Assembly: GCF_003018255.1 (NCBI RefSeq) | Contig: NZ_CP027440.1 | Length of the DNA stretch: 64,000 bases | Source of the DNA: Escherichia coli | GTDB lineage: Bacteria; Pseudomonadota; Gammaproteobacteria; Enterobacterales; Enterobacteriaceae | Strand: one strand, 5' to 3' | Shown here: piece after piece, positions 1-64,000 of the stretch | How positions within the stretch are numbered: position 1 is the stretch's first letter | How the letters are laid out: each line of letters starts with the position of its first letter | Notes under the pieces: generated by a model | Database searches by the model: none | What the model was told of the DNA's origin: nothing | What the model saw: the letters and a program-made list of their open reading frames with translations, nothing else | Made by a program: the position numbers and the translations under genes

Positions 1-663
1 CGTAAAGCAGCGCAATCTGACCCGAACTGTTTCTTTATTGATGACGAGAATTCCCGCACGTTGTTCCTTGGGTATTCCGTCGCTGGCCAGCGTCTTAAAG
101 CGCAATTTGCCGAGCAAGGTCGTATTGTCGATGCTGATAACCCTCTGTTTGTCTATCTGCCGTGTGGTGTTGGCGGTGGTCCTGGTGGCGTCGCATTCGG
201 GCTTAAACTGGCATTTGGCGATCATGTTCACTGCTTTTTTGCCGAACCAACGCACTCCCCTTGTATGCTGTTAGGCGTCCATACAGGATTACACGATCAG
301 ATTTCTGTTCAGGATATTGGTATCGATAACCTTACCGCAGCGGATGGCCTTGCAGTTGGTCGCGCATCAGGCTTTGTCGGGCGGGCAATGGAGCGTTTAC
401 TGGATGGCTTCTATACCCTTAGCGATCAAACCATGTATGACATGCTTGGCTGGCTGACGCAGGAAGAAGGTATTCGTCTTGAACCTTCGGCACTGGCGGG
501 TATGGCCGGACCTCAGCGCGTGTGTGCATCAGTAAGTTACCAACAGATGCACGGTTTCAGCGCAGAACAACTGCATAATGCCACTCATCTGGTGTGGGCG
601 ACGGGAGGTGGAATGGTGCCGGAAGAAGAGATGGAGCAATATCTGGCAAAAGGCCGTTCATAA
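1..663 (+). CDS. dsdA: D-serine dehydratase, C-terminal part (5' end outside window)
   Basis: Frame open from position 1 to stop at 661-663; translation ends ...[13 protein letters not shown], consistent with PLP-dependent D-serine ammonia-lyase; followed by emrY as in E. coli. Confidence 0.88.
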
Positions 664-767
664 CGTTTCAACGCAGCATCGCCATCCTTTCCCTGGGTGA
701 GCGATGCTGCCGATGGCGCAGACTTAAGATCCCCGGTCTTACCTGCTATAATTCTCTCTTTATACCA

Positions 768-2306
768 TCACCCAACGCCTTTCGCTGTAAACGGCGGTTT
801 CGCAAACCAAACCAATACCGTAAGTAAGATAAAAGCAATAGCCGCCATACGGAAAATCTCATTTGCAGAAATTGAAAGTGACTGCTGAGTTATTTCATTA
901 TTAATTTCATTAAGAACTCCTGAAAGCGAACCATAGTATTTATCCATAATTTGTGACGATGAATTAAATACGGGGTTAAATTGATCGATGGTTGCTGTCA
1001 ACTGACTATGGTGTAACGATTCGCGTCGTCCCCACAGCGTCATTGTCAACGACGTACCAACTGATCCTGACAAGGTACGAAAAAAATTACTCATACTCGA
1101 GGCATTGGCAAATTTATTATCTGGCAACCCTGAAAACGAAATCGTTGTTAAGGGTAAAAAGAAACAGGCAACGGCGAATCCCTGGAAAAACTGTGGCAAA
1201 ATGATGCCTGTAAAATCAATCGTTGGCATAAATGTCACAGAACGCCAGTAATAGCAAACCGCATACATCAAAAAACTAAATGTCACCAACAACCGCATAT
1301 CAATTTTGTTGCCATAACGTCCTATCAAAGGTGATATTAATAGCGGCATGATGCCGATGGGCGCATAGGCAAGTCCGGCCCATATCGCATTATACCCCAT
1401 CGTTTCCTGGAGTAACTGCGGCATAAGGACTATCGCCCCAGAGTAAAATAAATACGCGCATGTGATACTCACAATACCAATGGTGAAATTACGGGACTTA
1501 AACAAACTGAGATCAAGAATCGGATTCTCTGAGGTCGACTCCCAAATGACTAAAGAAATCAGAGAAATAACTGACACTACTGTTAGTATTATTATTGTAC
1601 TCGAGTTGAACCAATCCAGATCGCGCCCTTTATCAAGCATTATCTGCAAGCCACCAACACCGAGCACTAACAGGGTCAGTCCTGGTAGATTCATTTTGAC
1701 CGGTGAAGTCTCAGTTTCTCTTCCTTTAAGTAAGGTTAAGCATAATGTCAGAACGATAATCCCCATAGGGACATTGATTAAAAATATCCAACCCCAGCTA
1801 AAGTTATCGCAAATATAGCCGCCCAATATCGGCCCACATATCGGAGCGATAATTACGGTCATTGACCATAATGCCAAAGCAAATGTTCTTTTTTCTGGCG
1901 GATAATTCCTTAATAATAAACTCTGTGACAGTGGAATTAACGGCCCCGCCATTAAGCCCTGAACGACTCTAAAAAATATCAGCACATCAAGATTGGTCGA
2001 TAGGCTACACATTAATGAAGATAGTGAAAAAAAGGTTACTGAAAGTAAAAATAATCTTAATTCGCCTATTCTTTGTGCCAGCCTGCCGGTAACAGGGATC
2101 GCAATGGCATTTGCTACGCCAAACGAAGTGATAACCCAGGTGCCTTCGTCTGTTGATGCTCCCAGAAAGCCAGATATTGTCGGTATTGCGACGTTAGAAA
2201 TAGTGGAATCCAACATTTGCATAAACGTCGCTAAGGACAATGCAATAGTAACGCACCATAACGTCCCACCGGTTAATGGTGCCGGAGTTGATTTAGTGAT
2301 TGCCAT
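768..2306 (-). CDS. emrY: MFS multidrug efflux permease (EmrB-like, 14-TM class)
   Basis: 512-aa ORF, hydrophobic throughout; start overlaps emrK stop at 2306; matches EmrY. Confidence 0.93.
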   Translation of the reverse strand: MAITKSTPAPLTGGTLWCVTIALSLATFMQMLDSTISNVAIPTISGFLGASTDEGTWVITSFGVANAIAIPVTGRLAQRIGELRLFLLSVTFFSLSSLMCSLSTNLDVLIFFRVVQGLMAGPLIPLSQSLLLRNYPPEKRTFALALWSMTVIIAPICGPILGGYICDNFSWGWIFLINVPMGIIVLTLCLTLLKGRETETSPVKMNLPGLTLLVLGVGGLQIMLDKGRDLDWFNSSTIIILTVVSVISLISLVIWESTSENPILDLSLFKSRNFTIGIVSITCAYLFYSGAIVLMPQLLQETMGYNAIWAGLAYAPIGIMPLLISPLIGRYGNKIDMRLLVTFSFLMYAVCYYWRSVTFMPTIDFTGIILPQFFQGFAVACFFLPLTTISFSGLPDNKFANASSMSNFFRTLSGSVGTSLTMTLWGRRESLHHSQLTATIDQFNPVFNSSSQIMDKYYGSLSGVLNEINNEITQQSLSISANEIFRMAAIAFILLTVLVWFAKPPFTAKGVG

Positions 2307-3469
2307 TAAAGTTGTCCATTATGCGAAATAATGTTGCTAATTTCTTTTTCTATCGGAGTAGTATCGATAACTAAAGCCTTACTGGTATAAGCAGGCATGG
2401 AGGTCACGGTTGAAGCCAGCTCAGGCATCTCAGCAATGTCTTCGTCCTTCGTATCAATAGTTGCAGTCATCGATAAACCAATACGTAAGGGATGTTCCAT
2501 GAGTTCTTTTGGATCAAGAGAAACTTCAACCGGTACACGCTGAACGATTTTGATCCAGTTCCCTGTCGCATTTTGTGCAGGTAATAAGGAGAACGCATTG
2601 CCGGTTCCCATATTGATTCCTGTCACCCGACCATGAAACACAACATTTTCACCATAAAGATCGCTGATAATATTGACCGATTGACCAATCCGTACATCCG
2701 TGAGTTGTGTTTCTTTAAAGTTGGCATTAACCCACATTTGACGTGCCGGTACGACAGCCATTAACGATTGTCCGGGACTCACTGTTTCGCCGACCTGAAC
2801 ACTTCGCTGGGCAATATAGCCGGTAACAGGACTCTTAATATCCGTACGTTTAAGCGCTAACCAGGCTTCTTTGGTTGCATCTGCCGCTTCAACGACTTGT
2901 GGCTGACGGTTTAATGGTGTGTTCATTACTAAAGCTTTATTCGCTTTATAAGCCTGGATAGCGGCATTCAATGCCGCTTTGCTACTTATTAACGTATCTT
3001 TGGTATGCTCCAGCGTTTCTTTTGAAATAACCCCCTGCTTCGCTAAAGGCACACGACGGTTATAATCTTCTAAAGATTGTTGATACTGAATACGTGCTGA
3101 AGCGACTTCGGCACTGTATTGTTTATCCTGTAAGTACAGTTTATTCGTTTGCCGAACAATATTTGCCAGATTATTTTTAGCTTTATTGAGTGCGATAGTG
3201 GCATCAGTCTTATCCAGTGAGACTAAAATGTCACCCTGTCGAACGTAGTTCGTATCTTTATGATTAACGACAGTGACGCTGCCTGAAACTTGTGCAGAAA
3301 TTGGATCTGCATTCCCCGTGACATAGGCGTCATCTGTACTAATCATGTCTTCTAATTCCATTGACCAATAGGCATAGGCACCTGAAAACGCAATAAATAA
3401 AACTACCGCCAATAAAGAAAAGTATTTTCTTCTGTTAGAATGTTTTTTATTTGAATTAATCTGTTCCAC
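2306..3469 (-). CDS. emrK: Membrane fusion protein of EmrKY efflux pump (HlyD family)
   Basis: 387-aa ORF with N-terminal TM anchor and coiled-coil-like middle; immediately upstream of emrY on same strand. Confidence 0.93.
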   Translation of the reverse strand: MEQINSNKKHSNRRKYFSLLAVVLFIAFSGAYAYWSMELEDMISTDDAYVTGNADPISAQVSGSVTVVNHKDTNYVRQGDILVSLDKTDATIALNKAKNNLANIVRQTNKLYLQDKQYSAEVASARIQYQQSLEDYNRRVPLAKQGVISKETLEHTKDTLISSKAALNAAIQAYKANKALVMNTPLNRQPQVVEAADATKEAWLALKRTDIKSPVTGYIAQRSVQVGETVSPGQSLMAVVPARQMWVNANFKETQLTDVRIGQSVNIISDLYGENVVFHGRVTGINMGTGNAFSLLPAQNATGNWIKIVQRVPVEVSLDPKELMEHPLRIGLSMTATIDTKDEDIAEMPELASTVTSMPAYTSKALVIDTTPIEKEISNIISHNGQL

Positions 3470-3642
3470 TTTTATCTCTCATTTCGCATAGATGAAATTT
3501 ATGAATTGAATGAAAAGAGTATTCATTCTTCATATCAAACACAGTGCATGTGTTGCACATTATCCCAGGAACGTTGGAGGCCTAATTTAAATGAGGTGCA
3601 AAAAAAACAACAGAGGACTAAACCGTGGCTTTTGCAATACAA

Positions 3643-3660
3643 TTCTTACGCATGTAGGAT
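3643..3660. promoter_or_regulatory. EvgA-box-like imperfect inverted repeat in emrK-evgA divergent promoter region
   Basis: TTCTTACG-CA-TGTAGGAT resembles the reported EvgA 18-bp motif TTCPyTACA-N2-TGTAPuGAA; about 175 bp upstream of emrK start. Confidence 0.5.
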
Positions 3661-3884
3661 TAGTGAGAAGACTTATAGTGCTAATGTGAAACTATAAATC
3701 ATCGGTACAATCCCTGATTTTATTGTTGACATTTCATTTATGCCGACTATTTATATGGTATACTTGTTGAATTATCTTAAAGGAAGCTCAAATTTTCTTA
3801 TTTTGATTGAGAAAATGAGATGATGCCTTATGTCTGTATTACTACAGGGAGAAGGGAAATGCTTCATTGCAAAGGGAATAATCT

Positions 3885-4499
3885 ATGAACGCAATAATTA
3901 TTGATGACCATCCTCTTGCTATCGCAGCAATTCGTAATTTATTGATCAAAAACGATATTGAAATCTTAGCGGAGTTGACTGAAGGGGGAAGTGCCGTTCA
4001 GCGGGTGGAAACACTTAAACCTGATATCGTCATCATTGATGTCGATATCCCCGGAGTTAACGGTATCCAGGTGTTAGAAACGCTGAGGAAGCGCCAATAT
4101 AGCGGAATTATTATTATCGTCTCCGCTAAAAATGACCATTTTTACGGGAAACATTGTGCTGATGCTGGCGCTAATGGTTTCGTGAGTAAAAAAGAAGGCA
4201 TGAACAATATCATTGCAGCTATTGAAGCTGCAAAAAATGGCTACTGCTATTTCCCCTTCTCTCTCAACCGGTTTGTTGGAAGTTTAACGTCCGACCAGCA
4301 AAAACTCGACTCCTTATCGAAACAAGAAATTAGTGTCATGCGGTATATTCTTGATGGCAAGGATAATAATGACATTGCTGAAAAAATGTTCATCAGCAAC
4401 AAAACTGTCAGCACTTATAAAAGTCGCTTGATGGAAAAATTAGAATGCAAATCACTGATGGATCTTTACACATTCGCACAACGTAACAAAATCGGCTAA
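3885..4499 (+). CDS. evgA: Response regulator EvgA (receiver domain plus LuxR-type HTH)
   Basis: 204-aa ORF; receiver motifs (IIIDDHP, DIVIIDVDIPG) and C-terminal HTH (ISNKTVSTYKSRLMEKL); AAGGGA Shine-Dalgarno upstream. Confidence 0.95.
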   Translation: MNAIIIDDHPLAIAAIRNLLIKNDIEILAELTEGGSAVQRVETLKPDIVIIDVDIPGVNGIQVLETLRKRQYSGIIIIVSAKNDHFYGKHCADAGANGFVSKKEGMNNIIAAIEAAKNGYCYFPFSLNRFVGSLTSDQQKLDSLSKQEISVMRYILDGKDNNDIAEKMFISNKTVSTYKSRLMEKLECKSLMDLYTFAQRNKIG

Positions 4500-4503
4500 C
4501 CAC

Positions 4504-7500
4504 ATGAAGTTTTTACCCTATATTTTTCTTCTCTGTTGTGGTCTTTGGTCGACCATAAGTTTCGCAGACGGAGATTACATCGAATATCGTGGCATCAGTA
4601 GTAACAACCGTGTCACACTTGATCCACTACGTCTGAGCAACAAGGAATTACGTTGGCTCGCGAGCAAAAAAAATCTTGTGATTGCAGTACACAAGTCCCA
4701 AACAGCTACGTTGTTGCATACCGATTCGCAGCAACGGATTCGTGGTATTAATGCTGATTATTTAAATCTTTTAAAAAGAGCGTTAAATATCAAATTAACA
4801 CTCCGGGAATACGCAGATCATCAAAAAGCAATGGACGCGCTGGAAGACGGTGAAGTTGATATAGTGTTATCACATTTAGTTGCTTCGCCGCCTCTTAATG
4901 ATGACATTGCTGCAACCAATCCTCTGATAATTACCTTTCCGGCGCTGGTCACTACCCTTCACGATTCAATGCGACCGCTTACCTCATCAAAACCAGTAAA
5001 TATTGCTCGAGTAGCAAATTATCCCCCAGACGAGGTAATTCATCAATCATTTCCAAAAGCAACAATTATCTCTTTTACAAATTTATATCAGGCATTAGCA
5101 TCCGTCTCAGCCGGACAGAATGATTACTTTATTGGTAGTAACATCATTACCAGCAGTATGATTTCCCGTTATTTTACTCACTCCTTAAATGTAGTGAAGT
5201 ATTATAACTCACCGCGTCAATATAACTTTTTATTAACCAGAAAAGATTCTATCGTTCTTAATGAAGTACTCAATCGATTTGTTGATGCTTTAACAAATGA
5301 AGTTCGCTATGAAGTATCACAAAATTGGCTTGATACAGGAAATCTGGCCTTTCTGAACAAACCATTAGAACTCACTGAACATGAAAAACAGTGGATTAAG
5401 CAGCATCCCGATTTAAAGGTGCTAGAAAATCCTTACTCGCCACCCTATTCTATGACAGATGAAACTGGCTCAGTTCGGGGCGTGATGGGTGATATTCTTA
5501 ATATTATTACCTTGCAAACAGGTTTAAATTTTTCTCCGATCACCGTTTCACACAATATTCATGCTGGGACACAGCTTAACCCCGGTGGATGGGATATATT
5601 GCCCGCCGCTATTTATAGTGAAGATCGAGAAAATAATGTTTCATTTGCTGAAGCCTTCATAACAACGCCTTACGTTTTTGTCATGCAAAAAGCGCCTGAC
5701 AGTGAACAAACATTAAAAAAAGGAATGAAAGTTGCCATTCCCTATTATTATGAGCTTCATTCGCAATTAAAAGAGATGTATCCGGAGGTAGAGTGGATAA
5801 AAGTCGATAACGCCAGCGCTGCATTTCACAAGGTTAAAGAAGGTGAACTTGATGCTCTGGTCGCGACACAGTTAAATTCGCGTTACATGATCGACCATTA
5901 CTATCCTAATGAACTTTATCATTTTCTTATTCCCGGCGTTCAGAATGCATCACTTTCGTTCGCTTTTCCTCGCGGAGAACCGGAACTTAAGGATATTATT
6001 AATAAAGCACTGAATGCAATTCCCCCAAGCGAAGTTCTGCGCCTGACCGAAAAATGGATTAAAATGCCCAATGTGACCATTGACACATGGGACCTCTATA
6101 GCGAGCAATTTTATATTGTTACGACATTATCCGTTTTATTAGTTGGCAGTAGCCTTTTATGGGGATTCTACCTGTTACGCTCAGTTCGTCGTCGTAAAGT
6201 TATTCAGGGTGATTTAGAAAACCAAATATCATTCCGGAAAGCGCTCTCGGATTCCTTACCGAATCCAACTTATGTTGTAAACTGGCAAGGTAATGTCATT
6301 AGTCACAATAGTGCATTTGAACATTATTTCACTGCTGATTACTATAAAAATGCAATGTTACCATTAGAAAACAGTGAATCCCCCTTTAAAGATGTTTTTT
6401 CTAATACGCATGAAGTCACAGCAGAAACGAAAGAAAACCGAACAATATACACACAGGTATTTGAAATTGATAATGGCATCGAGAAAAGATGCATTAATCA
6501 CTGGCATACCTTATGTAATCTGCCAGCAAGCGAACATGCTGTTTATATTTGTGGTTGGCAAGATATTACCGAGACGCGTGATTTAATTCATGCACTCGAA
6601 GTAGAGAGAAATAAAGCGATCAATGCAACTGTCGCAAAAAGCCAGTTTCTGGCAACAATGAGTCACGAAATAAGAACACCAATAAGCTCCATTATGGGCT
6701 TCCTGGAACTTCTGTCGGGTTCTGGTCTTAGCAAGGAACAACGGGTGGAGGCGATTTCACTTGCCTACGCCACCGGACAATCACTCCTCGGCTTAATTGG
6801 TGAAATCCTTGATGTCGACAAAATTGAATCGGGTAACTATCAACTTCAACCACAATGGGTCGATATCCCTACTTTAGTCCAGAACACTTGTCACTCTTTC
6901 GGTGCGATTGCTGCAAGCAAATCGATCGCATTAAGTTGCAGCAGTACGCTTCCTGAACGCTACCTGGTTAAGATCGACCCTCAGGCGTTTAAGCAGGTCT
7001 TATCTAATTTACTGAGTAATGCTCTCAAATTTACTACCGAGGGGGCAGTAAAAATTACGACCTCCCTGGGTCACATTGATGACAACCACGCTGTTATCAA
7101 AATGACGATTATGGATTCTGGAAGTGGATTATCGCAGGAAGAACAACAACAACTGTTTAAACGCTATAGCCAAACAAGTGCAGGTCGTCAGCAAACAGGT
7201 TCTGGTTTAGGCTTAATGATCTGCAAAGAATTAATTAAAAACATGCAGGGCGATTTGTCATTAGAAAGTCATCCAGGCATAGGAACGATATTTACGATCA
7301 CAATCCCGGTAGAAATTACCCAACAAGTGGCGGCTGTCGAGGCAAAAGCAGAACAACCTATAACACTACCTGAAAAGTTGAGCATATTAATCGCGGATGA
7401 TCATCCGACCAACAGGCTATTACTCAAACGCCAGCTAAATCTATTAGGATATGATGTTGATGAAGCCACTGATGGTGTGCAAGCGCTACACAAAGTCAGT

Positions 7501-8097
7501 ATGCAACATTATGATCTGCTTATTACTGACGTTAATATGCCGAATATGGATGGTTTTGAGTTGACTCGCAAACTCCGAGAGCAAAATTCTTCCTTACCCA
7601 TCTGGGGGCTTACAGCCAACGCACAGGCTAACGAACGTGAAAAAGGGTTAAATTGCGGCATGAACTTATGTTTGTTCAAACCGTTGACTCTGGATGTACT
7701 GAAAACACATTTAAGTCAGTTACACCAGGTTGCGCATATTGCACCTCAGTATCGCCACCTTGATATCGAGGCCCTGAAGAATAATACGGCGAATGATCTA
7801 CAACTGATGCAGGAGATTCTCATGACTTTCCAGCATGAAACGCATAAAGATCTACCCGCTGCGTTTCATGCACTAGAAGCTGGCGATAACAGAACTTTCC
7901 ATCAGTGTATTCATCGCATCCACGGTGCGGCTAACATCCTGAATTTGCAAAAGTTGATTAATATTAGCCACCAGTTAGAAATAACACCTGTTTCAGATGA
8001 CAGTAAGCCTGAAATTCTTCAGTTGCTGAACTCTGTAAAAGAACACATTGCAGAGCTGGACCAGGAGATTACTGTTTTCTGTCAGCAAAATGACTAA
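4504..8097 (+). CDS. evgS: Hybrid sensor histidine kinase EvgS
   Basis: 1197-aa ORF; signal peptide, large periplasmic region, TM, H-box (MSHEIRTPISS), receiver domain (LIADDHPTN...DVNMPNMDGF) and C-terminal HPt (HRIHGAANIL). Confidence 0.95.
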   Translation: MKFLPYIFLLCCGLWSTISFADGDYIEYRGISSNNRVTLDPLRLSNKELRWLASKKNLVIAVHKSQTATLLHTDSQQRIRGINADYLNLLKRALNIKLTLREYADHQKAMDALEDGEVDIVLSHLVASPPLNDDIAATNPLIITFPALVTTLHDSMRPLTSSKPVNIARVANYPPDEVIHQSFPKATIISFTNLYQALASVSAGQNDYFIGSNIITSSMISRYFTHSLNVVKYYNSPRQYNFLLTRKDSIVLNEVLNRFVDALTNEVRYEVSQNWLDTGNLAFLNKPLELTEHEKQWIKQHPDLKVLENPYSPPYSMTDETGSVRGVMGDILNIITLQTGLNFSPITVSHNIHAGTQLNPGGWDILPAAIYSEDRENNVSFAEAFITTPYVFVMQKAPDSEQTLKKGMKVAIPYYYELHSQLKEMYPEVEWIKVDNASAAFHKVKEGELDALVATQLNSRYMIDHYYPNELYHFLIPGVQNASLSFAFPRGEPELKDIINKALNAIPPSEVLRLTEKWIKMPNVTIDTWDLYSEQFYIVTTLSVLLVGSSLLWGFYLLRSVRRRKVIQGDLENQISFRKALSDSLPNPTYVVNWQGNVISHNSAFEHYFTADYYKNAMLPLENSESPFKDVFSNTHEVTAETKENRTIYTQVFEIDNGIEKRCINHWHTLCNLPASEHAVYICGWQDITETRDLIHALEVERNKAINATVAKSQFLATMSHEIRTPISSIMGFLELLSGSGLSKEQRVEAISLAYATGQSLLGLIGEILDVDKIESGNYQLQPQWVDIPTLVQNTCHSFGAIAASKSIALSCSSTLPERYLVKIDPQAFKQVLSNLLSNALKFTTEGAVKITTSLGHIDDNHAVIKMTIMDSGSGLSQEEQQQLFKRYSQTSAGRQQTGSGLGLMICKELIKNMQGDLSLESHPGIGTIFTITIPVEITQQVAAVEAKAEQPITLPEKLSILIADDHPTNRLLLKRQLNLLGYDVDEATDGVQALHKVSMQHYDLLITDVNMPNMDGFELTRKLREQNSSLPIWGLTANAQANEREKGLNCGMNLCLFKPLTLDVLKTHLSQLHQVAHIAPQYRHLDIEALKNNTANDLQLMQEILMTFQHETHKDLPAAFHALEAGDNRTFHQCIHRIHGAANILNLQKLINISHQLEITPVSDDSKPEILQLLNSVKEHIAELDQEITVFCQQND

Positions 8098-8103
8098 ATA
8101 GCG

Positions 8104-8136
8104 GCTCCCACAATGTTCAAATGTGGGAGCTATTTA
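8104..8136. terminator. Putative bidirectional intrinsic terminator between evgS and yfdE
   Basis: Perfect 9-bp stem GCTCCCACA / TGTGGGAGC with 9-nt loop, T-rich tail on plus strand. Confidence 0.6.
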
Positions 8137-8152
8137 CCAGCACATCTTACAT

Positions 8153-9298
8153 TTATGATGAGAACTCCTGGCGAATTTGTTCCCCATGCTGGTCGAGCGT
8201 TGCCGCTCCCGGCATAACATGCGGGTCCGCGCAGCCGCTGATTTTTATCGGATTCCCCGGCATCATTATTCCCCCGGCTTCAATCAACATATTTCTCGCC
8301 TGAGTTTGTGGCAAATTAATGGCCTCAGCCACACTTAATAACGGCGCGACGGGTACACCAACTTCATGTATTCTGGCTAACCAAACTTCAGCTGCCTGCG
8401 TTTTTAACGTCCGCTCAATATATTGTTTAAGAATAGCCTGGTTTTGTACGCGTAAAATATTGCTGCTAAATCTGGGATCATTAACCAGTTCCGTAAGCTC
8501 CAGTGCCTGGCATAACGCAGAAAAAAGCTTGTCATTACCACAACAAATCGTAATCGGCTTATCCTGAGTATCGAAAACATCAAAAGGTGCCATGTAGGGA
8601 TGGCGATTTCCCAGGCGTTGTGGTGACTTCCCTGTCGCAATATATGCCATCAGACCATGCTCCAGAAAACTCAGCGTGGCATCAAACATCGCTATATCGA
8701 CATGCGCCCCTCTTTGGCTCTTTTCGCGGCCATAAAGTGCACTCACTATTCCGCTGAATAAATAGACACCGCCGCATAGATCCGCAAGAGAGGTACCCAC
8801 GCGCACTGGCGGAGCATCAGGGTATCCTGTTTCCATCATTATCCCGCTCATTGCCTGAATGATGGTATCGTAGGCAGGAGCATCTTTTAGCGGACCGGTA
8901 TGTCCGAAACCTGACGATGAAGCATATATAAGGCGCGGGTTGATTTCTTGTAACCTTTCCCATGAAAACCCGAGTTTTTCCATTGTACCTGGGCGAAAAT
9001 TCTCAGCTAATACATCCGCTTGTTTAAGCATATTTATAAATATACTTTTATCGTGATCATTCTTTAAATCAAGAACCACACTCTCTTTGCCATGATTAAT
9101 AAAACTGTAATAGAGTGACTGTCCATCCACATAGGGACCAAATGTGCGGGTATCATCACCATGACCCGGCGGCTCAACTTTAATTACCCTTGCGCCCATA
9201 TTACAAAGAAGTTGAGTTCCGAAAGGCCCATTAAGGACATGCGTCATATCGATAACTAATAAGCCTTCAAACGGCCCTTTGCATTCATTATTTGTCAT
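8153..9298 (-). CDS. yfdE: Family III CoA-transferase (acetyl-CoA:oxalate CoA-transferase)
   Basis: ORF paralogous to frc in this window (both carry CoA-transferase family III motifs); start chosen at MTNNECKGPFEG (381 aa) rather than the first in-frame ATG at 9337. Confidence 0.88.
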   Translation of the reverse strand: MTNNECKGPFEGLLVIDMTHVLNGPFGTQLLCNMGARVIKVEPPGHGDDTRTFGPYVDGQSLYYSFINHGKESVVLDLKNDHDKSIFINMLKQADVLAENFRPGTMEKLGFSWERLQEINPRLIYASSSGFGHTGPLKDAPAYDTIIQAMSGIMMETGYPDAPPVRVGTSLADLCGGVYLFSGIVSALYGREKSQRGAHVDIAMFDATLSFLEHGLMAYIATGKSPQRLGNRHPYMAPFDVFDTQDKPITICCGNDKLFSALCQALELTELVNDPRFSSNILRVQNQAILKQYIERTLKTQAAEVWLARIHEVGVPVAPLLSVAEAINLPQTQARNMLIEAGGIMMPGNPIKISGCADPHVMPGAATLDQHGEQIRQEFSS

Positions 9299-9371
9299 TT
9301 GCTTATGCCTTGAAAAAAGCCGAAGGTGAAAAGACACTTCGGCATTTATGTAAAATCAATAACATGATTAA

Positions 9372-10316
9372 TTATGAAACCAGTCGACTGACATAAATCC
9401 ACAAAGGAGCCGTGACGACAAAACCCAGTACGCTCACAGCCAATGACGCTGTACCAGTGCGGGTGTAGACATTAAACCGGCTGGCAATAATGATTCCGGA
9501 GAATGCCGGCGGTAAGGCGCCTGCCAGTACCATCATCTGCAAATGTTCGCTGTTCAAATGACATGCCATACCAACGAGAAGCAGCGCCAGTGGCATCAGA
9601 ATCAGCTTCAGGAAGGTGTTATAAGCAATTTCGGCACTGAACTCGAATTTATGTGCAGCCAGAGTCAACCCCGCAGCGAATACCGCTACCCCTGAGTTAG
9701 CCTTCGCAATCAGATTAAAGGTTGGGTCCCATGCTGCCGGAATTTTTACCCCAACCAACACCAGGATCGTTGCCAGAACAGGTGCCCATACTACTGGCTC
9801 CTTTGCCGCAGAAATTAATGCGCTCAGATTACTATTCTTCTTACCATCCGCTCCTGAGGAAGGATTCAGCAAATACAGACCAATAGGAATAGTAATTGCA
9901 TTAACAATAATAGAAATAATTGCTACCACTAAACCTGTTGATACGGAATCACCATAAATAGGATCGAGAACTGCAAATCCCAGGAATCCAATGGTAGGTG
10001 AACCTGCAATTAATGCACATACTGCTGCTTCTGCATGAGTACGTTTAAAAAATTTGTAGCAACCGAACCAGGAGAAAAAGAAACATCCGACAATAACCAC
10101 AAGTGATACAAGGGTCAGACGAGTGTCCGCAAAAATCATTTCCCTGTTTGCCCGGGTAATAGATACAAATAGAGCTGCAGGAAGAGCGTAGTTTAATACC
10201 AGTTTATTAAATGCCCGGGCTTGATCTTCTGAAAAAGTTTCTCGTCTGCCGCTAAAATAACCCAACAGCATGATTACGATAATAGGCAATAAATCGCCAA
10301 TAAAAAATGTTAGCAT
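9372..10316 (-). CDS. yfdV: AEC-family membrane transporter
   Basis: 314-aa polytopic membrane ORF between yfdE and oxc. Confidence 0.88.
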
Positions 10317-10385
10317 AATAGTATTTCCGATAAGGGTCCCCTCACCATCGCATAATGAGTTGGCAAGAGGAGACGATGTCAGTAT

Positions 10386-12080
10386 TTAATTACCAGCGAC
10401 TTGTTTTGGGTTAAGTTTGGTAATATGGCCACTTTCAGTTCCTGCTGCAGGGTCGATGACCACATTAATAATGGTCGGTTTGCGCGACTGAATACCGGTG
10501 GTTAAAGCATGACGAAGTTCATCTGTCGTAGTGACGTTATAGCCAACGCCACGAAACGCATCCATTAATTTGTCATACCTTGCATGGTGCAGCAGATCCG
10601 TTGGTGATGGTGCACCAGCGCCGCTGAGATCAACACCGTCTCCTCTGTAGATGCCGCCATTATTAAAAATAACGATCGTCACCGGCAGGTTATATCGACA
10701 AATCGTTTCAATTTCCATCCCACTGAAACCAAAAGCACTATCACCTTCAATGGCAACAACCGGAGAACCAGAGGTCACGCTAGCACCGATGGCATAGCCC
10801 ATACCGATGCCCATGACACCCCAGGTGCCACAATCCAGACGACGACGTGGTTTATACATATCAATAATATTTCGTGCATTATCCAGGGTATTTGCCCCTT
10901 CATTAACTAAATAAATATCCTGGTTCTCGCGCAATACGTCGCGCACAGCACTTAATGCATTAAAGTAATTTAATGGTTGAGTATCTGTGCTTAACTTTTC
11001 ATGCATTTTTTGTGCATTTTGCTGCTTGTGGATATTTAAAATATCGCGCCATACCAGTGGAGTCGTAAATGTGTTTTGTTTCAGTTCTGCCAGCATACCT
11101 TGCATACTGGATGCAATATCGCCAACGACTGGCACAGCAATGGGGCGGTTGCTGTCAATTTCCTGCGGTTCAATATCCAGTTGAATAAACTGTGTATCTG
11201 CCGCCCATCCTTTTTTACCGTGTGCCAGTAACCAATTCAGTCGTGCACCAACAAGCATGACAACGTCAGCATTTGCCAGGGCAAACGAACGCGCAGCCGC
11301 CGCAGAAAGTGGATGCGTATCTTCGAGGATCCCTTTCGCCATAGACATTGGCAGGAATGGAATCTGGGCACTTTCAATAAATTCACGAAGCTGTTCATCC
11401 GCTTGTGAATACGCCGCGCCTTTGCCAAGGATAACTAATGGTCGTTCAGCTTTTGCTAATAGCGAAATTGCGCTAGCGACTGACTTCGGGCATGGCAATA
11501 ATGCTGGCGACGGATTTTCAACTTTTACAATCGTGGTTAACGCTTCGTCTTTTTCCATCGTCGCGGCCAGGACATTTGCTGGCAAATCAAGATAAACTCC
11601 GCCAGGGCGACCCGATACTGAGACCCGGATAGCGCGTGCCAATGCAATGCCAAGATCCTGCGGCTGATTAACGCGGAATGCTGCTTTGGCATACGGTTTT
11701 GCCGCATTCATTTGGTCCAGCTCTTCATAATCACCTTGCTGTAGGTCGACGATCGCGCGGTCGCTGGAGCCGCTAATCATGATCATCGGAAAACCATTTA
11801 CCGTTGCGTTGGCCAATGCGGTCAAACCATTGAGGAATCCTGGCGCAGAAACTGTCAGGCAGATCCCCGGTTTTTGGGTAAGAAAACCGCTTGCCGCAGC
11901 GGCATAGCCTGCCGACTGCTCATGACGAAAACCAATATAACGAATGCCTTCCGCCTGGGCATGGCGCGCCATATCCGTCACAGGAATACCTACAACACCA
12001 TAAATAGTGTCAATACCATTCTGTTTTAATGCTTCAACGATGATATGCATACCATCTGTCATTTGAAGTTGATCTGACAT
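10386..12080 (-). CDS. oxc: Oxalyl-CoA decarboxylase (thiamine-diphosphate dependent)
   Basis: 564-aa ORF with ThDP-binding motif (GDSAFGFSGMEIETICRYNLP...NN). Confidence 0.94.
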   Translation of the reverse strand: MSDQLQMTDGMHIIVEALKQNGIDTIYGVVGIPVTDMARHAQAEGIRYIGFRHEQSAGYAAAASGFLTQKPGICLTVSAPGFLNGLTALANATVNGFPMIMISGSSDRAIVDLQQGDYEELDQMNAAKPYAKAAFRVNQPQDLGIALARAIRVSVSGRPGGVYLDLPANVLAATMEKDEALTTIVKVENPSPALLPCPKSVASAISLLAKAERPLVILGKGAAYSQADEQLREFIESAQIPFLPMSMAKGILEDTHPLSAAAARSFALANADVVMLVGARLNWLLAHGKKGWAADTQFIQLDIEPQEIDSNRPIAVPVVGDIASSMQGMLAELKQNTFTTPLVWRDILNIHKQQNAQKMHEKLSTDTQPLNYFNALSAVRDVLRENQDIYLVNEGANTLDNARNIIDMYKPRRRLDCGTWGVMGIGMGYAIGASVTSGSPVVAIEGDSAFGFSGMEIETICRYNLPVTIVIFNNGGIYRGDGVDLSGAGAPSPTDLLHHARYDKLMDAFRGVGYNVTTTDELRHALTTGIQSRKPTIINVVIDPAAGTESGHITKLNPKQVAGN

Positions 12081-12133
12081 GATTAATAACCTCGAAATTT
12101 TTATAAATTGGGAGCCAGAAGCCCCCGTTAATA

Positions 12134-13384
12134 TCAGATGGCGTGGTTTTGCTTCATTGCAGCAATTTCATCGTCGCTATAACCCAGCTCCTGCAATACA
12201 GCAGCGGTATGCTCACCTAATAGCGGCGCAGCTTTAATATCCGGCGTAAAGGCAGAGAATTTCATTGGACAACCAACGGTCAGATATTTTCCACGCAACG
12301 GTTGTTCCACTTCGACAACACTACCACTTTGGCGCAAAGAGGGATCAAGTGAAATTTCTTTCATACTTAAAACCGGTGCACAAGGAATATCAAACTGAGT
12401 CAAATAGGCCACCGCTTCATGTTTATCAATAGTGACAGTGTATTTTTCGATTTCAGCAAAAATATCGAAAATATGTGGCTGTCGGGCATGGGCTGTACTG
12501 TATGCCGGATCGGTAATCCATTCTGGTTTGCCGATGGCTTTACAGGTGTTTTCCCAGTTTTGCTCCTGAATAGTGAAATAAATATAGGCGTTAGGATCGG
12601 TTTCCCAGCCTTTACATTTCAGGATCCAGCCAGGCTGACCGCCACCACCCGCATTACCACCGCGGGGAACTGCATCACCAAATGTGCCATTCGGATACTG
12701 CGGGTATTCTTCCAGATACCCCAACTTATCGAGACGCTGCTGGTCGCGTAATTTCACGCGGCAAAGGTTCAACACGGCATCCTGCATTGACATGGTGACT
12801 CGTTGCCCACGCCCCGTTTTTTCGCGATGCAGCAAAGCAGCAAGTAAACCGATCAGCAAATGCATTCCGGTGTTGCTGTCACCCAACGCTGCAGCGCTTA
12901 CCAGCGGCGGACCGTCCCAAAAACCTGTAGTAGATGCCGCGCCACCCGCTGCCTGAGCAACGTTTTCATAGGCTTTTACATTCACATAAGGCGAACACTC
13001 ATCAAACCCTTTGATCGAACCAAAAATCAGACGTGGATTGATTTCTTGAATATGCTCCCAGGTGAAGCCCATATGATCAATGGCCCCTGGATGAAAGTTC
13101 TCGACTAAGATATCAGCTTCGCGGATCAGCTTTTCCATTACCTCTTTGCCTTCCGCTGTTTTGGTATTTAATTCAATAGAACGTTTGTTACTGTTAAGCA
13201 TGGTGAAGTAAAGCGCATCGATATCAGGAATATCTCGCAGCTGGTGGCGCGTTACGTCACCAACGCCGGGACGTTCAATTTTAATGACGTCAGCGCCAAA
13301 CCAGGCCAGCATCTGAGTACAAGATGGGCCAGATTGCACACCAGTGAAATCGAGAACTTTAATTCCTTGAAGTGGAGTTGACAT
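12134..13384 (-). CDS. frc: Formyl-CoA:oxalate CoA-transferase
   Basis: 416-aa ORF, family III CoA-transferase; N-terminal [33 protein letters not shown]. Confidence 0.94.
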
Positions 13385-13635
13385 AGCAATACCTATTAGT
13401 TAATTAAATATATGTTAATTTAGCGTTTATTTAAGGCATAATGCTCTCTATAAATAATCCGCAAAATATCGTCGTAGCTGCACTCGATATTTTTAAATTC
13501 CTGTATCAAGTGCTGATAATCATTTCATCGCCACTTCCAATTCCTTTCTGCATGGTAAGTAGTGAGGACGAAAAGAAGAATATGATAAATATTGGTTCGC
13601 GGTAATCAGAGAGGGCCGCGACATTTGTGATGTTA

Positions 13636-13653
13636 TTCTTACAACTGTAAGAA
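13636..13653. promoter_or_regulatory. Perfect EvgA-consensus palindrome upstream of frc
   Basis: TTCTTACA-AC-TGTAAGAA read directly from sequence; exact match to TTCPyTACA-N2-TGTAPuGAA; about 250 bp upstream of frc start. Confidence 0.65.
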
Positions 13654-13896
13654 GCGCCGGTGATGTACAAGTAAGGGTATGATTACGCTTTTTAAAGCGT
13701 ACCATAAAACATAACATAATAAATGATTTATGATGACACGGGATTATTGCGGTTTACTTTGAAGAATATAAAATGCGAGTTTATAGCACCGCGAGCGCCA
13801 AATAATTTTATGGCCACAACCTGTCGTATTGTGGCCATAAAAAATTGTCGGCTGGAGGGAGTAAAATCCTTTACCTCAATATATTGCCTGTCAGCT

Positions 13897-14529
13897 TTAG
13901 TTCACAAACAGTGCTTCGCTATCGACGATGATTCCATCTTCCGCACCTTTAAGCGCCAGGTTTGCCTCGTAGTATTGCTTTTTATCAAGCAGTTTCTGCG
14001 CATCAGCAAGTGCATTACGAGTCTGTTTGAGCGGCATCAGATATTGGTTTTCCATTACACCAACACCGGCCAGGCGAAGCTCTTCCATTGCGCCCTTTTT
14101 ATCCCCTTTCGCCATTTTTTCGTTGGCAATTTTTATCGCGGCTTCTTTTTCGGGTGTCGCTACATAACTCTCAGAAATTCCGACAGATGCATTAATGACA
14201 ATATATTGGTCATCATTGAGATTGGTCTTTTTACCTGGCTTAGCGAACTTTGCCCATTCGGTACTGTCATCTGACAACAAAGCTGAAGCTTCATTGGTCA
14301 GTTCTTTTGCCTTTTCCGGATCGCCATGAAACAGAGCCAGGCGCGCTACCTGCACGTCACGCATCGCATATAAACCTTGTTCAGAGATACGCTCTGCTGC
14401 TGCCGTTTTCTGGGTTTGCTGAACTTGCTGAGTTTGCTGTTGTGCCGCTACCGGTGCATTATCAGCAGCCCATACAGTTGAAGATGCCAGAATTGCTGTG
14501 ACCATCGTAGCCATAATTAAACGTTTCAT
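13897..14529 (-). CDS. yfdX: Periplasmic YfdX-family protein
   Basis: 210-aa ORF with signal peptide ([21 protein letters not shown]), Q-rich linker; first gene of the yfdX-frc-oxc-yfdVE cluster. Confidence 0.9.
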
Positions 14530-14626
14530 ACTTACCTCATTCTTTAACAGTTTTAGAAAACGCCGCCATCATATTGGGTGAGCATGAAATGAGAAATCAG
14601 AGAGCAACGGTCATTTTGAAAGGGTT

Positions 14627-14682
14627 ATCTTACAGTTGTAGTTATTATCGCAAGAAGTATTTTAGTCTTACAATTGTAGGAA
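14627..14682. promoter_or_regulatory. Two tandem EvgA-box-like inverted repeats upstream of yfdX
   Basis: ATCTTACA-GT-TGTAGTTA (14627-14644) and GTCTTACA-AT-TGTAGGAA (14665-14682), 100-150 bp upstream of yfdX start. Confidence 0.55.
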
Positions 14683-14824
14683 TATGCTTCCTGTCACAGA
14701 GAACTATTCTTATATACCACAAAGAGATGTCATTTATTATATCGATGTAAATACTGATTAATTAAATGTAAATACAGCCATAACATCGTAGGTTCTCAGT
14801 GAACCATTTTCAGGATAACTTTCT

Positions 14825-15100
14825 ATGAAAGTAAACTTAATGATTTTTAGCTTATTTTTATTGGTCTCTATTATGGCATGCAATGTTTTTGCATTTTCCA
14901 TTTCTGGTGGTAGAAGTGAGACGAGCTATAAAGAGACAGAAAAAACGTCAGTGATGACGACAACTCATTCTACAAAACTTCAGCCATCACAGGCGATTTT
15001 GTTTAAGTTGAGAGAAGATGCGCCACCATTAAATCTCACAGAAGACATTACGCCCCCTTTTTCGACAAAGGCGAATTATCTTATTCATCCTGTGCGATAG
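14825..15100 (+). CDS. ypdI: Small secreted/lipoprotein-like protein
   Basis: 91-aa ORF with hydrophobic N-terminus (MKVNLMIFSLFLLVSIMAC); position matches ypdI. Confidence 0.75.
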   Translation: MKVNLMIFSLFLLVSIMACNVFAFSISGGRSETSYKETEKTSVMTTTHSTKLQPSQAILFKLREDAPPLNLTEDITPPFSTKANYLIHPVR

Positions 15101-15176
15101 CGTCTGTCACCTGGCAGGTGAACAATCATGCCTGATGCTGATGTGAACACCTGCCCAAATGAACCATCCTGACCCA

Positions 15177-15419
15177 CTAGCGCCTGCCATACCCCACCAT
15201 AAAGCGAATCATCAAGCCACAAGCCGGGGCAAGAAACATAAATATCCCCGTCACTAGTTCATTACCGCCAGTTAACCACATGGTGAAGTAGTAAATGAGT
15301 GCAGCGAGGATCACCATGCCGAAGAAAGAAGAGACCGCCGAGACCACGTTCAGTACCTGACCGATGTATCCGCTTACGCAGACAATACACAGGGCGAGAA
15401 ACATCCATAAATAAATCAT
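15177..15419 (-). CDS. yfdY: Small inner-membrane protein (two predicted TM helices)
   Basis: 80-aa hydrophobic ORF convergent with ypdI. Confidence 0.75.
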   Translation of the reverse strand: MIYLWMFLALCIVCVSGYIGQVLNVVSAVSSFFGMVILAALIYYFTMWLTGGNELVTGIFMFLAPACGLMIRFMVGYGRR

Positions 15420-15771
15420 AGCTCAACCTCCTGCCGCGCTAAAAAACCTGTAACTTCAGTCACTTTAATAGTAAGACAATCCTTAACCTCTGGCAATTTT
15501 TGCTAAGCATCAATGAAAACAGCACGTTAAATGCAACGCTATTGCGTGCGGAAAATTTTTTACTTTGCACGATTAATAATCAGTAGCTGAAAGCAGTCAG
15601 CCAGTGATAAAGTAGAGCCACCGCATTCATGCTCCTCGTGGTTATGTCCTGACTAGTCTTTACACTCTTTACAGGAACCATTGTCGTACATGATGGCCCA
15701 ACCAATTGAGTGTACCGCTGTCGACATGGAATCTTCTGCGATACAACAATTCGTATCTACAGAAGGTAACT

Positions 15772-16692
15772 ATGTTTCCACAATGCAAATTTTCCCGCGA
15801 GTTTCTACATCCTCGCTACTGGCTCACATGGTTTGGGCTTGGTGTACTCTGGCTTTGGGTACAGCTTCCTTATCCTGTTCTCTGCTTTCTCGGCACGCGT
15901 ATTGGCGCAATGGCGCGACCATTCCTGAAACGGCGTGAATCTATCGCCCGTAAAAACCTGGAACTTTGTTTCCCACAGCATTCTGCGGAAGAACGCGAGA
16001 AGATGATTGCCGAAAACTTTCGTTCACTCGGCATGGCGCTGGTAGAAACCGGCATGGCGTGGTTCTGGCCCGACAGTCGCGTACGTAAATGGTTTGATGT
16101 TGAAGGGTTGGATAACCTTAAACGCGCACAAATGCAAAATCGCGGCGTAATGGTTGTCGGCGTCCATTTTATGTCGCTGGAACTGGGCGGCCGCGTGATG
16201 GGACTGTGCCAACCAATGATGGCTACCTATCGTCCACATAATAATCAGCTGATGGAATGGGTGCAGACCCGTGGGCGCATGCGCTCTAACAAAGCGATGA
16301 TCGGCAGAAATAATCTGCGCGGCATTGTCGGTGCACTGAAGAAAGGTGAAGCGGTATGGTTTGCTCCCGATCAGGATTATGGTCGTAAAGGCAGCTCCTT
16401 CGCGCCGTTCTTTGCGGTGGAAAATGTCGCCACAACCAATGGTACGTATGTCCTTTCACGTCTCTCTGGCGCAGCCATGTTAACCGTAACGATGGTAAGA
16501 AAAGCAGATTACAGCGGATATCGTTTGTACATCACCCCAGAGATGGAAGGCTACCCGGCAGATGAAAATCAAGCCGCTGCCTATATGAACAAGATTATCG
16601 AAAAAGAGATCATGCGCGCACCGGAGCAGTACCTCTGGATCCACCGTCGCTTTAAAACGCGCCCGGTGGGAGAATCGTCGCTATACATTTAA
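15772..16692 (+). CDS. lpxP: Lipid A biosynthesis palmitoleoyl-ACP acyltransferase
   Basis: LpxL/HtrB-family ORF; start chosen at MFPQCKFSREFLHPRYW (306 aa) rather than upstream ATG at 15706. Confidence 0.9.
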   Translation: MFPQCKFSREFLHPRYWLTWFGLGVLWLWVQLPYPVLCFLGTRIGAMARPFLKRRESIARKNLELCFPQHSAEEREKMIAENFRSLGMALVETGMAWFWPDSRVRKWFDVEGLDNLKRAQMQNRGVMVVGVHFMSLELGGRVMGLCQPMMATYRPHNNQLMEWVQTRGRMRSNKAMIGRNNLRGIVGALKKGEAVWFAPDQDYGRKGSSFAPFFAVENVATTNGTYVLSRLSGAAMLTVTMVRKADYSGYRLYITPEMEGYPADENQAAAYMNKIIEKEIMRAPEQYLWIHRRFKTRPVGESSLYI

Positions 16693-16724
16693 CAAACTGC
16701 TCTTACTCTTTCCCTCCTCAAATC

Positions 16725-16760
16725 AGCCATAATAACCTCATGGTTTTTATGGCTTTTTTC
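16725..16760 (+). terminator. Putative intrinsic terminator after lpxP
   Basis: Stem AGCCATAA / TTATGGCT followed by TTTTTT. Confidence 0.6.
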
Positions 16761-17048
16761 TTAAGGTTTTTTCCTTCGCTGAATCTCTAATTATTACCGT
16801 CAGAAATTAAACTGTCGCCGATATGAGACACCTGTAAGTTACTAAAAGTAAATAAGAAAATGCCTCTTGTCTCGTTTCAGTTTTAGGCGTACATTAGCGC
16901 CGTCTGGAGCAGTTTAGCTCAGAATTCTGGGGTGATGCCCACGGTAAAATACAGGACTTTTAAGGTCGTTTTGCCCGGTGTCAACTCACTGTATCAGGTG
17001 TAATGAAGTCATTCAGGCGTAACAGTAATTACGCGGAGAGATGTAAAG

Positions 17049-17120
17049 TGAAATATTTCTTTATGGGCATTTCTTTTATGGTCATCGTTTGGGCCGGTAC
17101 TTTTGCCCTGATGATCTAAA
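17049..17120 (+). CDS. ypdK: Small hydrophobic membrane protein, 23 aa
   Basis: GTG-initiated ORF (V/M)KYFFMGISFMVIVWAGTFALMI, matching my recollection of the ypdK product; not in the supplied ORF track because of its length. Confidence 0.6.
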
Positions 17121-17183
17121 AGCAAACTGTGCAATGAAAAACAGGAGCCATCTGGCTCCTGTTTGCATTTCTGGCGATGGTGT

Positions 17184-18422
17184 TTATTCCGCGTTTTCGT
17201 GAATATGTTTGCTGCTGGCGGGTAGTAAACCGTCGGCACGGAACATCGCTTTAATTCCACGAATCGCCTGACGAATACGGTCGCGGTTTTCAATCAGTGC
17301 AAAGCGAACATGCGTGTCGCCGTAGTCGCCAAAGCCAATCCCCGGCGAGACACAGACCTTCGCTTCGTTCAGCAGCTTCTTGGCAAATTCCAGCGAGCCC
17401 ATGGCAGCATACGGTTCCGGGATTTTCGCCCAGACATACATCGAAGCCTTCGGCATTTCGACCATCCAGCCCGCTTCATGCAGCCCTTTTACCAGTACAT
17501 CACGGCGGCGTTTGTACTGTTCAGCAATGTCGCGCACGCACTGTTGATCGCCCTCCAGCGCCGCAATCGCTGCCACCTGCAACGGCGTAAAGGTGCCGTA
17601 ATCGTGATAGCTTTTAATACGTGCCAGCGCGCTGACCAGCGTTTTGTTGCCAACCATAAAGCCGATACGCCAGCCCGCCATGTTGTAGCTTTTCGACAGC
17701 GTAAAGAACTCGACCGCCACATCGCGTGCACCTGGCACCTGCATGATTGACGGCGCTTTCCAGCCATCGTAGACGATATCGGCATAGGCCAGGTCATGGA
17801 CCACCAGCACATCGTAGCGTTTCGCCAGCGCCACAACCTTTTCGAAGAACTCCAGCTCCACGCATTGCGCGGTTGGATTCGACGGGAAGCCGAGGATCAT
17901 CATCTTCGGTTTCGGATAACTTTCGCGAATGGCGCGTTCCAGTTCGTTGAAGAAATCGACACCTTCCACCAGCGGCACTGAGCGTACCTGCGCCCCGGCA
18001 ATCACCGCGCCGTAAATATGAATCGGGTAGCTTGGATTAGGCACCAGTACAGTGTCACCATGATCCAGCGTCGCCAGCATCAGATGCGCCAGTCCCTCTT
18101 TCGAACCAATAGTGACGATGGCTTCTGATTCCGGGTCGATCTCAATGCCGTAGCGATCCTGATACCAGCGGGAAATGGCGCGACGTAACCGCGGAATGCC
18201 GCGTGACGTGGAGTAACCATGCGTGTCCGGGCGCTGGGCCACCGTACATAATTTTTCGACGATATGCGGCGGAGTCGCACCGTCCGGGTTACCCATACTG
18301 AAATCAATAATATCTTCGCCGCGCCGACGCGCAGCCATTTTCAGTTCAGCGGTAATGTTAAAAACATAGGGCGGGAGACGATCAATGCGCGTAAAGCGAC
18401 GTTCAGGGCGAGTGTCAGCCAT
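17184..18422 (-). CDS. alaC: Glutamate-pyruvate aminotransferase (class I PLP aminotransferase)
   Basis: 412-aa ORF with PLP-lysine context ([15 protein letters not shown]). Confidence 0.93.
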
Positions 18423-18798
18423 AATTTCCTCAGATTAACGTTAGCGCCCGGACCGTCCGAGCGACGCTGCCACGATGGTGGCTGTTTTGAAAATAGCCTG
18501 ATTAATTTCTGTCTGTCCAGCGTTTTAGAACATTTTTATTAATGACGTTAAATGAGGAACTCTGCTTTAAAAACAGGAAATTTATCTGCGCTAACAAGAA
18601 AATTACCACCCATTTTATTAACATAATAATTTCAATAAATTTACTAACCAGAAGTGCATTATCAAGAGATGCATTGCTAATACACCATTTATCTATCAAT
18701 CCCCTTTTAAAATTGTGGTTTTTCCTCAAAAACGGCCTGCTGGTCATCAGCCTTCAGGTTACCTATCATAGAGGTTTAATCCTTATTCAGAGTCACCC

Positions 18799-20496
18799 GT
18801 GCACGAAATATTCAACATGCTGCTGGCGGTCTTCGATCGGGCAGCGTTAATGCTTATCTGCCTGTTCTTTCTCATCCGTATCCGTCTGTTTCGCGAACTG
18901 TTGCACAAGTCGGCGCACTCCCCAAAAGAGTTGCTCGCCGTTACCGCCATTTTCTCGCTGTTCGCCCTGTTCAGCACCTGGTCCGGCGTTCCTGTAGAAG
19001 GTTCGCTGGTGAACGTACGTATTATCGCGGTGATGTCAGGCGGGATTCTGTTTGGCCCGTGGGTGGGCATCATTACCGGCGTGATTGCGGGTATTCACCG
19101 TTATTTAATTGATATCGGTGGCGTGACGGCGATCCCCTGCTTTATCACCAGCATTCTGGCGGGTTGTATATCGGGCTGGATCAACCTGAAAATCCCCAAA
19201 GCACAGCGCTGGCGCGTCGGTATTCTCGGCGGCATGTTGTGTGAAACGTTGACCATGATTCTGGTGATTGTCTGGGCACCAACTACCGCATTGGGGATCG
19301 ATATCGTCTCTAAAATCGGGATTCCAATGATCCTCGGCAGCGTCTGTATCGGCTTTATTGTGTTGCTGGTACAAAGTGTTGAGGGCGAAAAAGAGGCCAG
19401 CGCCGCGCGGCAGGCCAAGCTGGCGCTGGATATCGCCAACAAAACGCTGCCGCTGTTTCGCCATGTCAATAGCGAGTCATTACGCAAGGTCTGCGAAATT
19501 ATCCGCGATGACATTCACGCTGACGCGGTGGCAATCACCAATACCGATCATGTGCTGGCCTACGTTGGCGTGGGTGAACATAACTATCAGAATGGCGATG
19601 ACTTCATTAGCCCGACTACCCGCCAGGCGATGAATTATGGAAAAATCATCATTAAAAACAATGATGAAGCCCACCGCACACCAGAGATTCATTCCATGCT
19701 GGTGATCCCATTGTGGGAGAAAGGCGTTGTGACCGGAACGCTGAAAATTTACTACTGCCACGCGCATCAGATAACCTCGTCATTACAGGAAATGGCGGTC
19801 GGTCTGTCACAAATCATCTCCACGCAACTGGAAGTTTCGCGCGCTGAGCAGCTGCGTGAAATGGCAAATAAGGCAGAGCTTCGCGCCCTGCAAAGCAAAA
19901 TTAATCCCCATTTCCTGTTTAACGCTTTGAACGCTATTTCATCGTCAATCCGTCTGAATCCGGATACCGCTCGCCAGCTGATCTTTAATCTGTCGCGTTA
20001 TCTGCGCTATAACATTGAATTAAAAGACGATGAGCAAATCGATATCAAAAAAGAGCTGTATCAAATTAAAGACTATATTGCCATTGAGCAGGCCCGCTTT
20101 GGCGACAAGCTGACGGTTATCTATGATATTGATGAAGAGGTGAATTGCTGCATTCCCAGCCTGCTGATCCAGCCGTTGGTGGAAAACGCCATTGTCCACG
20201 GTATCCAGCCTTGCAAAGGTAAAGGCGTTGTCACCATCAGCGTTGCAGAGTGCGGTAATCGGGTACGCATTGCGGTGCGGGATACCGGGCACGGCATCGA
20301 TCCAAAGGTGATTGAGCGGGTCGAAGCGAACGAAATGCCGGGCAATAAAATTGGCCTGCTGAATGTCCATCATCGCGTGAAGTTATTGTATGGCGAGGGG
20401 CTGCATATCCGCCGCCTGGAACCAGGAACGGAAATTGCGTTTTACATTCCTAACCAACGCACCCCTGTCGCCTCACAGGCTACGTTATTGCTTTGA
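18799..20496 (+). CDS. ypdA: LytS-type sensor histidine kinase
   Basis: 565-aa ORF; N-terminal multi-TM domain, GAF-like middle, His-kinase motif [10 protein letters not shown] and ATPase domain; a GTG at 18796 could be the true start. Confidence 0.9.
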
Positions 20497-20510
20497 GCCG
20501 GAGTGATATT

Positions 20511-21245
20511 GTGAAAGTCATCATTGTTGAAGACGAATTCCTGGCACAACAGGAACTGAGCTGGCTAATTAAAGAGCACAGCCAGATGGAGATTGTCGGC
20601 ACCTTTGACGACGGTCTGGACGTGTTGAAGTTTTTGCAGCATAACCGCGTCGACGCCATTTTTCTGGATATCAATATTCCGTCGCTGGATGGTGTGTTAC
20701 TGGCACAAAACATCAGCCAGTTCGCCCATAAACCGTTTATTGTGTTTATCACCGCGTGGAAAGAACATGCGGTAGAAGCGTTTGAACTGGAGGCGTTTGA
20801 CTACATTCTCAAACCGTATCAGGAGTCACGCATTACCGGGATGCTGCAAAAACTGGAAGCAGCCTGGCAGCAACAGCAGACCAGCAGTACGCCTGCCGCG
20901 ACGGTAACGCGTGAGAATGACACCATTAATCTGGTGAAAGATGAGCGAATCATCGTCACGCCAATTAACGATATCTATTACGCCGAAGCGCACGAGAAAA
21001 TGACCTTTGTCTATACGCGGCGTGAATCCTACGTAATGCCGATGAACATTACCGAATTTTGCAGCAAACTGCCGCCATCGCATTTTTTCCGCTGCCATCG
21101 CTCATTTTGTGTCAATCTGAACAAAATCCGCGAGATCGAACCGTGGTTTAATAACACCTATATTCTGCGGCTGAAAGATCTGGATTTTGAAGTGCCGGTC
21201 AGCCGCAGCAAAGTTAAAGAATTCCGCCAGTTAATGCATCTTTAA
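20511..21245 (+). CDS. ypdB: LytTR-family response regulator
   Basis: Receiver domain (KVIIVEDEF...DAIFLDINIP) plus LytTR DNA-binding domain; GTG start with GGAG 8 nt upstream; ORF-track start at 20493 uses an unlikely TTG that overlaps the ypdA stop. Confidence 0.88.
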   Translation: MKVIIVEDEFLAQQELSWLIKEHSQMEIVGTFDDGLDVLKFLQHNRVDAIFLDINIPSLDGVLLAQNISQFAHKPFIVFITAWKEHAVEAFELEAFDYILKPYQESRITGMLQKLEAAWQQQQTSSTPAATVTRENDTINLVKDERIIVTPINDIYYAEAHEKMTFVYTRRESYVMPMNITEFCSKLPPSHFFRCHRSFCVNLNKIREIEPWFNNTYILRLKDLDFEVPVSRSKVKEFRQLMHL

Positions 21246-21257
21246 TCGGGAACTTTC

Positions 21258-22115
21258 ATGAAAGCACCAGGCTTGCCCGCCGATCAACAATTTTTCGCCG
21301 ATCTGTTCAGCGGCCTGGTGCTTAACCCGCAACTACTGGGGCGCGTCTGGTTTGCCAGCCAGCCTGCCTCGTTACCGGTGGGCAGTTTATGTATTGATTT
21401 TCCCCGTCTGGATATCGTGCTGCGCGGCGAATACGGCAATCTGCTGGAAGCAAAGCAGCAACGTATGGTTGAAGGAGAAATGCTGTTTATTCCGGCGCGC
21501 GCGGCTAATTTACCGATCAACAACAAACCGGTGATGCTGTTAAGCCTGGTGTTCGCACCGACCTGGCTTGGGTTATCGTTTTACGATAGCCGCACCACGT
21601 CGTTGTTGCATCCGGTTCGCCAGATCCAACTTCCCAGCCTGCAACGCGGCGAAGGTGAAGCAATGCTTACTGCCCTCACCCATCTTAGCCGTTCGCCGCT
21701 GGAGCAGAATATCATTCAGCCGCTGGTGTTAAGTTTGCTGCATCTTTGCCGTAACGTGGTGAATATGCCGCCGGGCAATTCGCAGCCGCGCGGCGATTTT
21801 CTCTATCACAGCATTTGTAACTGGGTTCAGGATAATTATGCCCAGCCGCTCACCCGTGAGAGCGTGGCGCAGTTTTTTAATATCACGCCAAATCATCTGT
21901 CAAAACTGTTTGCTCAGCATGGAACAATGCGTTTTATCGAGTATGTTCGCTGGGTACGAATGGCAAAAGCGAGGATGATTTTGCAAAAATATCATCTGTC
22001 GATTCATGAAGTGGCGCAGCGTTGCGGGTTTCCGGATAGCGACTATTTTTGTCGCGTTTTCCGGCGTCAGTTTGGTCTGACGCCGGGAGAGTACAGCGCC
22101 CGTTTTCAGGGCTAA
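21258..22115 (+). CDS. ypdC: AraC-family transcriptional regulator
   Basis: 285-aa ORF with C-terminal AraC-type HTH (HEVAQRCGFPDSDYFCRVFRRQFGLTPGEY). Confidence 0.9.
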   Translation: MKAPGLPADQQFFADLFSGLVLNPQLLGRVWFASQPASLPVGSLCIDFPRLDIVLRGEYGNLLEAKQQRMVEGEMLFIPARAANLPINNKPVMLLSLVFAPTWLGLSFYDSRTTSLLHPVRQIQLPSLQRGEGEAMLTALTHLSRSPLEQNIIQPLVLSLLHLCRNVVNMPPGNSQPRGDFLYHSICNWVQDNYAQPLTRESVAQFFNITPNHLSKLFAQHGTMRFIEYVRWVRMAKARMILQKYHLSIHEVAQRCGFPDSDYFCRVFRRQFGLTPGEYSARFQG

Positions 22116-22117
22116 CG

Positions 22118-24613
22118 TCAGAAGGTTAATTCTGTTTCCAGCAGCGTCAGGATGCTTTGTGCATCTTGCGCGGCAAACAACGACTGGCGGAAGTTTTTAT
22201 TCACCAGTTTACGCGCCAGCTGCGAGAAGACTTTCACATGATTCATCCCTTCGTTAGCGCCCAGTGTCAGCATGATCACCAGTTCGACTTCGCCCATTTC
22301 TGACTGCCAGTCAACCGGTTTCACCAGTCGGGCAATGCTGATACTGGAATGACGGATCCACTGAGATTTGGTGTGCGGGATCGCTACGCCAAAACCAACG
22401 CCGGTGGTAACAATCTCTTCCCGCTGCCAGACATCCTCTTCCAGCTCGAACGGATGTTCAGTGCGCCCGTTAACGCCGAGGTTACCGCACAGGAACTGGA
22501 TCGCCTGCTCTTTATTGCTAAAAGCCTGATCAACAAAGATATTCTCCAGCGCCAGCAGAGGGCGAACGTCTTCTTCCGGCGTAAACGCGGTGAGTAACGC
22601 TTCAATCTCCTGCGCGCTGCGGCATTCACATGCCTGACGCGCCAGTTCCCGACACGCCTCGCTATCCAGTTGACGAAGCTGGCTTTTCACCGCCGGAATG
22701 CGCGGGCTACTCATACTCAGCTCGTCCAGGCCCAGCCCAAGCAGTAGCGGCAGATAACGGCTTTCACCGCCCAGTTCACCGCAAATACCTACCCATTTAC
22801 CCCGCTGATGCGCAGTGGTAACAATCTGCTGCAACATGCGCAGGAACGATGGCGTAATCGGGTTATACAGCGGCGATACGCGCGGGTTATTACGATCGAC
22901 CGCATACAGATACTGGGTCATATCGTTGGAGCCGATACTGAAGAAATCGACCTCATCGCAGAAGTGATCGATGATGTAGCACACCGACGGCACTTCCACC
23001 ATGATACCCAGCGTAATCGTCTCTGCATGACGCAGGCCATCGCGCTTAAGCTCAACGATCGCTTTTTGGATCTCGCCCTTCACCCATAAGATCTGATCGA
23101 GGCTGTGAACCATTGGGATCATCAACTGGGCGTTGCCGAAACTGGCGGCGCGCAAAATGGCCCGCAGTTGAGTGCGGAACAGGCCAGCAAATTCCGGGTA
23201 AATTCGTACCGCACGATAGCCGAGGAACGGGTTCTCTTCCTGGGGAATGTTGAGGTAAGGAATGCTTTTATCGCCGCCGATGTCCATTGTGCGGAAGATA
23301 ATCGGCTTGTCGCCCGCGGCCAGTAGCACCTGCTGGTAGGCTTCAAATTGCTCCTGCTCGTCCGGCGCACTGTCGCGATCCATATAGAGCATTTCGGTAC
23401 GAAACAGCCCGACGCCTTCCGCGCCGTTGGCAAACGCGCCAGGCGCTTCCAGCGCGGTGCCAATATTCGCCGCGATATCAATGCGCTTGTTATCACGGGA
23501 ATAGGCCAGCTGCGCGGCGGCCTGCGCCTGCTGCTGCTGACGTTTATCCGCCAGCATCTGCGCAACCTGATAATAACCGCTCACCGCGTCATTCGGGTTA
23601 ATCGCCAACACGCCGCACTGGGCGTCAAGCACCGCCGGTTGCCCGGCATAGCGCGCAATGGCATCCAGCGGCAGGCCGCTCAGTACCGGGATCGCCGAGG
23701 CGCGGGCCAGAATCAGGGTATGCGAGGTGCGCCCGGTTTTCTCCAGAATCATGCCCGCAAGATTTTTTAAATTGAGGCTCAAAAACTGGCTAGGGGTTAA
23801 ATCCTCTGCCACCAGAATGGTCGGTTTTTCCAGCACCAGATTGTTGCGCGGTTTTAGTTCCGGCCAGGTGATATGCAGTAACTGTTCGCTGATATCGCGA
23901 ATGTCGCTAACCCGCTCGCGCAGATAATCACTGGCAGAAGCAGAAAGTTTGGCGCAAACCTGCTCCATATTGCTGATGATCGCCGCCCCCAGCCCCTGAT
24001 GCTGTTCTGCCATCAGGTGACGGATATTGCCTGCAAATTCATCATCCTGAATCAGCGACAAATGGGCGCTGAGGATAGTTTTGCTTTCGCCGTCACGCTC
24101 ACGCAATTGCTGGTTCAGTTGCTCGGCAAGCGTTGCCAGGCTGTGCTCCAGCCGGGTGGAATCTTGCGCACTGGCGGGGATCGCCCGGTAACTGTCGAGG
24201 CTGTCGCTCTGTAACAGGGTCAGCGTACCCACGCCGACGCCGCTTGCCAGCACATTGCCGTACAGTAAATCAGGATTCAGACGGCTTAATGAACGCGGCA
24301 GCGGATGCGCCGTCAGTTCTGCCTGCGTTGGCTGGACGCTGTCGCTGTCGATAAAGCGCACCTGGATGTACTCTTCCAGCACGCGCCGCGCCTGCTCTTC
24401 ATCGCTGCCGCTAATGTTCAGGCTGCAACCGTCATTAAATAGGGTGCCGGTGCCAATCAGCGCCAGCGAGCTTTTGGCATCTGCCTTTGCGTTCTGGCGA
24501 TGGTTAATAAAAGTGATTTCGCTTTGCCACTGGCTGCACTGTTCTTTAAGTTCCCACGCCGGACGAGCATGCAGACCGTTTGGCAAAGGACAGAGAAATT
24601 GAATCGTTAACAT
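22118..24613 (-). CDS. fryA: PTS multiphosphoryl transfer protein (HPr-like, Enzyme I-like and IIA domains fused)
   Basis: 831-aa ORF; HPr-like N-terminus (GLHARPA), central EI-like PEP-utilising domain paralogous to ptsI in this window, C-terminal IIA-like domain. Confidence 0.92.
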   Translation of the reverse strand: MLTIQFLCPLPNGLHARPAWELKEQCSQWQSEITFINHRQNAKADAKSSLALIGTGTLFNDGCSLNISGSDEEQARRVLEEYIQVRFIDSDSVQPTQAELTAHPLPRSLSRLNPDLLYGNVLASGVGVGTLTLLQSDSLDSYRAIPASAQDSTRLEHSLATLAEQLNQQLRERDGESKTILSAHLSLIQDDEFAGNIRHLMAEQHQGLGAAIISNMEQVCAKLSASASDYLRERVSDIRDISEQLLHITWPELKPRNNLVLEKPTILVAEDLTPSQFLSLNLKNLAGMILEKTGRTSHTLILARASAIPVLSGLPLDAIARYAGQPAVLDAQCGVLAINPNDAVSGYYQVAQMLADKRQQQQAQAAAQLAYSRDNKRIDIAANIGTALEAPGAFANGAEGVGLFRTEMLYMDRDSAPDEQEQFEAYQQVLLAAGDKPIIFRTMDIGGDKSIPYLNIPQEENPFLGYRAVRIYPEFAGLFRTQLRAILRAASFGNAQLMIPMVHSLDQILWVKGEIQKAIVELKRDGLRHAETITLGIMVEVPSVCYIIDHFCDEVDFFSIGSNDMTQYLYAVDRNNPRVSPLYNPITPSFLRMLQQIVTTAHQRGKWVGICGELGGESRYLPLLLGLGLDELSMSSPRIPAVKSQLRQLDSEACRELARQACECRSAQEIEALLTAFTPEEDVRPLLALENIFVDQAFSNKEQAIQFLCGNLGVNGRTEHPFELEEDVWQREEIVTTGVGFGVAIPHTKSQWIRHSSISIARLVKPVDWQSEMGEVELVIMLTLGANEGMNHVKVFSQLARKLVNKNFRQSLFAAQDAQSILTLLETELTF

Positions 24614-24637
24614 AACCGCTCCGGGTTAATCAGGAGA

Positions 24638-25675
24638 TCATCTGAAATCCGTCAGTTGAACAACCGTCTCACGCGTAAGACGTTGAATAAGGGCAGATAA
24701 AAGCTGCTGCATCTGCAAAATGTCACGGCAATCGGCAATCGATGCGGCGCAATGTCCGTGGCGGGTGGCAGGCCCCATCACCACTGTGGGTACGCCAGTG
24801 CCGGTTAAGTGCACCGCCCCACCGTCCGTGCCACCGTTGCTGAACATATCCGCCTGCAACGGCACGCCAATTTCTGCCGCCACGGTTTCAATCCACGCGG
24901 TAAGTTTTGGCGGCGCAATCAGCGATTTATCGCTTAACACCAGCATCGGCCCGTTACCAATCTGACGATGGTTAGCCGCGCCATAATCAAAGTTTTTCGC
25001 CCAGCAGGCGGTATCAAGCACAATGGCGACGTCCGGCGACACCGCGCGGGTGGCAGTTTGCCCGCCGCGTAATCCCACCTCTTCGCTGGAACTTGCCACC
25101 AGCCACACCTCCGCAGGCAGTTCGGCGTCGTGCAGCTCACGTAGTAACGTCACCAGCAGATAGCAACCGAGGCGATCATCAAAGGCTTTCCCCATCACCC
25201 GCTGGTGAGGGAGAACCTGAAAAGTTGTATCAAAGGTGACGCGATCGCCTGGACGAATTCCCGCCTGCATCACTTCGTCATACGAGCGCGCACCAATGTC
25301 CACGCGTATGGTGCTGACGTCATTCCCCTGCCGGTCGCCGTCAAGCAGGCCTGGAATTTTGCACTCTTCACGGGTAGTGATACGCACCGACTGAAGCTGG
25401 CGGGCAGCCATGCGTACATTGCCAACCGGCAACACATCGATCGCCCCTTCGCGGGAGATGCTGCGCACCATAAATCCCACTTCGTCCATATGCGCACAGA
25501 TCATCACCTTCGGACCTGTCGACTCATTGAGTCGGATCAGCACCGATCCCAGCCCATCAAATCGCACTTCTTTTTGCAGGCGATCCGCTTCTTCCAGCAG
25601 GATCTGCCGTACTTCCTGTTCCGAGGAGGCGATCGCATCTGCCTCGCTCAACGCTTTTAATAACGATAAATCCAT
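24638..25675 (-). CDS. ypdE: M42-family aminopeptidase
   Basis: 345-aa ORF embedded between fryA and ypdF. Confidence 0.88.
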
Positions 25676-26760
25676 TATGCCTCTCCCGTGAGCAACACTG
25701 TTTTCGGCATGGCGTAGAGCACTTCTACGCCTTGCGGGGTGACCAGCACAACATCTTCGATGCGCACGCCCCCTTGCCCTGGCAAATAAATCCCCGGCTC
25801 CACGGTCAGTAACATGCCTGGCTGTAGCGTCGTGGTGTCCCGCGGTGAAAAACGCGGATCCTCATGGACTTCAATACCGATAGCATGACCGGTGTTATGA
25901 CCGAAATAGTCGCCATAACCGGCTTCTGTAATCACCCGGCGCGCGGCGTCGTCAACCTGCTGGCAGCGTACGCCGGGGCGAATCGCGGAGATTGCTGCGA
26001 GCTGTGCCTGCAGGACAATCTGATAGACGTTAAACAGCGGGTGGGATTCGGCACTTACCCCTTCGCCATTCACCAGCAAGGTGCGCGTCATATCAGAGCA
26101 GTAGCCCTGATACAGCGCACCGAAATCGAGAGTGACAAACTCGCCCGCTGCAACAATCTTGTCGCTGGCTTTGCCGTGCGGCAGCGCCCCACGCCAGCCG
26201 CTGGCGACAATGGTATCGAAAGAGGCTTTTTCTGCGCCCTGCTGGCGCATAAACCACTCCAGTTCAGCGGCTATCTCGCGCTCGCTCATCCCCGCCTGAA
26301 TAAAGCGGCGAATATGCTCTGCACCGCGATCGGCAATCCCACAGGCGAGACGGATTTTCTCCACCTCCTCTGGCGTTTTGAGTTGCCGCAGCACATCCGG
26401 CGTGGCGCTAACCAGTTTCGCATTGAGTTCAGACTGCCAGCGGTGCGCGGTTTCCCAACTCACCTGCTGGCCTTCAAAACCGAGCGTTTGCAACTGCTCA
26501 TCGGCAAAGATTTGCCTGACGATGGTGGCAAGCGTGTGCATCGCGTCGAGCAAATGCAGCTGGTAACCTTGCGTGCGGGCTTCTACATCCGCGTAATAGC
26601 GCGAGTCCACCAGAATGTGCGCACTTTCACGGCAAATCACCACATAGCCTGATCCGGTGGAGATCCCCAGATGCGGCTGTTTGTTCTGCCGTGAGGAGAG
26701 AAGCACCGCATCCAGTTGTTGCGCCTTAAGCCAGTCGCGCAGCGAAGCGAGTAATGTCAT
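25675..26760 (-). CDS. ypdF: M24-family Xaa-Pro aminopeptidase
   Basis: 361-aa ORF with M24 metal-ligand context ([13 protein letters not shown]); stop overlaps ypdE start. Confidence 0.88.
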
Positions 26761-26774
26761 CAGGATTGTCCTTC

Positions 26775-28022
26775 TTACAGGCTATCGATTAACAATTTGC
26801 CTTTACGGAACATCATCAGACGCAGGAACACCACCATCAGCGCAGTTATGACTGCCCCCAGCGCGATCCCCGCCATGTAGACGCCGAGGTTAGTGACCAG
26901 CGGCCATGCCCAGATAGCGGACTCCGGGAACCATTGCACTGCGCCCAGCCAGACAGCGGCGGTTGAGCCGACAATCGCGCCGACCATATAGGACGGAATG
27001 GCGGTGATGGGGCTTTCCAGCGCAAACGGAATCGCACCCTCACTGATCCCCATAAACGCCAGGAACATGGCGGTTTTACCCTGCGGATAAAGCTGAGCAC
27101 TGAACAGACGTTTGCCGGTTAAACGGCGGTCGATAATGGTCGCCAGACCCAGACCAATCGGCGGAATAACAATAGCGATGGAACGCGCGGTAACCGGTAA
27201 TACGTGGTCAGTGGTAAAGCTGAAGGCAACGAAACCAGCTGCTTTGTTGATCGGGCCACCAAGGTCGATTGCTGTCGCCGCGGCGATCCCCATCGCGTAC
27301 ATTAGCGCACCCTTCTCACCTGCGGCAGTCAGCACGGTACGGATACCGCCGTTGATCCAGCCACCAAAGGGGGTGATGACGTAGTACATCGCCAGCATGA
27401 CAAAAATGGCGGAAAGAATCGGTAGCAAAAATGTGGTTTTGAACGCTAACAGGAAATCCGGTAACTGGATTTTCTGGTTCATCCACTTCACAAGGTAACC
27501 AGCAACGATAGAAATAATCAGGGCACCAATGAAGGTGGACGGCACCGGCGAAGAGGTCGCCCATTGCATCGTGCTGGGATCGAAGTTCAGCAGTTGCGTC
27601 GGCTGGGTAGACATCAACCCACCGATAAAACCAGCCGGGAACGCCAGTTTGCCACCGATAGAGTTCGCCACAAATGCAGCAAACATCGGAATGGCAAAAC
27701 CAAACAACACGCCGCCGAAGGACTGCGACAACCAGGCAAATTTCAGTAAGGAGAGGTCGAAACCGGAGAATTTCCCGCTATTAAGAGCATCCATGATGCC
27801 GATATCAGCAGGAATTTTAAGCCAGCTATAAGCAATCAGCTGGCTGAAAGCGAGGATCACACCGCCCATAATTAAGGTCGGCACCATGCGTGAAATCCCT
27901 GACATCACATGCTGCGGGAGTTCACCCCAGAAGCTGGTTTTAGAGGCCTGCGGATTCTTAACTGCCGCTGCCGCACCGGATGCGCCAGGCACAACGGTTG
28001 CACTGCGTTTTTTAATGGCCAT
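26775..28022 (-). CDS. fryC: PTS fructose-like EIIC permease
   Basis: 415-aa polytopic membrane ORF. Confidence 0.9.
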
Positions 28023-28043
28023 AACAATTATCCCTGTCGAATA

Positions 28044-28370
28044 TTACTGTTGTTCAGAGGCAATCATCTCTTCGATTTCTTTGATGATGCCCGCAGCGTT
28101 TTTAATTGCGTCCTGCAAAGTGATTTCATAAACGTCGCGTGATTCGAAACGTTCGTTATCTTCCGGGGTAACCGCCACGGAGTGGATGATGATGGTCGCT
28201 TCGGCGATATCCTGCGCGGTCAGGCGATTCTGGATGCCGTCCGCGCCCTGAGTTTCAATTTTCACTTCATAGCCTGCTTCCACCGCCGCTTCTTCCAGCG
28301 CCTGGGCTGCCATAAAGGTGTGAGTCAGACCCATCGGGCAGGCACATAAAGCAATCAGTTTCTTACTCAT
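28044..28370 (-). CDS. fryB: PTS fructose-like EIIB component
   Basis: Start chosen at MSKKLIALCACPMGL (108 aa), with active-site Cys context, rather than upstream ATG at 28421. Confidence 0.88.
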   Translation of the reverse strand: MSKKLIALCACPMGLTHTFMAAQALEEAAVEAGYEVKIETQGADGIQNRLTAQDIAEATIIIHSVAVTPEDNERFESRDVYEITLQDAIKNAAGIIKEIEEMIASEQQ

Positions 28371-28536
28371 CGTTAATTCCTCGTTCAGTGATAGTTGACG
28401 AGTGAAATTATGAACGTGCAAAACAAATCGCCGTTACCAGACAAATAATGCATTTACTGGAGAATTAATCCCGCTGTACGGAAGTGTGACGCAGGTCGGC
28501 CTTGTGAGGGGACACAAAGGAAAATTGAATTAACTG

Positions 28537-28574
28537 TATGATTTAAAAGATTATCGGGAGAGTTACCTCCCGAT
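28537..28574 (-). terminator. Putative intrinsic terminator after glk
   Basis: 9-bp stem TATCGGGAG / CTCCCGATA; U-tract on the minus-strand transcript. Confidence 0.65.
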
Positions 28575-28588
28575 ATAACAGGAAGGAT

Positions 28589-29554
28589 TTAGAGAATGTG
28601 ACCTAAGGTCTGGCGTAAATGTGCACCGGAACCAAGAAGGCCCGGATTGTCATGGACGATGAGATACACCGGAATATCATGGACATATTCTTTAAAGCGC
28701 CCTTTATCTTCAAATGCGGCACGGAAACCAGAGGCTTTGAAGAACTCAAGGAAGCGCGGCACGATACCACCCGCAATAAACACGCCGCCAAATGTCCCGA
28801 GATTGAGCGCCAGATTGCCGCCAAAACGGCCCATAATGACGCAAAACAGCGACAACGCGCGGCGGCAATCGGTGCAGCTGTCAGCCAGCGCGCGTTCGGT
28901 AATATCTTTTGGCTTGAGATTTTCTGGCAGGCGGTTGTCGGCTTTAACAATTGCGCGATACAAATTCACCAGCCCAGGGCCAGAAAGCACGCGCTCTGCC
29001 GAAACATGACCAATTTCTGCACGCAGTATTTCGAGGATAATGCCCTCTTCTTCACTATTCGGCGCAAAATCAACGTGACCGCCTTCGCCTGGCAAGCTTA
29101 CCCAACGCTTATCGACATGGACCAGATGCGCAACCCCTAGCCCCGTTCCGGCACCGTAAACCGCAATAGGCTTACCTTCTACCGGTTCTGCGCCACCAAA
29201 CTGAATCAGATGCTCTTTTTTCAGCATCGGGATCGCCATCGATACAGCGGTAAAATCGTTGATAATTTCCAGATGGCTAAAACCGAGATTCTTTTTCATT
29301 TCGGCAATTGAGAACGCCCAGGTATGGTTGGTCATTGCCACCCAGTCACCGGTAATTGGGCAAGCGATGGCAATACAGCCGTCTTGCACCTCGATCTTAT
29401 GTTCTTCAAGATAAACGCGAATGACCGCTTCGAGGCTGGGGTAATCAAGCCCTGAATAGGTCTTAGCCTGCGAGATTTCACCACTGGCAATATCACACAG
29501 AGCAAGACGTGCGTTGGTGCCGCCCACATCACCGACTAATGCATACTTTGTCAT
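28589..29554 (-). CDS. glk: Glucokinase
   Basis: 321-aa ORF; N-terminal ATP-binding motif ([14 protein letters not shown]). Confidence 0.95.
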
Positions 29555-29757
29555 TCTTCAACTGCTCCGCTAAAGTCAAAATAATTCTTTCTCACACTGT
29601 AAATACCTGGGGGCATAACAACAACGCCGGAAAGGCAGGCTCCCTGTAAATATCGATCTGGGTCACACAATTACTTTATCGTTTCAGCACCAATTGCAGC
29701 GATGCCTTTTTGCAAGCTGGGCAAACTAAGTATCTGACCCCGCATAAGGAATAGAAC

Positions 29758-31014
29758 ATGCTCCATCCGCGAGCCAGAACCATGTTGTTATTATCGCTCC
29801 CCGCCGTGGCAATTGGGATTGCGTCCAGTCTTATTCTGATTGTGGTGATGAAAATCGCCTCGGTATTACAGAATTTGCTCTGGCAACGACTGCCGGGAAC
29901 TCTGGGGATAGCCCAGGATTCACCTCTCTGGATCATCGGTGTATTAACGCTAACGGGTATTGCAGTGGGGTTGGTTATCCGTTTCAGCCAGGGTCATGCC
30001 GGACCAGACCCCGCCTGTGAACCGCTGATCGGCGCACCAGTTCCGCCCTCTGCGCTACCAGGACTTATCGTAGCATTAATTCTTGGTCTTGCTGGTGGCG
30101 TCAGCCTGGGGCCAGAACATCCGATCATGACCGTCAATATCGCCCTTGCGGTTGCCATTGGCGCTCGTCTGTTACCGCGCGTCAACCGAATGGAGTGGAC
30201 TATTTTAGCCTCTGCCGGAACCATCGGCGCGCTGTTTGGCACACCTGTTGCGGCGGCGTTGATATTTTCGCAAACCTTAAATGGCAGTAGTGAAGTTCCG
30301 CTATGGGATCGTCTTTTTGCGCCGTTAATGGCGGCAGCAGCTGGTGCACTAACTACCGGATTATTTTTCCATCCTCATTTTTCACTGCCCATTGCGCATT
30401 ACGGACAGATGCAAATGACCGATATTCTCAGTGGTGCAATTGTCGCGGCGATTGCCATCGCAGCAGGGATGGTCGCCGTATGGTGCTTACCACGATTGCA
30501 CGCGATGATGCATCAAATGAAAAATCCGGTGCTCGTGCTGGGTATTGGCGGATTTATTCTCGGTATTCTGGGGGTTATGGGTGGACCAGTTTCGCTGTTT
30601 AAAGGGCTGGATGAGATGCAGCAGATGGTGGCAAATCAGGCTTTCAGCACCAGCGATTACTTTTTGCTGGCGGTGATTAAACTTGCCGCCCTGGTCGTTG
30701 CTGCCGCCAGTGGCTTTCGCGGTGGGCGAATCTTCCCGGCAGTGTTTGTCGGCGTGGCATTAGGGTTGATGCTGCATGAGCACGTCCCCGCCGTTCCAGC
30801 GGCAATAACCGTTTCCTGCGCTATTCTCGGCATCGTGCTGGTGGTAACACGCGATGGCTGGTTAAGTCTTTTTATGGCGGCAGTCGTTGTACCCAATACC
30901 ACATTGCTACCGCTGCTCTGTATCGTCATGCTTCCGGCATGGCTGTTATTAGCAGGTAAGCCGATGATGATGGTCAATCGTCCGAAGCAACAGCCCCCCC
31001 ACGATAACGTTTAG
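29758..31014 (+). CDS. yfeO: ClC-like (voltage-gated chloride channel family) membrane protein
   Basis: 418-aa polytopic ORF with GxxxG-rich helices. Confidence 0.88.
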
Positions 31015-31128
31015 CAAAAAATGCTCTCCTTTATGATTTAAGAGTTATGGCGATGATACGGGGCTTTACCTCCCCGTAATATTGCGTTAACAGGCCGCTG
31101 ACGGCTTCGATCGTGAAGGAGAATAACA

Positions 31129-31455
31129 ATGTTCAGGTCACTGTTTCTGGCGGCCGCCCTGATGGCATTTACCCCGCTTGCGGCAAACGCAGGTGAAATC
31201 ACCCTACTGCCATCAATCAAATTACAAATTGGCGATCGCGATCATTACGGTAATTACTGGGACGGTGGTCACTGGCGCGACCGTGACTACTGGCATCGCA
31301 ATTATGAATGGCGTAAAAACCGCTGGTGGCGTCATGATAATGGCTACCACCGTGGCTGGGATAAGCGTAAAGCGTATGAGCGTGGCTATCGTGAAGGCTG
31401 GCGCGATCGTGACGATCATCGCGGAAAAGGCCGCGGACATGGACACCGCCATTAA
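31129..31455 (+). CDS. ypeC: Secreted low-complexity Trp/Arg/His/Asp-rich protein
   Basis: 108-aa ORF; signal peptide ([21 protein letters not shown]) then repetitive WRDRDYW / WRDRDDH / GHGHRH segments; GGAG 7 nt upstream. Confidence 0.85.
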
Positions 31456-31479
31456 ACACATTCGCCAATGGAGCACAAT

Positions 31480-31590
<111 letters not shown>

Positions 31591-31595
31591 TTCAA

Positions 31596-32843
<1,248 letters not shown>

Positions 32844-32846
32844 CTA

Positions 32847-32868
32847 AAACATAGCCTTTGCTATGTTT
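32847..32868. promoter_or_regulatory. MntR-type operator palindrome in mntH promoter
   Basis: AAACATAGC-CTTT-GCTATGTTT, perfect 9-bp arms, 13 bp upstream of mntH start codon. Confidence 0.7.
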
Positions 32869-32883
32869 CATGCTATGTCAAAC

Positions 32884-32902
32884 GAGAATGATTATCAAAT
32901 TC
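32884..32902. promoter_or_regulatory. Fur-box-like sequence in mntH promoter
   Basis: GAGAATGATTATCAAATTC matches about 14 of 19 positions of GATAATGATAATCATTATC. Confidence 0.5.
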
Positions 32903-33169
32903 ATTTAAGTGGATTGTGATGATTTCTTTGATAGACCAGAATTATGACGACGAAAAGATTGATGACTTGAATGTTGTGATTATGTTTAATGTTAGCACAT
33001 TTACATAACTTTCAGCTTCCATACACAACATAGCAGAAATGTATGACAGCTCACTATTTTTGAAGCTTGTCACAGGACGTCATTATAGTGTGTGTCAGAT
33101 CTCGTTTTCCTTAACCATGTTACATAGAATGTGCACGGAAATTTAACCTGCCTCATATTTGGAGCAAAT

Positions 33170-34372
33170 ATGGACCGCGTCCTTCATTTTGTACTGGCAC
33201 TTGCCGTTGTTGCGATTCTCGCACTGCTGGTAAGCAGCGACCGCAAAAAAATTCGTATCCGTTATGTTATTCAACTGCTTGTTATCGAAGTGTTACTGGC
33301 GTGGTTCTTCCTGAACTCCGACGTTGGTTTGGGCTTCGTGAAAGGCTTCTCCGAAATGTTTGAGAAACTGCTCGGATTTGCCAACGAAGGGACTAACTTC
33401 GTCTTTGGTAGCATGAATGATCAAGGCCTGGCATTCTTCTTCCTGAAAGTGCTGTGCCCAATCGTCTTTATCTCTGCGCTGATCGGTATTCTCCAGCACA
33501 TTCGCGTGTTGCCGGTGATTATCCGCGCAATTGGTTTCCTGCTCTCCAAAGTCAACGGTATGGGCAAACTGGAATCCTTTAACGCCGTCAGCTCCCTGAT
33601 TCTGGGTCAGTCTGAAAACTTTATTGCCTATAAAGATATCCTTGGCAAAATCTCCCGTAACCGTATGTACACCATGGCAGCAACGGCGATGTCCACCGTG
33701 TCGATGTCCATCGTTGGTGCATACATGACCATGCTGGAACCGAAATACGTCGTTGCAGCGCTGGTACTGAACATGTTCAGCACCTTTATCGTGCTGTCGC
33801 TGATCAACCCTTACCGTGTTGATGCCAGTGAAGAAAACATTCAGATGTCCAACCTGCACGAAGGTCAGAGCTTCTTCGAAATGCTGGGTGAATACATTCT
33901 GGCAGGTTTCAAAGTTGCCATTATCGTTGCCGCAATGCTGATCGGCTTTATCGCCCTGATCGCCGCGCTGAACGCACTGTTTGCTACCGTGACTGGCTGG
34001 TTTGGCTACAGCATCTCCTTCCAGGGCATCCTGGGCTACATCTTCTATCCGATTGCATGGGTGATGGGTGTTCCTTCCAGTGAAGCACTGCAAGTGGGCA
34101 GTATCATGGCGACCAAACTGGTTTCCAACGAGTTCGTTGCGATGATGGATCTGCAGAAAATTGCTTCCACGCTCTCTCCGCGTGCTGATGGCATCATCTC
34201 TGTGTTCCTGGTTTCCTTCGCTAACTTCTCATCAATCGGGATTATCGCAGGTGCAGTTAAAGGCCTGAATGAAGAGCAAGGTAACGTGGTTTCTCGCTTC
34301 GGTCTGAAACTGGTTTACGGCTCTACCCTGGTGAGTGTGCTGTCTGCGTCAATCGCAGCACTGGTGCTGTAA
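33170..34372 (+). CDS. nupC: Concentrative nucleoside:H+ symporter
   Basis: Start chosen at [20 protein letters not shown] (400 aa), with GGAG 8 nt upstream, rather than ATG at 33131. Confidence 0.93.
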
Positions 34373-34382
34373 GACCATACAT

Positions 34383-34413
34383 AAAAAAGCCGGGGATAAT
34401 TCCCCGGTTTTTT
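34383..34413. terminator. Bidirectional intrinsic terminator between nupC and pdeA
   Basis: AAAAAA-GCCGGGGATAATTCCCCGGC-TTTTTT; A-tract and T-tract flank the hairpin. Confidence 0.8.
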
Positions 34414-34420
34414 ACGCCTG

Positions 34421-36610
34421 TTAATCAGCTAATGGCTGCGGGCGACCAATCAAATACCCTTGCAGATATTGCACCCCGAGCTTATGCAATAGCGCCTGCT
34501 GCTGTTGCGTCTCGACAAACTCCGCGACCACACTCAATGACTTCGCTTTCGCCAGATCGGTAATTGATCTCACAATCATCGCATCCAGCGTGTTCGTGAC
34601 GATATCTTTCACAAAGACGCCATCAATTTTGATGATATCAGCCTGCAAACGCTTTAACCGTTCGTAGTTGGCATATCCGGTGCCAAAGTCATCAATCGCA
34701 ATCCGGAAACCAAACTTATGCAGCTGCTCGATGTTGTACATGCTGCTTTCTGCGTTAGAAAACGCCTGCTCCTCGGTGATCTCAAGAATGACTGCCTGCG
34801 GGGAGATGTGATAACGCTTAAACAGACGAATAATCCGCCCGGCAATATTCTTTTGCAGCAGCGTGAGCGGCATTAAATTGACTGAAAAGCGCGGGCCTTT
34901 TTTGTCGCAAGGATGTGTTGCCAGCCACTTCAACAGGGATTCCAGCACTTGCAAATCAAAACGCGCGCTAAGGTTAAACTGAGCAATAAGGGGCAGAAAC
35001 TTATCCGGGGTCATAATGCCGCCGTCATATTTCAGTCGCGCGAGGATCTCATCATAACCTTCACCCTCTTTGTTGCGAATTGGCTGGGCGTAGAGCAGCA
35101 AATCACCCTGATCTAACGCCGTACGAATGGTATTCAGCAATAGCACCTGTTTAGTGGTCTGCCCGGAAACCATCTCCTCTCTGCTATCCAGCGCCAGCAC
35201 ATGGTGATGTGCGCAGGATTGCTCCGCCAGCCAGCTTAACTGCCCCAACAAGGGTTGCAGGGTTTCCTGATTTCCATCAAAACGCCCCCAGGCAGCACCA
35301 TAGCCCATATCCAGCCCGGTATTGTTCCAGTGAATTTGCCGACTATTCAGGATGTTAACCATATGCTGGAGTCGCCCTTCCGTTTCCGGTCCACTCAGCA
35401 CTAACAGCAGTTCACTACCCGGCAATTGATACAACTTTTCGTTTTCCTGCATCAACGGCAGCAGCGTACGGTAAATTGATCGGATACAGTGAACGCGCAT
35501 CATTAAGCCGTAATGACGACTCATAAACTCAAGATTATCAATGCGCAGGCAGCAAAAACTCTTGCCCGCCTCTTGCTCCGGCGCTTGTTCTAACGCACGA
35601 AAGTTGGGTAGGAGCGTTAACGGATCGGTCAGCGCCTGCAAATGCCAGCGGCGATTAAGCCATTCACTGCGATGATAAATGCGCACCATATAGAGCAGGC
35701 AAACGCTAAAGGAAATCAGCACCGCGAGAATAAATGCCAGCGAATATTCGGTTAGTACCCCTTGCAAAAAGTTCTGGTTGTAATTCAGCAGGCAAAGCGT
35801 TGAAACAGCCCAGGTGAGATTTAAAAACGGATAGCGAAGCTTACCGACACCGAGGGTAAAGATGATAAAGAAAACAGGTACCAGATAACCAGCAATAAAG
35901 TCATTTTCATACGGTGTGCACATCAGAAGTAGCAGCACGCTAAGAGCTGCCAGCCAGCTTAAGGTAAATGCGCGTTTCTCTTTGCTCAACGACGGAGCGA
36001 TATCCCTACGCCACAATATCTGTGCAAAGTGGGGACTTACAATCATGCGGGCGAGATAGTAAAAAAGCATGTTGTAAATCAGCACTGCGGTGAAAAGGCT
36101 TAGCAAATCAACGACCGTGAAAATGGCATCCGCATCGCCGAAAAAGGTAGATATCTTTAGCGGAAAATCAAAGAAATTTCCCACAAGATACATGCTGCAT
36201 TTGATGCCAATCGGCGCCACCAAACCAAGCCAGAAAAGACGTTGCCAGACATATCGGCTGGTCAATCCATAACGCCAACGCGTCCCCAGCTGCCAGCGTA
36301 ATATTGCGCAGGCACACAACACCACAAACGTCTGGCTGCCGAGCATGACCGCGGTCTGTAAAAAAGAGAGATGAAAGTTCCACAGATTGGTGCAAAACAT
36401 CCCGCATAAAACGGGGACGACACCGCGCCAGCCAAAGATAAACAAGATTGACAGCATTACGCACAGTGGCATCCACGCCAGAAAGATATAACTGGAGTGG
36501 ATAATGGCAAGTGGCGAAATAAAACGGGATAGCTGAATAAGTACCACGGTGAGCGTAAACGCTAGTGTGAATATCTTGATATTTTTTATCAGGTTATGCT
36601 CCACAAACAT
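34421..36610 (-). CDS. pdeA: c-di-GMP phosphodiesterase (membrane sensor domain, degenerate GGDEF, EAL)
   Basis: Large N-terminal multi-TM region, C-terminal EAL-domain motifs (DDFGTGYANYERL); start chosen at MFVEHNLIKN (729 aa) rather than upstream ATG at 36670. Confidence 0.88.
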   Translation of the reverse strand: MFVEHNLIKNIKIFTLAFTLTVVLIQLSRFISPLAIIHSSYIFLAWMPLCVMLSILFIFGWRGVVPVLCGMFCTNLWNFHLSFLQTAVMLGSQTFVVLCACAILRWQLGTRWRYGLTSRYVWQRLFWLGLVAPIGIKCSMYLVGNFFDFPLKISTFFGDADAIFTVVDLLSLFTAVLIYNMLFYYLARMIVSPHFAQILWRRDIAPSLSKEKRAFTLSWLAALSVLLLLMCTPYENDFIAGYLVPVFFIIFTLGVGKLRYPFLNLTWAVSTLCLLNYNQNFLQGVLTEYSLAFILAVLISFSVCLLYMVRIYHRSEWLNRRWHLQALTDPLTLLPNFRALEQAPEQEAGKSFCCLRIDNLEFMSRHYGLMMRVHCIRSIYRTLLPLMQENEKLYQLPGSELLLVLSGPETEGRLQHMVNILNSRQIHWNNTGLDMGYGAAWGRFDGNQETLQPLLGQLSWLAEQSCAHHHVLALDSREEMVSGQTTKQVLLLNTIRTALDQGDLLLYAQPIRNKEGEGYDEILARLKYDGGIMTPDKFLPLIAQFNLSARFDLQVLESLLKWLATHPCDKKGPRFSVNLMPLTLLQKNIAGRIIRLFKRYHISPQAVILEITEEQAFSNAESSMYNIEQLHKFGFRIAIDDFGTGYANYERLKRLQADIIKIDGVFVKDIVTNTLDAMIVRSITDLAKAKSLSVVAEFVETQQQQALLHKLGVQYLQGYLIGRPQPLAD

Positions 36611-36780
36611 GAGTACACTACTCTCACTGATCGGGGTTTTCAGGCACACAAATAATAAGTTTATTCGCATCGCGAAGCAAACAGGGGCCAGCCTGTTGCC
36701 GATTTTTCATCCAATGATGCTTTCACCAGGCGGCGCTAACCCGGACGTAGACTGTATTACAAAAGCGGCAAAAAGCAGAG

Positions 36781-36810
36781 ACAAAAAACCCCCGCTTTAC
36801 AGCGAGGGTT
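36781..36810 (-). terminator. Intrinsic terminator of the alaW-alaX tRNA operon
   Basis: On the minus strand CCCTCGCT-GTAA-AGCGGGGG followed by TTTTTT. Confidence 0.75.
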
Positions 36811-36817
36811 TGAAATT

Positions 36818-36893
<76 letters not shown>

Positions 36894-36932
36894 ACGATGC
36901 GTTTACGTACCAAATTTGCTGGGTGCAAAATT

Positions 36933-37008
<76 letters not shown>

Positions 37009-37030
37009 ATCACGTAAAGCTTGTCGAGTT

Positions 37031-37059
37031 GACGGGCGGCATCATATGAATTCCGCCCG
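37031..37059 (-). promoter_or_regulatory. Candidate sigma70 promoter of alaW-alaX
   Basis: Minus strand reads TTGACA-17 bp-TATGAT followed by GC-rich discriminator GCCGCCC, about 25 nt upstream of the mature tRNA 5' end. Confidence 0.6.
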
Positions 37060-37243
37060 AATGTGTCAACGGCAAATTGCCACGTGTAGTTTCAATCGCT
37101 GAAAAATCAGGCAAATGAACAATTTTGGAAAACCGCTCGCATTCAGTAGTTATTCATGTCACGGTTTCCTGTAAAGTGGTGTTATAAAATGAACTACTAA
37201 TAGACCCACATACATTCAGGGAATTGTTATGTTCAAGGAGAGG

Positions 37244-37588
37244 ATGACGCCAGATGAACTTGCCAGACTGACCGGCTATAGCCGCCAGACCATTAATAAA
37301 TGGGTACGCAAGGAAGGCTGGACAACGTCACCAAAACCAGGCGTCCAGGGTGGCAAAGCTCGACTGGTTCACGTCAATGAACAGGTTCGTGAATATATTC
37401 GCAATGCTGAACGTCCAGAAGGTCAGGGAGAAGCGCCAGCCCTTTCTGGTGATGCGCCGCTTGAAGTGTTGCTGGTGACACTGGCGAAAGAGATGACGCC
37501 AGTTGAACAAAAACAGTTTACATCCTTGCTTCTGCGGGAAGGGATTATCGGATTGTTACAACGCTTAGGGATTCGCGATAGCAAATAA
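37244..37588 (+). CDS. yfeC: Small putative HTH DNA-binding protein (YfeC/YfeD family)
   Basis: Start chosen at MTPDELARLTGYSRQTINKWVRKEGW; an in-frame ATG at 37229 is an alternative; paralogous to the adjacent yfeD. Confidence 0.8.
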   Translation: MTPDELARLTGYSRQTINKWVRKEGWTTSPKPGVQGGKARLVHVNEQVREYIRNAERPEGQGEAPALSGDAPLEVLLVTLAKEMTPVEQKQFTSLLLREGIIGLLQRLGIRDSK

Positions 37589-37589
37589 T

Positions 37590-37982
37590 ATGAAAAGATT
37601 ACGCAATAAAATGACCACCGAAGAACTGGCTGAATGCCTCGGTGTGGCTAAACAAACTGTTAACCGTTGGATCAGAGAAAAAGGCTGGAAAACGGAAAAA
37701 TTTCCCGGCGTGAAAGGCGGTCGTGCCAGACTTATTCTGGTCGATACGCAAGTTTGCGAGTTTATTCAGAACACGCCAGCCTTCCATAACACACCGATGC
37801 TTCTGGAAGCCGAAGAACCCCTTGCCGAATACGCACCGGGTATTCGCACTCCTGCTTATCGGCAAATCATCAGCGCAATAGACAACATGACTCACAGTGA
37901 GCAGGAAAAAGTTGCGCAATTTTTGTCACGCGAAGGAATTCGTAATTTCCTTGCTCGTCTCGACATAGATGAATCAGAATAA
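37590..37982 (+). CDS. yfeD: Small putative HTH DNA-binding protein (YfeC/YfeD family)
   Basis: 130-aa ORF starting 2 bp after yfeC stop; N-terminus MTTEELAECLGVAKQTVNRWIREKGW parallels yfeC. Confidence 0.85.
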   Translation: MKRLRNKMTTEELAECLGVAKQTVNRWIREKGWKTEKFPGVKGGRARLILVDTQVCEFIQNTPAFHNTPMLLEAEEPLAEYAPGIRTPAYRQIISAIDNMTHSEQEKVAQFLSREGIRNFLARLDIDESE

Positions 37983-37983
37983 A

Positions 37984-38024
37984 TAAAAAACGGCAGGGGT
38001 ATCTCTCCTGCCGTTTATCTTTTA
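37984..38024. terminator. Bidirectional intrinsic terminator between yfeD and gltX
   Basis: AAAAAA-CGGCAGG-GGTATCTCT-CCTGCCG-TTTATCTTTT. Confidence 0.75.
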
Positions 38025-38032
38025 TGCGCTAA

Positions 38033-39448
38033 TTATTGCTGATTTTCGCGTTCAGCAATAAAAGCCAGCGCTTTGTTGATACGCTCGATACTGCGGGTCT
38101 TACCGATTGCGTGAACGGTAACATCCAGCGCCGGAGACTGCCCCGCACCGGTTACGGCGACACGCAGCGGCATACCAACTTTACCCATACCCACTTCCAG
38201 CTCATCCGCCGTCGCCTGAATAGCGTGATGAACGTTTTCAGCGGTCCAGTCAGTAATCGCAGTCAGTTTGTCACGAACCACTTCCAGCGGCTGACGCGCT
38301 ACCGGACGCAGATGTTTTTTCGCGGCGTCGGCATCGAACTCAGCAAAATCTTCGTAGAAATAACGGCAGCTCTGTGCCATCTCTTTCAGCGTCTTGCAGC
38401 GTTCGCCCAGCAGTTTCACCAGATCAGCCAGCTGCGGGCCGTTACGGGTATCGATATTTTCCTGCTCAATGTGCCATTGTAAGTGAGTAGCAACATACTC
38501 CGGCGGCAGCGCGTTAATGTAGTGATGGTTCAGCCACAGCAGCTTGTCGGTGTTGAACGCACTGGCAGATTTGCTGACGGCATTCAGAGTGAAGTATTTG
38601 ATCATCTCTTCACGAGTGAAGATTTCCTGATCGCCGTGGGACCAGCCCAGACGCACCAGATAGTTCAGCAGTGCTTCTGGCAAATAACCGTCATCACGAT
38701 ACTGCATTACGCTGACCGCCCCGTGACGTTTGGACAGTTTTTTACCGTCATCGCCGTTGATCATAGAAACGTGCGCGTAAACCGGTACCGGCGCTTTCAG
38801 GGCTTTAAGAATGTTGATCTGGCGCGGCGTGTTGTTGATATGGTCTTCGCCACGGATAACATGGGTGATTTCCATATCCCAGTCATCAACAACCACACAG
38901 AAGTTATAGGTTGGGGAACCATCGGTACGGCGAATGATCAGATCATCCAGCTCCTGGTTGCTGAACTCAATCGGGCCACGGATCTGATCGTCAAAAACAA
39001 CAGAACCTTCCTGCGGGTTAGCAAAACGTACAACGCACGGTTCATCATCAGCATGATGCTCATGGCTGTGGCGGCAGCGACCGTCATAACGCGGCTTCTC
39101 ACCTTTCGCCATTTGCTCTTCGCGCAGCGCTTCCAGGCGCTCTTTAGAACAATAGCATTTATAAGCTGTGCCCTCTTCCAGCATCTGATCGATCACCGCG
39201 TTGTAGCGATCAAAACGTTTGGTCTGGTAGTACGGACCTTCATCCCACTCCAGGCTCAGCCAGTTCATGCCATCCATAATGGCTTCGATAGCTTCCGGCG
39301 TGGAACGCTCAAGATCGGTGTCTTCAATACGCAGCACGAACTCACCGCCGTGGTTACGTGCAAAAAGCCAGGAGTAAAGAGCAGTACGCGCGCCGCCAAC
39401 GTGCAGATAGCCTGTTGGGCTTGGCGCGAAGCGAGTTTTGATTTTCAT
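38033..39448 (-). CDS. gltX: Glutamyl-tRNA synthetase
   Basis: 471-aa ORF with class I HIGH motif ([12 protein letters not shown]) and KMSKS-type motif (KLSKR). Confidence 0.96.
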
Positions 39449-39661
39449 GAAATGGCCTTACGTTTAGAAAGATGCCGACAACCGGCAAATCCTGGAAAAA
39501 TTGAGTGGGCGATATTCTATCACTCCCGCCTGATTCCTCAATGTAGTTCGGGTTGCAACCTTACGCATTATTGTTTTCGTTGACAAATTGCGCAACACGG
39601 TCTGTTTTGCGATCATCTTGCTTAAATTTACGACGAACGAACAATTTCTTTAGAAAATGCG

Positions 39662-39689
39662 TTGACTCATTTTGAACTCTCCCTATAAT
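39662..39689 (+). promoter_or_regulatory. Near-consensus sigma70 promoter of the valU-valX-valY-lysV tRNA operon
   Basis: TTGACT (39662-39667), 16-bp spacer, TATAAT (39684-39689); A/T-rich UP-like region upstream; tRNA begins at 39707. Confidence 0.75.
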
Positions 39690-39706
39690 GCGACTCCACA
39701 CAGCGG

Positions 39707-39782
39707 GGGTGATTAGCTCAGCTGGGAGAGCACCTCCCTTACAAGGAGGGGGTCGGCGGTTCGATCCCGTCATCACCCACCA
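39707..39782 (+). tRNA. valU: tRNA-Val (anticodon UAC)
   Basis: 76-nt match to GGGTGATTAGCTCAGCTGGGAGAGCACCTCCCTTACAAGGAGGGGGTCGGCGGTTCGATCCCGTCATCACCCACCA. Confidence 0.95.
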
Positions 39783-39826
39783 ACTACTTTATGTAGTCTC
39801 CGCCGTGTAGCAAGAAATTGAGAAGT

Positions 39827-39902
39827 GGGTGATTAGCTCAGCTGGGAGAGCACCTCCCTTACAAGGAGGGGGTCGGCGGTTCGATCCCGTCATCACCCAC
39901 CA
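39827..39902 (+). tRNA. valX: tRNA-Val (anticodon UAC)
   Basis: Identical second copy. Confidence 0.95.
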
Positions 39903-39948
39903 CTTTCTCGCCAGCTAGATTTCTTGTAACAATGTGAAGTACCGAAGT

Positions 39949-40024
39949 GGGTGATTAGCTCAGCTGGGAGAGCACCTCCCTTACAAGGAGGGGGTCGGCG
40001 GTTCGATCCCGTCATCACCCACCA
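39949..40024 (+). tRNA. valY: tRNA-Val (anticodon UAC)
   Basis: Identical third copy. Confidence 0.95.
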
Positions 40025-40028
40025 CTTC

Positions 40029-40104
40029 GGGTCGTTAGCTCAGTTGGTAGAGCAGTTGACTTTTAATCAATTGGTCGCAGGTTCGAATCCTGCACGACCC
40101 ACCA
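40029..40104 (+). tRNA. lysV: tRNA-Lys (anticodon UUU)
   Basis: 76-nt match to GGGTCGTTAGCTCAGTTGGTAGAGCAGTTGACTTTTAATCAATTGGTCGCAGGTTCGAATCCTGCACGACCCACCA, 4 nt after valY. Confidence 0.95.
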
Positions 40105-40108
40105 ATGT

Positions 40109-40135
40109 AAAAAAGCGCCCTAAAGGCGCTTTTTT
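40109..40135 (+). terminator. Intrinsic terminator of the val-lys tRNA operon
   Basis: AAAAGCGCC-CTAA-AGGCGC-TTTTTT immediately after lysV. Confidence 0.8.
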
Positions 40136-40214
40136 GCTATCTGCAATTTGCGAAATTGCCTGATGCGCTTCGCTTATCAGACCAACTATGTCCGGCAGTT
40201 CCCGTGCCTCTCAT

Positions 40215-41099
40215 CTACTGCGCCAACGCCGCCAGCAGTTTAACCAGCGCGGGCGTCACCTGCTGCGTTTCATAAACAATATATAAGTCTGCCGGGATGC
40301 GTTCTTTGAGCGGACGGAATATGACACCGGGCCAGTTCATCTGCGCGTAGCTGTCCGCTATCAATGTGATACCAATACCCATACTGACCATGGCGAGTAC
40401 CGTTTGCGGTTCATTAACTTCGCGAATAACAACCGGTGAAAATCCCACCTGCTGGCAAACTCGCTGCAAAAAATCCCAGTCAGTGTACACGGGCGGCATT
40501 GTAACGAAATACTCGTCACGTAGCGCTTCCAGCGGGACGGTGGAAAATGATGAGAGATGATGCTCTTCAGGCATCGCCACCAGAAACGCCGATTCATGCA
40601 ACCGTAAGCTGGTAAAACCAGTCGGTGGTTCTGTCGCCATTCGCCAGATCCCGGCATCAAGTTCGCGGCGTTCCAGCAAGGCCATTTGCATCGCAGGCAT
40701 CTTTTCGCGAAACAGAACTTCAACGTTAGGATTTTCTCTAAGGAATCGCCGCATAACCGGGCGCATCCGTCCCCACATTGCCGTTCCCACAACCCCGAGT
40801 TCAATCCGCCCTGCTTCTCCCCGACCTATTTGTTCAACCCGAGCCAATACATTATTTGCATTCACCAACAATCGACGCGATTCTTCCATCAAGATTTTGC
40901 CCGCGTGTGTCAGTACGACGCTGCGCGAATGGCGAATAAAAAGCTGCGTGCCGAGTTGATTTTCCAGCTCTTTAATATGAATGCTGAGCGGAGGCTGAGA
41001 CATATTTAAACGCGCTGCTGCGCGACCAAAATGCAACTCTTCCGCTACGGCAAGAAAATAACGGAGCAACTTAAGATCTGTTCTGTATACGCGTTCCAT
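40215..41099 (-). CDS. xapR: LysR-family transcriptional activator of xapAB
   Basis: N-terminal LysR HTH (LKLLRYFLAVAEELHFGRAAARLNMSQPPLS); start at MERVYRTDL (294 aa), with an in-frame ATG at 41114 as an alternative. Confidence 0.88.
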   Translation of the reverse strand: MERVYRTDLKLLRYFLAVAEELHFGRAAARLNMSQPPLSIHIKELENQLGTQLFIRHSRSVVLTHAGKILMEESRRLLVNANNVLARVEQIGRGEAGRIELGVVGTAMWGRMRPVMRRFLRENPNVEVLFREKMPAMQMALLERRELDAGIWRMATEPPTGFTSLRLHESAFLVAMPEEHHLSSFSTVPLEALRDEYFVTMPPVYTDWDFLQRVCQQVGFSPVVIREVNEPQTVLAMVSMGIGITLIADSYAQMNWPGVIFRPLKERIPADLYIVYETQQVTPALVKLLAALAQ

Positions 41100-41350
41100 A
41101 ATTAAGTGCTCCATATAATAAATACATCGTATTAAATTATCATGGCATAAAGTATTTCACCACCAGATATCCGACATACATAAACACAATGGATAATATA
41201 CCCGGCAATACATTTGGAACAGGAATAGGTAATCGCACGATTGTAAACAAAGCACCAATGCCAAAACCAACGCCAGAAGAAAATAAAATATCTTTCACTA
41301 ATTAACCTTTATCATAAAAGCAGCCCCAAGGAACAGAGCTGCGAATCCTT

Positions 41351-42607
41351 TTAATGTGTAACTGAACGATGCGTTATCTTTTCAGGGTCATGGTTATATT
41401 TAAACCCAAAGAAAAATATCACTGCGAGGAAAAGAGCATACCCTGCAAACATCAGCCAAATGGTATGCCAATCTTTTACGCCATCCACCGAGAAGTAATC
41501 CACTGCCATACCGCTCAGAATCGAGCCAACCCATGCGCCGACGCCATTTACCATCGTCATAAAAAGGCCCTGGGCGCTGGCACGAATGCTGGAATCAACT
41601 TCCTGTTCGACAAAGACCGAACCAGAAATATTGAAGAAATCGAATGCACAACCGTAAACAATCATCGACAGCAACAGCAAAATAAACCCGGTTGGTGATG
41701 GATCGCCATAGGCAAAGAAGCCAAAGCGCAGCGTCCACGCCACCATACTCATCAGCATGACGGTTTTAATACCGAAACGCTTCAAAAAGAACGGTATCGT
41801 CAGAATGAAACCGACTTCAGCCATCTGTGAAACTGACAGTAAAATGGACGGGTATTTCACCACGAAGCTATCAGCAAACTCAGGATTACGGGCGAAATCA
41901 TGCAGGAACGGGTTGCCAAAAACGTTGGTAATTTGCAGCACCGCACCCAGCATCATGGCGAAGAGGAAAAAGATAGCCATGCGTGGATTTTTAAACAGCA
42001 CGAAGGCATCCAGACCCAGCTTGCTGGCAAGCGATGTAGTCGCTTTTTTCTCCGCAACCGGAATCTTCGGCAAAGTCAGCGCATAAGCCGACAGCAGCAA
42101 TGACGCACCGGACGCGATATACAGCTGCAGACTACTCAATTCCAGATGCAGCAGGCTTACTGCCCACATGGCGACAATGAACCCCACCGTACCAAAAACG
42201 CGAATGGGCGGGAAAGCGGTCACCGGGTCAAGCCCTGCCTGGGCAAGACAGGAATAAGAGACGCTGTTCGATAACGCAATAGTCGGCATAAACGCCATCG
42301 CATTGACTAACATCACCCAAAACATCATATCCGGATCAGTTACGGATGCCGCATAAAAAAGTACGCCCGCACACACCAGGTGACACAGCATGTATGCACG
42401 TTCTGCACGCAGCCATTTGTCTGCGATGATCCCCATTATACCAGGCATAATAATCGCGGCGATCCCTTTGGAACTGTAAACCATGCCAACATTAGCGCCG
42501 GTGAAATGAAGGGTATTAATCATGTAAGAACCGAGGGTAACCAGCCAGCTCCCCCAGATAAAATATTGCAAAAAGGACATTACCTTTAAGCGCAAAGCGA
42601 TGCTCAT
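41351..42607 (-). CDS. xapB: Xanthosine/nucleoside:H+ symporter (MFS)
   Basis: 418-aa polytopic ORF upstream of xapA on the same strand. Confidence 0.92.
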   Translation of the reverse strand: MSIALRLKVMSFLQYFIWGSWLVTLGSYMINTLHFTGANVGMVYSSKGIAAIIMPGIMGIIADKWLRAERAYMLCHLVCAGVLFYAASVTDPDMMFWVMLVNAMAFMPTIALSNSVSYSCLAQAGLDPVTAFPPIRVFGTVGFIVAMWAVSLLHLELSSLQLYIASGASLLLSAYALTLPKIPVAEKKATTSLASKLGLDAFVLFKNPRMAIFFLFAMMLGAVLQITNVFGNPFLHDFARNPEFADSFVVKYPSILLSVSQMAEVGFILTIPFFLKRFGIKTVMLMSMVAWTLRFGFFAYGDPSPTGFILLLLSMIVYGCAFDFFNISGSVFVEQEVDSSIRASAQGLFMTMVNGVGAWVGSILSGMAVDYFSVDGVKDWHTIWLMFAGYALFLAVIFFFGFKYNHDPEKITHRSVTH

Positions 42608-42667
42608 AATCGTTTCCTTGTCGCATCATATGGCCTCACTCAGTAAGGCCGTTTATTGTTGTTTTAC

Positions 42668-43501
42668 TCAGGCAATTTTGCGCAGAAAGCCGCAAATAAG
42701 ATTAATAAAGTTTTGCTTTGAGAGTTCCGCTGCTGCCAGCGTTTGGGCATGAGAAAGCTTCACGTCACTCAGACCTTCCGCCATGTTGGTAATCGCAGAG
42801 ACCGCAACGACTTTAAGTTCGCAATGGCGAGCTGAAATAACCTCAGGCACCACAGACATACCAACAACATCCCCACCAATAATTTGCATCATACGAATTT
42901 CCGCCGCAGTCTCGAAATTCGGCCCCGGATACGAGACGAACACGCCCTCCGTCAGAGGGAACCCCTCTTCTTTCGCCACTTTTTGTAACAGTGCGCGGTA
43001 TTCCGCATCGTAGGCATTCGCCAGCGAGAAGAAGCGCTCACCAAAACGTTCATCATTAAGACCCACCATCGGCGTTCCCGGCATGGTGTTGATGTGATCT
43101 TTCAATGCGACCAGACTGCCGGCCCCCACTTCAGGACGCAGTGAGCCAGCCGCATTGGTGCAGAACAGCAACTCGCAGCCCAGCAACTTAAAGGTACGGA
43201 TTGCATCCGTCATGATGGTCATCCCACGACCTTCGTAGAAATGTCCGCGACCTTTCATGCACGCCACTGGCACCCCCTGGAGATACCCCAGCACCAGCTC
43301 ACCCGCATGACCGTGTACGGTACTTACCGGGAACCCAGGCAGCTTTTCGTAGGAAATTGCGACCGCGTTCTCAATCTGATCGGCCAGCGCGCCCAGCCCG
43401 GAACCTAACATAAAGGCCACTCGTGGCGTGAAATCAGGTTTATAAGTCTTGATAATATCTACGCAATACAGTGGGTTATGAGAAAACTGAGCCTGAGACA
43501 T
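42668..43501 (-). CDS. xapA: Purine nucleoside phosphorylase II (xanthosine phosphorylase)
   Basis: 277-aa ORF of the PNP/MTAP family. Confidence 0.93.
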   Translation of the reverse strand: MSQAQFSHNPLYCVDIIKTYKPDFTPRVAFMLGSGLGALADQIENAVAISYEKLPGFPVSTVHGHAGELVLGYLQGVPVACMKGRGHFYEGRGMTIMTDAIRTFKLLGCELLFCTNAAGSLRPEVGAGSLVALKDHINTMPGTPMVGLNDERFGERFFSLANAYDAEYRALLQKVAKEEGFPLTEGVFVSYPGPNFETAAEIRMMQIIGGDVVGMSVVPEVISARHCELKVVAVSAITNMAEGLSDVKLSHAQTLAAAELSKQNFINLICGFLRKIA

Positions 43502-43749
43502 ATATATCCTTTTTTTGTAGGGTGGAATCTAACGCCTTTTTATAACGAGATTGCCCTACCTCATACCAATACACTTTTTTCATGTATCCGATAGTTATTC
43601 GATATCGATATATTTATATTTTTTCACTATTAATAGGCTGAAAAAACTGTATTGGTACTCTCCTTTCCCTTGCATTAACAATATGCCGCTTTTAATCAAC
43701 CTTTTTATTAAGCAATCAACTAATAACGATCGGCATAGGGAATTATGCT

Positions 43750-44514
43750 ATGAAAAAACATCTTTTTACTCTGACACTCTCTTCTGTATTGGCGATACCA
43801 GCAGTATCCCATGCAGAATTTAAAGGCGGTTTTGCTGATATAGGTATTCATTATCTTGACTGGACTAGCAGAACCACTGAGAAATCGTCGACCAAATCAC
43901 ACAAAGATGATTTTGGATATCTGGAACTGGAAGGCGGCGCTAACTTTAGTTGGGGAGAAATGTACGGGTTCTTCGACTGGGAAAACTTTTATAATGATCG
44001 TCATGATAAACCGGGTAGCGAGCAGCGTTATACCTTTAAAAATACCAACCGTATTTACCTGGGTGACACCGGATTTAATCTCTACTTGCATGCGTATGGC
44101 ACCTACGGTTCTGCGAATCGCGTGAATTTCCATGACGATATGTTCCTTTACGGTATCGGCTACAATTTCACCGGCAGCGGTTGGTGGTTCAAACCGTTCT
44201 TTGCAAAACGCTATACAGACCAAACCTATTATACCGGCGATAACGGTTATGTCGCCGGTTGGGTTGCAGGTTACAGCTTTATGCTGGGCAGTGAGAAATT
44301 CACCCTCACCAACTGGAACGAGTACGAGTTTGATCGTGATGCCACCTACGCGGCAGGTAATGGCGGCAAAGAAGGTCTGAACGGTGCCGTCGCACTTTGG
44401 TGGAATGCAACTTCACACATCACCACAGGAATTCAGTATCGTTATGCGGATGACAAACTGGGCGAAGATTTTTACCAGGATGCAATAATCTACTCCATCA
44501 AATTTAATTTCTGA
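43750..44514 (+). CDS. yfeN: Putative outer-membrane beta-barrel protein
   Basis: 254-aa ORF; signal peptide (MKKHLFTLTLSSVLAIPAVSHA), aromatic-rich alternating pattern, C-terminal Phe (IKFNF). Confidence 0.82.
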   Translation: MKKHLFTLTLSSVLAIPAVSHAEFKGGFADIGIHYLDWTSRTTEKSSTKSHKDDFGYLELEGGANFSWGEMYGFFDWENFYNDRHDKPGSEQRYTFKNTNRIYLGDTGFNLYLHAYGTYGSANRVNFHDDMFLYGIGYNFTGSGWWFKPFFAKRYTDQTYYTGDNGYVAGWVAGYSFMLGSEKFTLTNWNEYEFDRDATYAAGNGGKEGLNGAVALWWNATSHITTGIQYRYADDKLGEDFYQDAIIYSIKFNF

Positions 44515-44551
44515 TTGATTACTGCCGGGGCTCCCGGCAGTATGAATAGCT

Positions 44552-45478
44552 CTATATCTGATACAGCGGATCCCCTTCCCGCCCAGCCATTAGCGCACGG
44601 CCCTGGCCTCGTACCACTTCCCATAACGCTTGTGCGGCGGTGGAAAGTGAACGGTTCTTCCTGCGCACCAGCATCAACTGGCGTTCCACCACCGGCGTAA
44701 TGCGCTTTACCACCAGCGGGCTACCTTCAGGTAACGGCAGCGCCAGTGCGGGAAGAATACTAATGCCGATGCCTGCGGCTACCATCGGGAACAGCGTCGC
44801 CGGATGACCAATCTCCTGCACAATATTCGCCTGAATACCGTTGCGCGCCAGAGCTGCGTCAATCAGCGGTCGGCTGCCTGACGCGTAATCCTGCAACACC
44901 AATTTCGCTCCCTGTAATGCCTGCCAGGGTACATAATCTTCCGCGGCTAAAGCGCTATCGCGATGGCAAAGCAAGAAGAAAGGCTCGGAAAGAATCGCTT
45001 CACATTGCAGATCGCTCACTGGGCCTGGATCGATGACGATGCCAAAATCGACATCTCCCTGGCGAATACTTTCCATCACCCACTGCTGCGGACGATCGTG
45101 CAGGACAAACTGAATATCGGGATAGCGGCGATGGCTTTCAGCAATGCATTGCGGAATAAGATGCGCGGAAATGGTCTGGCTGGCAGCGACCCGAACTTTT
45201 CCGCTCAGTTGTTGCCCCATACGCCCGGTATCGCGCAACGTGCTGTTAAGTTCATCCAGCAGTCGCTCAAGACGCAAAGCCAACTGCTGCCCTGCATCTG
45301 TAAGCACCACTTCACGCGTGGTTCTGTCCAGCAGGCGAACACCAGTATGATTTTCCAGCTCCTTCACACTGTGACTTACTGCCGACTGACTCAGGCCGAT
45401 ACGCTCTCCTGCACGACTAAAACTTTTCTCCTGCGCTACTGTGACGAAAACCTTTAATTGTTTTAAAGAATAATTCAT
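44552..45478 (-). CDS. yfeR: LysR-family transcriptional regulator
   Basis: 308-aa ORF with N-terminal LysR HTH ([34 protein letters not shown]). Confidence 0.88.
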
Positions 45479-45567
45479 CTGTTTTTTTCATGAATGGATG
45501 CAATAAATCAATTTTATTTCTCAAACTGGAAGAAGCACAATAGAACCATCGATCATCTGGAGTCTTT

Positions 45568-46566
45568 ATGAAACTTTTTCGTATCCTCGATCCTTTCACC
45601 TTAACCCTGATCACGGTGGTGTTGCTGGCCTCTTTCTTTCCGGCCAGAGGCGATTTCGTCCCCTTCTTTGAAAATCTGACCACTGCAGCGATTGCTCTGC
45701 TGTTCTTTATGCACGGCGCGAAGTTGTCGCGTGAGGCGATTATTGCTGGCGGTGGGCACTGGCGACTGCATTTGTGGGTAATGTGCAGCACCTTCGTATT
45801 GTTTCCGATTCTGGGCGTGCTGTTTGCCTGGTGGAAACCGGTAAATGTCGACCCGATGCTCTACTCCGGTTTTCTCTACTTGTGCATTCTCCCCGCTACC
45901 GTGCAGTCTGCAATCGCCTTTACTTCAATGGCGGGCGGTAACGTCGCGGCAGCGGTTTGTTCTGCGTCAGCATCCAGCCTGTTGGGGATTTTCCTTTCAC
46001 CATTGCTGGTTGGTCTGGTGATGAATGTTCACGGTGCGGGAGGCAGCCTTGAGCAGGTCGGTAAAATTATGCTGCAATTGCTACTGCCGTTTGTGTTGGG
46101 GCATCTTTCCCGGCCGTGGATTGGTGACTGGGTGTCGCGCAATAAAAAATGGATTGCGAAAACTGACCAGACGTCCATTCTGTTGGTGGTTTATACGGCA
46201 TTCAGCGAAGCCGTCGTTAACGGTATCTGGCACAAAGTTGGCTGGGGATCATTGCTGTTTATCGTGGTGGTCAGTTGCGTTCTTCTGGCTATCGTGATTG
46301 TAGTTAACGTCTTTATGGCACGCCGACTGGGCTTCAATAAGGCAGATGAAATTACTATCGTCTTTTGTGGTTCGAAAAAGAGTCTGGCAAATGGCATCCC
46401 GATGGCAAACATTCTGTTCCCCACATCGGTGATCGGTATGATGGTGCTGCCCCTGATGATTTTCCATCAGATCCAATTGATGGTCTGTGCGGTGCTGGCG
46501 CGTCGATACAAACGCCAGACCGAACAGTTACAGGCGCAGCAGGAAAGCAGCGCCGATAAAGCTTAA
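45568..46566 (+). CDS. yfeH: Putative BASS-family (bile acid:sodium symporter-like) transporter
   Basis: 332-aa polytopic ORF divergent from yfeR. Confidence 0.85.
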   Translation: MKLFRILDPFTLTLITVVLLASFFPARGDFVPFFENLTTAAIALLFFMHGAKLSREAIIAGGGHWRLHLWVMCSTFVLFPILGVLFAWWKPVNVDPMLYSGFLYLCILPATVQSAIAFTSMAGGNVAAAVCSASASSLLGIFLSPLLVGLVMNVHGAGGSLEQVGKIMLQLLLPFVLGHLSRPWIGDWVSRNKKWIAKTDQTSILLVVYTAFSEAVVNGIWHKVGWGSLLFIVVVSCVLLAIVIVVNVFMARRLGFNKADEITIVFCGSKKSLANGIPMANILFPTSVIGMMVLPLMIFHQIQLMVCAVLARRYKRQTEQLQAQQESSADKA

Positions 46567-46781
46567 AGCGGACGCTTCAGGGGCTGGACCAGTTGCGTCA
46601 GCCCCTCGGTTTTAATCAGCAGCGTGATTTGCATTAGCTCACCGAGCTTCCCTGCCGGGAACTCATCTTTGCGGGCAAACCACAGCAGATACTCCTCCGG
46701 CAGGTCGATTAAGCGACGCCCTTTGTACTTGCCAAACGGCATTATCGTATTGGCTATTTCAATCAGCTGCTCTTTTTCCAT
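46563..46781 (-). CDS. ypeB: Small conserved protein downstream of ligA
   Basis: Start chosen at MEKEQLIEIANTIMPFGKYKG (72 aa), just downstream of the ligA stop; the longer track ORF from 46874 would overlap ligA. Confidence 0.75.
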   Translation of the reverse strand: MEKEQLIEIANTIMPFGKYKGRRLIDLPEEYLLWFARKDEFPAGKLGELMQITLLIKTEGLTQLVQPLKRPL

Positions 46782-46782
46782 C

Positions 46783-48807
<2,025 letters not shown>

Positions 48808-48812
48808 TCAAT

Positions 48813-48838
48813 GCTAAAAACCCCCGACAAGCGGGGGT
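48813..48838 (-). terminator. Intrinsic terminator after zipA
   Basis: Minus strand: CCCCCGC-TTGT-CGGGGG followed by TTTTT. Confidence 0.7.
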
Positions 48839-48868
48839 TCGAAGAGGAGTTAATTTGCCTTAAGTGTA

Positions 48869-49867
48869 TCAGGCGTTGGCGTCTTTGACTTCGCGGATGA
48901 TGTCCTGGTACTCGCGCAATTTCTGCGGAGTCATCATACGGCGCTGATCGTCAAGAACAACACCGCCCACTTCATCGGCAATATGCTGCGCAGATTGCAG
49001 CATCAGCTTGAAGTTCTGCAGCTCGTCACCGTAAGACGGTACCTGCATAAAGATAGTGACACCCGGAGTAGTGAAATCCTTCATTTCAGGATCAAAGGTT
49101 CCCGGTTTCACCATATTCGCCAGGCTAAATAACGCCGGGCCGCTGCCATCCGGGCTAAGATGACGATGGTAAATATTCATATCGCCAAAAATGAAGCCCG
49201 CTTGTTGAATGCTGTTAAGAAGCAGTTCACCGTTTAGCTCGCTACCGTGATGCGCCGCGACGTTCATGATAATCACCGCTTCTTTGCGCTTCGGTTTATC
49301 CATAACTGGAGCCGGTTCCGCTACAGGCTCAGGCTGTGGTGCCGCTACGGGTTCTGCAGGCTGGAAAGCCTGTTGTGCCGGTTGCGGTGCTGAATGCACT
49401 GGCTGCGGCGCTGGCGCGACCTGTGGCGAAACTGGCTGCTGCAACGGCTGTTCAGGCTGCGGCTGATAGGCAGGCTGCTGCACGGGTTGCTGCACCGGCT
49501 GCGCTGGACGCGGAGCATGTTGCGGCGGTACCTGCGCTTCAGGCGGCTGCTGGACCGGTTGACGCGGCTGCGCAGACGCATAAGGCGGTTGGTACTGGTG
49601 TTGCGGCGACGGACGAGCAGCCTCATGCTCCTGGGCGTTAGCCGGGGCATGATTCACGCGGTGAACTCGAACCTCACCAACGCCCTCATCATCTTCGACA
49701 TCCTCGTCATAAGAATCGTCGTCACGTTTTGACTTCATTCGTTTTAATGGCCGATCGCGGAACATAGAAGATCGTTCTTTACGGCTGGTCCAGAAACCAT
49801 GTACCAGTAAAGCGATTATGGCGATCGCGCCAACAATGATTAATATCAGACGCAAATCCTGCATCAT
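48869..49867 (-). CDS. zipA: Cell-division protein ZipA (FtsZ membrane anchor)
   Basis: N-terminal TM ([22 protein letters not shown]), charged region, long P/Q-rich linker, C-terminal FtsZ-binding domain; start taken at MMQDL rather than upstream ATG at 49918. Confidence 0.9.
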
Positions 49868-50096
49868 TATATTCTCTGTTGTTCTAACACCTTGCCACCA
49901 CGGCAAACATTTACTCACTAAGAGTATTTGCCGATTACCTCAAGTGCAAGTGCACTATTAACTTTCACAGCACAAAGATAGATGAAATCGTGCTTTTTGC
50001 TGTTTTTTCGAACATATCCTAACTGTCCATTGCGCAATTACCCGGTAAAATACGCAGAATTTTCCTGGGATTGGTCAAAAGGAGCTCATCCTGATT

Positions 50097-50858
50097 ATGG
50101 TTTCATCATTCACATCTGCCCCACGCAGCGGTTTTTACTATTTTGCGCAAGGCTGGAAGCTCGTCTCGCAACCTGGGATTCGGCGTTTCGTTATTTTACC
50201 GCTGCTGGTCAATATTTTGTTGATGGGGGGCGCATTCTGGTGGCTCTTTACGCAACTCGATGTCTGGATCCCGACTCTCATGAGTTATGTTCCGGACTGG
50301 TTACAATGGCTGAGCTATCTGTTGTGGCCTCTGGCTGTCATCTCTGTGCTGTTAGTGTTTGGCTATTTCTTCTCAACGATTGCTAACTGGATTGCCGCTC
50401 CGTTCAATGGTTTATTGGCTGAACAACTGGAAGCACGATTGACTGGCGCTACACCGCCAGATACCGGGATTTTCGGTATCATGAAAGATGTGCCGCGAAT
50501 CATGAAACGCGAATGGCAAAAATTTGCCTGGTATCTGCCGCGCGCAATTGTATTGCTAATTCTTTACTTCATCCCTGGTATTGGGCAAACCGTCGCGCCG
50601 GTACTGTGGTTCCTGTTTAGCGCCTGGATGTTAGCCATCCAGTATTGCGATTACCCCTTCGATAACCACAAAGTGCCGTTTAAAGAGATGCGCACCGCCC
50701 TGCGCACACGCAAAATCACCAATATGCAGTTTGGTGCTTTAACCAGCCTGTTTACGATGATCCCTCTGCTTAATCTGTTCATCATGCCCGTTGCCGTTTG
50801 TGGTGCGACGGCGATGTGGGTCGATTGCTATCGCGATAAACACGCGATGTGGCGGTAA
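50097..50858 (+). CDS. cysZ: Sulfate transporter CysZ
   Basis: 253-aa membrane ORF divergent from zipA, upstream of cysK. Confidence 0.92.
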
Positions 50859-51042
50859 CAATCTACCGGTTATTTTGTAAACCGCTTGTGTGAAACAGGG
50901 GTGGCTTATGCCGCCCCTTATTCCATCTTGCATGTCATTATTTCCCTTCTGCATATAGATATGCTAAATCCTTACTTCCGCATATTCTCTGAGCGGGTAT
51001 GCTACCTGTTGTATCCCAATTTCATACAGTTAAGGACAGGCC

Positions 51043-52014
51043 ATGAGTAAGATTTTTGAAGATAACTCGCTGACTATCGGTCACACGCCGCTGGTTCGCC
51101 TGAATCGCATCGGTAACGGACGCATTCTGGCGAAGGTGGAATCTCGTAACCCCAGCTTCAGCGTTAAGTGCCGTATCGGTGCCAACATGATTTGGGATGC
51201 CGAAAAGCGCGGCGTGCTGAAACCAGGCGTTGAACTGGTTGAACCAACCAGCGGTAATACCGGGATTGCACTGGCCTATGTCGCTGCCGCTCGCGGTTAC
51301 AAACTCACCCTGACTATGCCAGAAACCATGAGTATTGAACGCCGCAAGCTGCTGAAAGCGTTAGGTGCAAACCTGGTGCTGACCGAAGGTGCTAAAGGCA
51401 TGAAAGGCGCAATCCAAAAAGCAGAAGAAATTGTCGCCAGCAATCCAGAGAAATACCTGCTGCTGCAACAATTCAGCAATCCGGCAAACCCTGAAATTCA
51501 CGAAAAAACCACCGGTCCGGAGATCTGGGAAGATACCGACGGTCAGGTTGATGTATTTATTGCTGGCGTTGGGACTGGCGGTACGCTGACTGGCGTCAGC
51601 CGCTACATTAAAGGCACCAAAGGCAAGACTGATCTTATATCTGTCGCCGTTGAGCCAACCGATTCTCCAGTTATCGCCCAGGCGCTGGCAGGTGAAGAGA
51701 TTAAACCTGGTCCGCATAAAATTCAGGGTATTGGCGCTGGTTTTATCCCGGCTAACCTTGATCTCAAGCTGGTCGACAAAGTCATTGGCATCACCAATGA
51801 AGAAGCCATTTCTACCGCACGTCGTCTGATGGAAGAAGAAGGTATTCTTGCTGGTATCTCTTCTGGAGCAGCTGTTGCTGCGGCGTTGAAACTACAAGAA
51901 GATGAAAGCTTTACCAATAAGAATATTGTGGTTATTCTGCCGTCATCGGGTGAGCGTTATTTAAGCACTGCATTGTTTGCCGATCTTTTCACTGAGAAAG
52001 AACTGCAACAGTAA
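51043..52014 (+). CDS. cysK: O-acetylserine sulfhydrylase A (cysteine synthase A)
   Basis: 323-aa ORF; PLP-lysine motif ([11 protein letters not shown]); paralogous to cysM in this window. Confidence 0.96.
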
Positions 52015-52036
52015 TGCCAGCTTGTAAAAAATGCGT

Positions 52037-52064
52037 AAAAAAGCACCTTTTCAGGTGCTTTTTT
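52037..52064 (+). terminator. Intrinsic terminator after cysK
   Basis: AAAAGCACC-TTTTCAG-GGTGC-TTTTTT. Confidence 0.8.
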
Positions 52065-52397
52065 GTGGCCTGCTTCAAACTTTCGCCCCTCCTGGCATTG
52101 ATTCAGCCTGCCGGAACTGGTATTTAACCAGACTAATTATTTTGATGCGCGAAATTAATCGTTACAGGAAAAGCCAAAGCTGAATCGATTTTATGATTTG
52201 GTTCAATTCTTCCTTTAGCGGCATAATGTTTAATGACGTACGAAACGTCAGCGGTCAACACCCGCCAGCAATGGACTGTATTACGCTCTTCGTGCGTCGC
52301 GTCTGTTAAAAACTGGCGCTAACAATACAGGCTAAAGTCGAACCGCCAGGCTAGACTTTAGTTCCACAACACTAAACCTATAAGTTGGGGAAATACA

Positions 52398-52655
52398 ATG
52401 TTCCAGCAAGAAGTTACCATTACCGCTCCGAACGGTCTGCACACCCGCCCTGCTGCCCAGTTTGTAAAAGAAGCTAAGGGCTTCACTTCTGAAATTACTG
52501 TGACTTCCAACGGCAAAAGCGCCAGCGCGAAAAGCCTGTTTAAACTGCAGACTCTGGGCCTGACTCAAGGTACCGTTGTGACTATCTCCGCAGAAGGCGA
52601 AGACGAGCAGAAAGCGGTTGAACATCTGGTTAAACTGATGGCGGAACTCGAGTAA
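52398..52655 (+). CDS. ptsH: Phosphocarrier protein HPr
   Basis: 85-aa ORF; active-site His15 context ([11 protein letters not shown]) and Ser46 region. Confidence 0.97.
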
Positions 52656-52699
52656 TTTCCCGGGTTCTTTTAAAAATCAGTCACAAGTAAGGTAGGGTT

Positions 52700-54427
52700 A
52701 TGATTTCAGGCATTTTAGCATCCCCGGGTATCGCTTTCGGTAAAGCTCTGCTTCTGAAAGAAGACGAAATTGTCATTGACCGGAAAAAAATTTCTGCCGA
52801 CCAGGTTGATCAGGAAGTTGAACGTTTTCTGAGCGGTCGTGCCAAGGCATCAGCCCAGCTGGAAACGATCAAAACGAAAGCTGGTGAAACGTTCGGTGAA
52901 GAAAAAGAAGCCATCTTTGAAGGGCATATTATGCTGCTCGAAGATGAGGAGCTGGAGCAGGAAATCATAGCCCTGATTAAAGATAAGCACATGACAGCTG
53001 ACGCAGCTGCTCATGAAGTTATCGAAGGTCAGGCTTCTGCCCTGGAAGAGCTGGATGATGAATACCTGAAAGAACGTGCGGCTGACGTACGTGATATCGG
53101 TAAGCGCCTTCTGCGCAACATCCTGGGCCTGAAGATTATCGACCTGAGCGCCATTCAGGATGAAGTCATTCTGGTTGCCGCTGATCTGACGCCGTCCGAA
53201 ACCGCACAGCTGAACCTGAAGAAGGTGCTGGGTTTCATCACCGACGCGGGTGGCCGTACTTCCCACACCTCTATCATGGCGCGTTCTCTGGAACTGCCTG
53301 CTATCGTGGGTACCGGTAGCGTCACCTCTCAGGTGAAAAATGACGACTATCTGATTCTGGATGCCGTAAATAATCAGGTTTACGTCAATCCAACCAACGA
53401 AGTTATTGATAAAATGCGCGCTGTTCAGGAGCAAGTGGCTTCTGAAAAAGCAGAGCTTGCTAAACTGAAAGATCTGCCAGCTATTACGCTGGACGGTCAC
53501 CAGGTAGAAGTGTGCGCTAACATTGGTACGGTTCGTGACGTTGAAGGTGCAGAGCGTAACGGCGCTGAAGGCGTTGGTCTGTATCGTACTGAGTTCCTGT
53601 TCATGGACCGCGACGCGCTGCCCACTGAAGAAGAACAGTTTGCTGCTTACAAAGCAGTGGCTGAAGCGTGTGGCTCGCAGGCGGTTATCGTTCGTACCAT
53701 GGACATCGGCGGCGACAAAGAGCTGCCATACATGAACTTCCCGAAAGAAGAGAACCCGTTCCTCGGCTGGCGCGCTATCCGTATCGCGATGGACCGTAAA
53801 GAGATCCTGCGCGATCAGCTCCGCGCTATCCTGCGTGCCTCGGCTTTCGGTAAATTGCGCATTATGTTCCCGATGATCATCTCTGTTGAAGAAGTACGTG
53901 CACTGCGCAAAGAGATCGAAATCTACAAACAGGAACTGCGCGACGAAGGTAAAGCGTTTGACGAGTCAATTGAAATCGGCGTAATGGTGGAAACACCGGC
54001 TGCCGCAACAATTGCACGTCATTTAGCCAAAGAAGTTGATTTCTTTAGTATCGGCACCAATGATTTAACGCAGTACACTCTGGCAGTTGACCGTGGTAAT
54101 GATATGATTTCACACCTTTACCAGCCAATGTCACCGTCCGTGCTGAACTTGATCAAGCAAGTTATTGATGCTTCTCATGCTGAAGGCAAATGGACTGGCA
54201 TGTGTGGTGAGCTTGCAGGCGATGAACGTGCTACACTTCTGTTGCTGGGGATGGGTCTGGACGAATTCTCTATGAGCGCCATTTCTATCCCGCGCATTAA
54301 GAAGATTATCCGTAACACGAACTTCGAAGATGCGAAGGTGTTAGCAGAGCAGGCTCTTGCTCAACCGACAACGGACGAGTTAATGACGCTGGTTAACAAG
54401 TTCATTGAAGAAAAAACAATCTGCTAA
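52700..54427 (+). CDS. ptsI: PTS Enzyme I (PEP-protein phosphotransferase)
   Basis: 575-aa ORF; phospho-His region ([15 protein letters not shown]) and PEP-binding domain. Confidence 0.97.
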
Positions 54428-54467
54428 TCCACGAGATGCGGCCCAATTTACTGCTTAGGAGAAGATC

Positions 54468-54977
54468 ATGGGTTTGTTCGATAAACTGAAATCTCTGGTT
54501 TCCGACGACAAGAAGGATACCGGAACTATTGAGATCATTGCTCCGCTCTCTGGCGAGATCGTCAATATCGAAGACGTGCCGGATGTCGTTTTTGCGGAAA
54601 AAATCGTTGGTGATGGCATTGCTATCAAACCAACTGGAAACAAAATGGTCGCGCCTGTAGACGGCACCATTGGTAAAATCTTTGAAACCAACCACGCGTT
54701 CTCTATCGAATCTGATAGCGGCGTTGAACTGTTCGTCCACTTCGGTATCGACACCGTTGAACTGAAAGGCGAAGGCTTCAAGCGTATTGCTGAAGAAGGT
54801 CAGCGCGTGAAAGTTGGCGATACTGTCATTGAATTTGATCTGCCGCTGCTGGAAGAGAAAGCCAAGTCTACCCTGACTCCGGTTGTTATCTCCAACATGG
54901 ACGAAATCAAAGAACTGATCAAACTGTCCGGTAGCGTGACTGTGGGTGAAACCCCGGTTATCCGCATCAAGAAGTAA
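54468..54977 (+). CDS. crr: Glucose-specific PTS EIIA (EIIA-Glc)
   Basis: 169-aa ORF, last gene of ptsHI-crr. Confidence 0.97.
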
Positions 54978-54991
54978 TTCTTGCCGCAGTG

Positions 54992-55020
54992 AAAAATGGC
55001 GCCCATCGGCGCCATTTTTT
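54992..55020. terminator. Bidirectional intrinsic terminator shared by crr and pdxK
   Basis: AAAAATGGCGCC-CATC-GGCGCCATTTTTT; the T-tract overlaps the pdxK stop codon (55019-55021 on minus). Confidence 0.8.
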
Positions 55021-55870
55021 ATGCTTCCGCCAGCGGCGGCAAAATCAATTCATCGCTCTCATGCTGCTGGGTGTAGCGCATCACTTCCAGTACGCGCAAC
55101 CCCGCACGGTGCACCGCATCGTTTAACGCCTTCCCTTTCAGCAAACCACTGATAAGCTGAGCACAAAACAGGTCGCCAGTCCCTTTCAGGTCGGTTTTTA
55201 CCCGTGAATGGGAAATGACATTCACGCTGTCGGCACTGACCACCACCACCTGCATCTCCTGATTTTCTTCATTACCGGAGGCGCTGGTAATCACCACCCA
55301 TTTTAATGTGTCTGAAAGCAGACTTTTTGCGGCAGCAATGGCACTGTCGAGATCGCGGCAATTTTTACCGGTCAGGATTTCCAGCTCAAAAATATTGGGG
55401 GTAATTCCCTGCGCCAGCGGCAGTAAATATTGTCGATACGCCTCGGGAAGGTCAGGTTTGACATAAATTCCGCTATCAATATCGCCAATCACTGGATCGA
55501 CCATGATCAATAGGTCAGGATGGTCTTTGCGTAGCGCAGTCAGCCACTCGGCAAGGATTTTGATTTGCGATGACGTTCCCATATAGCCCGTGGTTACAGC
55601 ACGAAGTTGGCGCAACGCATCACGCTCCTGAAGCGCACGCAAATAGCCGCTAAACCATTCGTCCGGAATCGCACCACCGTAGAAAGTGTCATAATGCGGT
55701 GTATTGCTCAGCAATACCGTCGGCACGGCAAAGACATTCAGGCCGTTCTGTTTTATAGCAGGCACCGCAATGCTGTTGCCTACGCTGCCGTACACTACCT
55801 GCGACTGCACGGCGACGATATCCGCCTGCAATGCCCTGCTCTTATCGTTAAACAACAACAAACTACTCAT
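55019..55870 (-). CDS. pdxK: Pyridoxal/pyridoxine/pyridoxamine kinase
   Basis: 283-aa ORF of the ribokinase-like PdxK family. Confidence 0.93.
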
Positions 55871-55883
55871 TTAATTTTTTCTC

Positions 55884-55949
<66 letters not shown>

Positions 55950-55974
55950 CACAAAACAAGGATAAGGTAATTCA

Positions 55975-56343
55975 ATGAAGAAAATCATTTGTCTGGTCAT
56001 TACGCTGCTAATGACACTCCCCGTTTACGCGAAGTTAACTGCCCATGAAGAAGCCCGTATCAACGCCATGCTGGAGGGATTAGCACAGAAAAAGGATTTG
56101 ATATTTGTGCGTAACGGCGATGAACATACCTGCGATGAAGCGGTTTCCCACCTGCGTCTGAAGCTCGGCAATACCCGTAACCGCATTGACACTGCCGAGC
56201 AGTTTATTGATAAGGTAGCCTCGTCGTCATCGATTACCGGGAAGCCGTATATCGTGAAGATGCCCGGTAAAAGCGATGAGAACGCACAACCTTTTTTACA
56301 TGCGCTGATTGCGCAGACGGATAAAACGGTGCCTGCGCAATAA
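55975..56343 (+). CDS. yfeK: Small secreted protein of unknown function
   Basis: 122-aa ORF with signal peptide ([19 protein letters not shown]); divergent from pdxK. Confidence 0.82.
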
Positions 56344-56345
56344 TC

Positions 56346-57257
56346 TTAAATCCCCGCCCCCTGGCTAAAATGCTCTTCCCCAAACACCCCGGTAGAAAGG
56401 TAGCGATCGCCGCGATCGCAGATGATCGCCACAACCACCGCGCCGGGGTTAGCTTTTGCCACGCGCAGTGCTCCGGCAACCGCGCCGCCGGAGCTGACGC
56501 CACAGAATATTCCTTCCCGCACTGCCAGCTCGCGCATGGTGTTTTCCGCATCGCGCTGATGAATATCCAGCACTTCATCCACCAGCGAAGCGTTGAAAAT
56601 CCCTGGCAGATATTCCGCAGGCCAGCGGCGAATGCCGGGAATGCTACTGCCCTCTTCCGGCTGCAGGCCAACAATGGTCACCGGTTTGGATTGTTCGCGC
56701 ATAAAGCGTGACACACCGGTAATGGTGCCGGTCGTCCCCATACTGGAGACAAAATGCGTAATGCGCCCGCCAGTTTGCTGCCAGATTTCCGGCCCGGTGG
56801 TGGTGTAATGGGCGAAGGGATTATCAGGATTATTGAACTGATCGAGCAGCTTTCCTTCACCACGATTGGCCATCTCCAGCGCCAGATCGCGCGCGCCTTC
56901 CATGCCCTGCTCTTTGGTGACAAGAATCAGTTCCGCACCGTATGTCAGCATCGCTGCACGGCGCTCCTGGCTCATGTTGTCGGGCATCAGCAATTTCATG
57001 CGATAGCCTTTAAGCGCGGCAATCATTGCCAGCGCAATGCCGGTGTTACCACTGGTGGCTTCGATCAGCACGTCACCCGGTTTAATTTCCCCGCGCTTTT
57101 CCGCCTCAACGATCATCGAAAGTGCCGCACGATCTTTTACCGAACCTGCCGGGTTATTGCCTTCCAGTTTCAACCAGACTTCACTGCCGTTATTCGGCCC
57201 CATTCGCTGCAACTTCACCAGAGGCGTATTGCCAATTGTTTGTTCTAATGTACTCAC
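56346..57257 (-). CDS. cysM: O-acetylserine/thiosulfate sulfhydrylase B (cysteine synthase B)
   Basis: 303-aa ORF; PLP-lysine motif (NPAGSVKDRAA); ends ...HFSQGAGI. Confidence 0.95.
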   Translation of the reverse strand: MSTLEQTIGNTPLVKLQRMGPNNGSEVWLKLEGNNPAGSVKDRAALSMIVEAEKRGEIKPGDVLIEATSGNTGIALAMIAALKGYRMKLLMPDNMSQERRAAMLTYGAELILVTKEQGMEGARDLALEMANRGEGKLLDQFNNPDNPFAHYTTTGPEIWQQTGGRITHFVSSMGTTGTITGVSRFMREQSKPVTIVGLQPEEGSSIPGIRRWPAEYLPGIFNASLVDEVLDIHQRDAENTMRELAVREGIFCGVSSGGAVAGALRVAKANPGAVVVAIICDRGDRYLSTGVFGEEHFSQGAGI

Positions 57258-57280
57258 GATCTATGTCCATACGTGGTGTT

Positions 57281-57317
57281 GCCTGATGCGACGCTTGCGC
57301 GTCTTATCAGGCCTACA
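57281..57317. repeat. REP element between cysM and cysA
   Basis: GCCTGATGCGACGCTTGCGCGTCTTATCAGGCCTACA, the same family as the units at 31480-31590. Confidence 0.85.
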
Positions 57318-57390
57318 GGTTACAAACCTTGCCATTAAAAAGCCCGGATCGCGGGAAGCGCCTCCGGGCGTTTAACATTCACTCAACCTA

Positions 57391-58488
57391 TCAGGCGCTT
57401 TGTGCGAGAGCAAGTTCCTCATCGCGGGTTTCAATACGCTCGTCGCCGTTATACAGCCGCGCATGTTGCAGACCAACGAATAAACGCTCGCCACGCTGCG
57501 GGGCATCGTCGCCATGCATCACAACCGTCAGCGGTTCGTTGTACCACCCCAGCGGCTGCACGACTAATTGGGTGTAGTGGCCTTTCGGGCTGGCTTCCAG
57601 TACCTGTACCGGCAGCGGCGAATCGAGGCTGGTACGGCGGCTGATATCCACTTCCCACGGGCGCAGGAAGAGATCCACCGGCCCCTGATAAGCAGGTGTG
57701 TAGCCCAGCGGCCAGCGATGTGCGCCAACATGGAACTGCCCGCCGCGAATGGTTCCCTGCAGGCGGTTCACTTCGCCCATAAATTCGAGCACAAAGCGGG
57801 TCGCTGGTTCGCGCCATACCTGATCCGGCGCATCAGCCTGCTCGATATTGCCCTGGCTCATCACCACTACACGATCGGCTACTTCGGTCGCTTCTTCCTG
57901 GTCATGGGTCACGAATACGCTGGTAAATTTCAGTTCTTCATGCAGTTGACGCAACCAGCGACGCAGCTCTTTACGCACCTGCGCATCCAGCGCGCCAAAC
58001 GGTTCATCAAGCAGCAGAATTTGCGGTTCCACAGCCAGCGCACGCGCCAGCGCCACGCGCTGTTTCTGCCCGCCGGAAAGCTGTGCCGGATAACGATCCG
58101 CCAGATGCGCAAGCTGGACCATCTCCAGCAATTTTGTCACTTTCGCTTTGATGGCTGCGGCATTCGGGCGCTCGCGACGCGGCAGCACCGTCAGGCCGAA
58201 AGCGATATTGTCGAATACCGTCATATGGCGGAACAGCGCGTAATGCTGAAACACGAAACCGACTTTACGATCGCGCGCATGCAGGCGGCTGACGTCGGTG
58301 CCGTGGAAGCGAATATGCCCGCTGGTTTGATGCTCCAGCCCGGCGATAATCCGCAGCAGCGTGGTTTTCCCGGAACCGGACGGCCCCAGCAACGCGACCA
58401 TCTGACCAGAAGGAATATCCAGCGAGATATCGTTCAGCACCTGGGTGCGACCAAAAGACTTCTTAATATTGGCAATCTCAATGCTCAT
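57391..58488 (-). CDS. cysA: Sulfate/thiosulfate ABC transporter ATP-binding subunit
   Basis: 365-aa ORF; Walker A (GPSGSGKTT), ABC signature ([15 protein letters not shown]), Walker B (LLLDEPF). Confidence 0.96.
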
Positions 58489-59353
58489 GATGTTCCTCCT
58501 GCTGCGCGCGTTTTTCCTGATTCTCCAGGCGCCACTGCAACATACTCTTTAAAAACAGGGTGATAATCGCCATCAGCGTCAACAACGCAGCGGCGGTAAA
58601 GGAGCCGACGGTGTTGTAGTCCTGCTCCAGCAATTCAATCTGTAGCGGCAGCGAAAGTGTTTCGCCGCGAATCGAGCCGGAAACCACCGACACCGCGCCA
58701 AACTCGCCAATTGCGCGGGCGTTGGTCAGCACCACGCCGTAAAGCAGCGCCCAGCGGATGTTCGGCAGCGTGACGCGACGGAACATCTGCCAGCCGGACG
58801 CGCCAAGTAAAATCGCCGCTTCGTCTTCCTGGCTGCCCTGACTTAACATTACCGGTACCAGTTCGCGCACCACAAACGGACACGTCACGAAGATGGTGAC
58901 CAGCACCATACCCGGCCAGGAGAACATAATTTGCAGATTATGTTCATCCAGCCAGCCGCCCAGCGGGCCGTTAGAGCCGTAGAACAGCAGATACACCAGA
59001 CCAGCAACCACCGGCGACACGGCAAACGGAATGTCCAGCAGCGTCAGCAATAGCTGGCGTCCGGGGAAGTTAAAGCGCGTCACCAGCCAGGCCAGCAGAA
59101 TGCCGAACACCAGGTTTACCGGTACGGCAATCAGCGCGATCATCACCGTCAGCCAGATGGCGTGCAGCATGTCCGGATCGGCCAGATTTTGTAACACCGG
59201 CATCAGTCCTTTGCTGAACGCCTGTACGAAGATATAAATCATCGGCACCAGCAGGATGAACGCCGATACCAGCATCCCGATGCCAATCAGAAACCATTTG
59301 CCCCAGTTAATCGGGCGCGCGTCATAACGCTTCAATTGTGTCACTTCCGCCAT
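58478..59353 (-). CDS. cysW: Sulfate/thiosulfate ABC transporter permease
   Basis: 291-aa membrane ORF; 3' end overlaps cysA start by 11 nt. Confidence 0.95.
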
Positions 59354-60186
59354 TAATGACCTACCACACGCCGACCAAAGCGACTTTGCAGAGTGTTAAT
59401 TGAGAACAGCAACAGCAGCGATGCCGCGAGGATCACCGAGGCAATCGCGCTCGCCGCCGGGTAATCAAACTCCTGTAAGCGAACAAAGATCATCAGCGAC
59501 GTCACTTCTGTTTTCCAGGCGATATTCCCGGCGATAAAAATCACCGCGCCAAACTCACCGAGGCTGCGGGTAAACGACAGCGCCACACCCGCCACCAGCG
59601 CCGGAGATAGTTCCGGCAGCACCACTTTGCGAAAACTCTGCCAGCGTGTTGCGCCGAGCGTTTCTGCCGCCTCTTCATATTCCGGGCCTAACTCTTCCAG
59701 CACCGGCTGCACGGTGCGCACCACAAACGGAATGCTGGTAAAGGCCATCGCCACCGCAATCCCCAGCCAGGTATAGGTGACTTTGATATCAAACTTCGCC
59801 AGCCATTCACCGTAAAAACCGTTCACGGAAAAGAGCGAGGCCAGCGTTAAACCGGCGACTGCCGTTGGCAGCGCAAAGGGTAAATCCATCAGCGCATCAA
59901 GCAGCGTGCGACCCGGAAAGCGATAGCGGGTTAAGATCCACGCCATCAGCAGACCGAAAACGCCGTTAAAAATCGATGCCACAAACGCCGACAGCAGCGT
60001 CACTTTATAGGCTGCGACCACCTGCGGGTTGGTGATCACCTCCCAGTACTGCGCCCAGCTCATCTGGGCCAGTTGCATCACCAGCGCGGAGAGCGGCAGC
60101 AGCAAAATCAGGCACACAAACAGCAGACTGGTGCCGAGGCTTAAGGTAAAGCCCGGCAGCACGCGTCTTGAAGAAACTGCAAACAT
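59353..60186 (-). CDS. cysU: Sulfate/thiosulfate ABC transporter permease
   Basis: 277-aa membrane ORF; stop overlaps cysW start. Confidence 0.95.
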   Translation of the reverse strand: MFAVSSRRVLPGFTLSLGTSLLFVCLILLLPLSALVMQLAQMSWAQYWEVITNPQVVAAYKVTLLSAFVASIFNGVFGLLMAWILTRYRFPGRTLLDALMDLPFALPTAVAGLTLASLFSVNGFYGEWLAKFDIKVTYTWLGIAVAMAFTSIPFVVRTVQPVLEELGPEYEEAAETLGATRWQSFRKVVLPELSPALVAGVALSFTRSLGEFGAVIFIAGNIAWKTEVTSLMIFVRLQEFDYPAASAIASVILAASLLLLFSINTLQSRFGRRVVGH

Positions 60187-61202
60187 TACTTACGCCCCGC
60201 CGCTAACAGCTTGTCTAACTCGCCGCCGCTGGTGAAGTGGGTTTTCATCACTTCCGGCCAGGAGCCAAATTTATCTTCCACGCGGAACAGCTCGGTCTGC
60301 GGGAATTTATCTTTCAGTTTGCCCATGACTTCCGGGTTATTTACGCGGTAGTAATAGTCGGTGATGATGGTTTGCGCCTGCGGGCTGTAGAGCCAGTTCA
60401 GGTAGGCTTTTGCCGCTTTTTCCGTGCCGTTGGCCTGTACGTTTTTATCCACCCACGCCACCGGGAATTCCGCCAGAATGTTGGTTTTCGGAATCACCAC
60501 TTCAAAGCCCTGCGCTTCATACTGTTTACGGATGTTGTTCACTTCCGACTCGAAGCTGATCAGCACATCGCCCAGGCCGCGCTCGGCAAAAGTGGTGGTC
60601 GCGCCACGACCGCCAGTATCGAACACTTCAACGTTTTTCAGGAACTGGGTCATAAACTGTTCGGTTTTGGCTTTATCACCACCGTCGGCTTTGTCCGCTG
60701 CGCCCCATGCCGCAAGGTAGGTATAACGCGCGTTACCCGACGTTTTCGGGTTCGGGAAAATCAGCTTCACGTCAGAGCGTACCAGGTCGTTCCAGTCGTG
60801 GATATTCTTTGGGTTGCCCTTACGCACCAGGAAGCCCATGGTGGAGTAGAACGGCGAGCTATTATTCGGCAGGCGCGACTGCCAGTCCGCTGGGATCAGC
60901 TTGCCTTTATCGTGCAGGATTTGTACGTCGGTCACCTGGTTATAAGTGACAACGTCGGCTTTTAAACCCTGCAAAATTGCCAGCGCCTGTTTTGATGATC
61001 CGGCATGAGATTGTTTAATCGTCAGTTTGTCGCCACCGTTATCTTTTGCCCATTGTTGCTCAAACGGCGGGTTCAGGGCGGCAAACAGCTCGCGGGAGAC
61101 GTCATAAGAACTGTTCAGCAGTTCCGTTGCCTGTACATGGCCCGCCAGTAGCAGAGAAGCAACCAGCACGAGTGAGTTCTTTTTCAGTAAGTTAACGGCC
61201 AT
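60186..61202 (-). CDS. cysP: Periplasmic thiosulfate-binding protein
   Basis: 338-aa ORF with signal peptide; stop overlaps cysU start. Confidence 0.95.
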
Positions 61203-61310
61203 TGCGCACCCTTATAAATTTAATGACTTTCTAATAGCCATCATATTTATAACGGACGTGAAAGGAGTAACGGTTTTATATACCGTTTGGTGATTTGGAA
61301 GTTGAAAAGG

Positions 61311-61347
61311 GAATAAGACGAAATCCTCCCCACAAATGCAGGGAGGA
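61311..61347 (-). terminator. Putative intrinsic terminator after ucpA
   Basis: Minus strand: TCCTCCC-TGCATTTGTG-GGGAGGA followed by a T-rich tract. Confidence 0.6.
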
Positions 61348-61359
61348 AACAGAGGTGAA

Positions 61360-62151
61360 TCAGATGCCGACGCTAACCGTCTCCGGCAGTGTGCTGCCGC
61401 CATCAATCACATTCTGTGTACCGGTTAAATAGCTGGATTCATCCGATGCGAGGAAGGCCGCCAGTTCGCCGACTTCCAGCGGATCGGCGAGGCGACGCAT
61501 CGGGATTGCTTTCGCCATTTCAGTCAGCACCGATTCTGGATCTTCCGGGTTCGACTGGCGGGCAATGCTTTCCGCCATTGGCGTGCGAACGTATCCAGGG
61601 CAGATGGCGTTAACGCGAATACCAGACTGCGCGTACTCCACCGCCAGCGATTTAGTCAGGCCAACAATCGCCGCTTTCGTTAAGGCGTACGCCGTTTCGC
61701 CCGGGTCTGCCACCATATCGCCAGTGACTGAAGACATCATCACAATCCGGCCATCTTTGCGGGCAATCATCTCCGGCAGCACCGCCTTCGTGACGTTCCA
61801 TACGCCTTTTATATTGATATCAATATGGAAATCGCGATCTTCATCGCTCATATCAAGGAAACTGCCCAGACGACAAACGCCTGCGTTATTCACCAGAATA
61901 TCAATGCGCCCTTCTTTTTCCTTAGCGCGCTTAATAGCTGCGGCGACCGACGCCGGGTCACGCACATCGGCGACAACCGCCGTACAGCGATGACCACGGC
62001 CACACAGTTCGTCCGCCAGCTTTTCGATCTCAGGGGAGATATCCAGCAAGATTAGGTTTGCGCCATGACGCGCAAAAGTTCTGGCAATTCCTTCGCCAAT
62101 TCCCTGCAATGCGCCCGTAATCAGTGCTGTCTTGCCCGTGAGTTTACCCAT
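61360..62151 (-). CDS. ucpA: Short-chain dehydrogenase/reductase (SDR) oxidoreductase
   Basis: Start chosen at MGKLTGKTALITGALQGIGEG (263 aa), containing the NAD(P)-binding Gly motif, rather than upstream ATG at 62217. Confidence 0.9.
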   Translation of the reverse strand: MGKLTGKTALITGALQGIGEGIARTFARHGANLILLDISPEIEKLADELCGRGHRCTAVVADVRDPASVAAAIKRAKEKEGRIDILVNNAGVCRLGSFLDMSDEDRDFHIDINIKGVWNVTKAVLPEMIARKDGRIVMMSSVTGDMVADPGETAYALTKAAIVGLTKSLAVEYAQSGIRVNAICPGYVRTPMAESIARQSNPEDPESVLTEMAKAIPMRRLADPLEVGELAAFLASDESSYLTGTQNVIDGGSTLPETVSVGI

Positions 62152-62279
62152 TTTAATGCTCTCCTTGTTAATACAGAGCGTTACACTCCATTCCCTCTGA
62201 AAATACAGGATAAACAAAATATTGCTGCGGATCAGCTCACTAATTCAGGAAAATCTCAATCCAGTCGCTGCTTTATGCA

Positions 62280-63137
62280 TCATTTCAGGCGTTGCGTTAG
62301 CTCACTGCTGCGCTCAATCATTTTCAATGACTCCACATCATTGAGTTGCACAAGGCCAACAAACAGTAAATCGGTAACAGAATTTTGCGCCGTGCGGGTG
62401 GACATCGACGAGCTGCGCCATTCGGTTTCGCCAGAAACGGTATCGAGGGTGTAATGCGCCAGCCGCCGCAGCGGGGAATCGGTTAATGAGGTAATGGCAA
62501 TCACCGTTGCCCCCTGCTTTCGCGCTGCCTCGGCGCACAAGACAATCTCTTTTTTACTGCCACTGTAAGAGATAGCGATTTGTACATCGCCTTTTTTTAG
62601 CGCCTGAGAAACGGTGGCTTGTACGTGGGTGTCGGCCTCACAGGCCACGCGATAACCAATTTTCATCAGTTTGAACGACAGATCGCGCCCCACCAGCGCC
62701 GACCCGCCCAGGCCCGTTATCTGGATAAACGGTGCTTTACTGATGACCTCAATGATTTTTTGCAGCCGCGCGTAGTCAAACAACGCGCAGGTTTGCTCCA
62801 GCGCCTGCTCTTTTTCGCGATTCAGTTTACGGGCAATCACTTCCAGCGAATCATCACTGGTAATCGAACTGTGCAGGTGCAGCGCCGTGGCATTCGTTTT
62901 CTCCCGGCTGGCACTGTATTCGCCAATTAACGCCATACGCAATTCAGTAAATCCTTGCGCGCCGAGCTTCTGGGCAAACTTCACAATACTCGACTGGCTG
63001 ATGCCGAGCTGTTTCGCCATCTTGCGCGAAGAGACGGATTTCAGCTCACTCACGTTGGCCCGCAGAAAGTCAGCAATTTTTTGCTCGTTCCCGGTAAATT
63101 CACTTTCCGCATTGCGTATTTTCGTCAGGTACAACAT
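62280..63137 (-). CDS. murR: RpiR-family repressor of MurNAc catabolism (HTH plus SIS domain)
   Basis: Start chosen at [14 protein letters not shown] (285 aa); divergent from murQ. Confidence 0.9.
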
Positions 63138-63282
63138 CTTCCACTCTCCTGGGCTGGCAGCAAAAATTCCGCTTAAGTTCTTATGACGCTCTTCACACTC
63201 TGCGAGTGTAGACTCAATGATTCCTTTAAGTCTGTCAATTCGGGATATATGATTCCATACATCTGCAATTATTTGATCGTAA

Positions 63283-64000
<718 letters not shown>

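Follow-up and report, generated by a model that had tools for sequence, protein, structure and literature searches.

The 3' part of dsdA, the gene for D-serine ammonia-lyase, lies at the beginning of the window (the whole stretch of 64,000 nucleotides of Escherichia coli DNA that was analysed) and converges on emrY. The spacer between the two genes features an inverted repeat just past the dsdA stop codon (TAA, 661-663). The initial annotation of this DNA described the element as a long-loop inverted repeat without a U-tract and offered a protein-binding site or an mRNA 3' stabiliser as its role; the ORF list and the RefSeq annotation agree with the position that it gave, between the convergent genes. 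The coordinates of the genes, the hairpin and the surrounding features are collected in Table 1.

Table 1. Features at the 3' end of dsdA, in window positions, and the basis for each.
Feature	Position	Strand	Basis
dsdA 3' part (D-serine ammonia-lyase)	1..663	+	ORF list, RefSeq annotation of identical strain and K-12, alignment
yidF 3'-end fossil	668..735	-	Translations, nucleotide alignments to Citrobacter, Salmonella and K-12 yidF
Complete RNA hairpin	673..710	+	Inverted-repeat search and folding
Perfect inverted repeat, 5' arm GCAGCATCGC	673..682	+	Inverted-repeat search
Perfect inverted repeat, 3' arm GCGATGCTGC	701..710	+	Inverted-repeat search
Term-seq 3' end equivalent (K-12 NC_000913.3 2480585)	715	+	Adams et al. 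2021, PMC7815308, Supplementary file 1, sheet LB 0.4
C-rich, G-poor tract, candidate rut region	725..790	+	Composition count
emrY, convergent gene, secondary hairpin neighbour	768..2306	-	ORF list, RefSeq annotation of identical strain and K-12
Rho termination region peak equivalent (K-12 2480768), antisense to emrY	898	+	PMC7815308, Supplementary file 2

Positions 658-663 of the window read TCA (Ser) and TAA where K-12 features the tandem stops TAA TAA, and the DsdA protein ends in …KGRS, one residue longer than the …KGR of K-12. In RefSeq, the dsdA of the identical strain and that of CUVET19-1993 are each annotated with 3 additional nt. The segment 560-860 represents an uncommon E. coli haplotype, which is matched with at least 99% identity over 301 nt in only 3 of 5399 genomes; strain 2017.09.02CC, from Viet Nam, matches it exactly.

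Structure of the hairpin and its variation in E. coli

The two arms of the repeat are 100% complementary over 10 bp and are 18 nt apart, as had been reported, and the hairpin begins 9 nt past the dsdA stop. The loop, however, is not long. Pairing goes on within the spacer, where CATCC (683-687) is bound to GGGTG (695-699) in an inner stem of 5 bp that includes one U.G pair, and A700 is bulged. The true loop consists of 7 nt (688-694) and the total stem of 15 bp. RNA folding, which had been proposed as a check, determined a stability of -26.3 kcal/mol for the 38-nt hairpin on the plus strand, compared with -10.3 +/- 2.7 kcal/mol for shuffled sequences (z -6.0), and 0 of 200 shuffles were as good. 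The minus-strand RNA folds with -21.6 kcal/mol, and here too 0 of 200 shuffles were equally stable. From the emrY stop to dsdA this hairpin is the sole strong structure that folding revealed. Its GC-rich stem of 15 bp and its short, 7-nt loop are like those of intrinsic terminators. Sequence inspection found no U-tract after the stem on either strand, and a terminator consensus scan of positions 400-1100 gave 0 terminator-like sites, which bears out the earlier statement that this is not a typical intrinsic terminator. The stem is flanked by CGUUUCAAC and CGAUGGCG; the tail, which is also read as CGAUGGCGCA, includes one U in the 8 nucleotides of CGAUGGCG.

One perfect 10-bp repeat alone is not significant. 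Markov simulations determined that such a repeat, with a loop of 3-30 nt, is expected ~1.9 +/- 1.5 times per 64 kb, and the 64-kb window features 24 such seed matches, which form 12 distinct hairpins. The repeat behind dsdA is counted as real because it is conserved in E. coli, has orthologues in other genera and adjoins a mapped RNA 3' end. Eleven further hairpins with perfect arms of at least 10 bp and loops of at most 30 nt are located in the window at 7833-7871, 13806-13842, 17139-17164, 21165-21208, 22061-22086, 37988-38016, 38033-38061, 40109-40135, 44520-44542, 52037-52064 and 54992-55019, and several of them start with A-runs, in the manner of terminators. An Rfam search of positions 400-1100 (E <= 10) returned only chance matches, to eukaryotic and CRISPR families. 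A REP or other dispersed repeat was considered for the hairpin behind dsdA and rejected, as the 42-mer is found at a median of one place per genome, with a maximum of 2, and is without an Rfam match.

Within E. coli, the hairpin was found in 5394 of 5426 genomes, and all but two of these 5394 (5392 genomes) share at least 95% identity with the window over the 42 nt of the hairpin stretch. Over the adjoining 55 nt, the identity is 80-90% in 3991 of 4229 genomes, and in ~1200 this segment is undetectable. Three hairpin haplotypes make up 97% of the genomes. All 15 pairs are intact in the window-type haplotype (1355 genomes), one inner pair is lost in the K-12-type haplotype (3290 genomes), and in the ST131-type haplotype (591 genomes) the outer stem includes an A.C mismatch without a compensating change. 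Read in the emrY sense rather than the dsdA sense, this ST131-type substitution gives a G.U pair instead of a mismatch. In addition, E. coli S3 (NZ_CP196491.1) has a second dsdA locus with a diverged, non-coding hairpin, GCCACATCGACTCCC...GGGAGAATGATGTGGC, which features three compensatory changes relative to the window. The arms at this second E. coli locus are GCCACATC/GATGTGGC. The second dsdX-dsdA copy of S3 (fetched locus ~1605-1645) adjoins a gene for an 'inovirus-type Gp2 protein'.

Origin in yidF and conservation across genera

The hairpin coincides with the 3' end of a yidF remnant on the minus strand. The fossil stop TGA lies at 668-670, read as the reverse complement, and the last 13 codons, QHRSPRERMAMLR, together with the stop correspond to the end of Citrobacter YidF, QHRSPMELMAMLR. 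Read from 745 to 668, the minus strand translates as QVRPGILSLRHRQHRSPRERMAMLR before the stop, and the corresponding ends of YidF are SPHMRVMRDLIKQHRSPMELMAMLR in Citrobacter and GPYMRVMRDLRRQQRPPEALMPLLR in K. pneumoniae. The nucleotide homology extends from the yidF stop to ~724-735 and fades beyond. An intact yidF frame is not present beside dsdA here: the frame closes 26 codons upstream, and the similarity is lost past ~20 codons. The alignment also revealed a ~6-nt deletion directly after the stem, which took out an ancestral TTTAAT; a partial U-tract follows the ancestral stem, UUUAAU in Citrobacter and CUUUAU at the native yidF of K-12. The hairpin of the second dsdA copy in S3 reads PHHSPVKRESMWQN in the yidF frame. 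YidF matched no family in Pfam, and its only similarity in NCBIfam, to the C-terminal half of anaerobic sulfatase maturases, stayed below the threshold.

The dsdA loci of 80 species-level genomes were compared, and the DNA 3' of each dsdA stop was folded. A yidF homologue is convergent beside dsdA in 37 of the 80 genomes, as determined by tblastn with K-12 YidF as the query. The same hairpin was found in Citrobacter, Klebsiella, Raoultella, Pseudocitrobacter, Salmonella and Buttiauxella, where it lies inside the 3' end of the convergent yidF, and yidF is followed at those loci by yidG and yidH. The intact yidF of K-12 (b3674) is located elsewhere and converges on emrD, with 7 nt between the stops; its last 13 codons feature a homologous 38-nt hairpin, GCAGCATCGT...ACGATGCTGC, with one compensatory pair change. 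Judged by these alignments, the repeat that flanks dsdA is a yidF relic that stayed attached to dsdA, and the E. coli dsd genes derive from a yidF-adjacent context. Different hairpins or none are found in some relatives. Leclercia features a different hairpin, a few nucleotides upstream, and folding detected no hairpin after dsdA in Lelliottia and in some Enterobacter of the 80-genome set. In Lelliottia and an Enterobacter MAG (fetched loci ~3117-3135), dsdA is extended (…LAKGRPSRLP followed by the stop) and shares 9 nt with the end of yidF. In K. spallanzanii and K. oxytoca (fetched loci ~3175-3215), dsdA and yidF are separated by a two-way intrinsic terminator of textbook form, AAAATGGCGACGAAAG...CTTTCGTCGCCATTTTTTT, and the yidF-internal hairpin has decayed to ~5 bp.

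The fossil hairpin is also present in E. albertii and Escherichia sp. E1V33, where the 2.5 kb fetched downstream of dsdA are without emrY and an lpxP-like gene is located ~900 nt 3' of dsdA (fetched loci, 3158-4100). Because emrY is absent after dsdA in E1V33 and E. albertii, and the lpxP-like gene is found there, emrY looks like a later arrival beside the hairpin, inserted in E. coli afterwards. The rest of the block up to yfdX on the K-12 map was presumably inserted together with emrY.

The pairing was analysed in an alignment of 41 sequences in codon register. Standard pairs occupy 81.5% of the cells, compared with 20-59% when the 3' partners are slid. Double-sided changes were found at 4 of the 15 pairs, with U-A replaced by G-C five times at one pair and C-G replaced by G-C or U-A four times at another. 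This covariation is modest, the sequences are phylogenetically related, and the number of covarying pairs does not exceed the shuffle control (280/500). Paired codons shift jointly: CAG-CAT-CGC (QHR) with GCG-ATG-CTG (AML) becomes CAG-CAG-CGG (QQR) with CCG-CTG-CTG (PLL) in Klebsiella, where the arms are GCAGCAGCGGC/GCCGCTGCTG. In Pseudocitrobacter, the arms are GAAGCATCACC/GGTGGTGCTTC and their register is shifted by 3 nt (one codon). A loop deletion in E. albertii results in a 5-nt loop and Kluyvera features ~9 nt between the arms, and in these the stem is kept or lengthened. The possibility that the palindrome is forced by the protein sequence was rejected, as the amino acids co-vary with the pairing and the pairing persists in the non-coding fossils.

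The RNA of the dsdA sense is more stable than that of the opposite sense in 35 of the 41 sequences, and one U.G pair is kept in 36 of 41. Because of these two features, the conserved entity would seem to be RNA rather than DNA, to which both the U.G pair and the dsdA-sense bias point. In the dsdA sense, the stability is -26.3 kcal/mol for the window fossil, -20.6 kcal/mol for Citrobacter and -17.8 kcal/mol for the native yidF of K-12. Where the gap between dsdA and yidF is at most 14 nt, the yidF-end fold averages -21 kcal/mol (n=29), and it ranges from -8.8 to -18.2 kcal/mol in 5 genomes with an independent intergenic hairpin (Spearman -0.52, p 0.0015, uncorrected for phylogeny). The hairpin is retained where yidF is lost: Kluyvera is one case, the Escherichia locus upstream of lpxP is another, and a third is Raoultella sp. 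BIGb0138, in which yidF alone is deleted and yidG remains. The fossils of Escherichia, Kluyvera and Raoultella sp. BIGb0138 break off at varying distances past the stem. Rearrangements that break at the palindrome were considered and rejected, as the fossil ends lie at unequal distances beyond the stem.

Transcript ends, Rho and the C-rich tract

Published Term-seq data, the other check that the initial annotation had proposed, place an RNA 3' end of K-12 on the plus strand directly behind the hairpin (Adams et al. 2021, PMC7815308). Coordinate mapping puts K-12 position 2480585 5 nt past the last stem base, and the end falls between GAGCGATGCTGCCGATG and GCGCAGACTT (PMC7815308). The peak is weak, with 1243 reads in one of three conditions, in K-12 and without D-serine induction. 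The authors classed this end as 'orphan': their limit for 'primary' ends is 50 nt from the stop, and the distance from the annotated dsdA stop is 55 nt in this case (PMC7815308). The list of 3' ends of Adams et al. 2021 features no minus-strand end near the hairpin and no end at the native emrD/yidF hairpin. A strong Term-seq end on the minus strand of K-12 (3855526/3855529; 55,000-73,000 reads, two conditions) is located 85 nt into the yidF ORF, and a Rho region at 3854772 (-) is antisense to emrD, past the native yidF hairpin (PMC7815308).

On the plus strand, a Rho termination region in K-12 peaks at 2480768, 183 nt beyond the 2480585 end, with a score of 3.87 and p 3.9e-9 (PMC7815308). The downstream/upstream reads at this position change from 26/86 without bicyclomycin (BCM) to 253/216 with BCM (PMC7815308). 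The region was determined from 800-nt windows and is of low resolution, and the RNA may come from dsdA read-through or from a start downstream of the hairpin. Shortly behind the stem, the plus strand is strongly rich in C and poor in G. The bias is greatest at positions 740-779, which feature 15 C and 2 G; the C/G ratio is 7.5 there, while 40-nt windows across the 64 kb reach 3.4 at the 99th percentile. The K-12 equivalent features 19 C and 2 G, with a ratio of 9.5. A promoter-like site on the plus strand (724-752; TTAAGA-17 nt-TATAAT, TG before the -10, 10 of 12 matches) is directed into the emrY antisense, and it could be the source of some plus-strand RNA past the hairpin. Its K-12 counterpart has TATAAC as the -10 and CG for TG, which makes the site strain-specific.

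Proposed function and comparison with known systems

Rho-dependent ends were described by Dar and Sorek (2018, Nucleic Acids Res 46:6797, PMC6061677) as stable stem-loops without a U-tract, with the end a few nt past the stem and with enrichment of C over G downstream, and the stem-loop was presented as a shield against 3'-5' exonucleases. Because its features match these ends, the hairpin is read as the protective 3' stem-loop of dsdXA, and it is probably that of a Rho-terminated dsdA transcript, of a class already known. The reading builds on the structure, the yidF origin, the conservation and covariation, the K-12 3' end and the BCM-sensitive read-through in K-12, which are determined here or published. 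The dsdXA mRNA would include the inverted repeat, which would fold into the 15-bp stem-loop, and RNA polymerase would pass this hairpin unreleased and continue into the emrY antisense. Rho would then load on the C-rich, G-poor RNA just past the hairpin and terminate within the following 50-200 nt, acting in this scheme on dsdA read-through transcripts specifically. Trimming by 3'-to-5' exonucleases back to the base of the hairpin would give rise to the mapped end, a defined and protected end 5 nt past the stem, and the hairpin may in this manner raise the stability of the dsdA mRNA. Rho termination here would also limit antisense transcription into emrY. The suggestion of an mRNA 3' stabiliser thus gains support from the K-12 end, the Rho region downstream and the compensatory changes in relatives. 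The initial annotation had made conservation in related genomes the other touchstone of its repeat, and the structure is kept in them with compensatory changes. Its account of the repeat, its position and the missing U-tract holds as well; the yidF relic and the later arrival of emrY had escaped it.

A 3' end 5 nt after a stem of -26 kcal/mol could also be produced by a non-canonical intrinsic terminator, in which the stable hairpin frees RNA polymerase without a U-tract, perhaps aided by head-on emrKY traffic, and Rho handles only the read-through. The ancestral stem with its partial U-tract (UUUAAU, CUUUAU) may originally have been an intrinsic terminator. For the E. coli copy this explanation is nevertheless unlikely, as the ~6-nt deletion took away the U-rich tail, the present tail CGAUGGCG has a single U and the consensus scan is empty; in addition, the read-through into the emrY antisense is BCM-sensitive, and the rut-like C-rich tract right behind the stem suits the Rho model. 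Compatible with a protective stem-loop at dsdA is a two-way element, in which the palindrome also caps the emrKY transcripts, 58 nt past the emrY stop, and the conservation in E. coli reflects both genes. The stable minus-strand fold, the only strong one between the emrY stop and dsdA, is consistent with such a role, as are the ST131-type change, which is mismatched in the dsdA sense and G.U in the emrY sense, and the native hairpin, which closes the yidHGF operon with a Rho region downstream on that strand, 3854772 (-). The role is still doubtful: no minus-strand Term-seq end is listed near the hairpin, though emrKY expression is minimal unless EvgS is activated, the hairpin is older than emrY at this site, and the dsdA-sense fold is more stable in most sequences.

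The hairpin is demonstrably a gene fragment, exonucleases stall at any stable hairpin, and some E. coli lineages feature uncompensated stem mismatches, all of which would be expected of a functionless relic, an undecayed remnant of yidF coding sequence to which the 3' end is incidental. However, the fossil is far better conserved than the adjoining spacer, and its stability rose after the coding constraint ended (-26.3 kcal/mol, against the Citrobacter and native K-12 values given above). The loop deletions of E. albertii and Kluyvera left the stem intact or made it longer, the second dsdA locus features compensatory changes, and the hairpin was kept through several independent losses of yidF with different breakpoints, so that a relic of this kind is quite improbable. 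The perfect symmetry of the two 10-bp half-sites would suit a DNA palindrome, either an operator for a dimeric protein or a recombination site, but it is the complementarity that is conserved and not the half-site sequence, which differs in Klebsiella, Pseudocitrobacter and the second E. coli locus. The arms co-vary, and their spacing is 18 nt in the window and 5-9 nt in E. albertii and Kluyvera, with values of 5, 9 or 18 nt and a register shift of 3. Part of the spacer is paired, the conserved U.G pair (36/41) is sensible only in RNA, and the single-copy element sits at the 3' ends of both genes, away from promoters. The protein-binding site that had been suggested therefore finds no support, and a palindrome acting as DNA is hardly credible.

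With regard to the history of the hairpin, it is quite possible, if somewhat short of probable, that the RNA fold, in the service of the convergent dsdA or emrD, has shaped the final 13 codons of yidF more than the YidF protein has. On this view the hairpin behaves as a portable 3'-end module that belongs to the D-serine operon; it outlived yidF in no fewer than four settings (Kluyvera, Raoultella sp. BIGb0138, the second dsdCXA copy of E. coli and the Escherichia locus upstream of lpxP) and was strengthened once non-coding. An RNA 3' structure inside the coding sequence of one gene would then constrain the C-terminus of that protein, and the hairpin would survive the loss of yidF because the neighbouring operon needs it. 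The hairpin can also serve as a small marker of the history of the dsd locus, into which the emrYK-evgAS block appears to have been inserted later. The 3' end at 2480585 is already in a public table, but without an assignment to dsdA; with the present reading, the 'orphan' end on the plus strand of K-12 becomes assigned to dsdA, and the strong hairpin without a U-tract behind this gene is explained. A literature search on dsdA and terminators found only plant and yeast marker papers, and no paper was found on yidF and dsdA together. The yidF origin, the hairpin constraint on the YidF C-terminus and the survival past the gene were likewise not found in the literature, whose coverage was incomplete, which makes this weak evidence. 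As a functional element the hairpin is ordinary, its history is unusual, and the present understanding of termination is unchanged by these results.

Among known systems, REP/BIME elements resemble the dsdA hairpin in that they are imperfect palindromes in 3' intergenic positions that can stabilise the upstream mRNA; the dsdA hairpin differs in being single-copy, off the REP consensus and without an Rfam match. With a canonical intrinsic terminator it shares a GC-rich stem, a terminator-like size and loop and the location just after a stop, and the ancestral yidF version features a partial U-tract; the E. coli copy, in contrast, is without a U-tract and without an upstream A-tract. Bidirectional terminators between convergent genes, reportedly described with SEnd-seq by Ju et al. 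in 2019, are said to be flanked by A- and U-tracts; a related preprint is bioRxiv 10.1101/2022.10.23.513370. The dsdA/emrY hairpin is likewise one palindrome common to two convergent units that folds on both strands, but it is without A- and U-tracts, and its 3' end is listed on the plus strand only. At the native K-12 locus, where emrD and yidF converge, the hairpin is coding sequence in an intact gene, whereas the copy behind dsdA is a non-coding fragment of ~20 codons with a stronger stem. The comparison with the Rho-dependent protective stem-loops (PMC6061677) differs in the directness of the evidence: for the dsdA end, whose peak is weak and 'orphan', Rho dependence and exonuclease trimming are what we infer, and the BCM-sensitive signal is located 183 nt past the dsdA end in data from 800-nt windows. 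In common with these stem-loops, the dsdA hairpin features a stable stem-loop right before a precise steady-state 3' end (in K-12, a weak peak in one condition), the absence of a U-rich tail and a rut-like tract with C in excess of G just downstream.

Follow-up and report, generated by a model that had tools for sequence, protein, structure and literature searches.

An old and probably acquired nine-gene acid-stress cassette between dsdA and yfdY of Escherichia coli

Close to the left end of the window, as we call the whole 64,000-nucleotide stretch of E. coli DNA analysed, lies a block of ten genes, emrY to ypdI. The window shares 97-98% identity with typical E. coli genomes, and the gene names given in the initial annotation are right according to the RefSeq annotation of strain JNE23-011, which is 100% identical over window positions 1-17000. 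Genes, order and strands are identical to those of emrKY-evgAS-yfdXWUVE in E. coli K-12 (PMC3720670, PMC5706723, PMC4283999), with no essential difference. The features are as follows.

1..663, + strand: dsdA 3' end, D-serine ammonia-lyase; left backbone flank, common to E. albertii (RefSeq annotation)
664..712, + strand: dsdA terminator-like hairpin, GCAGCATCGC...GCGATGCTG; left breakpoint, where E. albertii homology stops (alignment)
713..15176, no strand: E. coli-specific AT-rich segment, ~14.46 kb, without counterpart at the E. albertii dsdA-yfdY junction
768..2306, - strand: emrY, MFS permease subunit of the EmrKY-TolC efflux pump; GC3 0.417 (RefSeq annotation)
2306..3469, - strand: emrK, periplasmic adaptor of the EmrKY-TolC pump; GC3 0.361 (RefSeq annotation)
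3470..3884, no strand: divergent emrK-evgA spacer, GC 0.333; EvgA-box-like inverted repeat at 3643-3660
3885..4499, + strand: evgA, response regulator, REC and GerE/LuxR HTH (Pfam domains seen on homologues); GC3 0.42
4504..8097, + strand: evgS, hybrid sensor kinase with two SBP_bac_3, HisKA, HATPase_c, REC and Hpt; GC3 0.369
8153..9298, - strand: yfdE, acetyl-CoA:oxalate CoA-transferase (annotation; function from PMC3720670)
9372..10316, - strand: yfdV, putative transporter, Mem_trans/AEC family
10386..12080, - strand: oxc (yfdU), oxalyl-CoA decarboxylase; GC 0.476, GC3 0.411
12134..13384, - strand: frc (yfdW), formyl-CoA:oxalate CoA-transferase (RefSeq annotation)
13385..13896, no strand: frc-yfdX spacer, GC 0.363; EvgA-box at 13636-13653, perfect consensus match
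13806-13842, no strand: 14-nt perfect hairpin in the frc-yfdX spacer, probably the yfdX terminator
13897..14529, - strand: yfdX, periplasmic YfdX-family protein (RefSeq annotation)
14530..14824, no strand: spacer upstream of yfdX, GC 0.332; EvgA-box-like sequences at 14627-14644 (3 mismatches) and 14665-14682 (1 mismatch)
14825..15100, + strand: ypdI, small lipoprotein gene, within the E. coli-specific segment; GC3 0.359
15177..15419, - strand: yfdY (DUF2545), right backbone flank; GC3 0.63; right breakpoint at its stop codon

In the cassette, emrY-emrK diverges from evgA-evgS, after which come yfdE-yfdV-oxc-frc and yfdX, encoded on the strand opposite to evgAS. The oxalyl-CoA pathway had been called complete, a claim that rests on frc, oxc and yfdE; an oxalate-transporter role for YfdV is not established (PMC3720670). 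In this strain, csc sucrose genes and a truncated dsdX lie immediately left of the window.

The A/T-richness of the emrY-yfdY stretch, initially noticed by eye, is borne out, and GC, GC3, CAI and codon distance all distinguish the block from the rest of the window. GC is 0.428 in 768-15420 versus 0.514 in the remaining window (42.8% versus 51.4%), where no stretch of 14.65 kb falls below 0.491. GC3 ranges from 0.36 to 0.44 per gene from emrY to ypdI and averages 0.576 in the 42 other genes (Mann-Whitney p = 1.8e-5; pooled values 0.398 and 0.583). As GC2 does not differ (0.392 versus 0.399, p = 0.64), amino-acid composition is not the cause. By Karlin codon-usage distance, block genes stand 0.43 from the rest of the window and the others 0.31 (p = 1e-4), and CAI, computed with Sharp-Li weights, is 0.25 versus 0.36 (p = 0.002); CTG, CCG, GTG and AAC are scarcer in the block, and TTA, AAT, ACA and CAA are commoner. 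The dinucleotide signature is only modestly apart (delta* 39 versus at most 35 in control chunks). The three block spacers have 33-36% GC, as is usual for DNA coated by H-NS. Whereas total GC varies among the genes (evgAS 0.40-0.41, oxc and frc 0.476), all ten are alike in GC3, which fits a single origin.

The limits initially drawn at 768 and 15420 enclose the AT-rich stretch but need correction, since the right edge lies at 15177, yfdY being backbone, and the left edge at about 712. Both were located with contigs of E. albertii type, assigned by full AlaC identity with E. albertii NBRC 107761, which read alaC-ypdK-lpxP-yfdY, a spacer of ~340 bp, then dsdA-dsdX-dsdC-argW, without the block. 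These contigs match the window at 1-682 (94.4% nucleotide identity) and 15187-20000 only; on the dsdA side blastn gives a match as far as 682, with the second hairpin arm kept to ~711. The ~340-bp E. albertii spacer contains no remnant, either of the block or of ypdI. At the other edge all lineages compared diverge precisely at the yfdY stop codon, with seven species aligning as far as this codon and none past it. Neither an integrase, a transposase nor an att-like repeat of the argW 3' end was found at the E. coli block edges, and no direct or inverted repeats flank the block. Moreover, dsdCXA sits between the block and argW and is present in blockless E. albertii, so that the block's location is not accounted for by simple integration at argW. 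Had E. albertii lost the block through a clean deletion, the picture would be identical, and it is by inferred polarity that we read the event as a gain in E. coli and not a loss. Contigs named E. fergusonii, with different cargo after yfdY, and E. marmotae, with a prophage there, are only partly informative.

Among the 80 species' alaC loci listed, only that of E. coli has the block (79/80 lack it), the E. albertii locus in this set being uninformative as it ends just past alaC. In Lelliottia, Enterobacter, Klebsiella, Superficieibacter and Phytobacter, alaC and argW-yfdC lie within 2-9 kb, and in Citrobacter and Salmonella pgt genes come after yfdY. In the 5426 complete E. coli genomes compared, the block is near-universal. 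At a minimum coverage of 80%, evgAS and yfdE-yfdX are each found in 5394 of these genomes and emrYK in 5382, so each part is present in more than 99%; an empty dsdA-yfdY junction was found in none of the 5426.

The gene order emrY-emrK-evgA-evgS-yfdE-yfdV-oxc-frc-yfdX recurs in Yersinia and in a Rahnella/Ewingella-like organism. The Yersinia copy has nine collinear genes with 81-96% amino-acid identity (91% for emrY), followed by arsRBC and tRNA-Gly(CCC), and the Rahnella-like copy is arranged as smpB-tmRNA-primase-slp, the nine genes and hdeD-hdeB; the two lie 3-4 kb from the tRNA-Gly and the tmRNA, respectively. A conjugative IncFIB plasmid of K. variicola carries seven genes, evgAS to yfdX, without emrYK, between IS6 and IS5/IS3/IS1, and E. 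coli IncF plasmids carry evgAS flanked by IS1. In every other context found yfdX is the final gene of the cassette, and ypdI, which has no tblastn match in loci L084-L088, is outside the cassette known from other hosts. The divergence of the cassette genes from E. coli goes up and down together across copies. Identity at four-fold sites between the E. coli and Yersinia copies is 0.37-0.53, resembling that of backbone genes between E. coli and Citrobacter or Serratia. Cassette GC3 is below that of flanks or host in Yersinia (0.36 versus 0.46), E. coli (0.40 versus 0.58) and on the Klebsiella plasmid (0.58 versus 0.73), but not in the Rahnella-like host (0.526 versus 0.503).

According to these data, the segment at ~713-15176 is probably an old, horizontally acquired genomic islet, fixed in E. 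coli, with a nine-gene self-regulated acid-stress cassette as its core. Composition, edges, distribution, other contexts and motif positions are observed here. The foreign origin proposed in the initial annotation is sustained by the atypical composition and codon usage, the clean absence in E. albertii, the 79 of 80 alaC loci without the block and the same cassette in unrelated contexts. Its description as ancient agrees with presence in over 99% of the 5426 genomes with no empty junction, the lack of integrase, att or flanking repeats and synonymous sites near saturation against the closest foreign copy. The cassette would move as one unit among Enterobacterales and, coming from a donor which we infer to have had ~40-46% GC, would have entered the E. 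coli chromosome with the dsdA terminator on one side and the yfdY stop codon on the other, in the variable stretch between the tRNA-Arg(CCT) gene argW and the conserved yfdY-lpxP-alaC backbone. Any mobility scars would since have been lost in E. coli; the third codon positions are still ~18 points richer in A/T than the neighbours. Individual genes had been flagged before: evgA as transferred by HGT-DB, Lawrence & Ochman 1998 and Nakamura 2004, and frc by HGT-DB, both being H-NS-bound (PMC4720273); evgA, evgS, emrK and emrY are core genes, yet in HGT-DB. These lists go gene by gene, whereas the 14.5-kb unit, its junctions, the E. albertii empty site and the cassette in other genera are not in them. 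The foreign and H-NS-bound reading was largely known already, and cassette-level mobility and exact junctions are modest additions.

The EvgAS acid-resistance regulon was reportedly described by Masuda & Church (2002/2003) and Nishino (2003). Four EvgA-box-like matches occur in the window versus 0.6 expected, all inside the AT-rich spacers of the block; it is in their positions alone, not in the consensus, that these sites agree with PMC3720670. In the Yersinia and Rahnella-like copies, too, the spacer between emrK and evgA has kept its box. In PMC3720670, an inverted repeat upstream of yfdWUVE is an EvgA binding site, and yfdX and yfdWUVE are activated by EvgA via inverted repeats; the positions upstream of yfdX and frc in the window agree with this literature on K-12. 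The emrK-evgA and frc-yfdX spacers are H-NS sites in genomic SELEX (PMC3946193), and ChAP-seq places H-NS on evgA, frc (table S2) and the emrK-evgA and oxc-frc spacers (PMC4720273); lpxP, alaC and ypdA are without H-NS in both publications. With H-NS binding, EvgA activation and enzyme functions taken from the literature, the cassette promoters would be held low by H-NS at neutral pH, and mild acid would activate EvgS, leading phospho-EvgA to the 18-bp inverted repeats in the AT-rich spacers, where it would turn on emrKY, evgAS itself, yfdX and frc-oxc-yfdVE. The oxalate enzymes would use one proton per oxalyl-CoA decarboxylated. EvgA may be a counter-silencer of H-NS, and the block, initially termed silenced, should better be called H-NS-bound and inducible through EvgA.

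It is possible, although we consider it rather doubtful, that the A/T-richness is actively maintained instead of being a fading donor signature, with H-NS coating and EvgA-dependent relief constituting the regulation of the cassette. A very old block should show GC3 raised further by amelioration, so the islet is either younger than ancient implies or kept A/T-rich. The block stands 18 GC3 points under its host despite species-wide fixation, cassette GC3 is lower than the host's in three of four hosts, and the spacers that contain the EvgA boxes are the most AT-rich ones and H-NS sites in SELEX. However, cassette GC3 ranks with host GC (0.36, 0.40, 0.53, 0.58), as ordinary amelioration predicts, the Rahnella-like host shows no AT shift, and selection on promoter spacers cannot account for low GC3 over 12.6 kb of coding sequence. 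Such maintenance would in any case complement an acquired origin rather than exclude it.

An improbable explanation is that the block was put together as a mosaic from two or more acquisitions now adjacent, emrKY-evgAS and yfdX-frc-oxc-yfdVE. The halves differ in total GC (0.40-0.42 versus 0.45-0.48), but this gap resides in first and second codon positions, that is, in protein composition. Three published methods flag evgA and one flags frc; evgAS alone is mobile between IS1 copies on E. coli plasmids, and the cassette of the K. variicola plasmid has no emrKY. In Klebsiella, kvhAS has yfdX-hdeDB as linked genes but not the oxalate genes, which are also not found close to a remoter EvgS relative (43% identity). 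Against this, GC3 is uniform over all the genes, collinearity is found in three independent hosts whose flanks differ, the genes' divergence covaries across copies, one breakpoint pair removes both halves in E. albertii, and assembly from parts may well predate arrival in E. coli.

Least probable of all, and very unlikely, is that the block is native and vertically inherited, its low GC3 resulting from weak expression, relaxed codon selection or local mutational bias (as in H-NS-coated, rarely transcribed DNA) and its absences from repeated deletions: the block edges without mobility genes or repeats, near-universality in E. coli, a synonymous divergence from Yersinia close to that of vertical descent since the family split and the faster evolution of H-NS-bound DNA reported by Higashi et al. 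(2016, PMC4720273) would suit it, but poorly expressed backbone genes of the window (ypdC, ypdE, yfeO, xapR, pdeA) retain GC3 of 0.53-0.61, the cassette occupies differing chromosomal sites and plasmids between IS elements and is AT-shifted in Yersinia as well, and 79 of the 80 alaC loci listed (one, of E. albertii, uninformative) lack the block, as does E. albertii, where no remnant is left.

The probable acquired islet resembles tRNA- and tmRNA-linked genomic islands in atypical composition, patchy distribution and a variable segment by argW; unlike them, it lacks integrase and att repeats and is separated from argW by the dsd operon. Klebsiella pneumoniae KvgAS/KvhAS and Bordetella BvgAS have hybrid kinases of EvgS type, with two SBP_bac_3 domains in the periplasm, and a NarL/GerE-type regulator, as in EvgAS. 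In Klebsiella, yfdX and hde genes are linked to these loci, but linked oxalate genes are not described in the literature examined, and KvhS-like proteins align to only ~42% of EvgS, at 48% identity; BvgAS governs virulence, not acid resistance. The acid fitness island (slp-gadA, with hdeAB, hdeD and gadE), at a different E. coli locus beyond the window, is likewise an AT-rich, H-NS-repressed acid-resistance cluster, under EvgA-YdeO-GadE (PMC6394985 and established knowledge). Since slp, hdeD and hdeB directly flank the evg cassette in the Rahnella-like host and in locus L095, these two islands of E. coli seem in such hosts to belong to a single larger acid module.

The initial annotation described the stretch from emrY to yfdY, by visual impression, as richer in A/T than the rest of the window, and the computed values bear this out. 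Between 768 and 15420 the GC content is 0.428 versus 0.514 in the remaining window, and a scan within the window found no stretch of equal length outside these limits below 0.491. The genes from emrY to ypdI have GC3 values (GC at codon position 3) of 0.36-0.44, against a mean of 0.576 in the 42 other genes of the window (p = 1.8e-5), the pooled values being 0.398 and 0.583, and GC2 (codon position 2) is equal in the two groups; the composition signal resides in silent codon positions. Total GC is uneven within the block (evgAS 0.40-0.41, oxc/frc 0.476), and since this gap vanishes at third positions, protein composition is its source. Codon usage, proposed at the same time as a check, also sets 768-15420 apart from the remaining window: the codon-usage distance is 0.43 versus 0.31 for the other genes and the codon-adaptation index (CAI) 0.25 versus 0.36, with CTG, CCG and GTG being scarce and TTA, AAT and ACA overrepresented. 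CAI was calculated from Sharp-Li weights, and a reference set of highly expressed genes taken from the window (ptsHI-crr, cysK and gltX) gave the same ranking. The right limit of 15420 has to be moved: yfdY has a GC3 of 0.63 and lies outside the block, the edge of which is the yfdY stop codon at 15177.

The first 17 kb of the window are 100% identical to E. coli JNE23-011 (97-98% to typical E. coli chromosomes), and the RefSeq annotation of that strain agrees with the genes first named for the block. It gives the following order:

dsdA (3' end, 1-663), emrY, emrK, evgA, evgS, yfdE, yfdV, oxc
continuing with frc, yfdX, ypdI, yfdY, lpxP, alaC, ypdABC ... murQ

The hybrid two-component system recognised in the initial annotation is there: precomputed Pfam matches on a 100%-identical protein and on homologues give evgS two periplasmic SBP_bac_3 domains, HisKA, HATPase_c, a receiver and Hpt, the adjoining evgA encodes a REC + GerE regulator according to the domains of its homologues, and RefSeq names the pair EvgS and EvgA. 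This is the architecture of an EvgAS/BvgAS-type phosphorelay. The oxalyl-CoA decarboxylation enzymes expected from the same reading are also present and intact. The open reading frames of frc, oxc and yfdE are uninterrupted with matching RefSeq product names, homologues carry the Pfam domains CoA_transf_3 and TPP_enzyme, and YfdE has been described as a priming acetyl-CoA:oxalate CoA-transferase (PMC3720670); thus a formyl-CoA transferase, a TPP-dependent oxalyl-CoA decarboxylase and a priming transferase are all encoded. A dedicated oxalate:formate antiporter would make the pathway complete; yfdV encodes a Mem_trans-family transporter, and the suggested OxlT homologue, yhjX, is encoded outside this locus (PMC3720670). 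No Rfam family was matched in the block, the only Rfam matches of the window being tRNAs at 36.8-40.1 kb.

The limits of the block can be placed by comparison with E. albertii-type contigs, which were recognised by an AlaC identical to that of E. albertii NBRC 107761 and have the order alaC-ypdK-lpxP-yfdY-dsdA-dsdX-dsdC-argW; one of them comes from GCA_000155105.1, which we take to be strain TW07627. These contigs match the window at 1-682 (94% identity) and 15187-20000 (85-89%), with nothing in between. At the left edge homology extends across the dsdA terminator hairpin to about 711. At the right edge all seven types of sequence compared (E. coli, E. albertii, E. marmotae, contigs named E. 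fergusonii, two Citrobacter species and Salmonella arizonae) can be aligned as far as the yfdY stop codon (15177-15179), past which they have nothing in common. From these two limits, the E. coli-specific segment covers 14.46 kb (about 713-15176). Only about 340 bp separate dsdA from yfdY in E. albertii. A similarity comparison found in this spacer no trace of the block ends or of ypdI, and the possibility that the junction holds the remnants of a deletion was rejected on account of this dissimilarity. The E. albertii junction is an empty site, as expected for a genomic island.

The DNA found past the yfdY stop differs by lineage, being the evg block, dsdA, an aromatic-degradation-like cluster, a lambdoid prophage or pgt genes. 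The same breakpoint is seen at window position 15177-15179 and in the compared loci L092, L096, L098, L007, L019 and L028, and this single position has the look of a hot spot for repeated insertion or replacement. In Citrobacter and Salmonella pgtP/pgtCBA follow yfdY, together with an omptin gene in Salmonella; in contigs named E. fergusonii, for which only that locus was compared, there is a cluster of MFS, MarR, amidase and Rieske dioxygenase genes; and in E. marmotae (L098, CP025979.1, 10343-20297) a lambdoid prophage with Ead/Ea22, RecT, cI/Cro-like, CII and DnaB genes begins directly after yfdY and fills the 10 kb examined. In the Salmonella enterica subsp. arizonae locus (L028) pgtP and pgtA are both broken into two ORFs (13575-14881 and 15705-16610) and pgtB and pgtC are missing, which looks like decay of the phosphoglycerate transport system in this strain. 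The contig L096 (GCA_017527845.1), which has other cargo past yfdY, encodes YpdA and YpdB 100% identical to the window proteins and an AlaC 99% identical, with LpxP just 87.6% and YfdY 75% identical, a pattern suggestive either of a hybrid genome or of recombination with a boundary between alaC and lpxP.

Among 80 alaC-anchored loci from different species, yfd genes occur only in the E. coli locus; the E. albertii locus of this set (L004) is truncated shortly after alaC and gives no information on this point. Only 2-9 kb separate argW-yfdC from alaC in Lelliottia, Enterobacter, Klebsiella, Superficieibacter and Phytobacter. In the present strain the order is yfdC, tRNA-Arg(CCT), a DUF4942 remnant, cscBKAR, a truncated dsdX, dsdA, the block and yfdY, which places argW about 7 kb to the left of the block with csc and dsd genes intervening. 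The region adjoining argW is a variable segment. In this strain the DNA preceding window position 1 (L083, 24316-30178) contains the DUF4942 remnant, cscB, cscK, cscA, cscR and the truncated dsdX, and this argW-dsdA interval has neither dsdC nor an intact dsdX. Integration of the block at argW was considered. No repeat of the argW 3' end was found in the window or in the upstream 31 kb, and in E. albertii dsdCXA occupies the interval from argW to yfdY and the block is lacking; therefore, a simple site-specific integration at argW is unsupported. The RefSeq annotation shows no integrase or transposase gene at the block, and direct or inverted repeats bracketing it were limited to short chance matches. 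In Erwiniaceae (L057-L077; Pantoea, Erwinia and Mixta) an EmrAB-like pump pair lies about 300-3000 bp after alaC. As its identity to EmrK and EmrY is 25-37%, too distant for orthology with emrKY, the common position is probably coincidental.

Within E. coli the block genes are nearly universal. With at least 80% coverage, evgAS and yfdE-yfdX were each found in 5394 of 5426 complete genomes and emrYK in 5382, and the E. albertii-type empty junction in none of the 5426; published surveys agree with the presence of these genes across E. coli. With regard to the comparison of Escherichia and Shigella genomes proposed in the initial annotation, each part of the block is present in more than 99% of the complete E. 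coli genomes, and the block is absent at the E. albertii dsdA-yfdY junction. In the complete-genome set, 25 matches to evgAS were on plasmids.

A search with EvgS recovered full-length relatives with 81%, 64%, 57% and 54-55% identity. The closest copy was assigned to Yersinia because its EvgA and a neighbouring AsnC-family protein exactly match proteins named by NCBI as Yersinia; the nine genes emrYK-evgAS-yfdE-yfdV-oxc-frc-yfdX are collinear there, with 81-96% amino-acid identity to E. coli, unrelated genes adjoin them on the left and arsRBC and tRNA-Gly(CCC) follow on the right, with a GC3 of 0.36 in the cassette versus 0.46 in the flanks. A Rahnella/Ewingella-like copy reads smpB, tmRNA, a D5-type primase, slp, the nine genes, hdeD and hdeB. 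The distance to tRNA-Gly(CCC) in the first of these copies and to tmRNA in the second is 3-4 kb. On a conjugative IncFIB plasmid of Klebsiella variicola, evgA-yfdX has IS6 at one end and IS5, IS3 and IS1 at the other; a further contig (L095) bears the cassette with decayed oxalate genes; and E. coli IncF plasmids carry an extra evgAS copy (97-98% identity) with IS1 on both sides. The divergence of the nine genes from E. coli varies in parallel across copies. The gene set is found in unrelated contexts and on mobile elements, as an island would be, and its nine members act like a single transferable unit. One such plasmid (L089, NZ_AP027874.1, IncF-type) has its second evgA-evgS at 12311-18407, with about 98% protein identity and bracketed by IS1, with a YmgB/AriR gene and betT nearby. 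Carriage of the master acid regulator on a plasmid could change the dosage of acid resistance. In hosts other than E. coli, slp directly adjoins the cassette on one side and hdeD with an hdeA/B-like gene on the other (L085, 4901-5485 and 19361-20308; L088, 5422-5964; L095, 17339-18271); in E. coli these genes belong to a separate acid fitness island.

The foreign and ancient origin proposed at the outset gains from these comparisons, since atypical composition, the empty site in E. albertii and the occurrence of the same genes in unrelated contexts all point to acquisition. At four-fold sites the E. coli and Yersinia cassettes are 37-53% identical, with 25-27% expected from composition, which is in the range of alaC, ypdA and lpxP between E. 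coli and Citrobacter, Salmonella or Serratia. A recent transfer between Escherichia and Yersinia was rejected, as this identity is no higher than that of backbone genes at family or genus distance. Divergence close to saturation, fixation in E. coli and the lack of integrase, att repeats or flanking repeats together support an acquisition long ago. A regression on codon-position GC would place the donor at roughly 40-46% GC, a rough figure based on Muto-Osawa coefficients.

The intergenic DNA of the block is poorer still in GC (0.333 between emrK and evgA, 0.363 between frc and yfdX and 0.332 upstream of yfdX), and such AT-rich promoter DNA is what is expected of an H-NS-silenced locus. The 18-bp pattern TTCYTACANNTGTARGAA, used here for EvgA sites, has four matches in the window with up to 3 mismatches, versus 0.6 expected, and all four are in the AT-rich spacers of the block:

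3643 (3643-3660), EvgA-box-like site in the spacer between emrK and evgA, pattern match
13636 (13636-13653), EvgA-box-like site upstream of frc, perfect pattern match
14627 and 14665, EvgA-box-like sites upstream of yfdX, pattern matches

The emrK-evgA box is conserved in the Yersinia and Rahnella-like copies, indicating that the regulatory wiring travels along with the genes. Nishino and Yamaguchi reportedly saw, in 2004, up-regulation of emrKY in an hns mutant. EvgA-bound inverted repeats have been described upstream of yfdX and of yfdWUVE (PMC3720670), and PyfdX has been employed as a direct EvgA reporter (PMC5706723). Genomic SELEX placed H-NS sites in the emrK-evgA and frc-yfdX spacers (PMC3946193), and in ChAP-seq data evgA, frc and the emrK-evgA and oxc-frc spacers were bound by H-NS and lpxP, alaC and ypdA were unbound (PMC4720273). 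The evgA gene was also flagged as transferred by HGT-DB, Lawrence-Ochman and Nakamura (PMC4720273). EvgA may act by relieving H-NS repression.

We lean slightly towards the view that the nine genes form a discrete and self-regulated acid-stress cassette, transferred as a whole between Enterobacterales. Such a cassette would carry along its own sensor, its own regulator and the binding sites of that regulator; it would be inserted beside tRNA or tmRNA genes or carried on IS-bounded plasmid segments, with fusion to slp and hdeDB in some hosts, and the yfdY stop would be a recurrent insertion hot spot in Escherichia, Citrobacter and Salmonella. EvgAS heads the exponential-phase acid-resistance cascade of E. 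coli. The top-level acid-resistance regulator of this species would then have come pre-wired inside an island, and subsequently have taken over the chromosomal targets ydeO, gadE and safA. If sensor, regulator, sites and first effectors came as one H-NS-coated cassette, this would be a clean example of acquired-regulator wiring, and it would explain why "core" resistance genes such as emrKY and evgAS recur in lists of transferred genes. The copies on conjugative or IS-bounded plasmid segments indicate a module still able to spread.

Current views are not overturned by these data; composition, transfer flags and H-NS binding had been published earlier and the core claim is already known, gene by gene, from the literature. 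The additions are the exact 14.5-kb unit and the places where it is joined to the backbone, an empty site in E. albertii, a breakpoint that recurs at the yfdY stop and the circulation of the nine-gene set as a cassette, beside tRNA/tmRNA genes and on plasmids; a limited literature search found no earlier description of the set as such a cassette.

Smaller AT-rich pockets occur in the window outside the block, at yfeC/yfeD (37229-37982) and yfeN (43750-44514), with a GC3 of 0.43 for yfeD and 0.47 for both yfeC and yfeN, and the xap spacers at 41100-41350 and 43502-43749 have a GC of 0.32-0.35. At about 43700, in or just before the xapA-yfeN spacer, the window differs from JNE23-011 by a 1-bp indel, so that the coordinates of downstream genes are shifted by +1 relative to that strain.

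Follow-up and report, generated by a model that had tools for sequence, protein, structure and literature searches.

An 18-bp EvgA box in the divergent emrK/evgA spacer of Escherichia coli is very likely the operator of the emrKY promoter

Background

The '7-2-7' operators of NarL consist of two inverted heptamers of the type TACYYMT and are occupied by a dimer of GerE/LuxR-type helix-turn-helix domains. EvgA takes its name from its homologue BvgA. At the fhaB promoter of Bordetella pertussis, inverted TTTCCTA-like half-sites are located far upstream (near -88) and weaker sites follow toward the -35 region; the Bordetella bvgAS operon is clearly positively autoregulated. For EvgA, Masuda and Church reportedly described in 2003 an 18-bp inverted repeat with the consensus TTCYTACA-N2-TGTARGAA. 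The motif is said to have been obtained with AlignACE in 'six upstream regions of all seven operons', and all six regions are said to have been gel-shifted.

The emrK/evgA locus resembles both systems. As in the NarL operators, two inverted half-sites 2 bp apart would be bound by a dimer, but the EvgA half-site is the 8-mer TTCYTACA instead of the heptamer TACYYMT and the regulon is a different one. With fhaB-bvgAS the locus shares a NarL/FixJ-type regulator, an unorthodox phosphorelay and a target operon that is divergent from the regulator operon; relative to the predicted emrK start, the inverted repeat would also be far upstream, with a weaker candidate half-site on the way to the -35 region. 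It differs in the sequence and the spacing of the half-sites and in the autoregulation, which is clear for bvgAS and disputed for evgAS, while an occupancy by several EvgA dimers is suggested solely by the RTCYTM element described below.

Binding of EvgA to the emrKY promoter region has been reported (Kato 2000, as cited in PMC9496106 and PMC8174306), and transcription of emrKY is EvgA-dependent (PMC8174306). In Shigella, an emrK-gfp fusion and the emrK mRNA were silent in evgA and evgS deletion strains (PMC6393483). The emrK promoter was described as 'directly regulated by EvgA' and serves as a direct reporter of EvgA (PMC5706723). According to EcoCyc, EvgA is the only regulator common to ydeP and emrKY (PMC8174306).

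Results and discussion

Location of the site

The analysed stretch of 64 kb of E. coli chromosomal DNA, in the following called the window, reads TTCTTACGCATGTAGGAT at 3643..3660, between the divergent genes emrK on the minus strand and evgA on the plus strand. The positions of the two genes (Table 1) leave a spacer of 415 bp (3470..3884), thus the location given in the earlier note agreed exactly with the sequence and the ORF coordinates. The box is situated 173 bp upstream of the emrK start codon. The gene layout of K-12 MG1655 is identical, plus the 9-codon evgL; K-12 coordinates equal window coordinates + 2,479,870, which places the box at K-12 2483513..2483530. EvgA was identified by the NCBIfam equivalog NF007419 (437.9 bits; cut-off 251), and the emrK ORF was assigned by NCBIfam to the EmrA/EmrK-family adaptors. 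Solved structures of EvgA are 5F64, 8ZWN and 3F6C. An Rfam scan revealed no RNA family at 3300-4000.

Table 1 Features of the emrK/evgA locus and further EvgA boxes in the window
Feature	Position	Strand	Remarks
EvgA box	3643..3660	-	toward emrK: ATCCTACA-TG-CGTAAGAA; distal half CCTACA-type, proximal half TAAGAA-type
RTCYTM element GTCCTC	3613..3618	-	24 nt downstream of the box, emrK side
Predicted emrK -10 hexamer TTAAAT	3585..3590	-	offset 53-58 from the box, same as in ydeP and safA
emrK, regulated gene; periplasmic adaptor of the EmrKY-TolC MFS efflux pump, 387 aa	2306..3469	-	RefSeq annotation of near-identical genomes, NCBIfam
emrY, MFS permease; second gene of the regulated operon	768..2306	-	annotation, NCBIfam
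evgA, NarL/FixJ-type response regulator expected to recognise the box, 204 aa	3885..4499	+	annotation, NCBIfam
evgS, hybrid sensor kinase phosphorylating EvgA, 1197 aa	4504..8097	+	annotation
evgL, leader peptide MLHCKGNNL, translationally coupled to evgA	3859..3888	+	K-12 annotation b4781; PMC11210196
Consensus -35 TTGACA of the likely sigma-70 evgA promoter	3726..3731	+	66 bp right of the box; TATTTATAT at 3748-3756 follows
Extended -10 TGgTATACT (3756-3764) and reported sigma-S evgA start site (3771)	3756..3771	+	sequence; PMC11210196
Perfect EvgA box TTCTTACAACTGTAAGAA	13636..13653	-	252 bp upstream of frc
Two EvgA boxes 38 bp apart	14627..14682	-	upstream of yfdX; 14627-14644 (3 mismatches), 14665-14682 (1 mismatch)

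Match to the EvgA consensus

The consensus TTCYTACA-NN-TGTARGAA was tested against the window and against K-12 regions. The 18-mer agreed with it in 14 of the 16 specified positions, and the spacing of the half-sites was exactly 2 bp. The left half, TTCTTACg, and the right half, read as reverse complement aTCCTACA, each matched in 7 of 8 positions. The earlier note had described an EvgA-box-like palindrome; the likeness to the 18-bp EvgA repeat was borne out, but as a self-complementary palindrome the site is poor, with 5 of 8 arm positions pairing, and it was not among the repeats returned by an inverted-repeat search with 6-nt seeds. Its significance therefore derives from the fit of each half to the EvgA half-site and not from self-complementarity.

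With up to three mismatches allowed, the consensus matched four times in the 64-kb window compared to an expectation of 0.60, and none of 100 shuffles reached four matches. The remaining three matches were located upstream of frc and yfdX, both of them induced by EvgA. In K-12, the upstream regions of ydeP, safA-ydeO, yegR, frc and yfdX each had a match with at most two mismatches, a single one for safA-ydeO (1 mismatch), ydeP (2) and yegR (1). A symmetrised leave-one-out matrix was constructed from the five other boxes (ydeP, safA, yegR, frc, yfdX). On this matrix the 18-mer scored 17.06 bits and ranked third; of the 63,983 window positions, only two of the training sites scored higher. The training sites had been located with the consensus, so this test is not fully independent of it. 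In first-order Markov windows, scores of at least 17.06 bits are expected 0.02 times per random 64 kb, or about 1e-4 times per 415-bp spacer, and the best match in the window outside the regulon reached 10.7 bits. Neither the consensus scan nor the matrix scan revealed a second candidate EvgA box in the emrK/evgA spacer. The 18-mer at 3643-3660 is probably the EvgA motif site that Masuda and Church reportedly published in 2003 for the emrK/evgA region. A count of six regions for seven operons fits a single region shared by emrKY and evgAS, and it fits the six regions recovered here with the consensus.

Like the boxes of ydeP, safA-ydeO, yegR, frc and yfdX in K-12, the emrK box is an 8-2-8 repeat of the type TTCYTACA-NN-TGTARGAA; in this case evgA is encoded next door. 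It has two conserved departures from the consensus, G at position 8 and T at position 18. Because of them its score of 17 bits is the lowest among the primary boxes, the others reaching 22-28 bits. It is also the only regulon box in a divergent spacer that is shared with the operon of the regulator itself.

A two-mismatch match to the consensus, TTCTTACGCATGAAAGAA, was observed in the coding region of mdtE of K-12 (L084, 7887-7904; 13.4 bits). Its left half and spacer are the same as in the emrK box of the window, and the match is probably due to chance. The yfdX gene of the window (13897-14529) encodes 210 aa compared to 211 aa in K-12, an in-frame difference of 3 bp.

Conservation

A 701-bp query spanning the spacer was found in 5392 of 5426 complete E. 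coli genomes, with the genes annotated as emrK and evgA. Nine E. coli spacers, sampled across the identity range of 95.9-100 %, were aligned. Both half-sites were invariant in all nine, and the sole variation within the box was the unspecified spacer base 3652, an A in the window and a C in the other eight genomes. Word-based counts over the 5426 genomes yielded 369 genomes with the spacer CA of the window, a minority allele, and 4889 with the CC of K-12. This difference is probably neutral, because the spacer bases vary freely among the boxes of the regulon.

In the species-level genome collection, two diverged loci have the same divergent arrangement of emrK and evgA. In locus L002, with an EvgA 98 % identical, the box TTCTTACACCTGTAGGAA is a perfect consensus; in locus L003, with an EvgA 94 % identical, the box TTCTTACACGTGTAGGCA has one mismatch. 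The substitutions in the boxes of both loci are toward the consensus. Most of the spacer next to emrK could not be aligned to L003, and the block TTTTGNAATACAATTCTTACNCNTGTAGG forms a conserved island. The sequence of L003 (NZ_CACVAF010000001.1) is labelled Yersinia vastinensis; its strongly diverged spacer next to an EvgA of 94 % identity points to a horizontal transfer or a labelling problem. It is also without 29 bp that cover the sigma-S -10 element and the start site of evgA.

The spacer contains another inverted repeat, GAAGACTTATAGT-N11-ACTATAAATCATC (3667-3703), a better one than the EvgA box and located 13 bp to its right. The core of this second repeat, TTATAGT-N11-ACTATAA (3673-3697), has the ATAGT/ACTAT cores kept in L002 and L003, and both arms contain the -10-like hexamer TATAGT on opposite strands.

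Promoter architecture on the emrK side

Each box was oriented toward its gene, and the downstream sequences were compared by offset. A common layout was apparent for emrK, ydeP and safA: the box, 24 nt, the element RTCYTM, 22 nt and a -10-like hexamer. RTCYTM was located at exactly offset 25 in ydeP, safA and yegR as well as in all four emrK orthologues; no further copy was present up to 90 nt from the boxes, and the background frequency amounts to approximately 0.001 per position. Its versions in the emrK loci, GTCCTC (window), ATCTTC (L002) and GTCTTC (L003), differ at the degenerate positions only. RTCYTM resembles the half-site TTCYTA, is positioned at about -41..-36 and could be an additional EvgA half-site adjoining the -35 region. 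At offset 53-58 the -10-like hexamer is TAATTT in ydeP, TATATT in safA, TTAAAT in emrK and TAGAAT in the emrK locus of L003; it is shifted to offset 52-57 in frc (CATATT) and yegR (TATATT), and the proximal yfdX box has TATGAT at offset 54. The weaker of the two yfdX boxes (14627-14644), which is the proximal one, is at the canonical distance. Overall, the offsets from box to RTCYTM and from box to -10 hexamer in ydeP, safA and yegR match those of emrK. The asymmetry of the box, with a distal half of the CCTACA type and a proximal half of the TAAGAA type, was the same in ydeP, safA, yfdX and emrK and was never reversed.

The ydeP 5' leader begins 178 nt before the ATG (PMC11210196). An extended -10 element, TGtTAATTT, is located just upstream of this leader start, which sets the centre of the ydeP box at -74.5. 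Applied to emrK, the shared spacing predicts that transcription starts at about 3577 (K-12 ~2483447), with the box centred at approximately -74.5. The hexamer TTAAAT matches the -10 consensus in 4 of 6 positions and was missed by a simple sigma-70 promoter scan.

Other promoters for emrK were considered and rejected. TCGGCA-18-TAAAAT (3746..3717, minus strand) was the sole minus-strand match of the sigma-70 scan in the spacer, below the chance expectation, and was dismissed because the box would fall inside the transcript. Minus-strand TTGTAT (3642..3637), as a -35 element adjoining the box, is followed by no acceptable -10 element 15-18 nt on, neither in the window nor in L003. The extended -10 element TGgGATAAT (3568..3560) is possible for emrK, but it would place the box at about -98 and break the spacing observed for ydeP and safA.

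The Cappable-seq supplement lists no start site in range for emrK. In the supplement of Kim et al. 2012, the only entry is a plus-strand start inside emrK that was assigned to evgA, and none is given for emrK. This start, at ~3272 of the window (old K-12 coordinate 2481164, 33 reads), is antisense in the emrK coding region, is preceded by TATGAT and would give evgA a leader of 613 nt; a transcript from there would cross the emrK promoter and the box.

Proposed mechanism

The 18-mer is with high probability the EvgA operator of the emrKY promoter, a reading that draws on the sequence, the statistics, the conservation, the shared architecture and the literature. The sensor EvgS would be switched on by mild acid together with alkali metal under oxidising conditions. 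Phosphorylated EvgA, as a NarL/FixJ-type dimer, would then bind to the two inverted TTCYTACA half-sites, whose centre is placed ~74.5 bp upstream of the predicted emrK start site. More EvgA protomers may spread downstream to the weak half-site-like GTCCTC (3618..3613) by the -35 region, and EvgA would recruit the RNA polymerase to a promoter with a poor -35 region and the -10 element TTAAAT. The site would be directional, with an asymmetry and a spacing that fit emrK and not evgA, and would presumably leave evgA unaffected. Control of the efflux pump, which the earlier note had proposed, is thus upheld by the fit to the regulon matrix, the conservation, the spacing shared with ydeP and safA and the reports on EvgA binding and EvgA-dependent emrK expression. 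An EvgA box upstream of emrKY is already known, and control of emrKY by EvgA has been reported since 2000, so the finding has little weight as a discovery; it is a case of a genuine operator recognised from sequence alone.

By analogy with BvgA at fhaB, the position of RTCYTM suggests that the interval from the primary box to the RNA polymerase is occupied by additional EvgA protomers. The element at its fixed offset would indicate how EvgA bound at about -74.5 reaches the polymerase. A wider proposal is tentative and rather doubtful: that the box belongs to a fixed directional module (box, 24 nt, RTCYTM, 22 nt, -10) in emrK, ydeP, safA and yegR. If true, several EvgA dimers would be loaded side by side in a BvgA-like manner over the stretch between about -83 and the -35 region. 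The module would also account for the activation of emrKY alone, without evgAS, by a site located between the two divergent operons. The directional architecture and RTCYTM have to be seen as modest candidate additions to the known EvgA box.

Alternative explanations

A functionless near-match that arose by chance in an A/T-rich intergenic region could account for the low self-complementarity (5/8) and the two mismatches to the consensus, and the mdtE coding sequence of K-12 contains a match with the same number of mismatches. Against it stand the rarity of such matrix scores in a 64-kb sequence or a 415-bp spacer, the conserved island in diverged orthologous spacers with substitutions toward the consensus, and the position upstream of an operon known as EvgA-dependent; chance is effectively refuted. 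Only slightly less improbable is an operator of another regulator of the NarL/FixJ family, e.g., RcsB, NarL or UhpA, with EvgA acting elsewhere in the spacer. Members of this family recognise short A/T-rich inverted repeats, and the closest relatives of EvgA by NCBIfam score include FimZ, NarL, UvrY and RcsB. However, the 8-2-8 motif is found again specifically in front of the EvgA-induced operons ydeP, safA-ydeO, yegR, frc and yfdX, the spacer offers no alternative candidate box, and EvgA alone is shared by ydeP and emrKY in EcoCyc (PMC8174306). For RcsB and NarL, moreover, neither the half-site order nor the regulon fits.

The earlier note had also assigned the autoregulation of evgAS to the same site. 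In such a bidirectional operator, one EvgA dimer site would activate emrKY leftward and positively autoregulate evgAS rightward. The spacer contains a single box, evgA was reported to be autoregulatory (Tanabe 1998, as cited in PMC11210196), and EvgA was entered as auto-regulating with one site and weak evidence (PMC3219618). In addition, distant loci that lack emrK have their best matrix match at the regulator gene, and plasmid copies without emrK have kept the box (see below), which keeps the bidirectional or autoregulatory reading alive at a low probability. The anatomy of the evgA side argues against it. The evgA start site was located at -114 from the ATG, with use of sigma-S and sigma-70 (PMC11210196), and a strong RpoS-holoenzyme SELEX peak was found at emrK/evgA (PMC5493296). 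With the start at 3771 the box centre is at about -119.5, far upstream of a -35 element TTGACA that was kept in all aligned sequences, and neither RTCYTM nor a -10 hexamer is present at the canonical offsets from the box on the evgA side. The literature is conflicting: evgAS 'is not autoregulated' (Eguchi 2003, as cited in PMC8174306), evgA fusions did not respond to acid despite the earlier report of autoregulation (PMC11210196), and the evgA mRNA was unchanged while emrK was induced in macrophages (PMC6393483). The orientation and spacing of the box for emrK fit those reports in which evgAS is not appreciably autoregulated. One site serving both operons is unproven, unlikely on this evidence and probably wrong, and the box is primarily, perhaps exclusively, the operator of emrKY.

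Regulator genes without emrK

Four distant loci with EvgA homologues of 66-71 % identity (L004, L005, L006 and L008 from Hafnia, Klebsiella, Enterobacter and Buttiauxella) have no adjoining emrK; genes for an amino-acid permease and a LysR regulator are among those found nearby. In all four, the best matrix match of the whole locus (10-11.5 bits) was located just upstream of the regulator gene, and TTCCTACAGCTGTCATCC was this match in both Klebsiella and Buttiauxella. In relatives without emrKY, the box beside the regulator gene may serve another neighbour or a true autoregulation. IS1-flanked copies of evgAS on plasmids have kept the box, while emrK is gone. Between 14 and 20 plasmid records contain the region. 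On the 114-kb plasmid pCFSAN061762 (L092, NZ_CP042902.1, 7167-13893), IS1-flanked evgA-evgS is accompanied by the box at 9016-9033 and no emrK. The same plasmid carries a YmgB/AriR-family gene with a yegR-type box, TTCCTTCTTATGTAGGAA, ahead of it (7570-7587).

Follow-up and report, generated by a model that had tools for sequence, protein, structure and literature searches.

EvgA boxes are reportedly 18-bp inverted repeats with a consensus of approximately TTCYTACA-N2-TGTARGAA. EvgA control of frc (yfdW) is already published. The legend to Fig. 2 of PMC3720670, citing Masuda & Church 2003, attributes the induction of yfdX and yfdWUVE to inverted repeats bound by EvgA, and a second-hand statement in the review PMC8147483 places frc among the promoter regions strongly bound by EvgA. 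Constitutive evgS mutations place frc and oxc in the group of most strongly induced genes, and frc has the highest fold increase (PMC4283999). Overproduction of EvgA reportedly induces yfdX by orders of magnitude more than yfdWUVE, which is itself reported to be EvgA-induced (PMC4759549); under acid stress, the fold changes of yfdX and frc mRNA are similar (PMC10746267). Genomic SELEX with RpoD holoenzyme gave a peak in the frc<yfdX spacer, where H-NS is also marked (Shimada et al., PMC3946193; table entry ‘TTTATA-18-AATAAT frc < HNS < yfdX’). Our literature searches for EvgA ChIP or DAP data returned nothing relevant, and a text search for the EvgA consensus string gave no relevant match. Since EvgA repeats upstream of yfdX and yfdWUVE and EvgA binding at frc have both been published, an internal EvgA-dependent frc promoter is known biology, and the box described below belongs to the established EvgAS acid-resistance regulon. 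A closely related arrangement is that of internal promoters in acid-resistance clusters, which lie after a partial terminator and combine read-through with activator-dependent initiation.

The DNA analyzed here (the window) is a 64-kb segment of an Escherichia coli chromosome that carries emrK, evgA, evgS, yfdE, yfdV, oxc, frc, yfdX, and ypdI, named after their counterparts in matching E. coli genomes annotated by RefSeq. Both yfdX (13897–14529) and frc (formyl-CoA transferase; 12134–13384) are encoded on the minus strand. The gene coordinates bear out a spacer of 512 bp between them, the length given in a preliminary description of this locus. The spacer has the same length in K-12 MG1655 and a G+C content of 36%, and 5406 of 5426 complete E. 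coli genomes have it, with identities of 94–100%. RefSeq annotates no feature inside it, and an Rfam scan of 12800–15200 with E-values up to 1 matched no family. The yfdX gene itself is polymorphic in length by a single in-frame codon: it has 210 codons in the window and many strains, and 211 in K-12, O157 Xuzhou21, and NU14.

Three palindromes lie in the spacer at the positions that had been described, as a reading of the sequence confirmed: TTCTTACAACTGTAAGAA at 13636–13653, TACGCTTTTTAAAGCGTA at 13684–13701, and ATGGCCACAA-N9-TTGTGGCCAT at 13810–13838. A scan for perfect inverted repeats (arms of at least 7 bp, loop of at most 12 nt) found these three and no others. Chance occurrence was estimated from 2000 dinucleotide-preserving shuffles of the spacer, scored for perfect arms of at least 8 bp with a loop of at most 12 nt. 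At least one such palindrome occurred in 16.7% of the shuffles and at least three in 0.05%, and arms of 14 bp or more occurred in none of the 2000. The three palindromes together exceed chance; one palindrome with 8-bp arms alone does not.

We consider it about 75% probable that, within the yfdX-frc-oxc-yfdV-yfdE cluster that EvgA controls in E. coli, the spacer serves as a junction of a terminator and a promoter. The preliminary description had proposed a separately regulated internal promoter for frc and, at the other two palindromes, at least one unassigned protein-binding site or RNA structure. The first part of this interpretation is supported in what follows, and the assignment of the other two palindromes as protein-binding sites is not.

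The EvgA box upstream of frc

The inverted repeat TTCTTACA-AC-TGTAAGAA (13636–13653, with no strand assigned) is located 251 nt upstream of the frc ATG. It has zero mismatches to the EvgA pattern TTCYTACANNTGTARGAA and is the sole such match in the 64-kb window, so that the earlier identification of an exact consensus site is correct. Four sites in the window match TTCYTACANNTGTARGAA with three or fewer mismatches, as compared with 0.6 expected, and four were reached in no shuffle. The other three all lie where EvgA is known to act, upstream of yfdX and between emrK and evgA. They are the distal box of the yfdX promoter (14665–14682, no strand assigned, one mismatch), the proximal and degenerate box of the same promoter (14627–14644, three mismatches, with its right half TGTAAGAT intact), and an EvgA-like site in the emrK-evgA intergenic region (3643–3660, two mismatches). 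That matching sites were retrieved at known targets bears out the consensus given above. The two boxes of the yfdX promoter have centers 38 bp apart, and the proximal one retains only the right half-site.

Compared with the EvgA boxes of ydeP, safA-ydeO, yfdX, and emrK/evgA, the frc site has the same 18-bp inverted repeat. The sites at these other targets in K-12 or the window (AGCCTACACCTGTAAGAA at ydeP, TGCCTACAGCTGTAAGAA at safA, TTCCTACAATTGTAAGAC at yfdX, and TTCTTACGCATGTAGGAT at emrK-evgA) carry one or two mismatches to the pattern. Unlike them, the frc site is a perfect match, and it is unusually far (251 nt) from the start codon.

Conservation of the spacer was followed in an alignment of 13 strains chosen across the identity range, in which 60 of the 512 columns vary (12%). 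Variability amounts to 18–28% over the 150 nt upstream of the EvgA box and to 0–10% over the 250 nt downstream of it, as is expected if a functional promoter and leader begin at the box. None of the 18 columns of the box varies, as compared with 18–28% upstream, indicating purifying selection on the box relative to its surroundings; the 19 columns after it are invariant as well. When the box is taken with the next 11 bases as a 30-mer, 5403 genomes, essentially all of those with the spacer, match it exactly over at least 28 nt, and a 38-mer with the box likewise matches in 5403 genomes. We conclude that 13636–13653 is most likely the EvgA activator site of the frc (yfdW) promoter. A promoter with an EvgA site that drives frc-oxc-yfdVE separately, as had been suggested, is supported by this conservation together with the legend of PMC3720670, the review PMC8147483, and the SELEX data of PMC3946193. 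The assignment has little significance beyond annotation. What it usefully adds is the confirmation, at the scale of a population of about 5400 E. coli genomes, that the frc EvgA site is invariant.

The yfdX 3′ hairpin and the middle palindrome

The palindrome nearest to yfdX is longer than had been described. The inverted-repeat scan gave perfect arms of 14 bp rather than 10 bp, TTTTATGGCCACAA-N9-TTGTGGCCATAAAA, at 13806–13842. On the mRNA (minus) strand the element reads UUUUAUGGCCACAA-UACGACAGG-UUGUGGCCAUAAAA, then UUAUUUGGCG, with its start 54 nt beyond the stop codon of yfdX. The RNA forms 15 consecutive pairs, the closing pair being U·G or U-A, with a folding energy of −22 kcal/mol for the window and −19.9 kcal/mol for K-12 (z −6.3 and −5.7, respectively); no shuffle was as stable. 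A terminator-type stem-loop is therefore present on the transcribed strand after the stop codon. The preliminary description had reported no U-tract on either strand. This is true of the plus strand, which is without a T run, but on the minus strand the stem is followed by TTATTT (13805–13800). This U-rich tail, UUAUUU in RNA, lies directly 3′ of the extended stem and is invariant in the 13 strains. For the 10-bp core the earlier statement is accurate; beyond the core, the stem continues through the flanking U4/A4, and UUAUUU comes after that.

Pairing of the hairpin has been maintained in evolution. The K-12 form, with A62 and U84 (alignment columns), is found exactly in ~4650 genomes, and the window form, with G62 and C84, in 256–260 genomes. 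A further ~450 genomes have the single change G77A, which converts the loop-closing U·G to U-A. These three common haplotypes are all fully paired, and other single changes occur in no more than ~1.4% of genomes. The compensatory double change between G:C and A:U counts as one evolutionary event, which the window shares with ST648 and KN12-1. A reading of the hairpin as a REP/BIME repeat was rejected, as the element occurs at a median of one place per genome.

A canonical terminator has a U tract of 7–9 nt after a G+C-rich stem base. The yfdX hairpin is like the Rho-independent terminators of E. coli in having a stable stem-loop on the coding strand near a stop codon, a U-rich sequence following it, and compensatory pairing. 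It is unlike the canonical ones in its stem base, whose bottom six pairs are all A-U (5′ UUUUAU with 3′ AUAAAA), and in its tail, which is only UUAUUU (five U in six) and then GGCG. The element passes a simple scan (at least 5 T in 8 bases) as terminator-like, a criterion that is weak alone because the scan gave 2 sites as compared with 1.6 expected in shuffles. Judged by its sequence, 13806–13842 is most likely an intrinsic terminator of moderate strength or a 3′ stabilizer of yfdX. The short, interrupted U tail and the A-U stem base make it non-canonical, and as a terminator it may be weak, with an efficiency that is probably partial; some read-through is therefore likely. Partial read-through would reconcile an internal promoter with the usage ‘yfdXWUVE operon’.

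Published expression data bear on this assignment in several ways. The much greater induction of yfdX than of yfdWUVE by EvgA (PMC4759549) fits termination between yfdX and frc. That acid stress changes yfdX and frc mRNA by similar factors (PMC10746267) suggests that read-through may be substantial. Unless acid or EvgS activation is present, the yfdX-frc operon shows hardly any expression. In the Term-seq supplement of PMC7815308, where the operon was barely expressed, there is no 3′ end at the hairpin and only one internal to yfdX, at 2494302. Assigning the hairpin as the yfdX 3′ end is testable, and would explain how yfdX can be expressed at a different level from the oxalate genes.

The middle palindrome, TACGCTTT-TT-AAAGCGTA (13684–13701, no strand assigned), occupies the spacer's most variable segment. 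Five of its 18 columns vary among the 13 strains, and it is broken in five of the strains by four different patterns of substitution, none of them compensated: T202C in O157, A208G in one Danish isolate, T212G in JE86, and A207T with C210T in B2-type strains. A 38-mer centered on it matches in only 3807 of the ~5406 genomes (~30% differ), as compared with 5403 genomes for the 38-mer with the EvgA box. The middle palindrome thus does not have operator-type symmetry that is both conserved and beyond chance.

The candidate frc promoter and its leader

Located 22 nt downstream of the frc EvgA box is a 10-mer, CTCTCTGATT (13604–13613, minus strand), that is invariant in the 13 strains. A second copy (14595–14604, minus strand) is located 22 nt downstream of the proximal EvgA box of yfdX. 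The 10-mer occurs only these two times in the 64-kb window, and its identical offset from the two boxes points to a shared promoter module. In having CTCTCTGATT at +23, the sequence downstream of the frc box resembles the module of the proximal yfdX box. The ydeP/safA module differs from these, having TTGAAG or CTGAAG at +14, that is, 13 nt after the box. The two copies of the 10-mer suggest that the module shared by frc and yfdX, unlike that of ydeP and safA, may have been duplicated.

The last six bases of CTCTCTGATT, CTGATT (13609–13604, minus strand), form a candidate −35 hexamer. A candidate −10 hexamer, TATCAT (13587–13582, minus strand), was read by eye 16 bp after it; this hexamer reads TATTAT in phylogroup B2-type strains. 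With these hexamers, transcription of frc would start near 13575, the center of the EvgA box would lie near −70, and the leader would be ~190 nt in length. A scan of the minus strand for the sigma-70 consensus found no site scoring at least 9/12 downstream of the EvgA box. A poor match to the sigma-70 consensus is not unusual for an activator-dependent promoter. The sole minus-strand site that scored, TTTATA-18-AATAAT (13772–13743), is promoter-like; it lies on the yfdX side of the EvgA box, upstream of it, and falls within the variable portion of the spacer. It is the same site to which the RpoD SELEX peak was assigned (PMC3946193), and it would be a separate, EvgA-independent start, if used at all. 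Supplements of acid-stress ribosome-profiling studies contained no entry bearing on the frc start site. On the plus strand, antisense sigma-70-like sites scoring 9/12 occur at 13691–13720, overlapping the middle palindrome, and at 13492–13520, inside the frc leader.

Other readings of the leader and spacer were rejected. A structured, riboswitch-like leader RNA is not indicated, as the folding of the predicted 200-nt leader does not surpass that of shuffles (z −1.3). Small open reading frames of 54–65 amino acids in the spacer are unsupported, and span the EvgA box and the variable region. A 15-codon leader reading frame, ATGCAG...TGA, is without a Shine-Dalgarno sequence, and two of its three variable sites are non-synonymous and one is synonymous. 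The otherwise conserved leader has one hypervariable patch, at 13435–13461 (alignment columns 436–462), 50–75 nt upstream of the ATG. In this patch 9 of 27 columns are variable and a single nucleotide is inserted or deleted, with at least three haplotypes: GAGAGCATTATGCC, GAAGATATTACGCC, and GA-GGCGTTATG(C/T)C.

It is a long shot that either CTCTCTGATT is a second, undescribed cis-element or the 15-pair hairpin is a tunable attenuator. If the former held, the 10-mer would be a site for a co-regulator or a specialized contact for RNA polymerase, particular to the pair of frc and yfdX promoters. If the latter held, the hairpin would set the ratio of yfdX to frc-oxc in response to a signal such as oxalate, and the long, conserved frc leader (~190 nt) would be regulatory too.

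Organization of the yfdX-frc junction

The elements can be combined in the following model. Transcripts from the yfdX promoter would meet the 15-pair hairpin and UUAUUU at 54–97 nt after the yfdX stop codon, where most would end or gain stability and some would read through. About 150 nt beyond the hairpin, a phosphorylated EvgA dimer would bind the perfect 18-bp inverted repeat at 13636–13653 and activate the weak sigma-70 promoter downstream of it (candidate CTGATT-16-TATCAT, start near 13575). From this promoter of its own, with frc as the first gene downstream, frc-oxc-yfdVE would be transcribed inducibly by acid with a leader of ~190 nt. The middle palindrome would be part of an unconstrained stretch between hairpin and box, functionless as a palindrome. 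As in other acid-resistance clusters with internal promoters, yfdX and frc-oxc-yfdVE would each have their own site for the same regulator, enabling co-induction along with different levels of expression. No mechanistic difference from such clusters was found. The presence of the elements, their statistics, and their conservation are observed, while the promoter hexamers, start site, and termination activity are predictions from these.

An alternative is that there is one transcript only, yfdXWUVE, with the yfdX promoter alone driving all five genes. In that case the spacer's EvgA box would be redundant, or else architectural, for example looping to the yfdX boxes or countering H-NS, rather than the activator site of a separate promoter, and the hairpin would be merely a structure for mRNA stabilization or processing. 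Several papers do name a single ‘yfdXWUVE operon’, H-NS is marked in the spacer (PMC3946193), and the similar acid induction of yfdX and frc (PMC10746267) and the lack of a strong sigma-70 consensus downstream of the box also speak for it. These points have to be set against the EvgA repeats named in the legend of PMC3720670 as inducing ‘yfdX and yfdWUVE’ and the EvgA binding at the frc promoter stated in PMC8147483, as well as the in vitro binding of RNA polymerase holoenzyme to the spacer (PMC3946193). Further points against it are that the 10-mer of the yfdX promoter recurs after the frc box with an identical 22-nt offset, and that the ~250 nt downstream of the box are strongly conserved. 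The induction of yfdX far above the downstream genes upon EvgA overproduction (PMC4759549) likewise argues against a single transcript, which we consider unlikely.

The two remaining palindromes could instead be sites for proteins. For the hairpin, the 14-bp arms would be the DNA site of a dimeric or tetrameric protein, or a cruciform, rather than an RNA terminator, and would control, from a distance, either read-through or the frc promoter. In favor of this are the perfect symmetry on both strands, the non-canonical U tail, and the fact that the symmetric compensatory substitution would equally preserve a DNA palindrome to which a dimer binds. However, 14-bp arms with a 9-bp spacer far exceed typical operator half-sites, the position after a stop codon and the U-rich tail on the coding strand form the pattern of a terminator, and G77A improves pairing in RNA at the loop-closing position. 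The element also matches no Rfam family and is not of the REP type. A DNA site at the hairpin is therefore very unlikely, the arms, the UUAUUU tail, and the position after the stop codon fitting a terminator instead; of the two possibilities raised earlier for this element, RNA structure was the right one. For the middle palindrome, the proposal would be that some regulator truly binds it and that the site has since degenerated in certain lineages. This palindrome is perfect in ~70% of genomes, K-12 included, and extends to an imperfect hairpin with arms of 12/13 nt (−10.7 kcal/mol, z −4.5), and three palindromes in one spacer are improbable by chance. Once the other two are explained, however, the chance of a single palindrome with 8-bp arms in this AT-rich spacer is ~0.17, and the middle palindrome lies in the most variable segment, with its four independent and uncompensated substitutions in 13 strains. 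We know of no regulator whose consensus it matches. A genuine site is hence improbable, and the palindrome, being unconserved and compatible with chance (16.7% of shuffles), is most likely fortuitous and probably non-functional, although its perfect form in ~70% of genomes leaves a small probability of a role confined to certain lineages. The middle palindrome drops off the list of candidate regulatory sites.

The spacer was also compared outside E. coli. Among the matches listed in a search of a genome collection with Frc, the close relatives were E. coli, Moellerella wisconsensis, and Providencia stuartii. Upstream of frc, M. wisconsensis and P. stuartii lack any EvgA-like box, and their sequence there shows no detectable similarity to that of the E. 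coli spacer, which is thus lineage-specific among the matches listed. EvgAS control restricted to the Escherichia lineage would fit this result.

Two further observations concern the surroundings of the spacer. In E. coli Z503 (NZ_CP090305.1), an IS1 element has removed part of the spacer, beginning at its middle, together with frc, oxc, yfdV, yfdE, evgS, evgA, emrK, and a portion of emrY. The 277 bp next to yfdX are all that is left of the spacer, making Z503 a natural strain without EvgAS and the oxalate genes. In K-12, a 9-codon open reading frame, evgL (b4781), is annotated directly upstream of evgA and overlaps the evgA start; the counterpart of this region in the window lies near 3700–3790.

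Follow-up and report, generated by a model that had tools for sequence, protein, structure and literature searches.

The divergent spacer between yfdX and ypdI of Escherichia coli carries two copies of the EvgA box, and the question that this locus raises is which of the two genes each copy serves. A sequence-only reading had assigned both to yfdX, as tandem sites that imply cooperative binding of EvgA. Here, this assignment is weighed against an arrangement in which the two boxes stand back to back, one for each gene.

The locus and its two EvgA boxes

The genes in the window (the whole stretch of DNA that was analysed, 64 kb) follow the order emrY-emrK, evgA-evgS, yfdE-yfdV-oxc-frc-yfdX, ypdI, and yfdY-lpxP. 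The divergent spacer between yfdX and ypdI measures 295 bp, harbors both repeats, and differs from K-12 at a single position. The repeats correspond to the EvgA box of the EvgAS acid-resistance regulon (TTCPyTACA-N2-TGTAPuGAA); motif and regulon are the same, and the locus lies beside evgAS. This box was described by Masuda and Church in 2003. Its reference sites lie upstream of ydeP, safA (b1500), yegR, frc (yfdW), yfdX, and emrK. PMC3720670, which cites their work, states that EvgA binds inverted repeats inducing yfdX and yfdWUVE. That yfdX, frc, and emrK are preceded by EvgA boxes is thus known since 2003, and direct control of yfdX by EvgA via the inverted repeat, the direct targeting that the sequence-only reading named, is likewise published. 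The features of the locus are:

13897-14529, minus strand: coding sequence of yfdX, which is induced by EvgA and encodes a periplasmic protein of the YfdX family
14627-14644, no strand: EvgA box 1, ATCTTACAGTTGTAGTTA, stronger half-site toward yfdX, proposed yfdX operator with its centre near -74.5
14665-14682, no strand: EvgA box 2, GTCTTACAATTGTAGGAA, perfect half-site TGTAGGAA toward ypdI, proposed ypdI operator
14825-15100, plus strand: ypdI coding sequence, putative lipoprotein of 91 amino acids, proposed second EvgA target of the spacer
13636-13653, no strand: EvgA box upstream of frc, perfect, reference site
3643-3660, no strand: EvgA box in the emrK-evgA spacer, reference site

The two motif copies upstream of yfdX were found as described before, by exact sequence match, with 38 bp from the start of box 1 to the start of box 2. 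Box 2 has one mismatch to TTCYTACANNTGTARGAA and box 1 has three, all of them at outer positions, and both boxes carry the 12-base core TCTTACA..TGTAG without a mismatch. Two of the three mismatches of box 1 lie in its promoter-distal half; this half is likewise degenerate in the safA, ydeP, and emrK boxes.

A scan of the 64-kb window for sites with at most three mismatches to TTCYTACANNTGTARGAA returns four (3643 in the emrK/evgA spacer, 13636 upstream of frc, box 1, and box 2), compared to an expectation of 0.60; at least four sites occur in 0 of 100 shuffles. These sites bear out the earlier count of three motif-carrying promoters in the window (emrK, yfdX, and frc). A position weight matrix (PWM) was then built from the five non-yfdX boxes only, namely those of emrK, frc, safA, ydeP, and yegR, the last three being located upstream of these genes in the K-12 sequence. 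In the PWM search of the window, both boxes rank third (box 2, 19.2 bits) and fourth (box 1, 13.8 bits) with a matrix made without them, and the next site scores 10.9 bits. Box 1 is weaker than any reference EvgA box (13.8 versus 22-26 bits). Of 3,000,000 Markov-random positions, 11 reach the score of box 1 and none that of box 2; the former amounts to 3.7e-6 per random position, so that about 0.001 sites of this level are expected in the spacer. A chance origin of the two boxes is ruled out by the mismatch scan with shuffles and by the PWM comparison with random positions. The pair was also considered as a simple local duplication, which was rejected because the flanks of box 1 and box 2 are unrelated.

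A promoter layout shared by EvgA targets

To obtain the layout of EvgA-dependent promoters, the first 80 nt that follow each reference box on the side of its gene were read (emrK, frc, safA, ydeP, and yegR). All five take on the same arrangement, in which the box is followed by 25 nt, a TCYTAT/TCTGAT-like element, and a -10-like hexamer at offset 53 or 54. The element at offset 26-31 reads TCYTAT, TCTGAT, or TCCTCT in every one of them. The best-conserved 6-nt window within the 80 nt starts at offset 26 and has the form TC[CT][TG][AC]T; its information content is reached by 0 of 5000 shuffles and 0 of 5000 random circular shifts. The hexamers at offset 53 or 54 share the pattern T-A-n-n-n-T (TAAATT, TATTCT, TATATT, TAATTT, and TATTAT). 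The five promoters are not fully independent as references, as safA and ydeP look paralogous, and likewise frc and yfdX.

The layout is anchored to a transcription start by the 5′ leader of ydeP that was used in PMC11210196 (178 nt, -178 to +10). Provided that this leader reflects the mapped start site, a length of 178 nt puts the start 66 nt after the box and the box centre at -74.5, which brings the hexamer to -10 and the offset-26 element to -40 to -35.

Half-site scoring shows that the promoter-proximal half is the stronger one in safA, ydeP, and yegR, the three boxes with the most unequal halves; the halves of the frc box are symmetric, and emrK shows a slight advantage of the distal half.

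Some further sequence is shared between individual promoters. In both the frc promoter (13583-13635) and the box 1 promoter of yfdX (14574-14626), CTCTCTGATT occupies the same offsets (23-32), CAAA(A)TG is found at almost the same ones (9-15), and CCAATAT follows farther down; judged by these matches, the two adjacent promoters look paralogous. The emrK (window 3672-3679) and safA (retrieved locus 6101-6108) promoters share the 8-mer ACTATAAG, which in both is located exactly 12-19 nt upstream of the EvgA box. ATTTAAACACTA-GAGAG is common to ydeP and yegR around the presumed start site.

A probable gene for each box

In the yfdX-ypdI spacer, the pattern TC[CT][TG][AC]T has only two matches on both strands, and both lie outward of a box, exactly at offset 26. 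Together with the -10-like hexamers, the elements are:

14596-14601, minus strand: proximal element TCTGAT, 26-31 nt from box 1 toward yfdX (about -40 to -35)
14568-14573, minus strand: -10-like hexamer TATGAT for yfdX, offset 54-59 from box 1, read as TTCTCA-16-TATGAT by a promoter scan
14708-14713, plus strand: proximal element TCTTAT, 26-31 nt from box 2 toward ypdI
14735-14740, plus strand: -10-like hexamer TATTAT for ypdI, offset 53-58 from box 2

The position of the boxes relative to these promoters is the same as in ydeP, safA, yegR, frc, and emrK. The difference from the reference sites is that two boxes occupy one spacer and face outward toward divergent genes. In the inward directions (box 2 toward yfdX and box 1 toward ypdI), neither an offset-26 element nor a -10-like hexamer is found. 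The stronger half of each box also faces outward. Extrapolation from the ydeP leader predicts that transcription of yfdX starts near 14561 (about 2494434 in K-12 NC_000913.3) and that of ypdI near 14748 (about 2494621), which leaves 5′ UTRs of about 32 and about 77 nt, respectively. The simple promoter scan did not call the plus-strand promoter for ypdI, the text portion of a Cappable-seq supplement gives no start site at the yfdX-ypdI locus, and a literature search for EvgA ChIP, DAP, or SELEX data on the locus gave nothing usable.

It is somewhat better than an even chance that the two boxes form a back-to-back pair in which box 1 serves the yfdX promoter and box 2 the ypdI promoter. We infer the start sites, the occupancy by EvgA, and the pairing of boxes with genes, and it is the geometry of the spacer on which the pairing rests. 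In the proposed mechanism, EvgS would phosphorylate EvgA at mildly acidic pH, and dimers of this NarL/FixJ-type response regulator on both boxes would turn on both genes. One dimer on box 1 would activate yfdX from about -74.5, with TCTGAT at about -40 to -35, TATGAT as the -10 hexamer, and transcription starting near 14561. One dimer on box 2 would activate ypdI from the equivalent position, with TCTTAT at the same offset, TATTAT as the -10 hexamer, and a start near 14748.

Conservation within Escherichia and spacer alleles

Eight spacers were aligned (the window, K-12, five diverse E. coli, and one divergent Escherichia representative). Variation is found in 57 of the 295 columns, and it affects 0 of 24 core box positions versus 57 of 271 positions elsewhere (Fisher p=0.0046). 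Inside the boxes, it is confined to the N2 positions, and the specified bases of box 1 and box 2 are under purifying selection. Both proximal elements and both -10-like hexamers are invariant in the eight sequences. The gap between the boxes is 20 bp long and includes a hypervariable stretch (14654-14660) that has been rewritten in different lineages. Next to this stretch lies one conserved element:

14644-14652, minus strand: TGCGATAAT, extended -10-like element between the boxes, invariant in Escherichia and also present in Yersinia

Combined with TTGTAA (14668-14673, inside box 2), TGCGATAAT makes up a promoter-like site with its start inside box 1. Rfam identified no structured RNA in the spacer.

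The yfdX-ypdI spacer is found in 5413 of 5426 complete E. coli genomes. In E. coli AR_0119 (retrieved locus 299-391) and five further matches, a tandem duplication of 38 bp between the boxes raises their number to three; in AR_0119, it appears as an insertion at window 14627-14664. The three-box allele occurs in about 8% of complete E. coli genomes, an estimate based on the 418 records in the 90-95% identity band and on a further search, in which 30 evenly spaced rows were taken and the first 3 are three-box alleles. Both outer geometries are kept in this allele. Its middle box is a hybrid of box 2 and box 1, TCTTACAATTGTAGTTA, which is a signature of unequal recombination between the boxes. 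The middle unit is rearranged in E. coli BS-04 (retrieved locus 235-316) and contains TAGTTATTACCAAAATTTATACAATTGTAGTTA. One metagenomic E. coli contig (290/329) has a box spacing of 39 bp, which may be a sequencing error. In E. coli ETEC6 (NZ_CP041627.1, 2675592-2675985), the yfdX-side half of the spacer has a match that runs through box 1 into the next unit. An IS5/IS1182-family transposase is annotated at this match, which suggests an IS insertion in or beside the control region.

The boxes in other genera

A YfdX scan of the genome collection identified loci in Yersinia vastinensis (84% amino acid identity) and in six Buttiauxella (58-60%). The Buttiauxella loci contain one box, TTCTGACATATGTAAGAC or ATCTGACAAGTGTCAGAC, at the position of box 1, and all six have TCTGAT at offset 26-31 and TATTCT at 54-59. 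Buttiauxella yfdX adjoins a gene for an EvgS/BvgS-type hybrid kinase. In Buttiauxella noackiae (retrieved locus 413-6583), yfdX is located between genes for a PLP-dependent decarboxylase and a DUF308 protein and the hybrid sensor kinase gene. The decarboxylase is probably a glutamate decarboxylase, and the DUF308 membrane protein is possibly HdeD-like. With its variant box TCTGACA-N2-TGTCAGA, the Buttiauxella yfdX locus looks like a compact acid-resistance island.

In Yersinia vastinensis, both boxes are present 38 bp apart, and the frc box is also kept, while arsBC takes the place of ypdI. Box 2 is degraded, with core mismatches that lower its score from 19.2 to 11.5 bits, and the TCTTAT element on the ypdI side is lost; the box 1 geometry (TCTGAT, and TAT..T at 54-59) is intact. 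The yfdX-frc cluster of this species, which carries E. coli-type EvgA boxes, is located directly downstream of arsB-arsC (NZ_CACVAF010000001.1, retrieved locus 2849-5379) and by its sequence looks like a horizontal acquisition from an Escherichia-like source. As a degraded box 2 is kept in Y. vastinensis without ypdI, box 2 could also help yfdX. YpdI homologs are limited to Escherichia and Shigella, so that comparison of the ypdI side is confined to these genera. Four apparently divergent YpdI homologs were discarded as poor-quality contigs of ordinary E. coli.

Expression of yfdX and ypdI

Among the genes of the cluster, yfdX is reported to be by far the most strongly induced by EvgA. It is listed with log2 fold changes of 4.89 and 5.23 in the acid-stress table of PMC10746267, a study that counts it, together with frc, oxc, and yfdV, as strongly induced by acid. 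In the same data, ypdI RNA amounts to 0.96-1.25 rpkm at pH 7.6, 9.7-13.1 at pH 5.8, and 2.0-3.4 at pH 4.4, which corresponds to an induction of approximately 10-fold at pH 5.8 (from about 1.1 to about 11 rpkm). ypdI also belongs to the EvgA i-modulon of Sastry et al. (2019), whose supplement gives a ypdI motif match at K-12 2494486, TTTTGAAAGGGTTATCTTACAGTTGTAGT, that contains box 1. Upon exposure to glutathione, ypdI is raised 5.5-fold alongside yfdX (9.8-fold), yegR (11.9-fold), and ydeO. From these published data, ypdI, which is not a classical member of the EvgA regulon, is co-regulated with it.

YpdI has no Pfam family and diverges fast within the species, with an identity of only 86-89% for most E. 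coli clusters. When overproduced, it reportedly activates Rcs and causes mucoidy without RcsF.

Alternative arrangements

If both boxes were tandem operators for yfdX alone, two EvgA dimers would bind cooperatively, and the co-induction of ypdI would be indirect or incidental. This arrangement draws on the fixed 38-bp spacing, which is kept in Escherichia and in Y. vastinensis without ypdI, and on the exceptionally strong induction of yfdX by EvgA. BvgA, a related regulator, uses several cooperating dimers as well. The spacing itself, however, points the other way. The box centres are 38 bp or 3.62 turns apart, an angle of 223 degrees, so that the boxes lie on different faces of the DNA, about 137 degrees off the same face. 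A helically phased pair is expected to be abutting or an integral number of turns apart, whereas a non-integral distance and a hypervariable gap are found here. The two boxes may still cooperate to some extent, but the 3.62-turn spacing, the hypervariability of the gap, and the 38-bp insertion tolerated by about 8% of genomes together argue against a tight cooperative pair. In addition, the perfect half of box 2 points to ypdI, box 2 lacks both the offset-26 element and a -10 hexamer at 53/54 in the direction of yfdX, Buttiauxella drives yfdX with one box, and ypdI is acid-induced. Tandem control of yfdX alone is therefore judged rather unlikely, and the claim that the tandem sites imply cooperative binding on yfdX is not supported as stated, considering the spacing, the layout of box 2 toward ypdI only, and the co-regulation of ypdI. 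The sequence-only reading was right on EvgA and on direct regulation, which are known biology, and probably wrong on the role of the second box.

A shared bidirectional region, in which each box would act on one gene from the primary position (-74.5) and on the other from an auxiliary, far-upstream one (about -112.5), would agree with the nearly mirror-symmetric arrangement. A position near -110 may be usable by EvgA, since the single box of the emrK-evgA spacer lies about -109.5 from the start that is implied by the -124 evgA leader (PMC11210196). The three-box allele, however, places the far site at about -150.5 instead of about -112.5, and no obvious counter-selection is seen; it seems quite doubtful that the boxes are shared in this way.

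Box 2, being near consensus, might be the only functional site and box 1 a decaying relic of a local duplication. The three mismatches and the lower PWM score of box 1 fit this, and 38-bp unit duplications do occur at the locus. It is nevertheless highly improbable: the core of box 1 is invariant amid variable surroundings, and box 1 is the one kept in position and geometry in Yersinia and Buttiauxella. Its mismatches are outer ones that lie mostly in the distal half, as in safA, ydeP, and emrK, and the flanks of the two boxes bear no relation to each other.

A box centre at -36.5 is not a usual position for an activator. This is where the centre would fall if a sigma-70 promoter toward yfdX overlapped the boxes (-35 TTGTAA in box 2, extended -10 TGCGATAAT, start in box 1) and were repressed or modulated by EvgA, an arrangement that is given very little credence, as EvgA is reported to induce yfdX strongly rather than to repress it and as the element is missing in Buttiauxella, even though a promoter scan finds TTGTAA-18-GATAAT with a TG extension and TGCGATAAT is kept in Escherichia and Yersinia.

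Relation to BvgA and SafA

The EvgA-dependent promoters resemble those of a homologous regulator. In Bordetella, BvgA promoters such as that of fhaB consist of a primary inverted repeat followed by cooperatively bound secondary dimers that reach the -35 region. The half-site core of BvgA (TCCTA) is similar, and the primary repeat is far upstream in both systems. The TCYTA-like element at about -40 to -35 of the EvgA targets may correspond to the secondary BvgA sites, from which the yfdX-ypdI pair differs in the distance of its boxes (38 bp versus about 22 bp in BvgA promoters). An array of the BvgA type would have its dimer sites every 21-22 bp or so from the primary repeat to the -35 region, a period to which the spacing of box 1 and box 2 does not conform. 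In 7 of 7 promoters, a TCYTA-like half-site is located 42 bp from the distal half-site, and no full secondary box of at least 5 bits is present between box and -35. The half-site PWM does not rate TCYTAT as a full EvgA half-site, with the exception of ypdI (7.9 bits). The Buttiauxella proximal element resembles the local half-site variant (TCTGAC versus TCTGAT). As a speculation drawn from BvgA, the TCYTAT/TCTGAT element near -35, which resembles the half-site core TCYTA, may be a proximal EvgA contact of low affinity, comparable to the secondary BvgA sites.

A second parallel is the safA promoter. Its EvgA box lies at the same distance, and SafA is a very small protein of the envelope, to which the small YpdI protein belongs as well. 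SafA connects EvgAS to PhoQP, and overproduced YpdI likewise activates another two-component pathway, Rcs. The two differ in that YpdI is a putative lipoprotein and SafA an inner-membrane peptide. By analogy, ypdI could be a direct EvgA target via box 2 and YpdI a second EvgAS connector, to Rcs as SafA is to PhoQP, with the three-box allele tuning the output. This extension is tentative and, taken as a whole, unlikely.

Significance

As a refinement of an already known regulon, the result is small. What is new is the inferred assignment of box 2 to ypdI and one promoter architecture that is common to all EvgA targets examined. The back-to-back reading would make ypdI a direct member of the regulon, and its predictions of the two start sites are precise to a few bases. 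The natural two-box/three-box polymorphism offers a ready-made comparison of operator number with output. Direct control of ypdI by EvgA, if it holds, would point to a path by which acid sensing could reach Rcs, the envelope-stress and capsule pathway. A YpdI connector, if true, would couple the sensing of mild acid to Rcs and to RcsB, which acid resistance also needs.

Follow-up and report, generated by a model that had tools for sequence, protein, structure and literature searches.

The 491-bp spacer between lpxP and alaC in the window (the whole 64,000-nt stretch of DNA analysed here) is best read as the lpxP terminator followed by a self-contained, single-gene unit for ypdK, the product of which would serve as a packing accessory or regulatory helix in the membrane; we put the probability of this reading as a whole at roughly 85%. 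The lpxP gene occupies 15772–16692 on the plus strand and alaC occupies 18422–17184 on the minus strand, and the boundaries that an earlier note on this DNA gave for the spacer, 16693–17183, are correct, with only its length of 490 bp requiring adjustment to 491 bp. The same note described a GTG-initiated ORF of 23 codons, which is indeed present, albeit one base from the position given for it: the sequence places it at 17048–17119 on the plus strand, rather than at 17049–17120, as GTG plus 22 sense codons and a TAA stop, encoding VKYFFMGISFMVIVWAGTFALMI. As ypdK is already annotated and has been reported experimentally (Hemm and colleagues reportedly detected the epitope-tagged protein), our finding adds no new gene. 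What is new relative to existing knowledge of YpdK is the anatomy of the promoter and leader, the finding that the gene goes with alaC and not with lpxP, and its unchanging GTG start. The resulting use is modest, in that the regulatory anatomy of ypdK (a predicted start near 16902 with a promoter and an operator-like repeat ahead of it, three helices in the leader, and the invariant GTG) can now be put to experimental test.

The identity of the ORF is supported by several lines of annotation. RefSeq names it ypdK, with locus tags b4680 in K-12 MG1655 and KQ220_RS13150 in E. coli strain CFIAFB20140388 (the queried DNA is 100% identical to the latter strain and approximately 98% identical to K-12), and it occupies the same genomic place as b4680, between lpxP and alaC and running towards the latter. 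The NCBIfam equivalog model NF033437 ("YpdK") scores the peptide at 57.5 bits against a cutoff of 30, with residues 1–23 falling on profile positions 1–23. A megablast search with 16600–17300 finds matches at no less than 95% identity in 5,422 of 5,426 complete E. coli genomes, and a ypdK feature is carried by every one among the matches listed. The exact peptide and its Pantoea, Serratia, and Enterobacter-like variants are named "membrane protein YpdK" in NCBI and UniRef; Pfam contains no model for the peptide, and the PDB no chain matching it. In the literature, PMC3009722 counts ypdK among the 18 new small membrane proteins of Hemm et al. 2008, and refers to its product as a putative single-transmembrane peptide. 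Both the name ypdK and the description as a small membrane protein with a single helix, which the earlier note had put forward from the letters alone, agree with the public annotation and with that paper, and the strong hydrophobicity of the peptide (GRAVY 1.73) is in keeping with the latter description. The note's further remark that proteins of this type often modulate larger membrane complexes is a general one.

Other ORFs of 20–38 codons can be found in the spacer on both strands, and thus a 23-codon frame is on its own within chance expectation; it is the cross-species conservation, which carries a coding signature, that raises this ORF above chance level. We searched for the peptide at alaC loci from 80 species, all of them chosen for holding alaC and taken with flanks of 4 kb, of which 79 are assessable (one contig ends too early). 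An intact ypdK is located immediately downstream of alaC, and convergent to it, in 74 of the 79, with orthologues of 23–24 aa spanning the Enterobacteriaceae, Erwiniaceae, and Yersiniaceae. One further locus, from an assembly of 'Candidatus Pantoea haifensis' (L062, 5296–5444), carries a frameshifted copy, and ypdK is missing from the vicinity of alaC in four representative genomes, those of Serratia marcescens, Erwinia endophytica, E. piriflorinigrans, and Brenneria roseae (L064, L067, L081, and L082). Across the orthologues, variation tracks the wobble position (entropies of 0.59, 0.19, and 1.21 at codon positions 1, 2, and 3), mean pN/pS is 0.27 in the ypdK frame compared with 1.2 and 2.1 in the two other frames, and an identical protein occurs in 11 species despite one to four silent differences. 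ypdK is a protein-coding gene under purifying selection.

The start codon (17048–17050) is GTG in 74 of 74 intact orthologues and is never swapped for ATG, a change for which a single transition would suffice. Such invariance points to selection favouring either a weak start or the sequence around it, AGUGAAAUA; together with the operator-like repeat and a buried Shine-Dalgarno-like sequence, both described below, it is among the oddities of this locus. Between the Shine-Dalgarno sequence and the GTG, an out-of-frame ATG is followed directly by TAA, forming a start-stop at 17041–17046, and in most other Enterobacteriaceae the equivalent ATG, 7 nt before the GTG, opens an overlapping frame of 26 codons. 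We considered the overlapping +2 frame as a gene in its own right: no stop interrupts it in any of the 65 distinct coding sequences, yet its pN/pS of 2.1 marks it as noncoding.

At the level of gene neighbourhood, ypdK travels with alaC and not with lpxP. The latter is the upstream neighbour of ypdK in only 20 loci, and elsewhere its place is taken by more than 20 different genes in either orientation (75 species). Because the upstream neighbour varies while alaC stays constant, we regard ypdK as attached to alaC; the stop-to-stop distance between the two has a median of 55 nt. Their synteny may reflect mere proximity rather than a shared function. Of 82 loci, 65 have ypdA on the far side of alaC and divergent from it. 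YpdA was rejected as an obligate partner or regulator of ypdK, given that ypdK and its upstream block persist in several loci that lack ypdA, such as that of Salmonella arizonae; the same role for YpdC finds no support in our loci, the 4-kb flanks of which are too short for reliable scoring of ypdC. Nor is there a co-directional gene downstream of ypdK of the sort expected for a leader peptide or attenuator, as what comes after the ORF is a terminator and the convergent alaC.

The unit is delimited by two intrinsic terminators. On its upstream side, the lpxP terminator (16725–16762, plus strand) is an inverted repeat comprising a hairpin at 16725–16754 and a following T-run, with a fold z of −4.4. 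On its downstream side, a conserved bidirectional terminator with perfect 12-nt arms (17139–17164) is common to ypdK on the plus strand and alaC on the minus strand; it has U-runs on both sides, and its fold z values are −4.1 (plus) and −3.2 (minus). A stable hairpin is also found in the ypdK–alaC intergenic region of other species, with a median MFE of −22 kcal/mol. Within the approximately 355 bp between lpxP and ypdK, neither RefSeq K-12 nor the 100%-identical strain has any annotated feature. To this extent the description of the rest of the spacer as unassigned holds for current annotation, while the roughly 290 bp to which it referred can now be assigned to the lpxP terminator, a regulatory block, a conserved promoter, and a leader.

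The promoter assignment is based on a conservation profile and alignment of 75 sequences. Across these, the block cTTGTc, 17 nt, GTAnATTAGCGC is conserved at 0.9 or above in three families. In the window, the block comprises a putative −35 hexamer, TTGTCT, at 16867–16872 on the plus strand (TTGTCA in many species; column conservation 0.7–0.9), a putative −10 hexamer, TACATT, at 16890–16895, and a G+C-rich discriminator, AGCGCC, at 16896–16901, with GTAnATTAGC conserved at 0.9 or above in the three families. We read the block as a candidate sigma70-type promoter with a predicted start near 16902, because it is kept despite the turnover of upstream genes, because an array boundary falls beside it, and because a 5′ hairpin occurs near the predicted +1. 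In this strain the hexamers agree with the consensus at only 8 of 12 positions and are thus weak; a simple scan, which needs 9, does not list them for that reason. The array boundary comes from a published tiling-array study, which gives a plus-strand transcript at U00096.2 2494795–2494997; because the spacer is colinear with that of K-12 (nine substitutions, no indels), these coordinates convert to 16900–17102, such that the boundary is two bases from the predicted start at 16902, which is NC_000913.3 2496775. The earlier note had made its proposal depend in part on a discrete transcript in the spacer, and this study reports one on the plus strand. The start near 16902 is predicted from conservation combined with this one low-resolution array boundary. 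ypdK is its own transcription unit, in which the promoter block stays in place while the upstream genes change.

Some features of 16860–16901 resemble promoters of the rrn P1 type, namely A-tracts upstream, GCGCC as the discriminator, and, in many species, a −35 of the CCTCTTGTCA type (the comparison being with rrnB P1), whereas the −10 of ypdK is TACATT and its spacer is 17 nt. By analogy, the resemblance hints at growth-rate or ppGpp control.

Further upstream, a block at 16775–16862 on the plus strand (approximately −127 to −40) is conserved in the core Enterobacteriaceae only, and is presumed to be a regulator-binding region. It contains the motifs GTCGCTnAAT and ATTTATTAC, an inverted repeat, and UP-element-like A-tracts (16845–16862). 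The operator-like inverted repeat, TGTCGCC-N-(C)GACA at 16813–16830, has its centre some 81 bp ahead of the predicted start and occurs in 39 of the 75 species, all of them core Enterobacteriaceae, with a perfect form, GTGTCG-N8-CGACAC, in many. Within the 64,000-nt window there is no convincing second copy of the repeat beyond chance. To our knowledge, and as compared by eye, it fits none of CRP, LexA, PhoB, CpxR, GlpR, and EvgA.

An alternative account of 16775–16830 is that this stretch holds no regulator site for ypdK, and instead constitutes a minus-strand promoter for an antisense RNA directed into the 3′ end of lpxP. Such an RNA has a historical counterpart in Tpke70, a 436-nt minus-strand sRNA candidate (approximately 16321–16756) that is antisense to the 3′ half and terminator of lpxP; it is said to originate with Rivas and colleagues in 2001. 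Most of Tpke70 is inside lpxP, and it covers only the first 64 bp of the spacer (16693–16756, minus strand). A promoter scan does return a suitable site, with a −35 of GCGACA at 16818–16813 and a −10 of AATAAT at 16795–16790 (9 of 12 matches), both hexamers fall within conserved sub-blocks, and Tpke70 was formerly annotated from about 16756. One such site is nonetheless what shuffled sequence yields (1.3 expected), and the −10 reads AATAAA or TAATAA in most other genera, having lost its final T. The block is moreover conserved where lpxP is not the neighbour and where an antisense RNA would thus have no target, conservation ends about 10 nt past the putative minus-strand start, and the current K-12 annotation (NC_000913.3) no longer includes Tpke70. 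With the site at chance level, its −10 not kept, and the block independent of lpxP, we consider the minus-strand promoter distinctly unlikely, and we prefer a regulator site acting on ypdK as the reading of the block. We note in passing that a 2018 study (PMC6172242) still employed Tpke70 as an sRNA, and that the sequence given for it in supplement file 3 of that study corresponds, in reverse complement, to the terminator and 3′ coding region of lpxP; the ends of Tpke70 are loosely defined, and it is unrelated to ypdK.

Between the predicted start and the GTG is a predicted leader of 146 nt (16902–17047, plus strand), in line with an array transcript that runs from 16900. In other species, the leader length ranges from 36 to 183 nt and its middle is poorly conserved. 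In the window sequence, the leader folds into a 5′-terminal stem-loop at 16903–16923, and a hairpin beginning no more than 7 nt from the predicted +1 is present in 56 of 67 distinct leaders even as their sequences differ. Two additional helices, assessed within the Enterobacteriaceae by RNAalifold and pair counts on an alignment of 39 leaders from that family, show covariation. Helix A pairs 16929–16938 (GGGGUGAUGC) with 16978–16987 (96.9% of cells paired; compensatory changes in seven of nine pairs), and helix B pairs GCGUAA at 17017–17022 with UUACGC at 17029–17034 (93.1% of cells paired; compensatory changes in five of six pairs). Jointly, 95.4% of cells are paired, with compensatory changes in 12 of 15 pairs; values this high arise in none of 500 shuffles, and when partners are slid as a control, 28%–52% of cells pair. 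Helix B directly abuts the real Shine-Dalgarno sequence, GGAGAG at 17035–17040 on the plus strand; the spacing to the GTG is 9 nt from the end of the GGAG core and 7 nt from the end of the full hexamer. The core does not vary among the 39 Enterobacteriaceae leaders, GGAG or AGGAG is found in nearly all of 76 loci, and a Shine-Dalgarno sequence of the GGAG type accompanies all 74 intact orthologues.

Helix A encloses a variable insert, about 33–40 nt of which has been lost in L003 (5363–5487), the species-representative genome of E. coli, and in L012 and L013, with both strands of the helix kept; since the interior is deleted in some genomes, it is dispensable. The 5′ strand of helix A also contains, at 16929–16936, a Shine-Dalgarno-like sequence of 8 nt nearly complementary to the 3′ end of 16S rRNA (GAGGUGAU in most species, GGGGUGAU here), with no start codon at a usable distance from it. 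Three other features of the leader region turned out to be of narrow distribution or without consensus support. A 22-codon uORF at 16935–17003 ends in TAATG, its stop overlapping an ATG at 17003 from which the ypdK frame would be read as a 38-aa form (17003–17119); as conserved features, both the uORF and this ATG were rejected, being confined to Escherichia, with unrelated uORFs or none in other genera. A hairpin between the Shine-Dalgarno sequence and codons 7–10, predicted for E. coli, was likewise set aside because the consensus over 74 species does not support it.

The leader structure may stabilize the mRNA or tune its translation, and the helices may be stabilizing rather than regulatory. 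A more far-reaching interpretation is that the leader is an undescribed cis-regulatory RNA which, in concert with the GTG and a protein bound at the operator-like repeat, gates a micro-protein tied to the alaC/ypdAB pyruvate–alanine node. We regard this as unlikely; were it true, YpdK could modulate a membrane transporter or sensor of the pyruvate–alanine pathway.

Eight residues (M1, Y3, M6, G7, S9, G17, T18, and F19) do not vary among 42 distinct YpdK sequences, and three more (K2, W15, and M22) hardly do. In total, 11 of the 23 residues are thus fixed or nearly fixed over three families, and they are spread around the whole helix rather than along one face. The single charged residue of the peptide is K2, which by the positive-inside rule probably faces the cytoplasm and would place the N-terminus there. 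Since half of the residues are fixed, on all faces of the helix, we infer tight packing against a larger inner-membrane protein or against other copies of YpdK; YpdK most likely serves a larger membrane protein as a packed accessory or regulatory subunit, or else forms a homo-oligomer. The same constraint argues for a specific protein partner and marks the residues to choose for mutation.

E. coli has several small single-helix subunits that are accessory to membrane complexes, including CydX/AppX, KdpF, AcrZ, MgtS, and PmrR. YpdK resembles them in size class (20–50 aa), in consisting of a single hydrophobic helix, and in the conservation of specific helix residues. Most of their genes, however, are located in or beside the operon of the partner, or the partner is experimentally known, whereas ypdK is monocistronic and its sole constant neighbour, alaC, encodes a cytoplasmic aminotransferase.

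Assembled into a working sequence of events, these elements would operate as follows. A regulatory block restricted to the Enterobacteriaceae, carrying the operator-like repeat and A-tracts, would precede and act on a sigma70-type promoter with a G+C-rich discriminator, from which transcription would begin at about 16902. In the 146-nt leader so produced, the 5′ stem-loop would probably protect the 5′ end of the mRNA, and would be followed by the two covarying helices, the second of which would sit against the Shine-Dalgarno sequence. Translation would then proceed from the invariant GTG through 23 codons, and transcription would end at the terminator common with the convergent alaC. The product, essentially one transmembrane helix, would act by packing, in an accessory or regulatory role.

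A very short hydrophobic peptide behind a long structured leader is also what would be expected of a type I toxin in the manner of Ibs, TisB, DinQ, Ldr, or Hok, with the leader silencing translation until stress. The modest UV induction seen on tiling arrays (log2 1.06) is in line with such a role, and the conserved weak GTG would be compatible with a need for low expression. Typical type I toxins are patchy in distribution, multi-copy, and fast-evolving; YpdK, in contrast, is single-copy, strictly syntenic (74 of 79 species), and constrained at 11 of its 23 positions across families. No antitoxin RNA, antisense or adjacent, is apparent: at the sequence level, neither strand gave a match to Rfam, and conservation revealed no minus-strand element across ypdK. 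There is furthermore no LexA box, by eye, near the promoter, and no order-wide helix that sequesters the Shine-Dalgarno sequence. Given a slowly evolving, syntenic gene in single copy and no visible antitoxin RNA, we judge a toxin to be very unlikely, and retain the packed accessory or regulatory helix as the preferred reading of YpdK.

It could further be proposed that the ypdK transcript of approximately 265 nt acts mainly as an RNA, either as a dual-function base-pairing RNA like SgrS/SgrT or AzuCR, or as an antisense or transcription-interference partner of alaC, and that the peptide is secondary. The leader structure is conserved and is not represented in Rfam (a search of 15300–18900 with Rfam 15 gave three chance-level hits only, with E-values of 0.15–3.4 and scores far below gathering thresholds, and a tRNA scan of the spacer returned nothing real), the transcript ends in a stable terminator hairpin, and the convergence with alaC is tight in almost all species. 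Selection, however, is plainly on the protein, as seen from the wobble variation, the pN/pS of 0.27, and the identical peptides maintained despite silent changes, and an RNA as the main actor is for this reason highly improbable. Neither the poorly conserved middle of the leader, with its length range of 36–183 nt, nor the interrupted U-tract past the terminator on the ypdK side (UUUGCAUUUCU), which would not make a typical Hfq-binding tail, fits the proposal. That the ORF is a chance open frame from which no protein is made, as the abundance of 20–38-codon ORFs on both strands of the spacer might suggest, is barely credible in view of its coding signature, its conservation over 74 species, the curated NCBIfam model, and the report of Hemm et al. 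2008 as cited in PMC3009722.

As a final observation, a rearrangement hot spot adjoins the ypdK promoter on its upstream side, as indicated by the more than 20 neighbour genes encountered there in 75 species. The distance between lpxP and ypdK is itself variable, with approximately 640 bp more in Citrobacter than in E. coli, and in an O26:H11 strain a 102.6-kb Stx2a prophage has been described in the 'mlaA-ypdK intergenic region' (PMC6667211).
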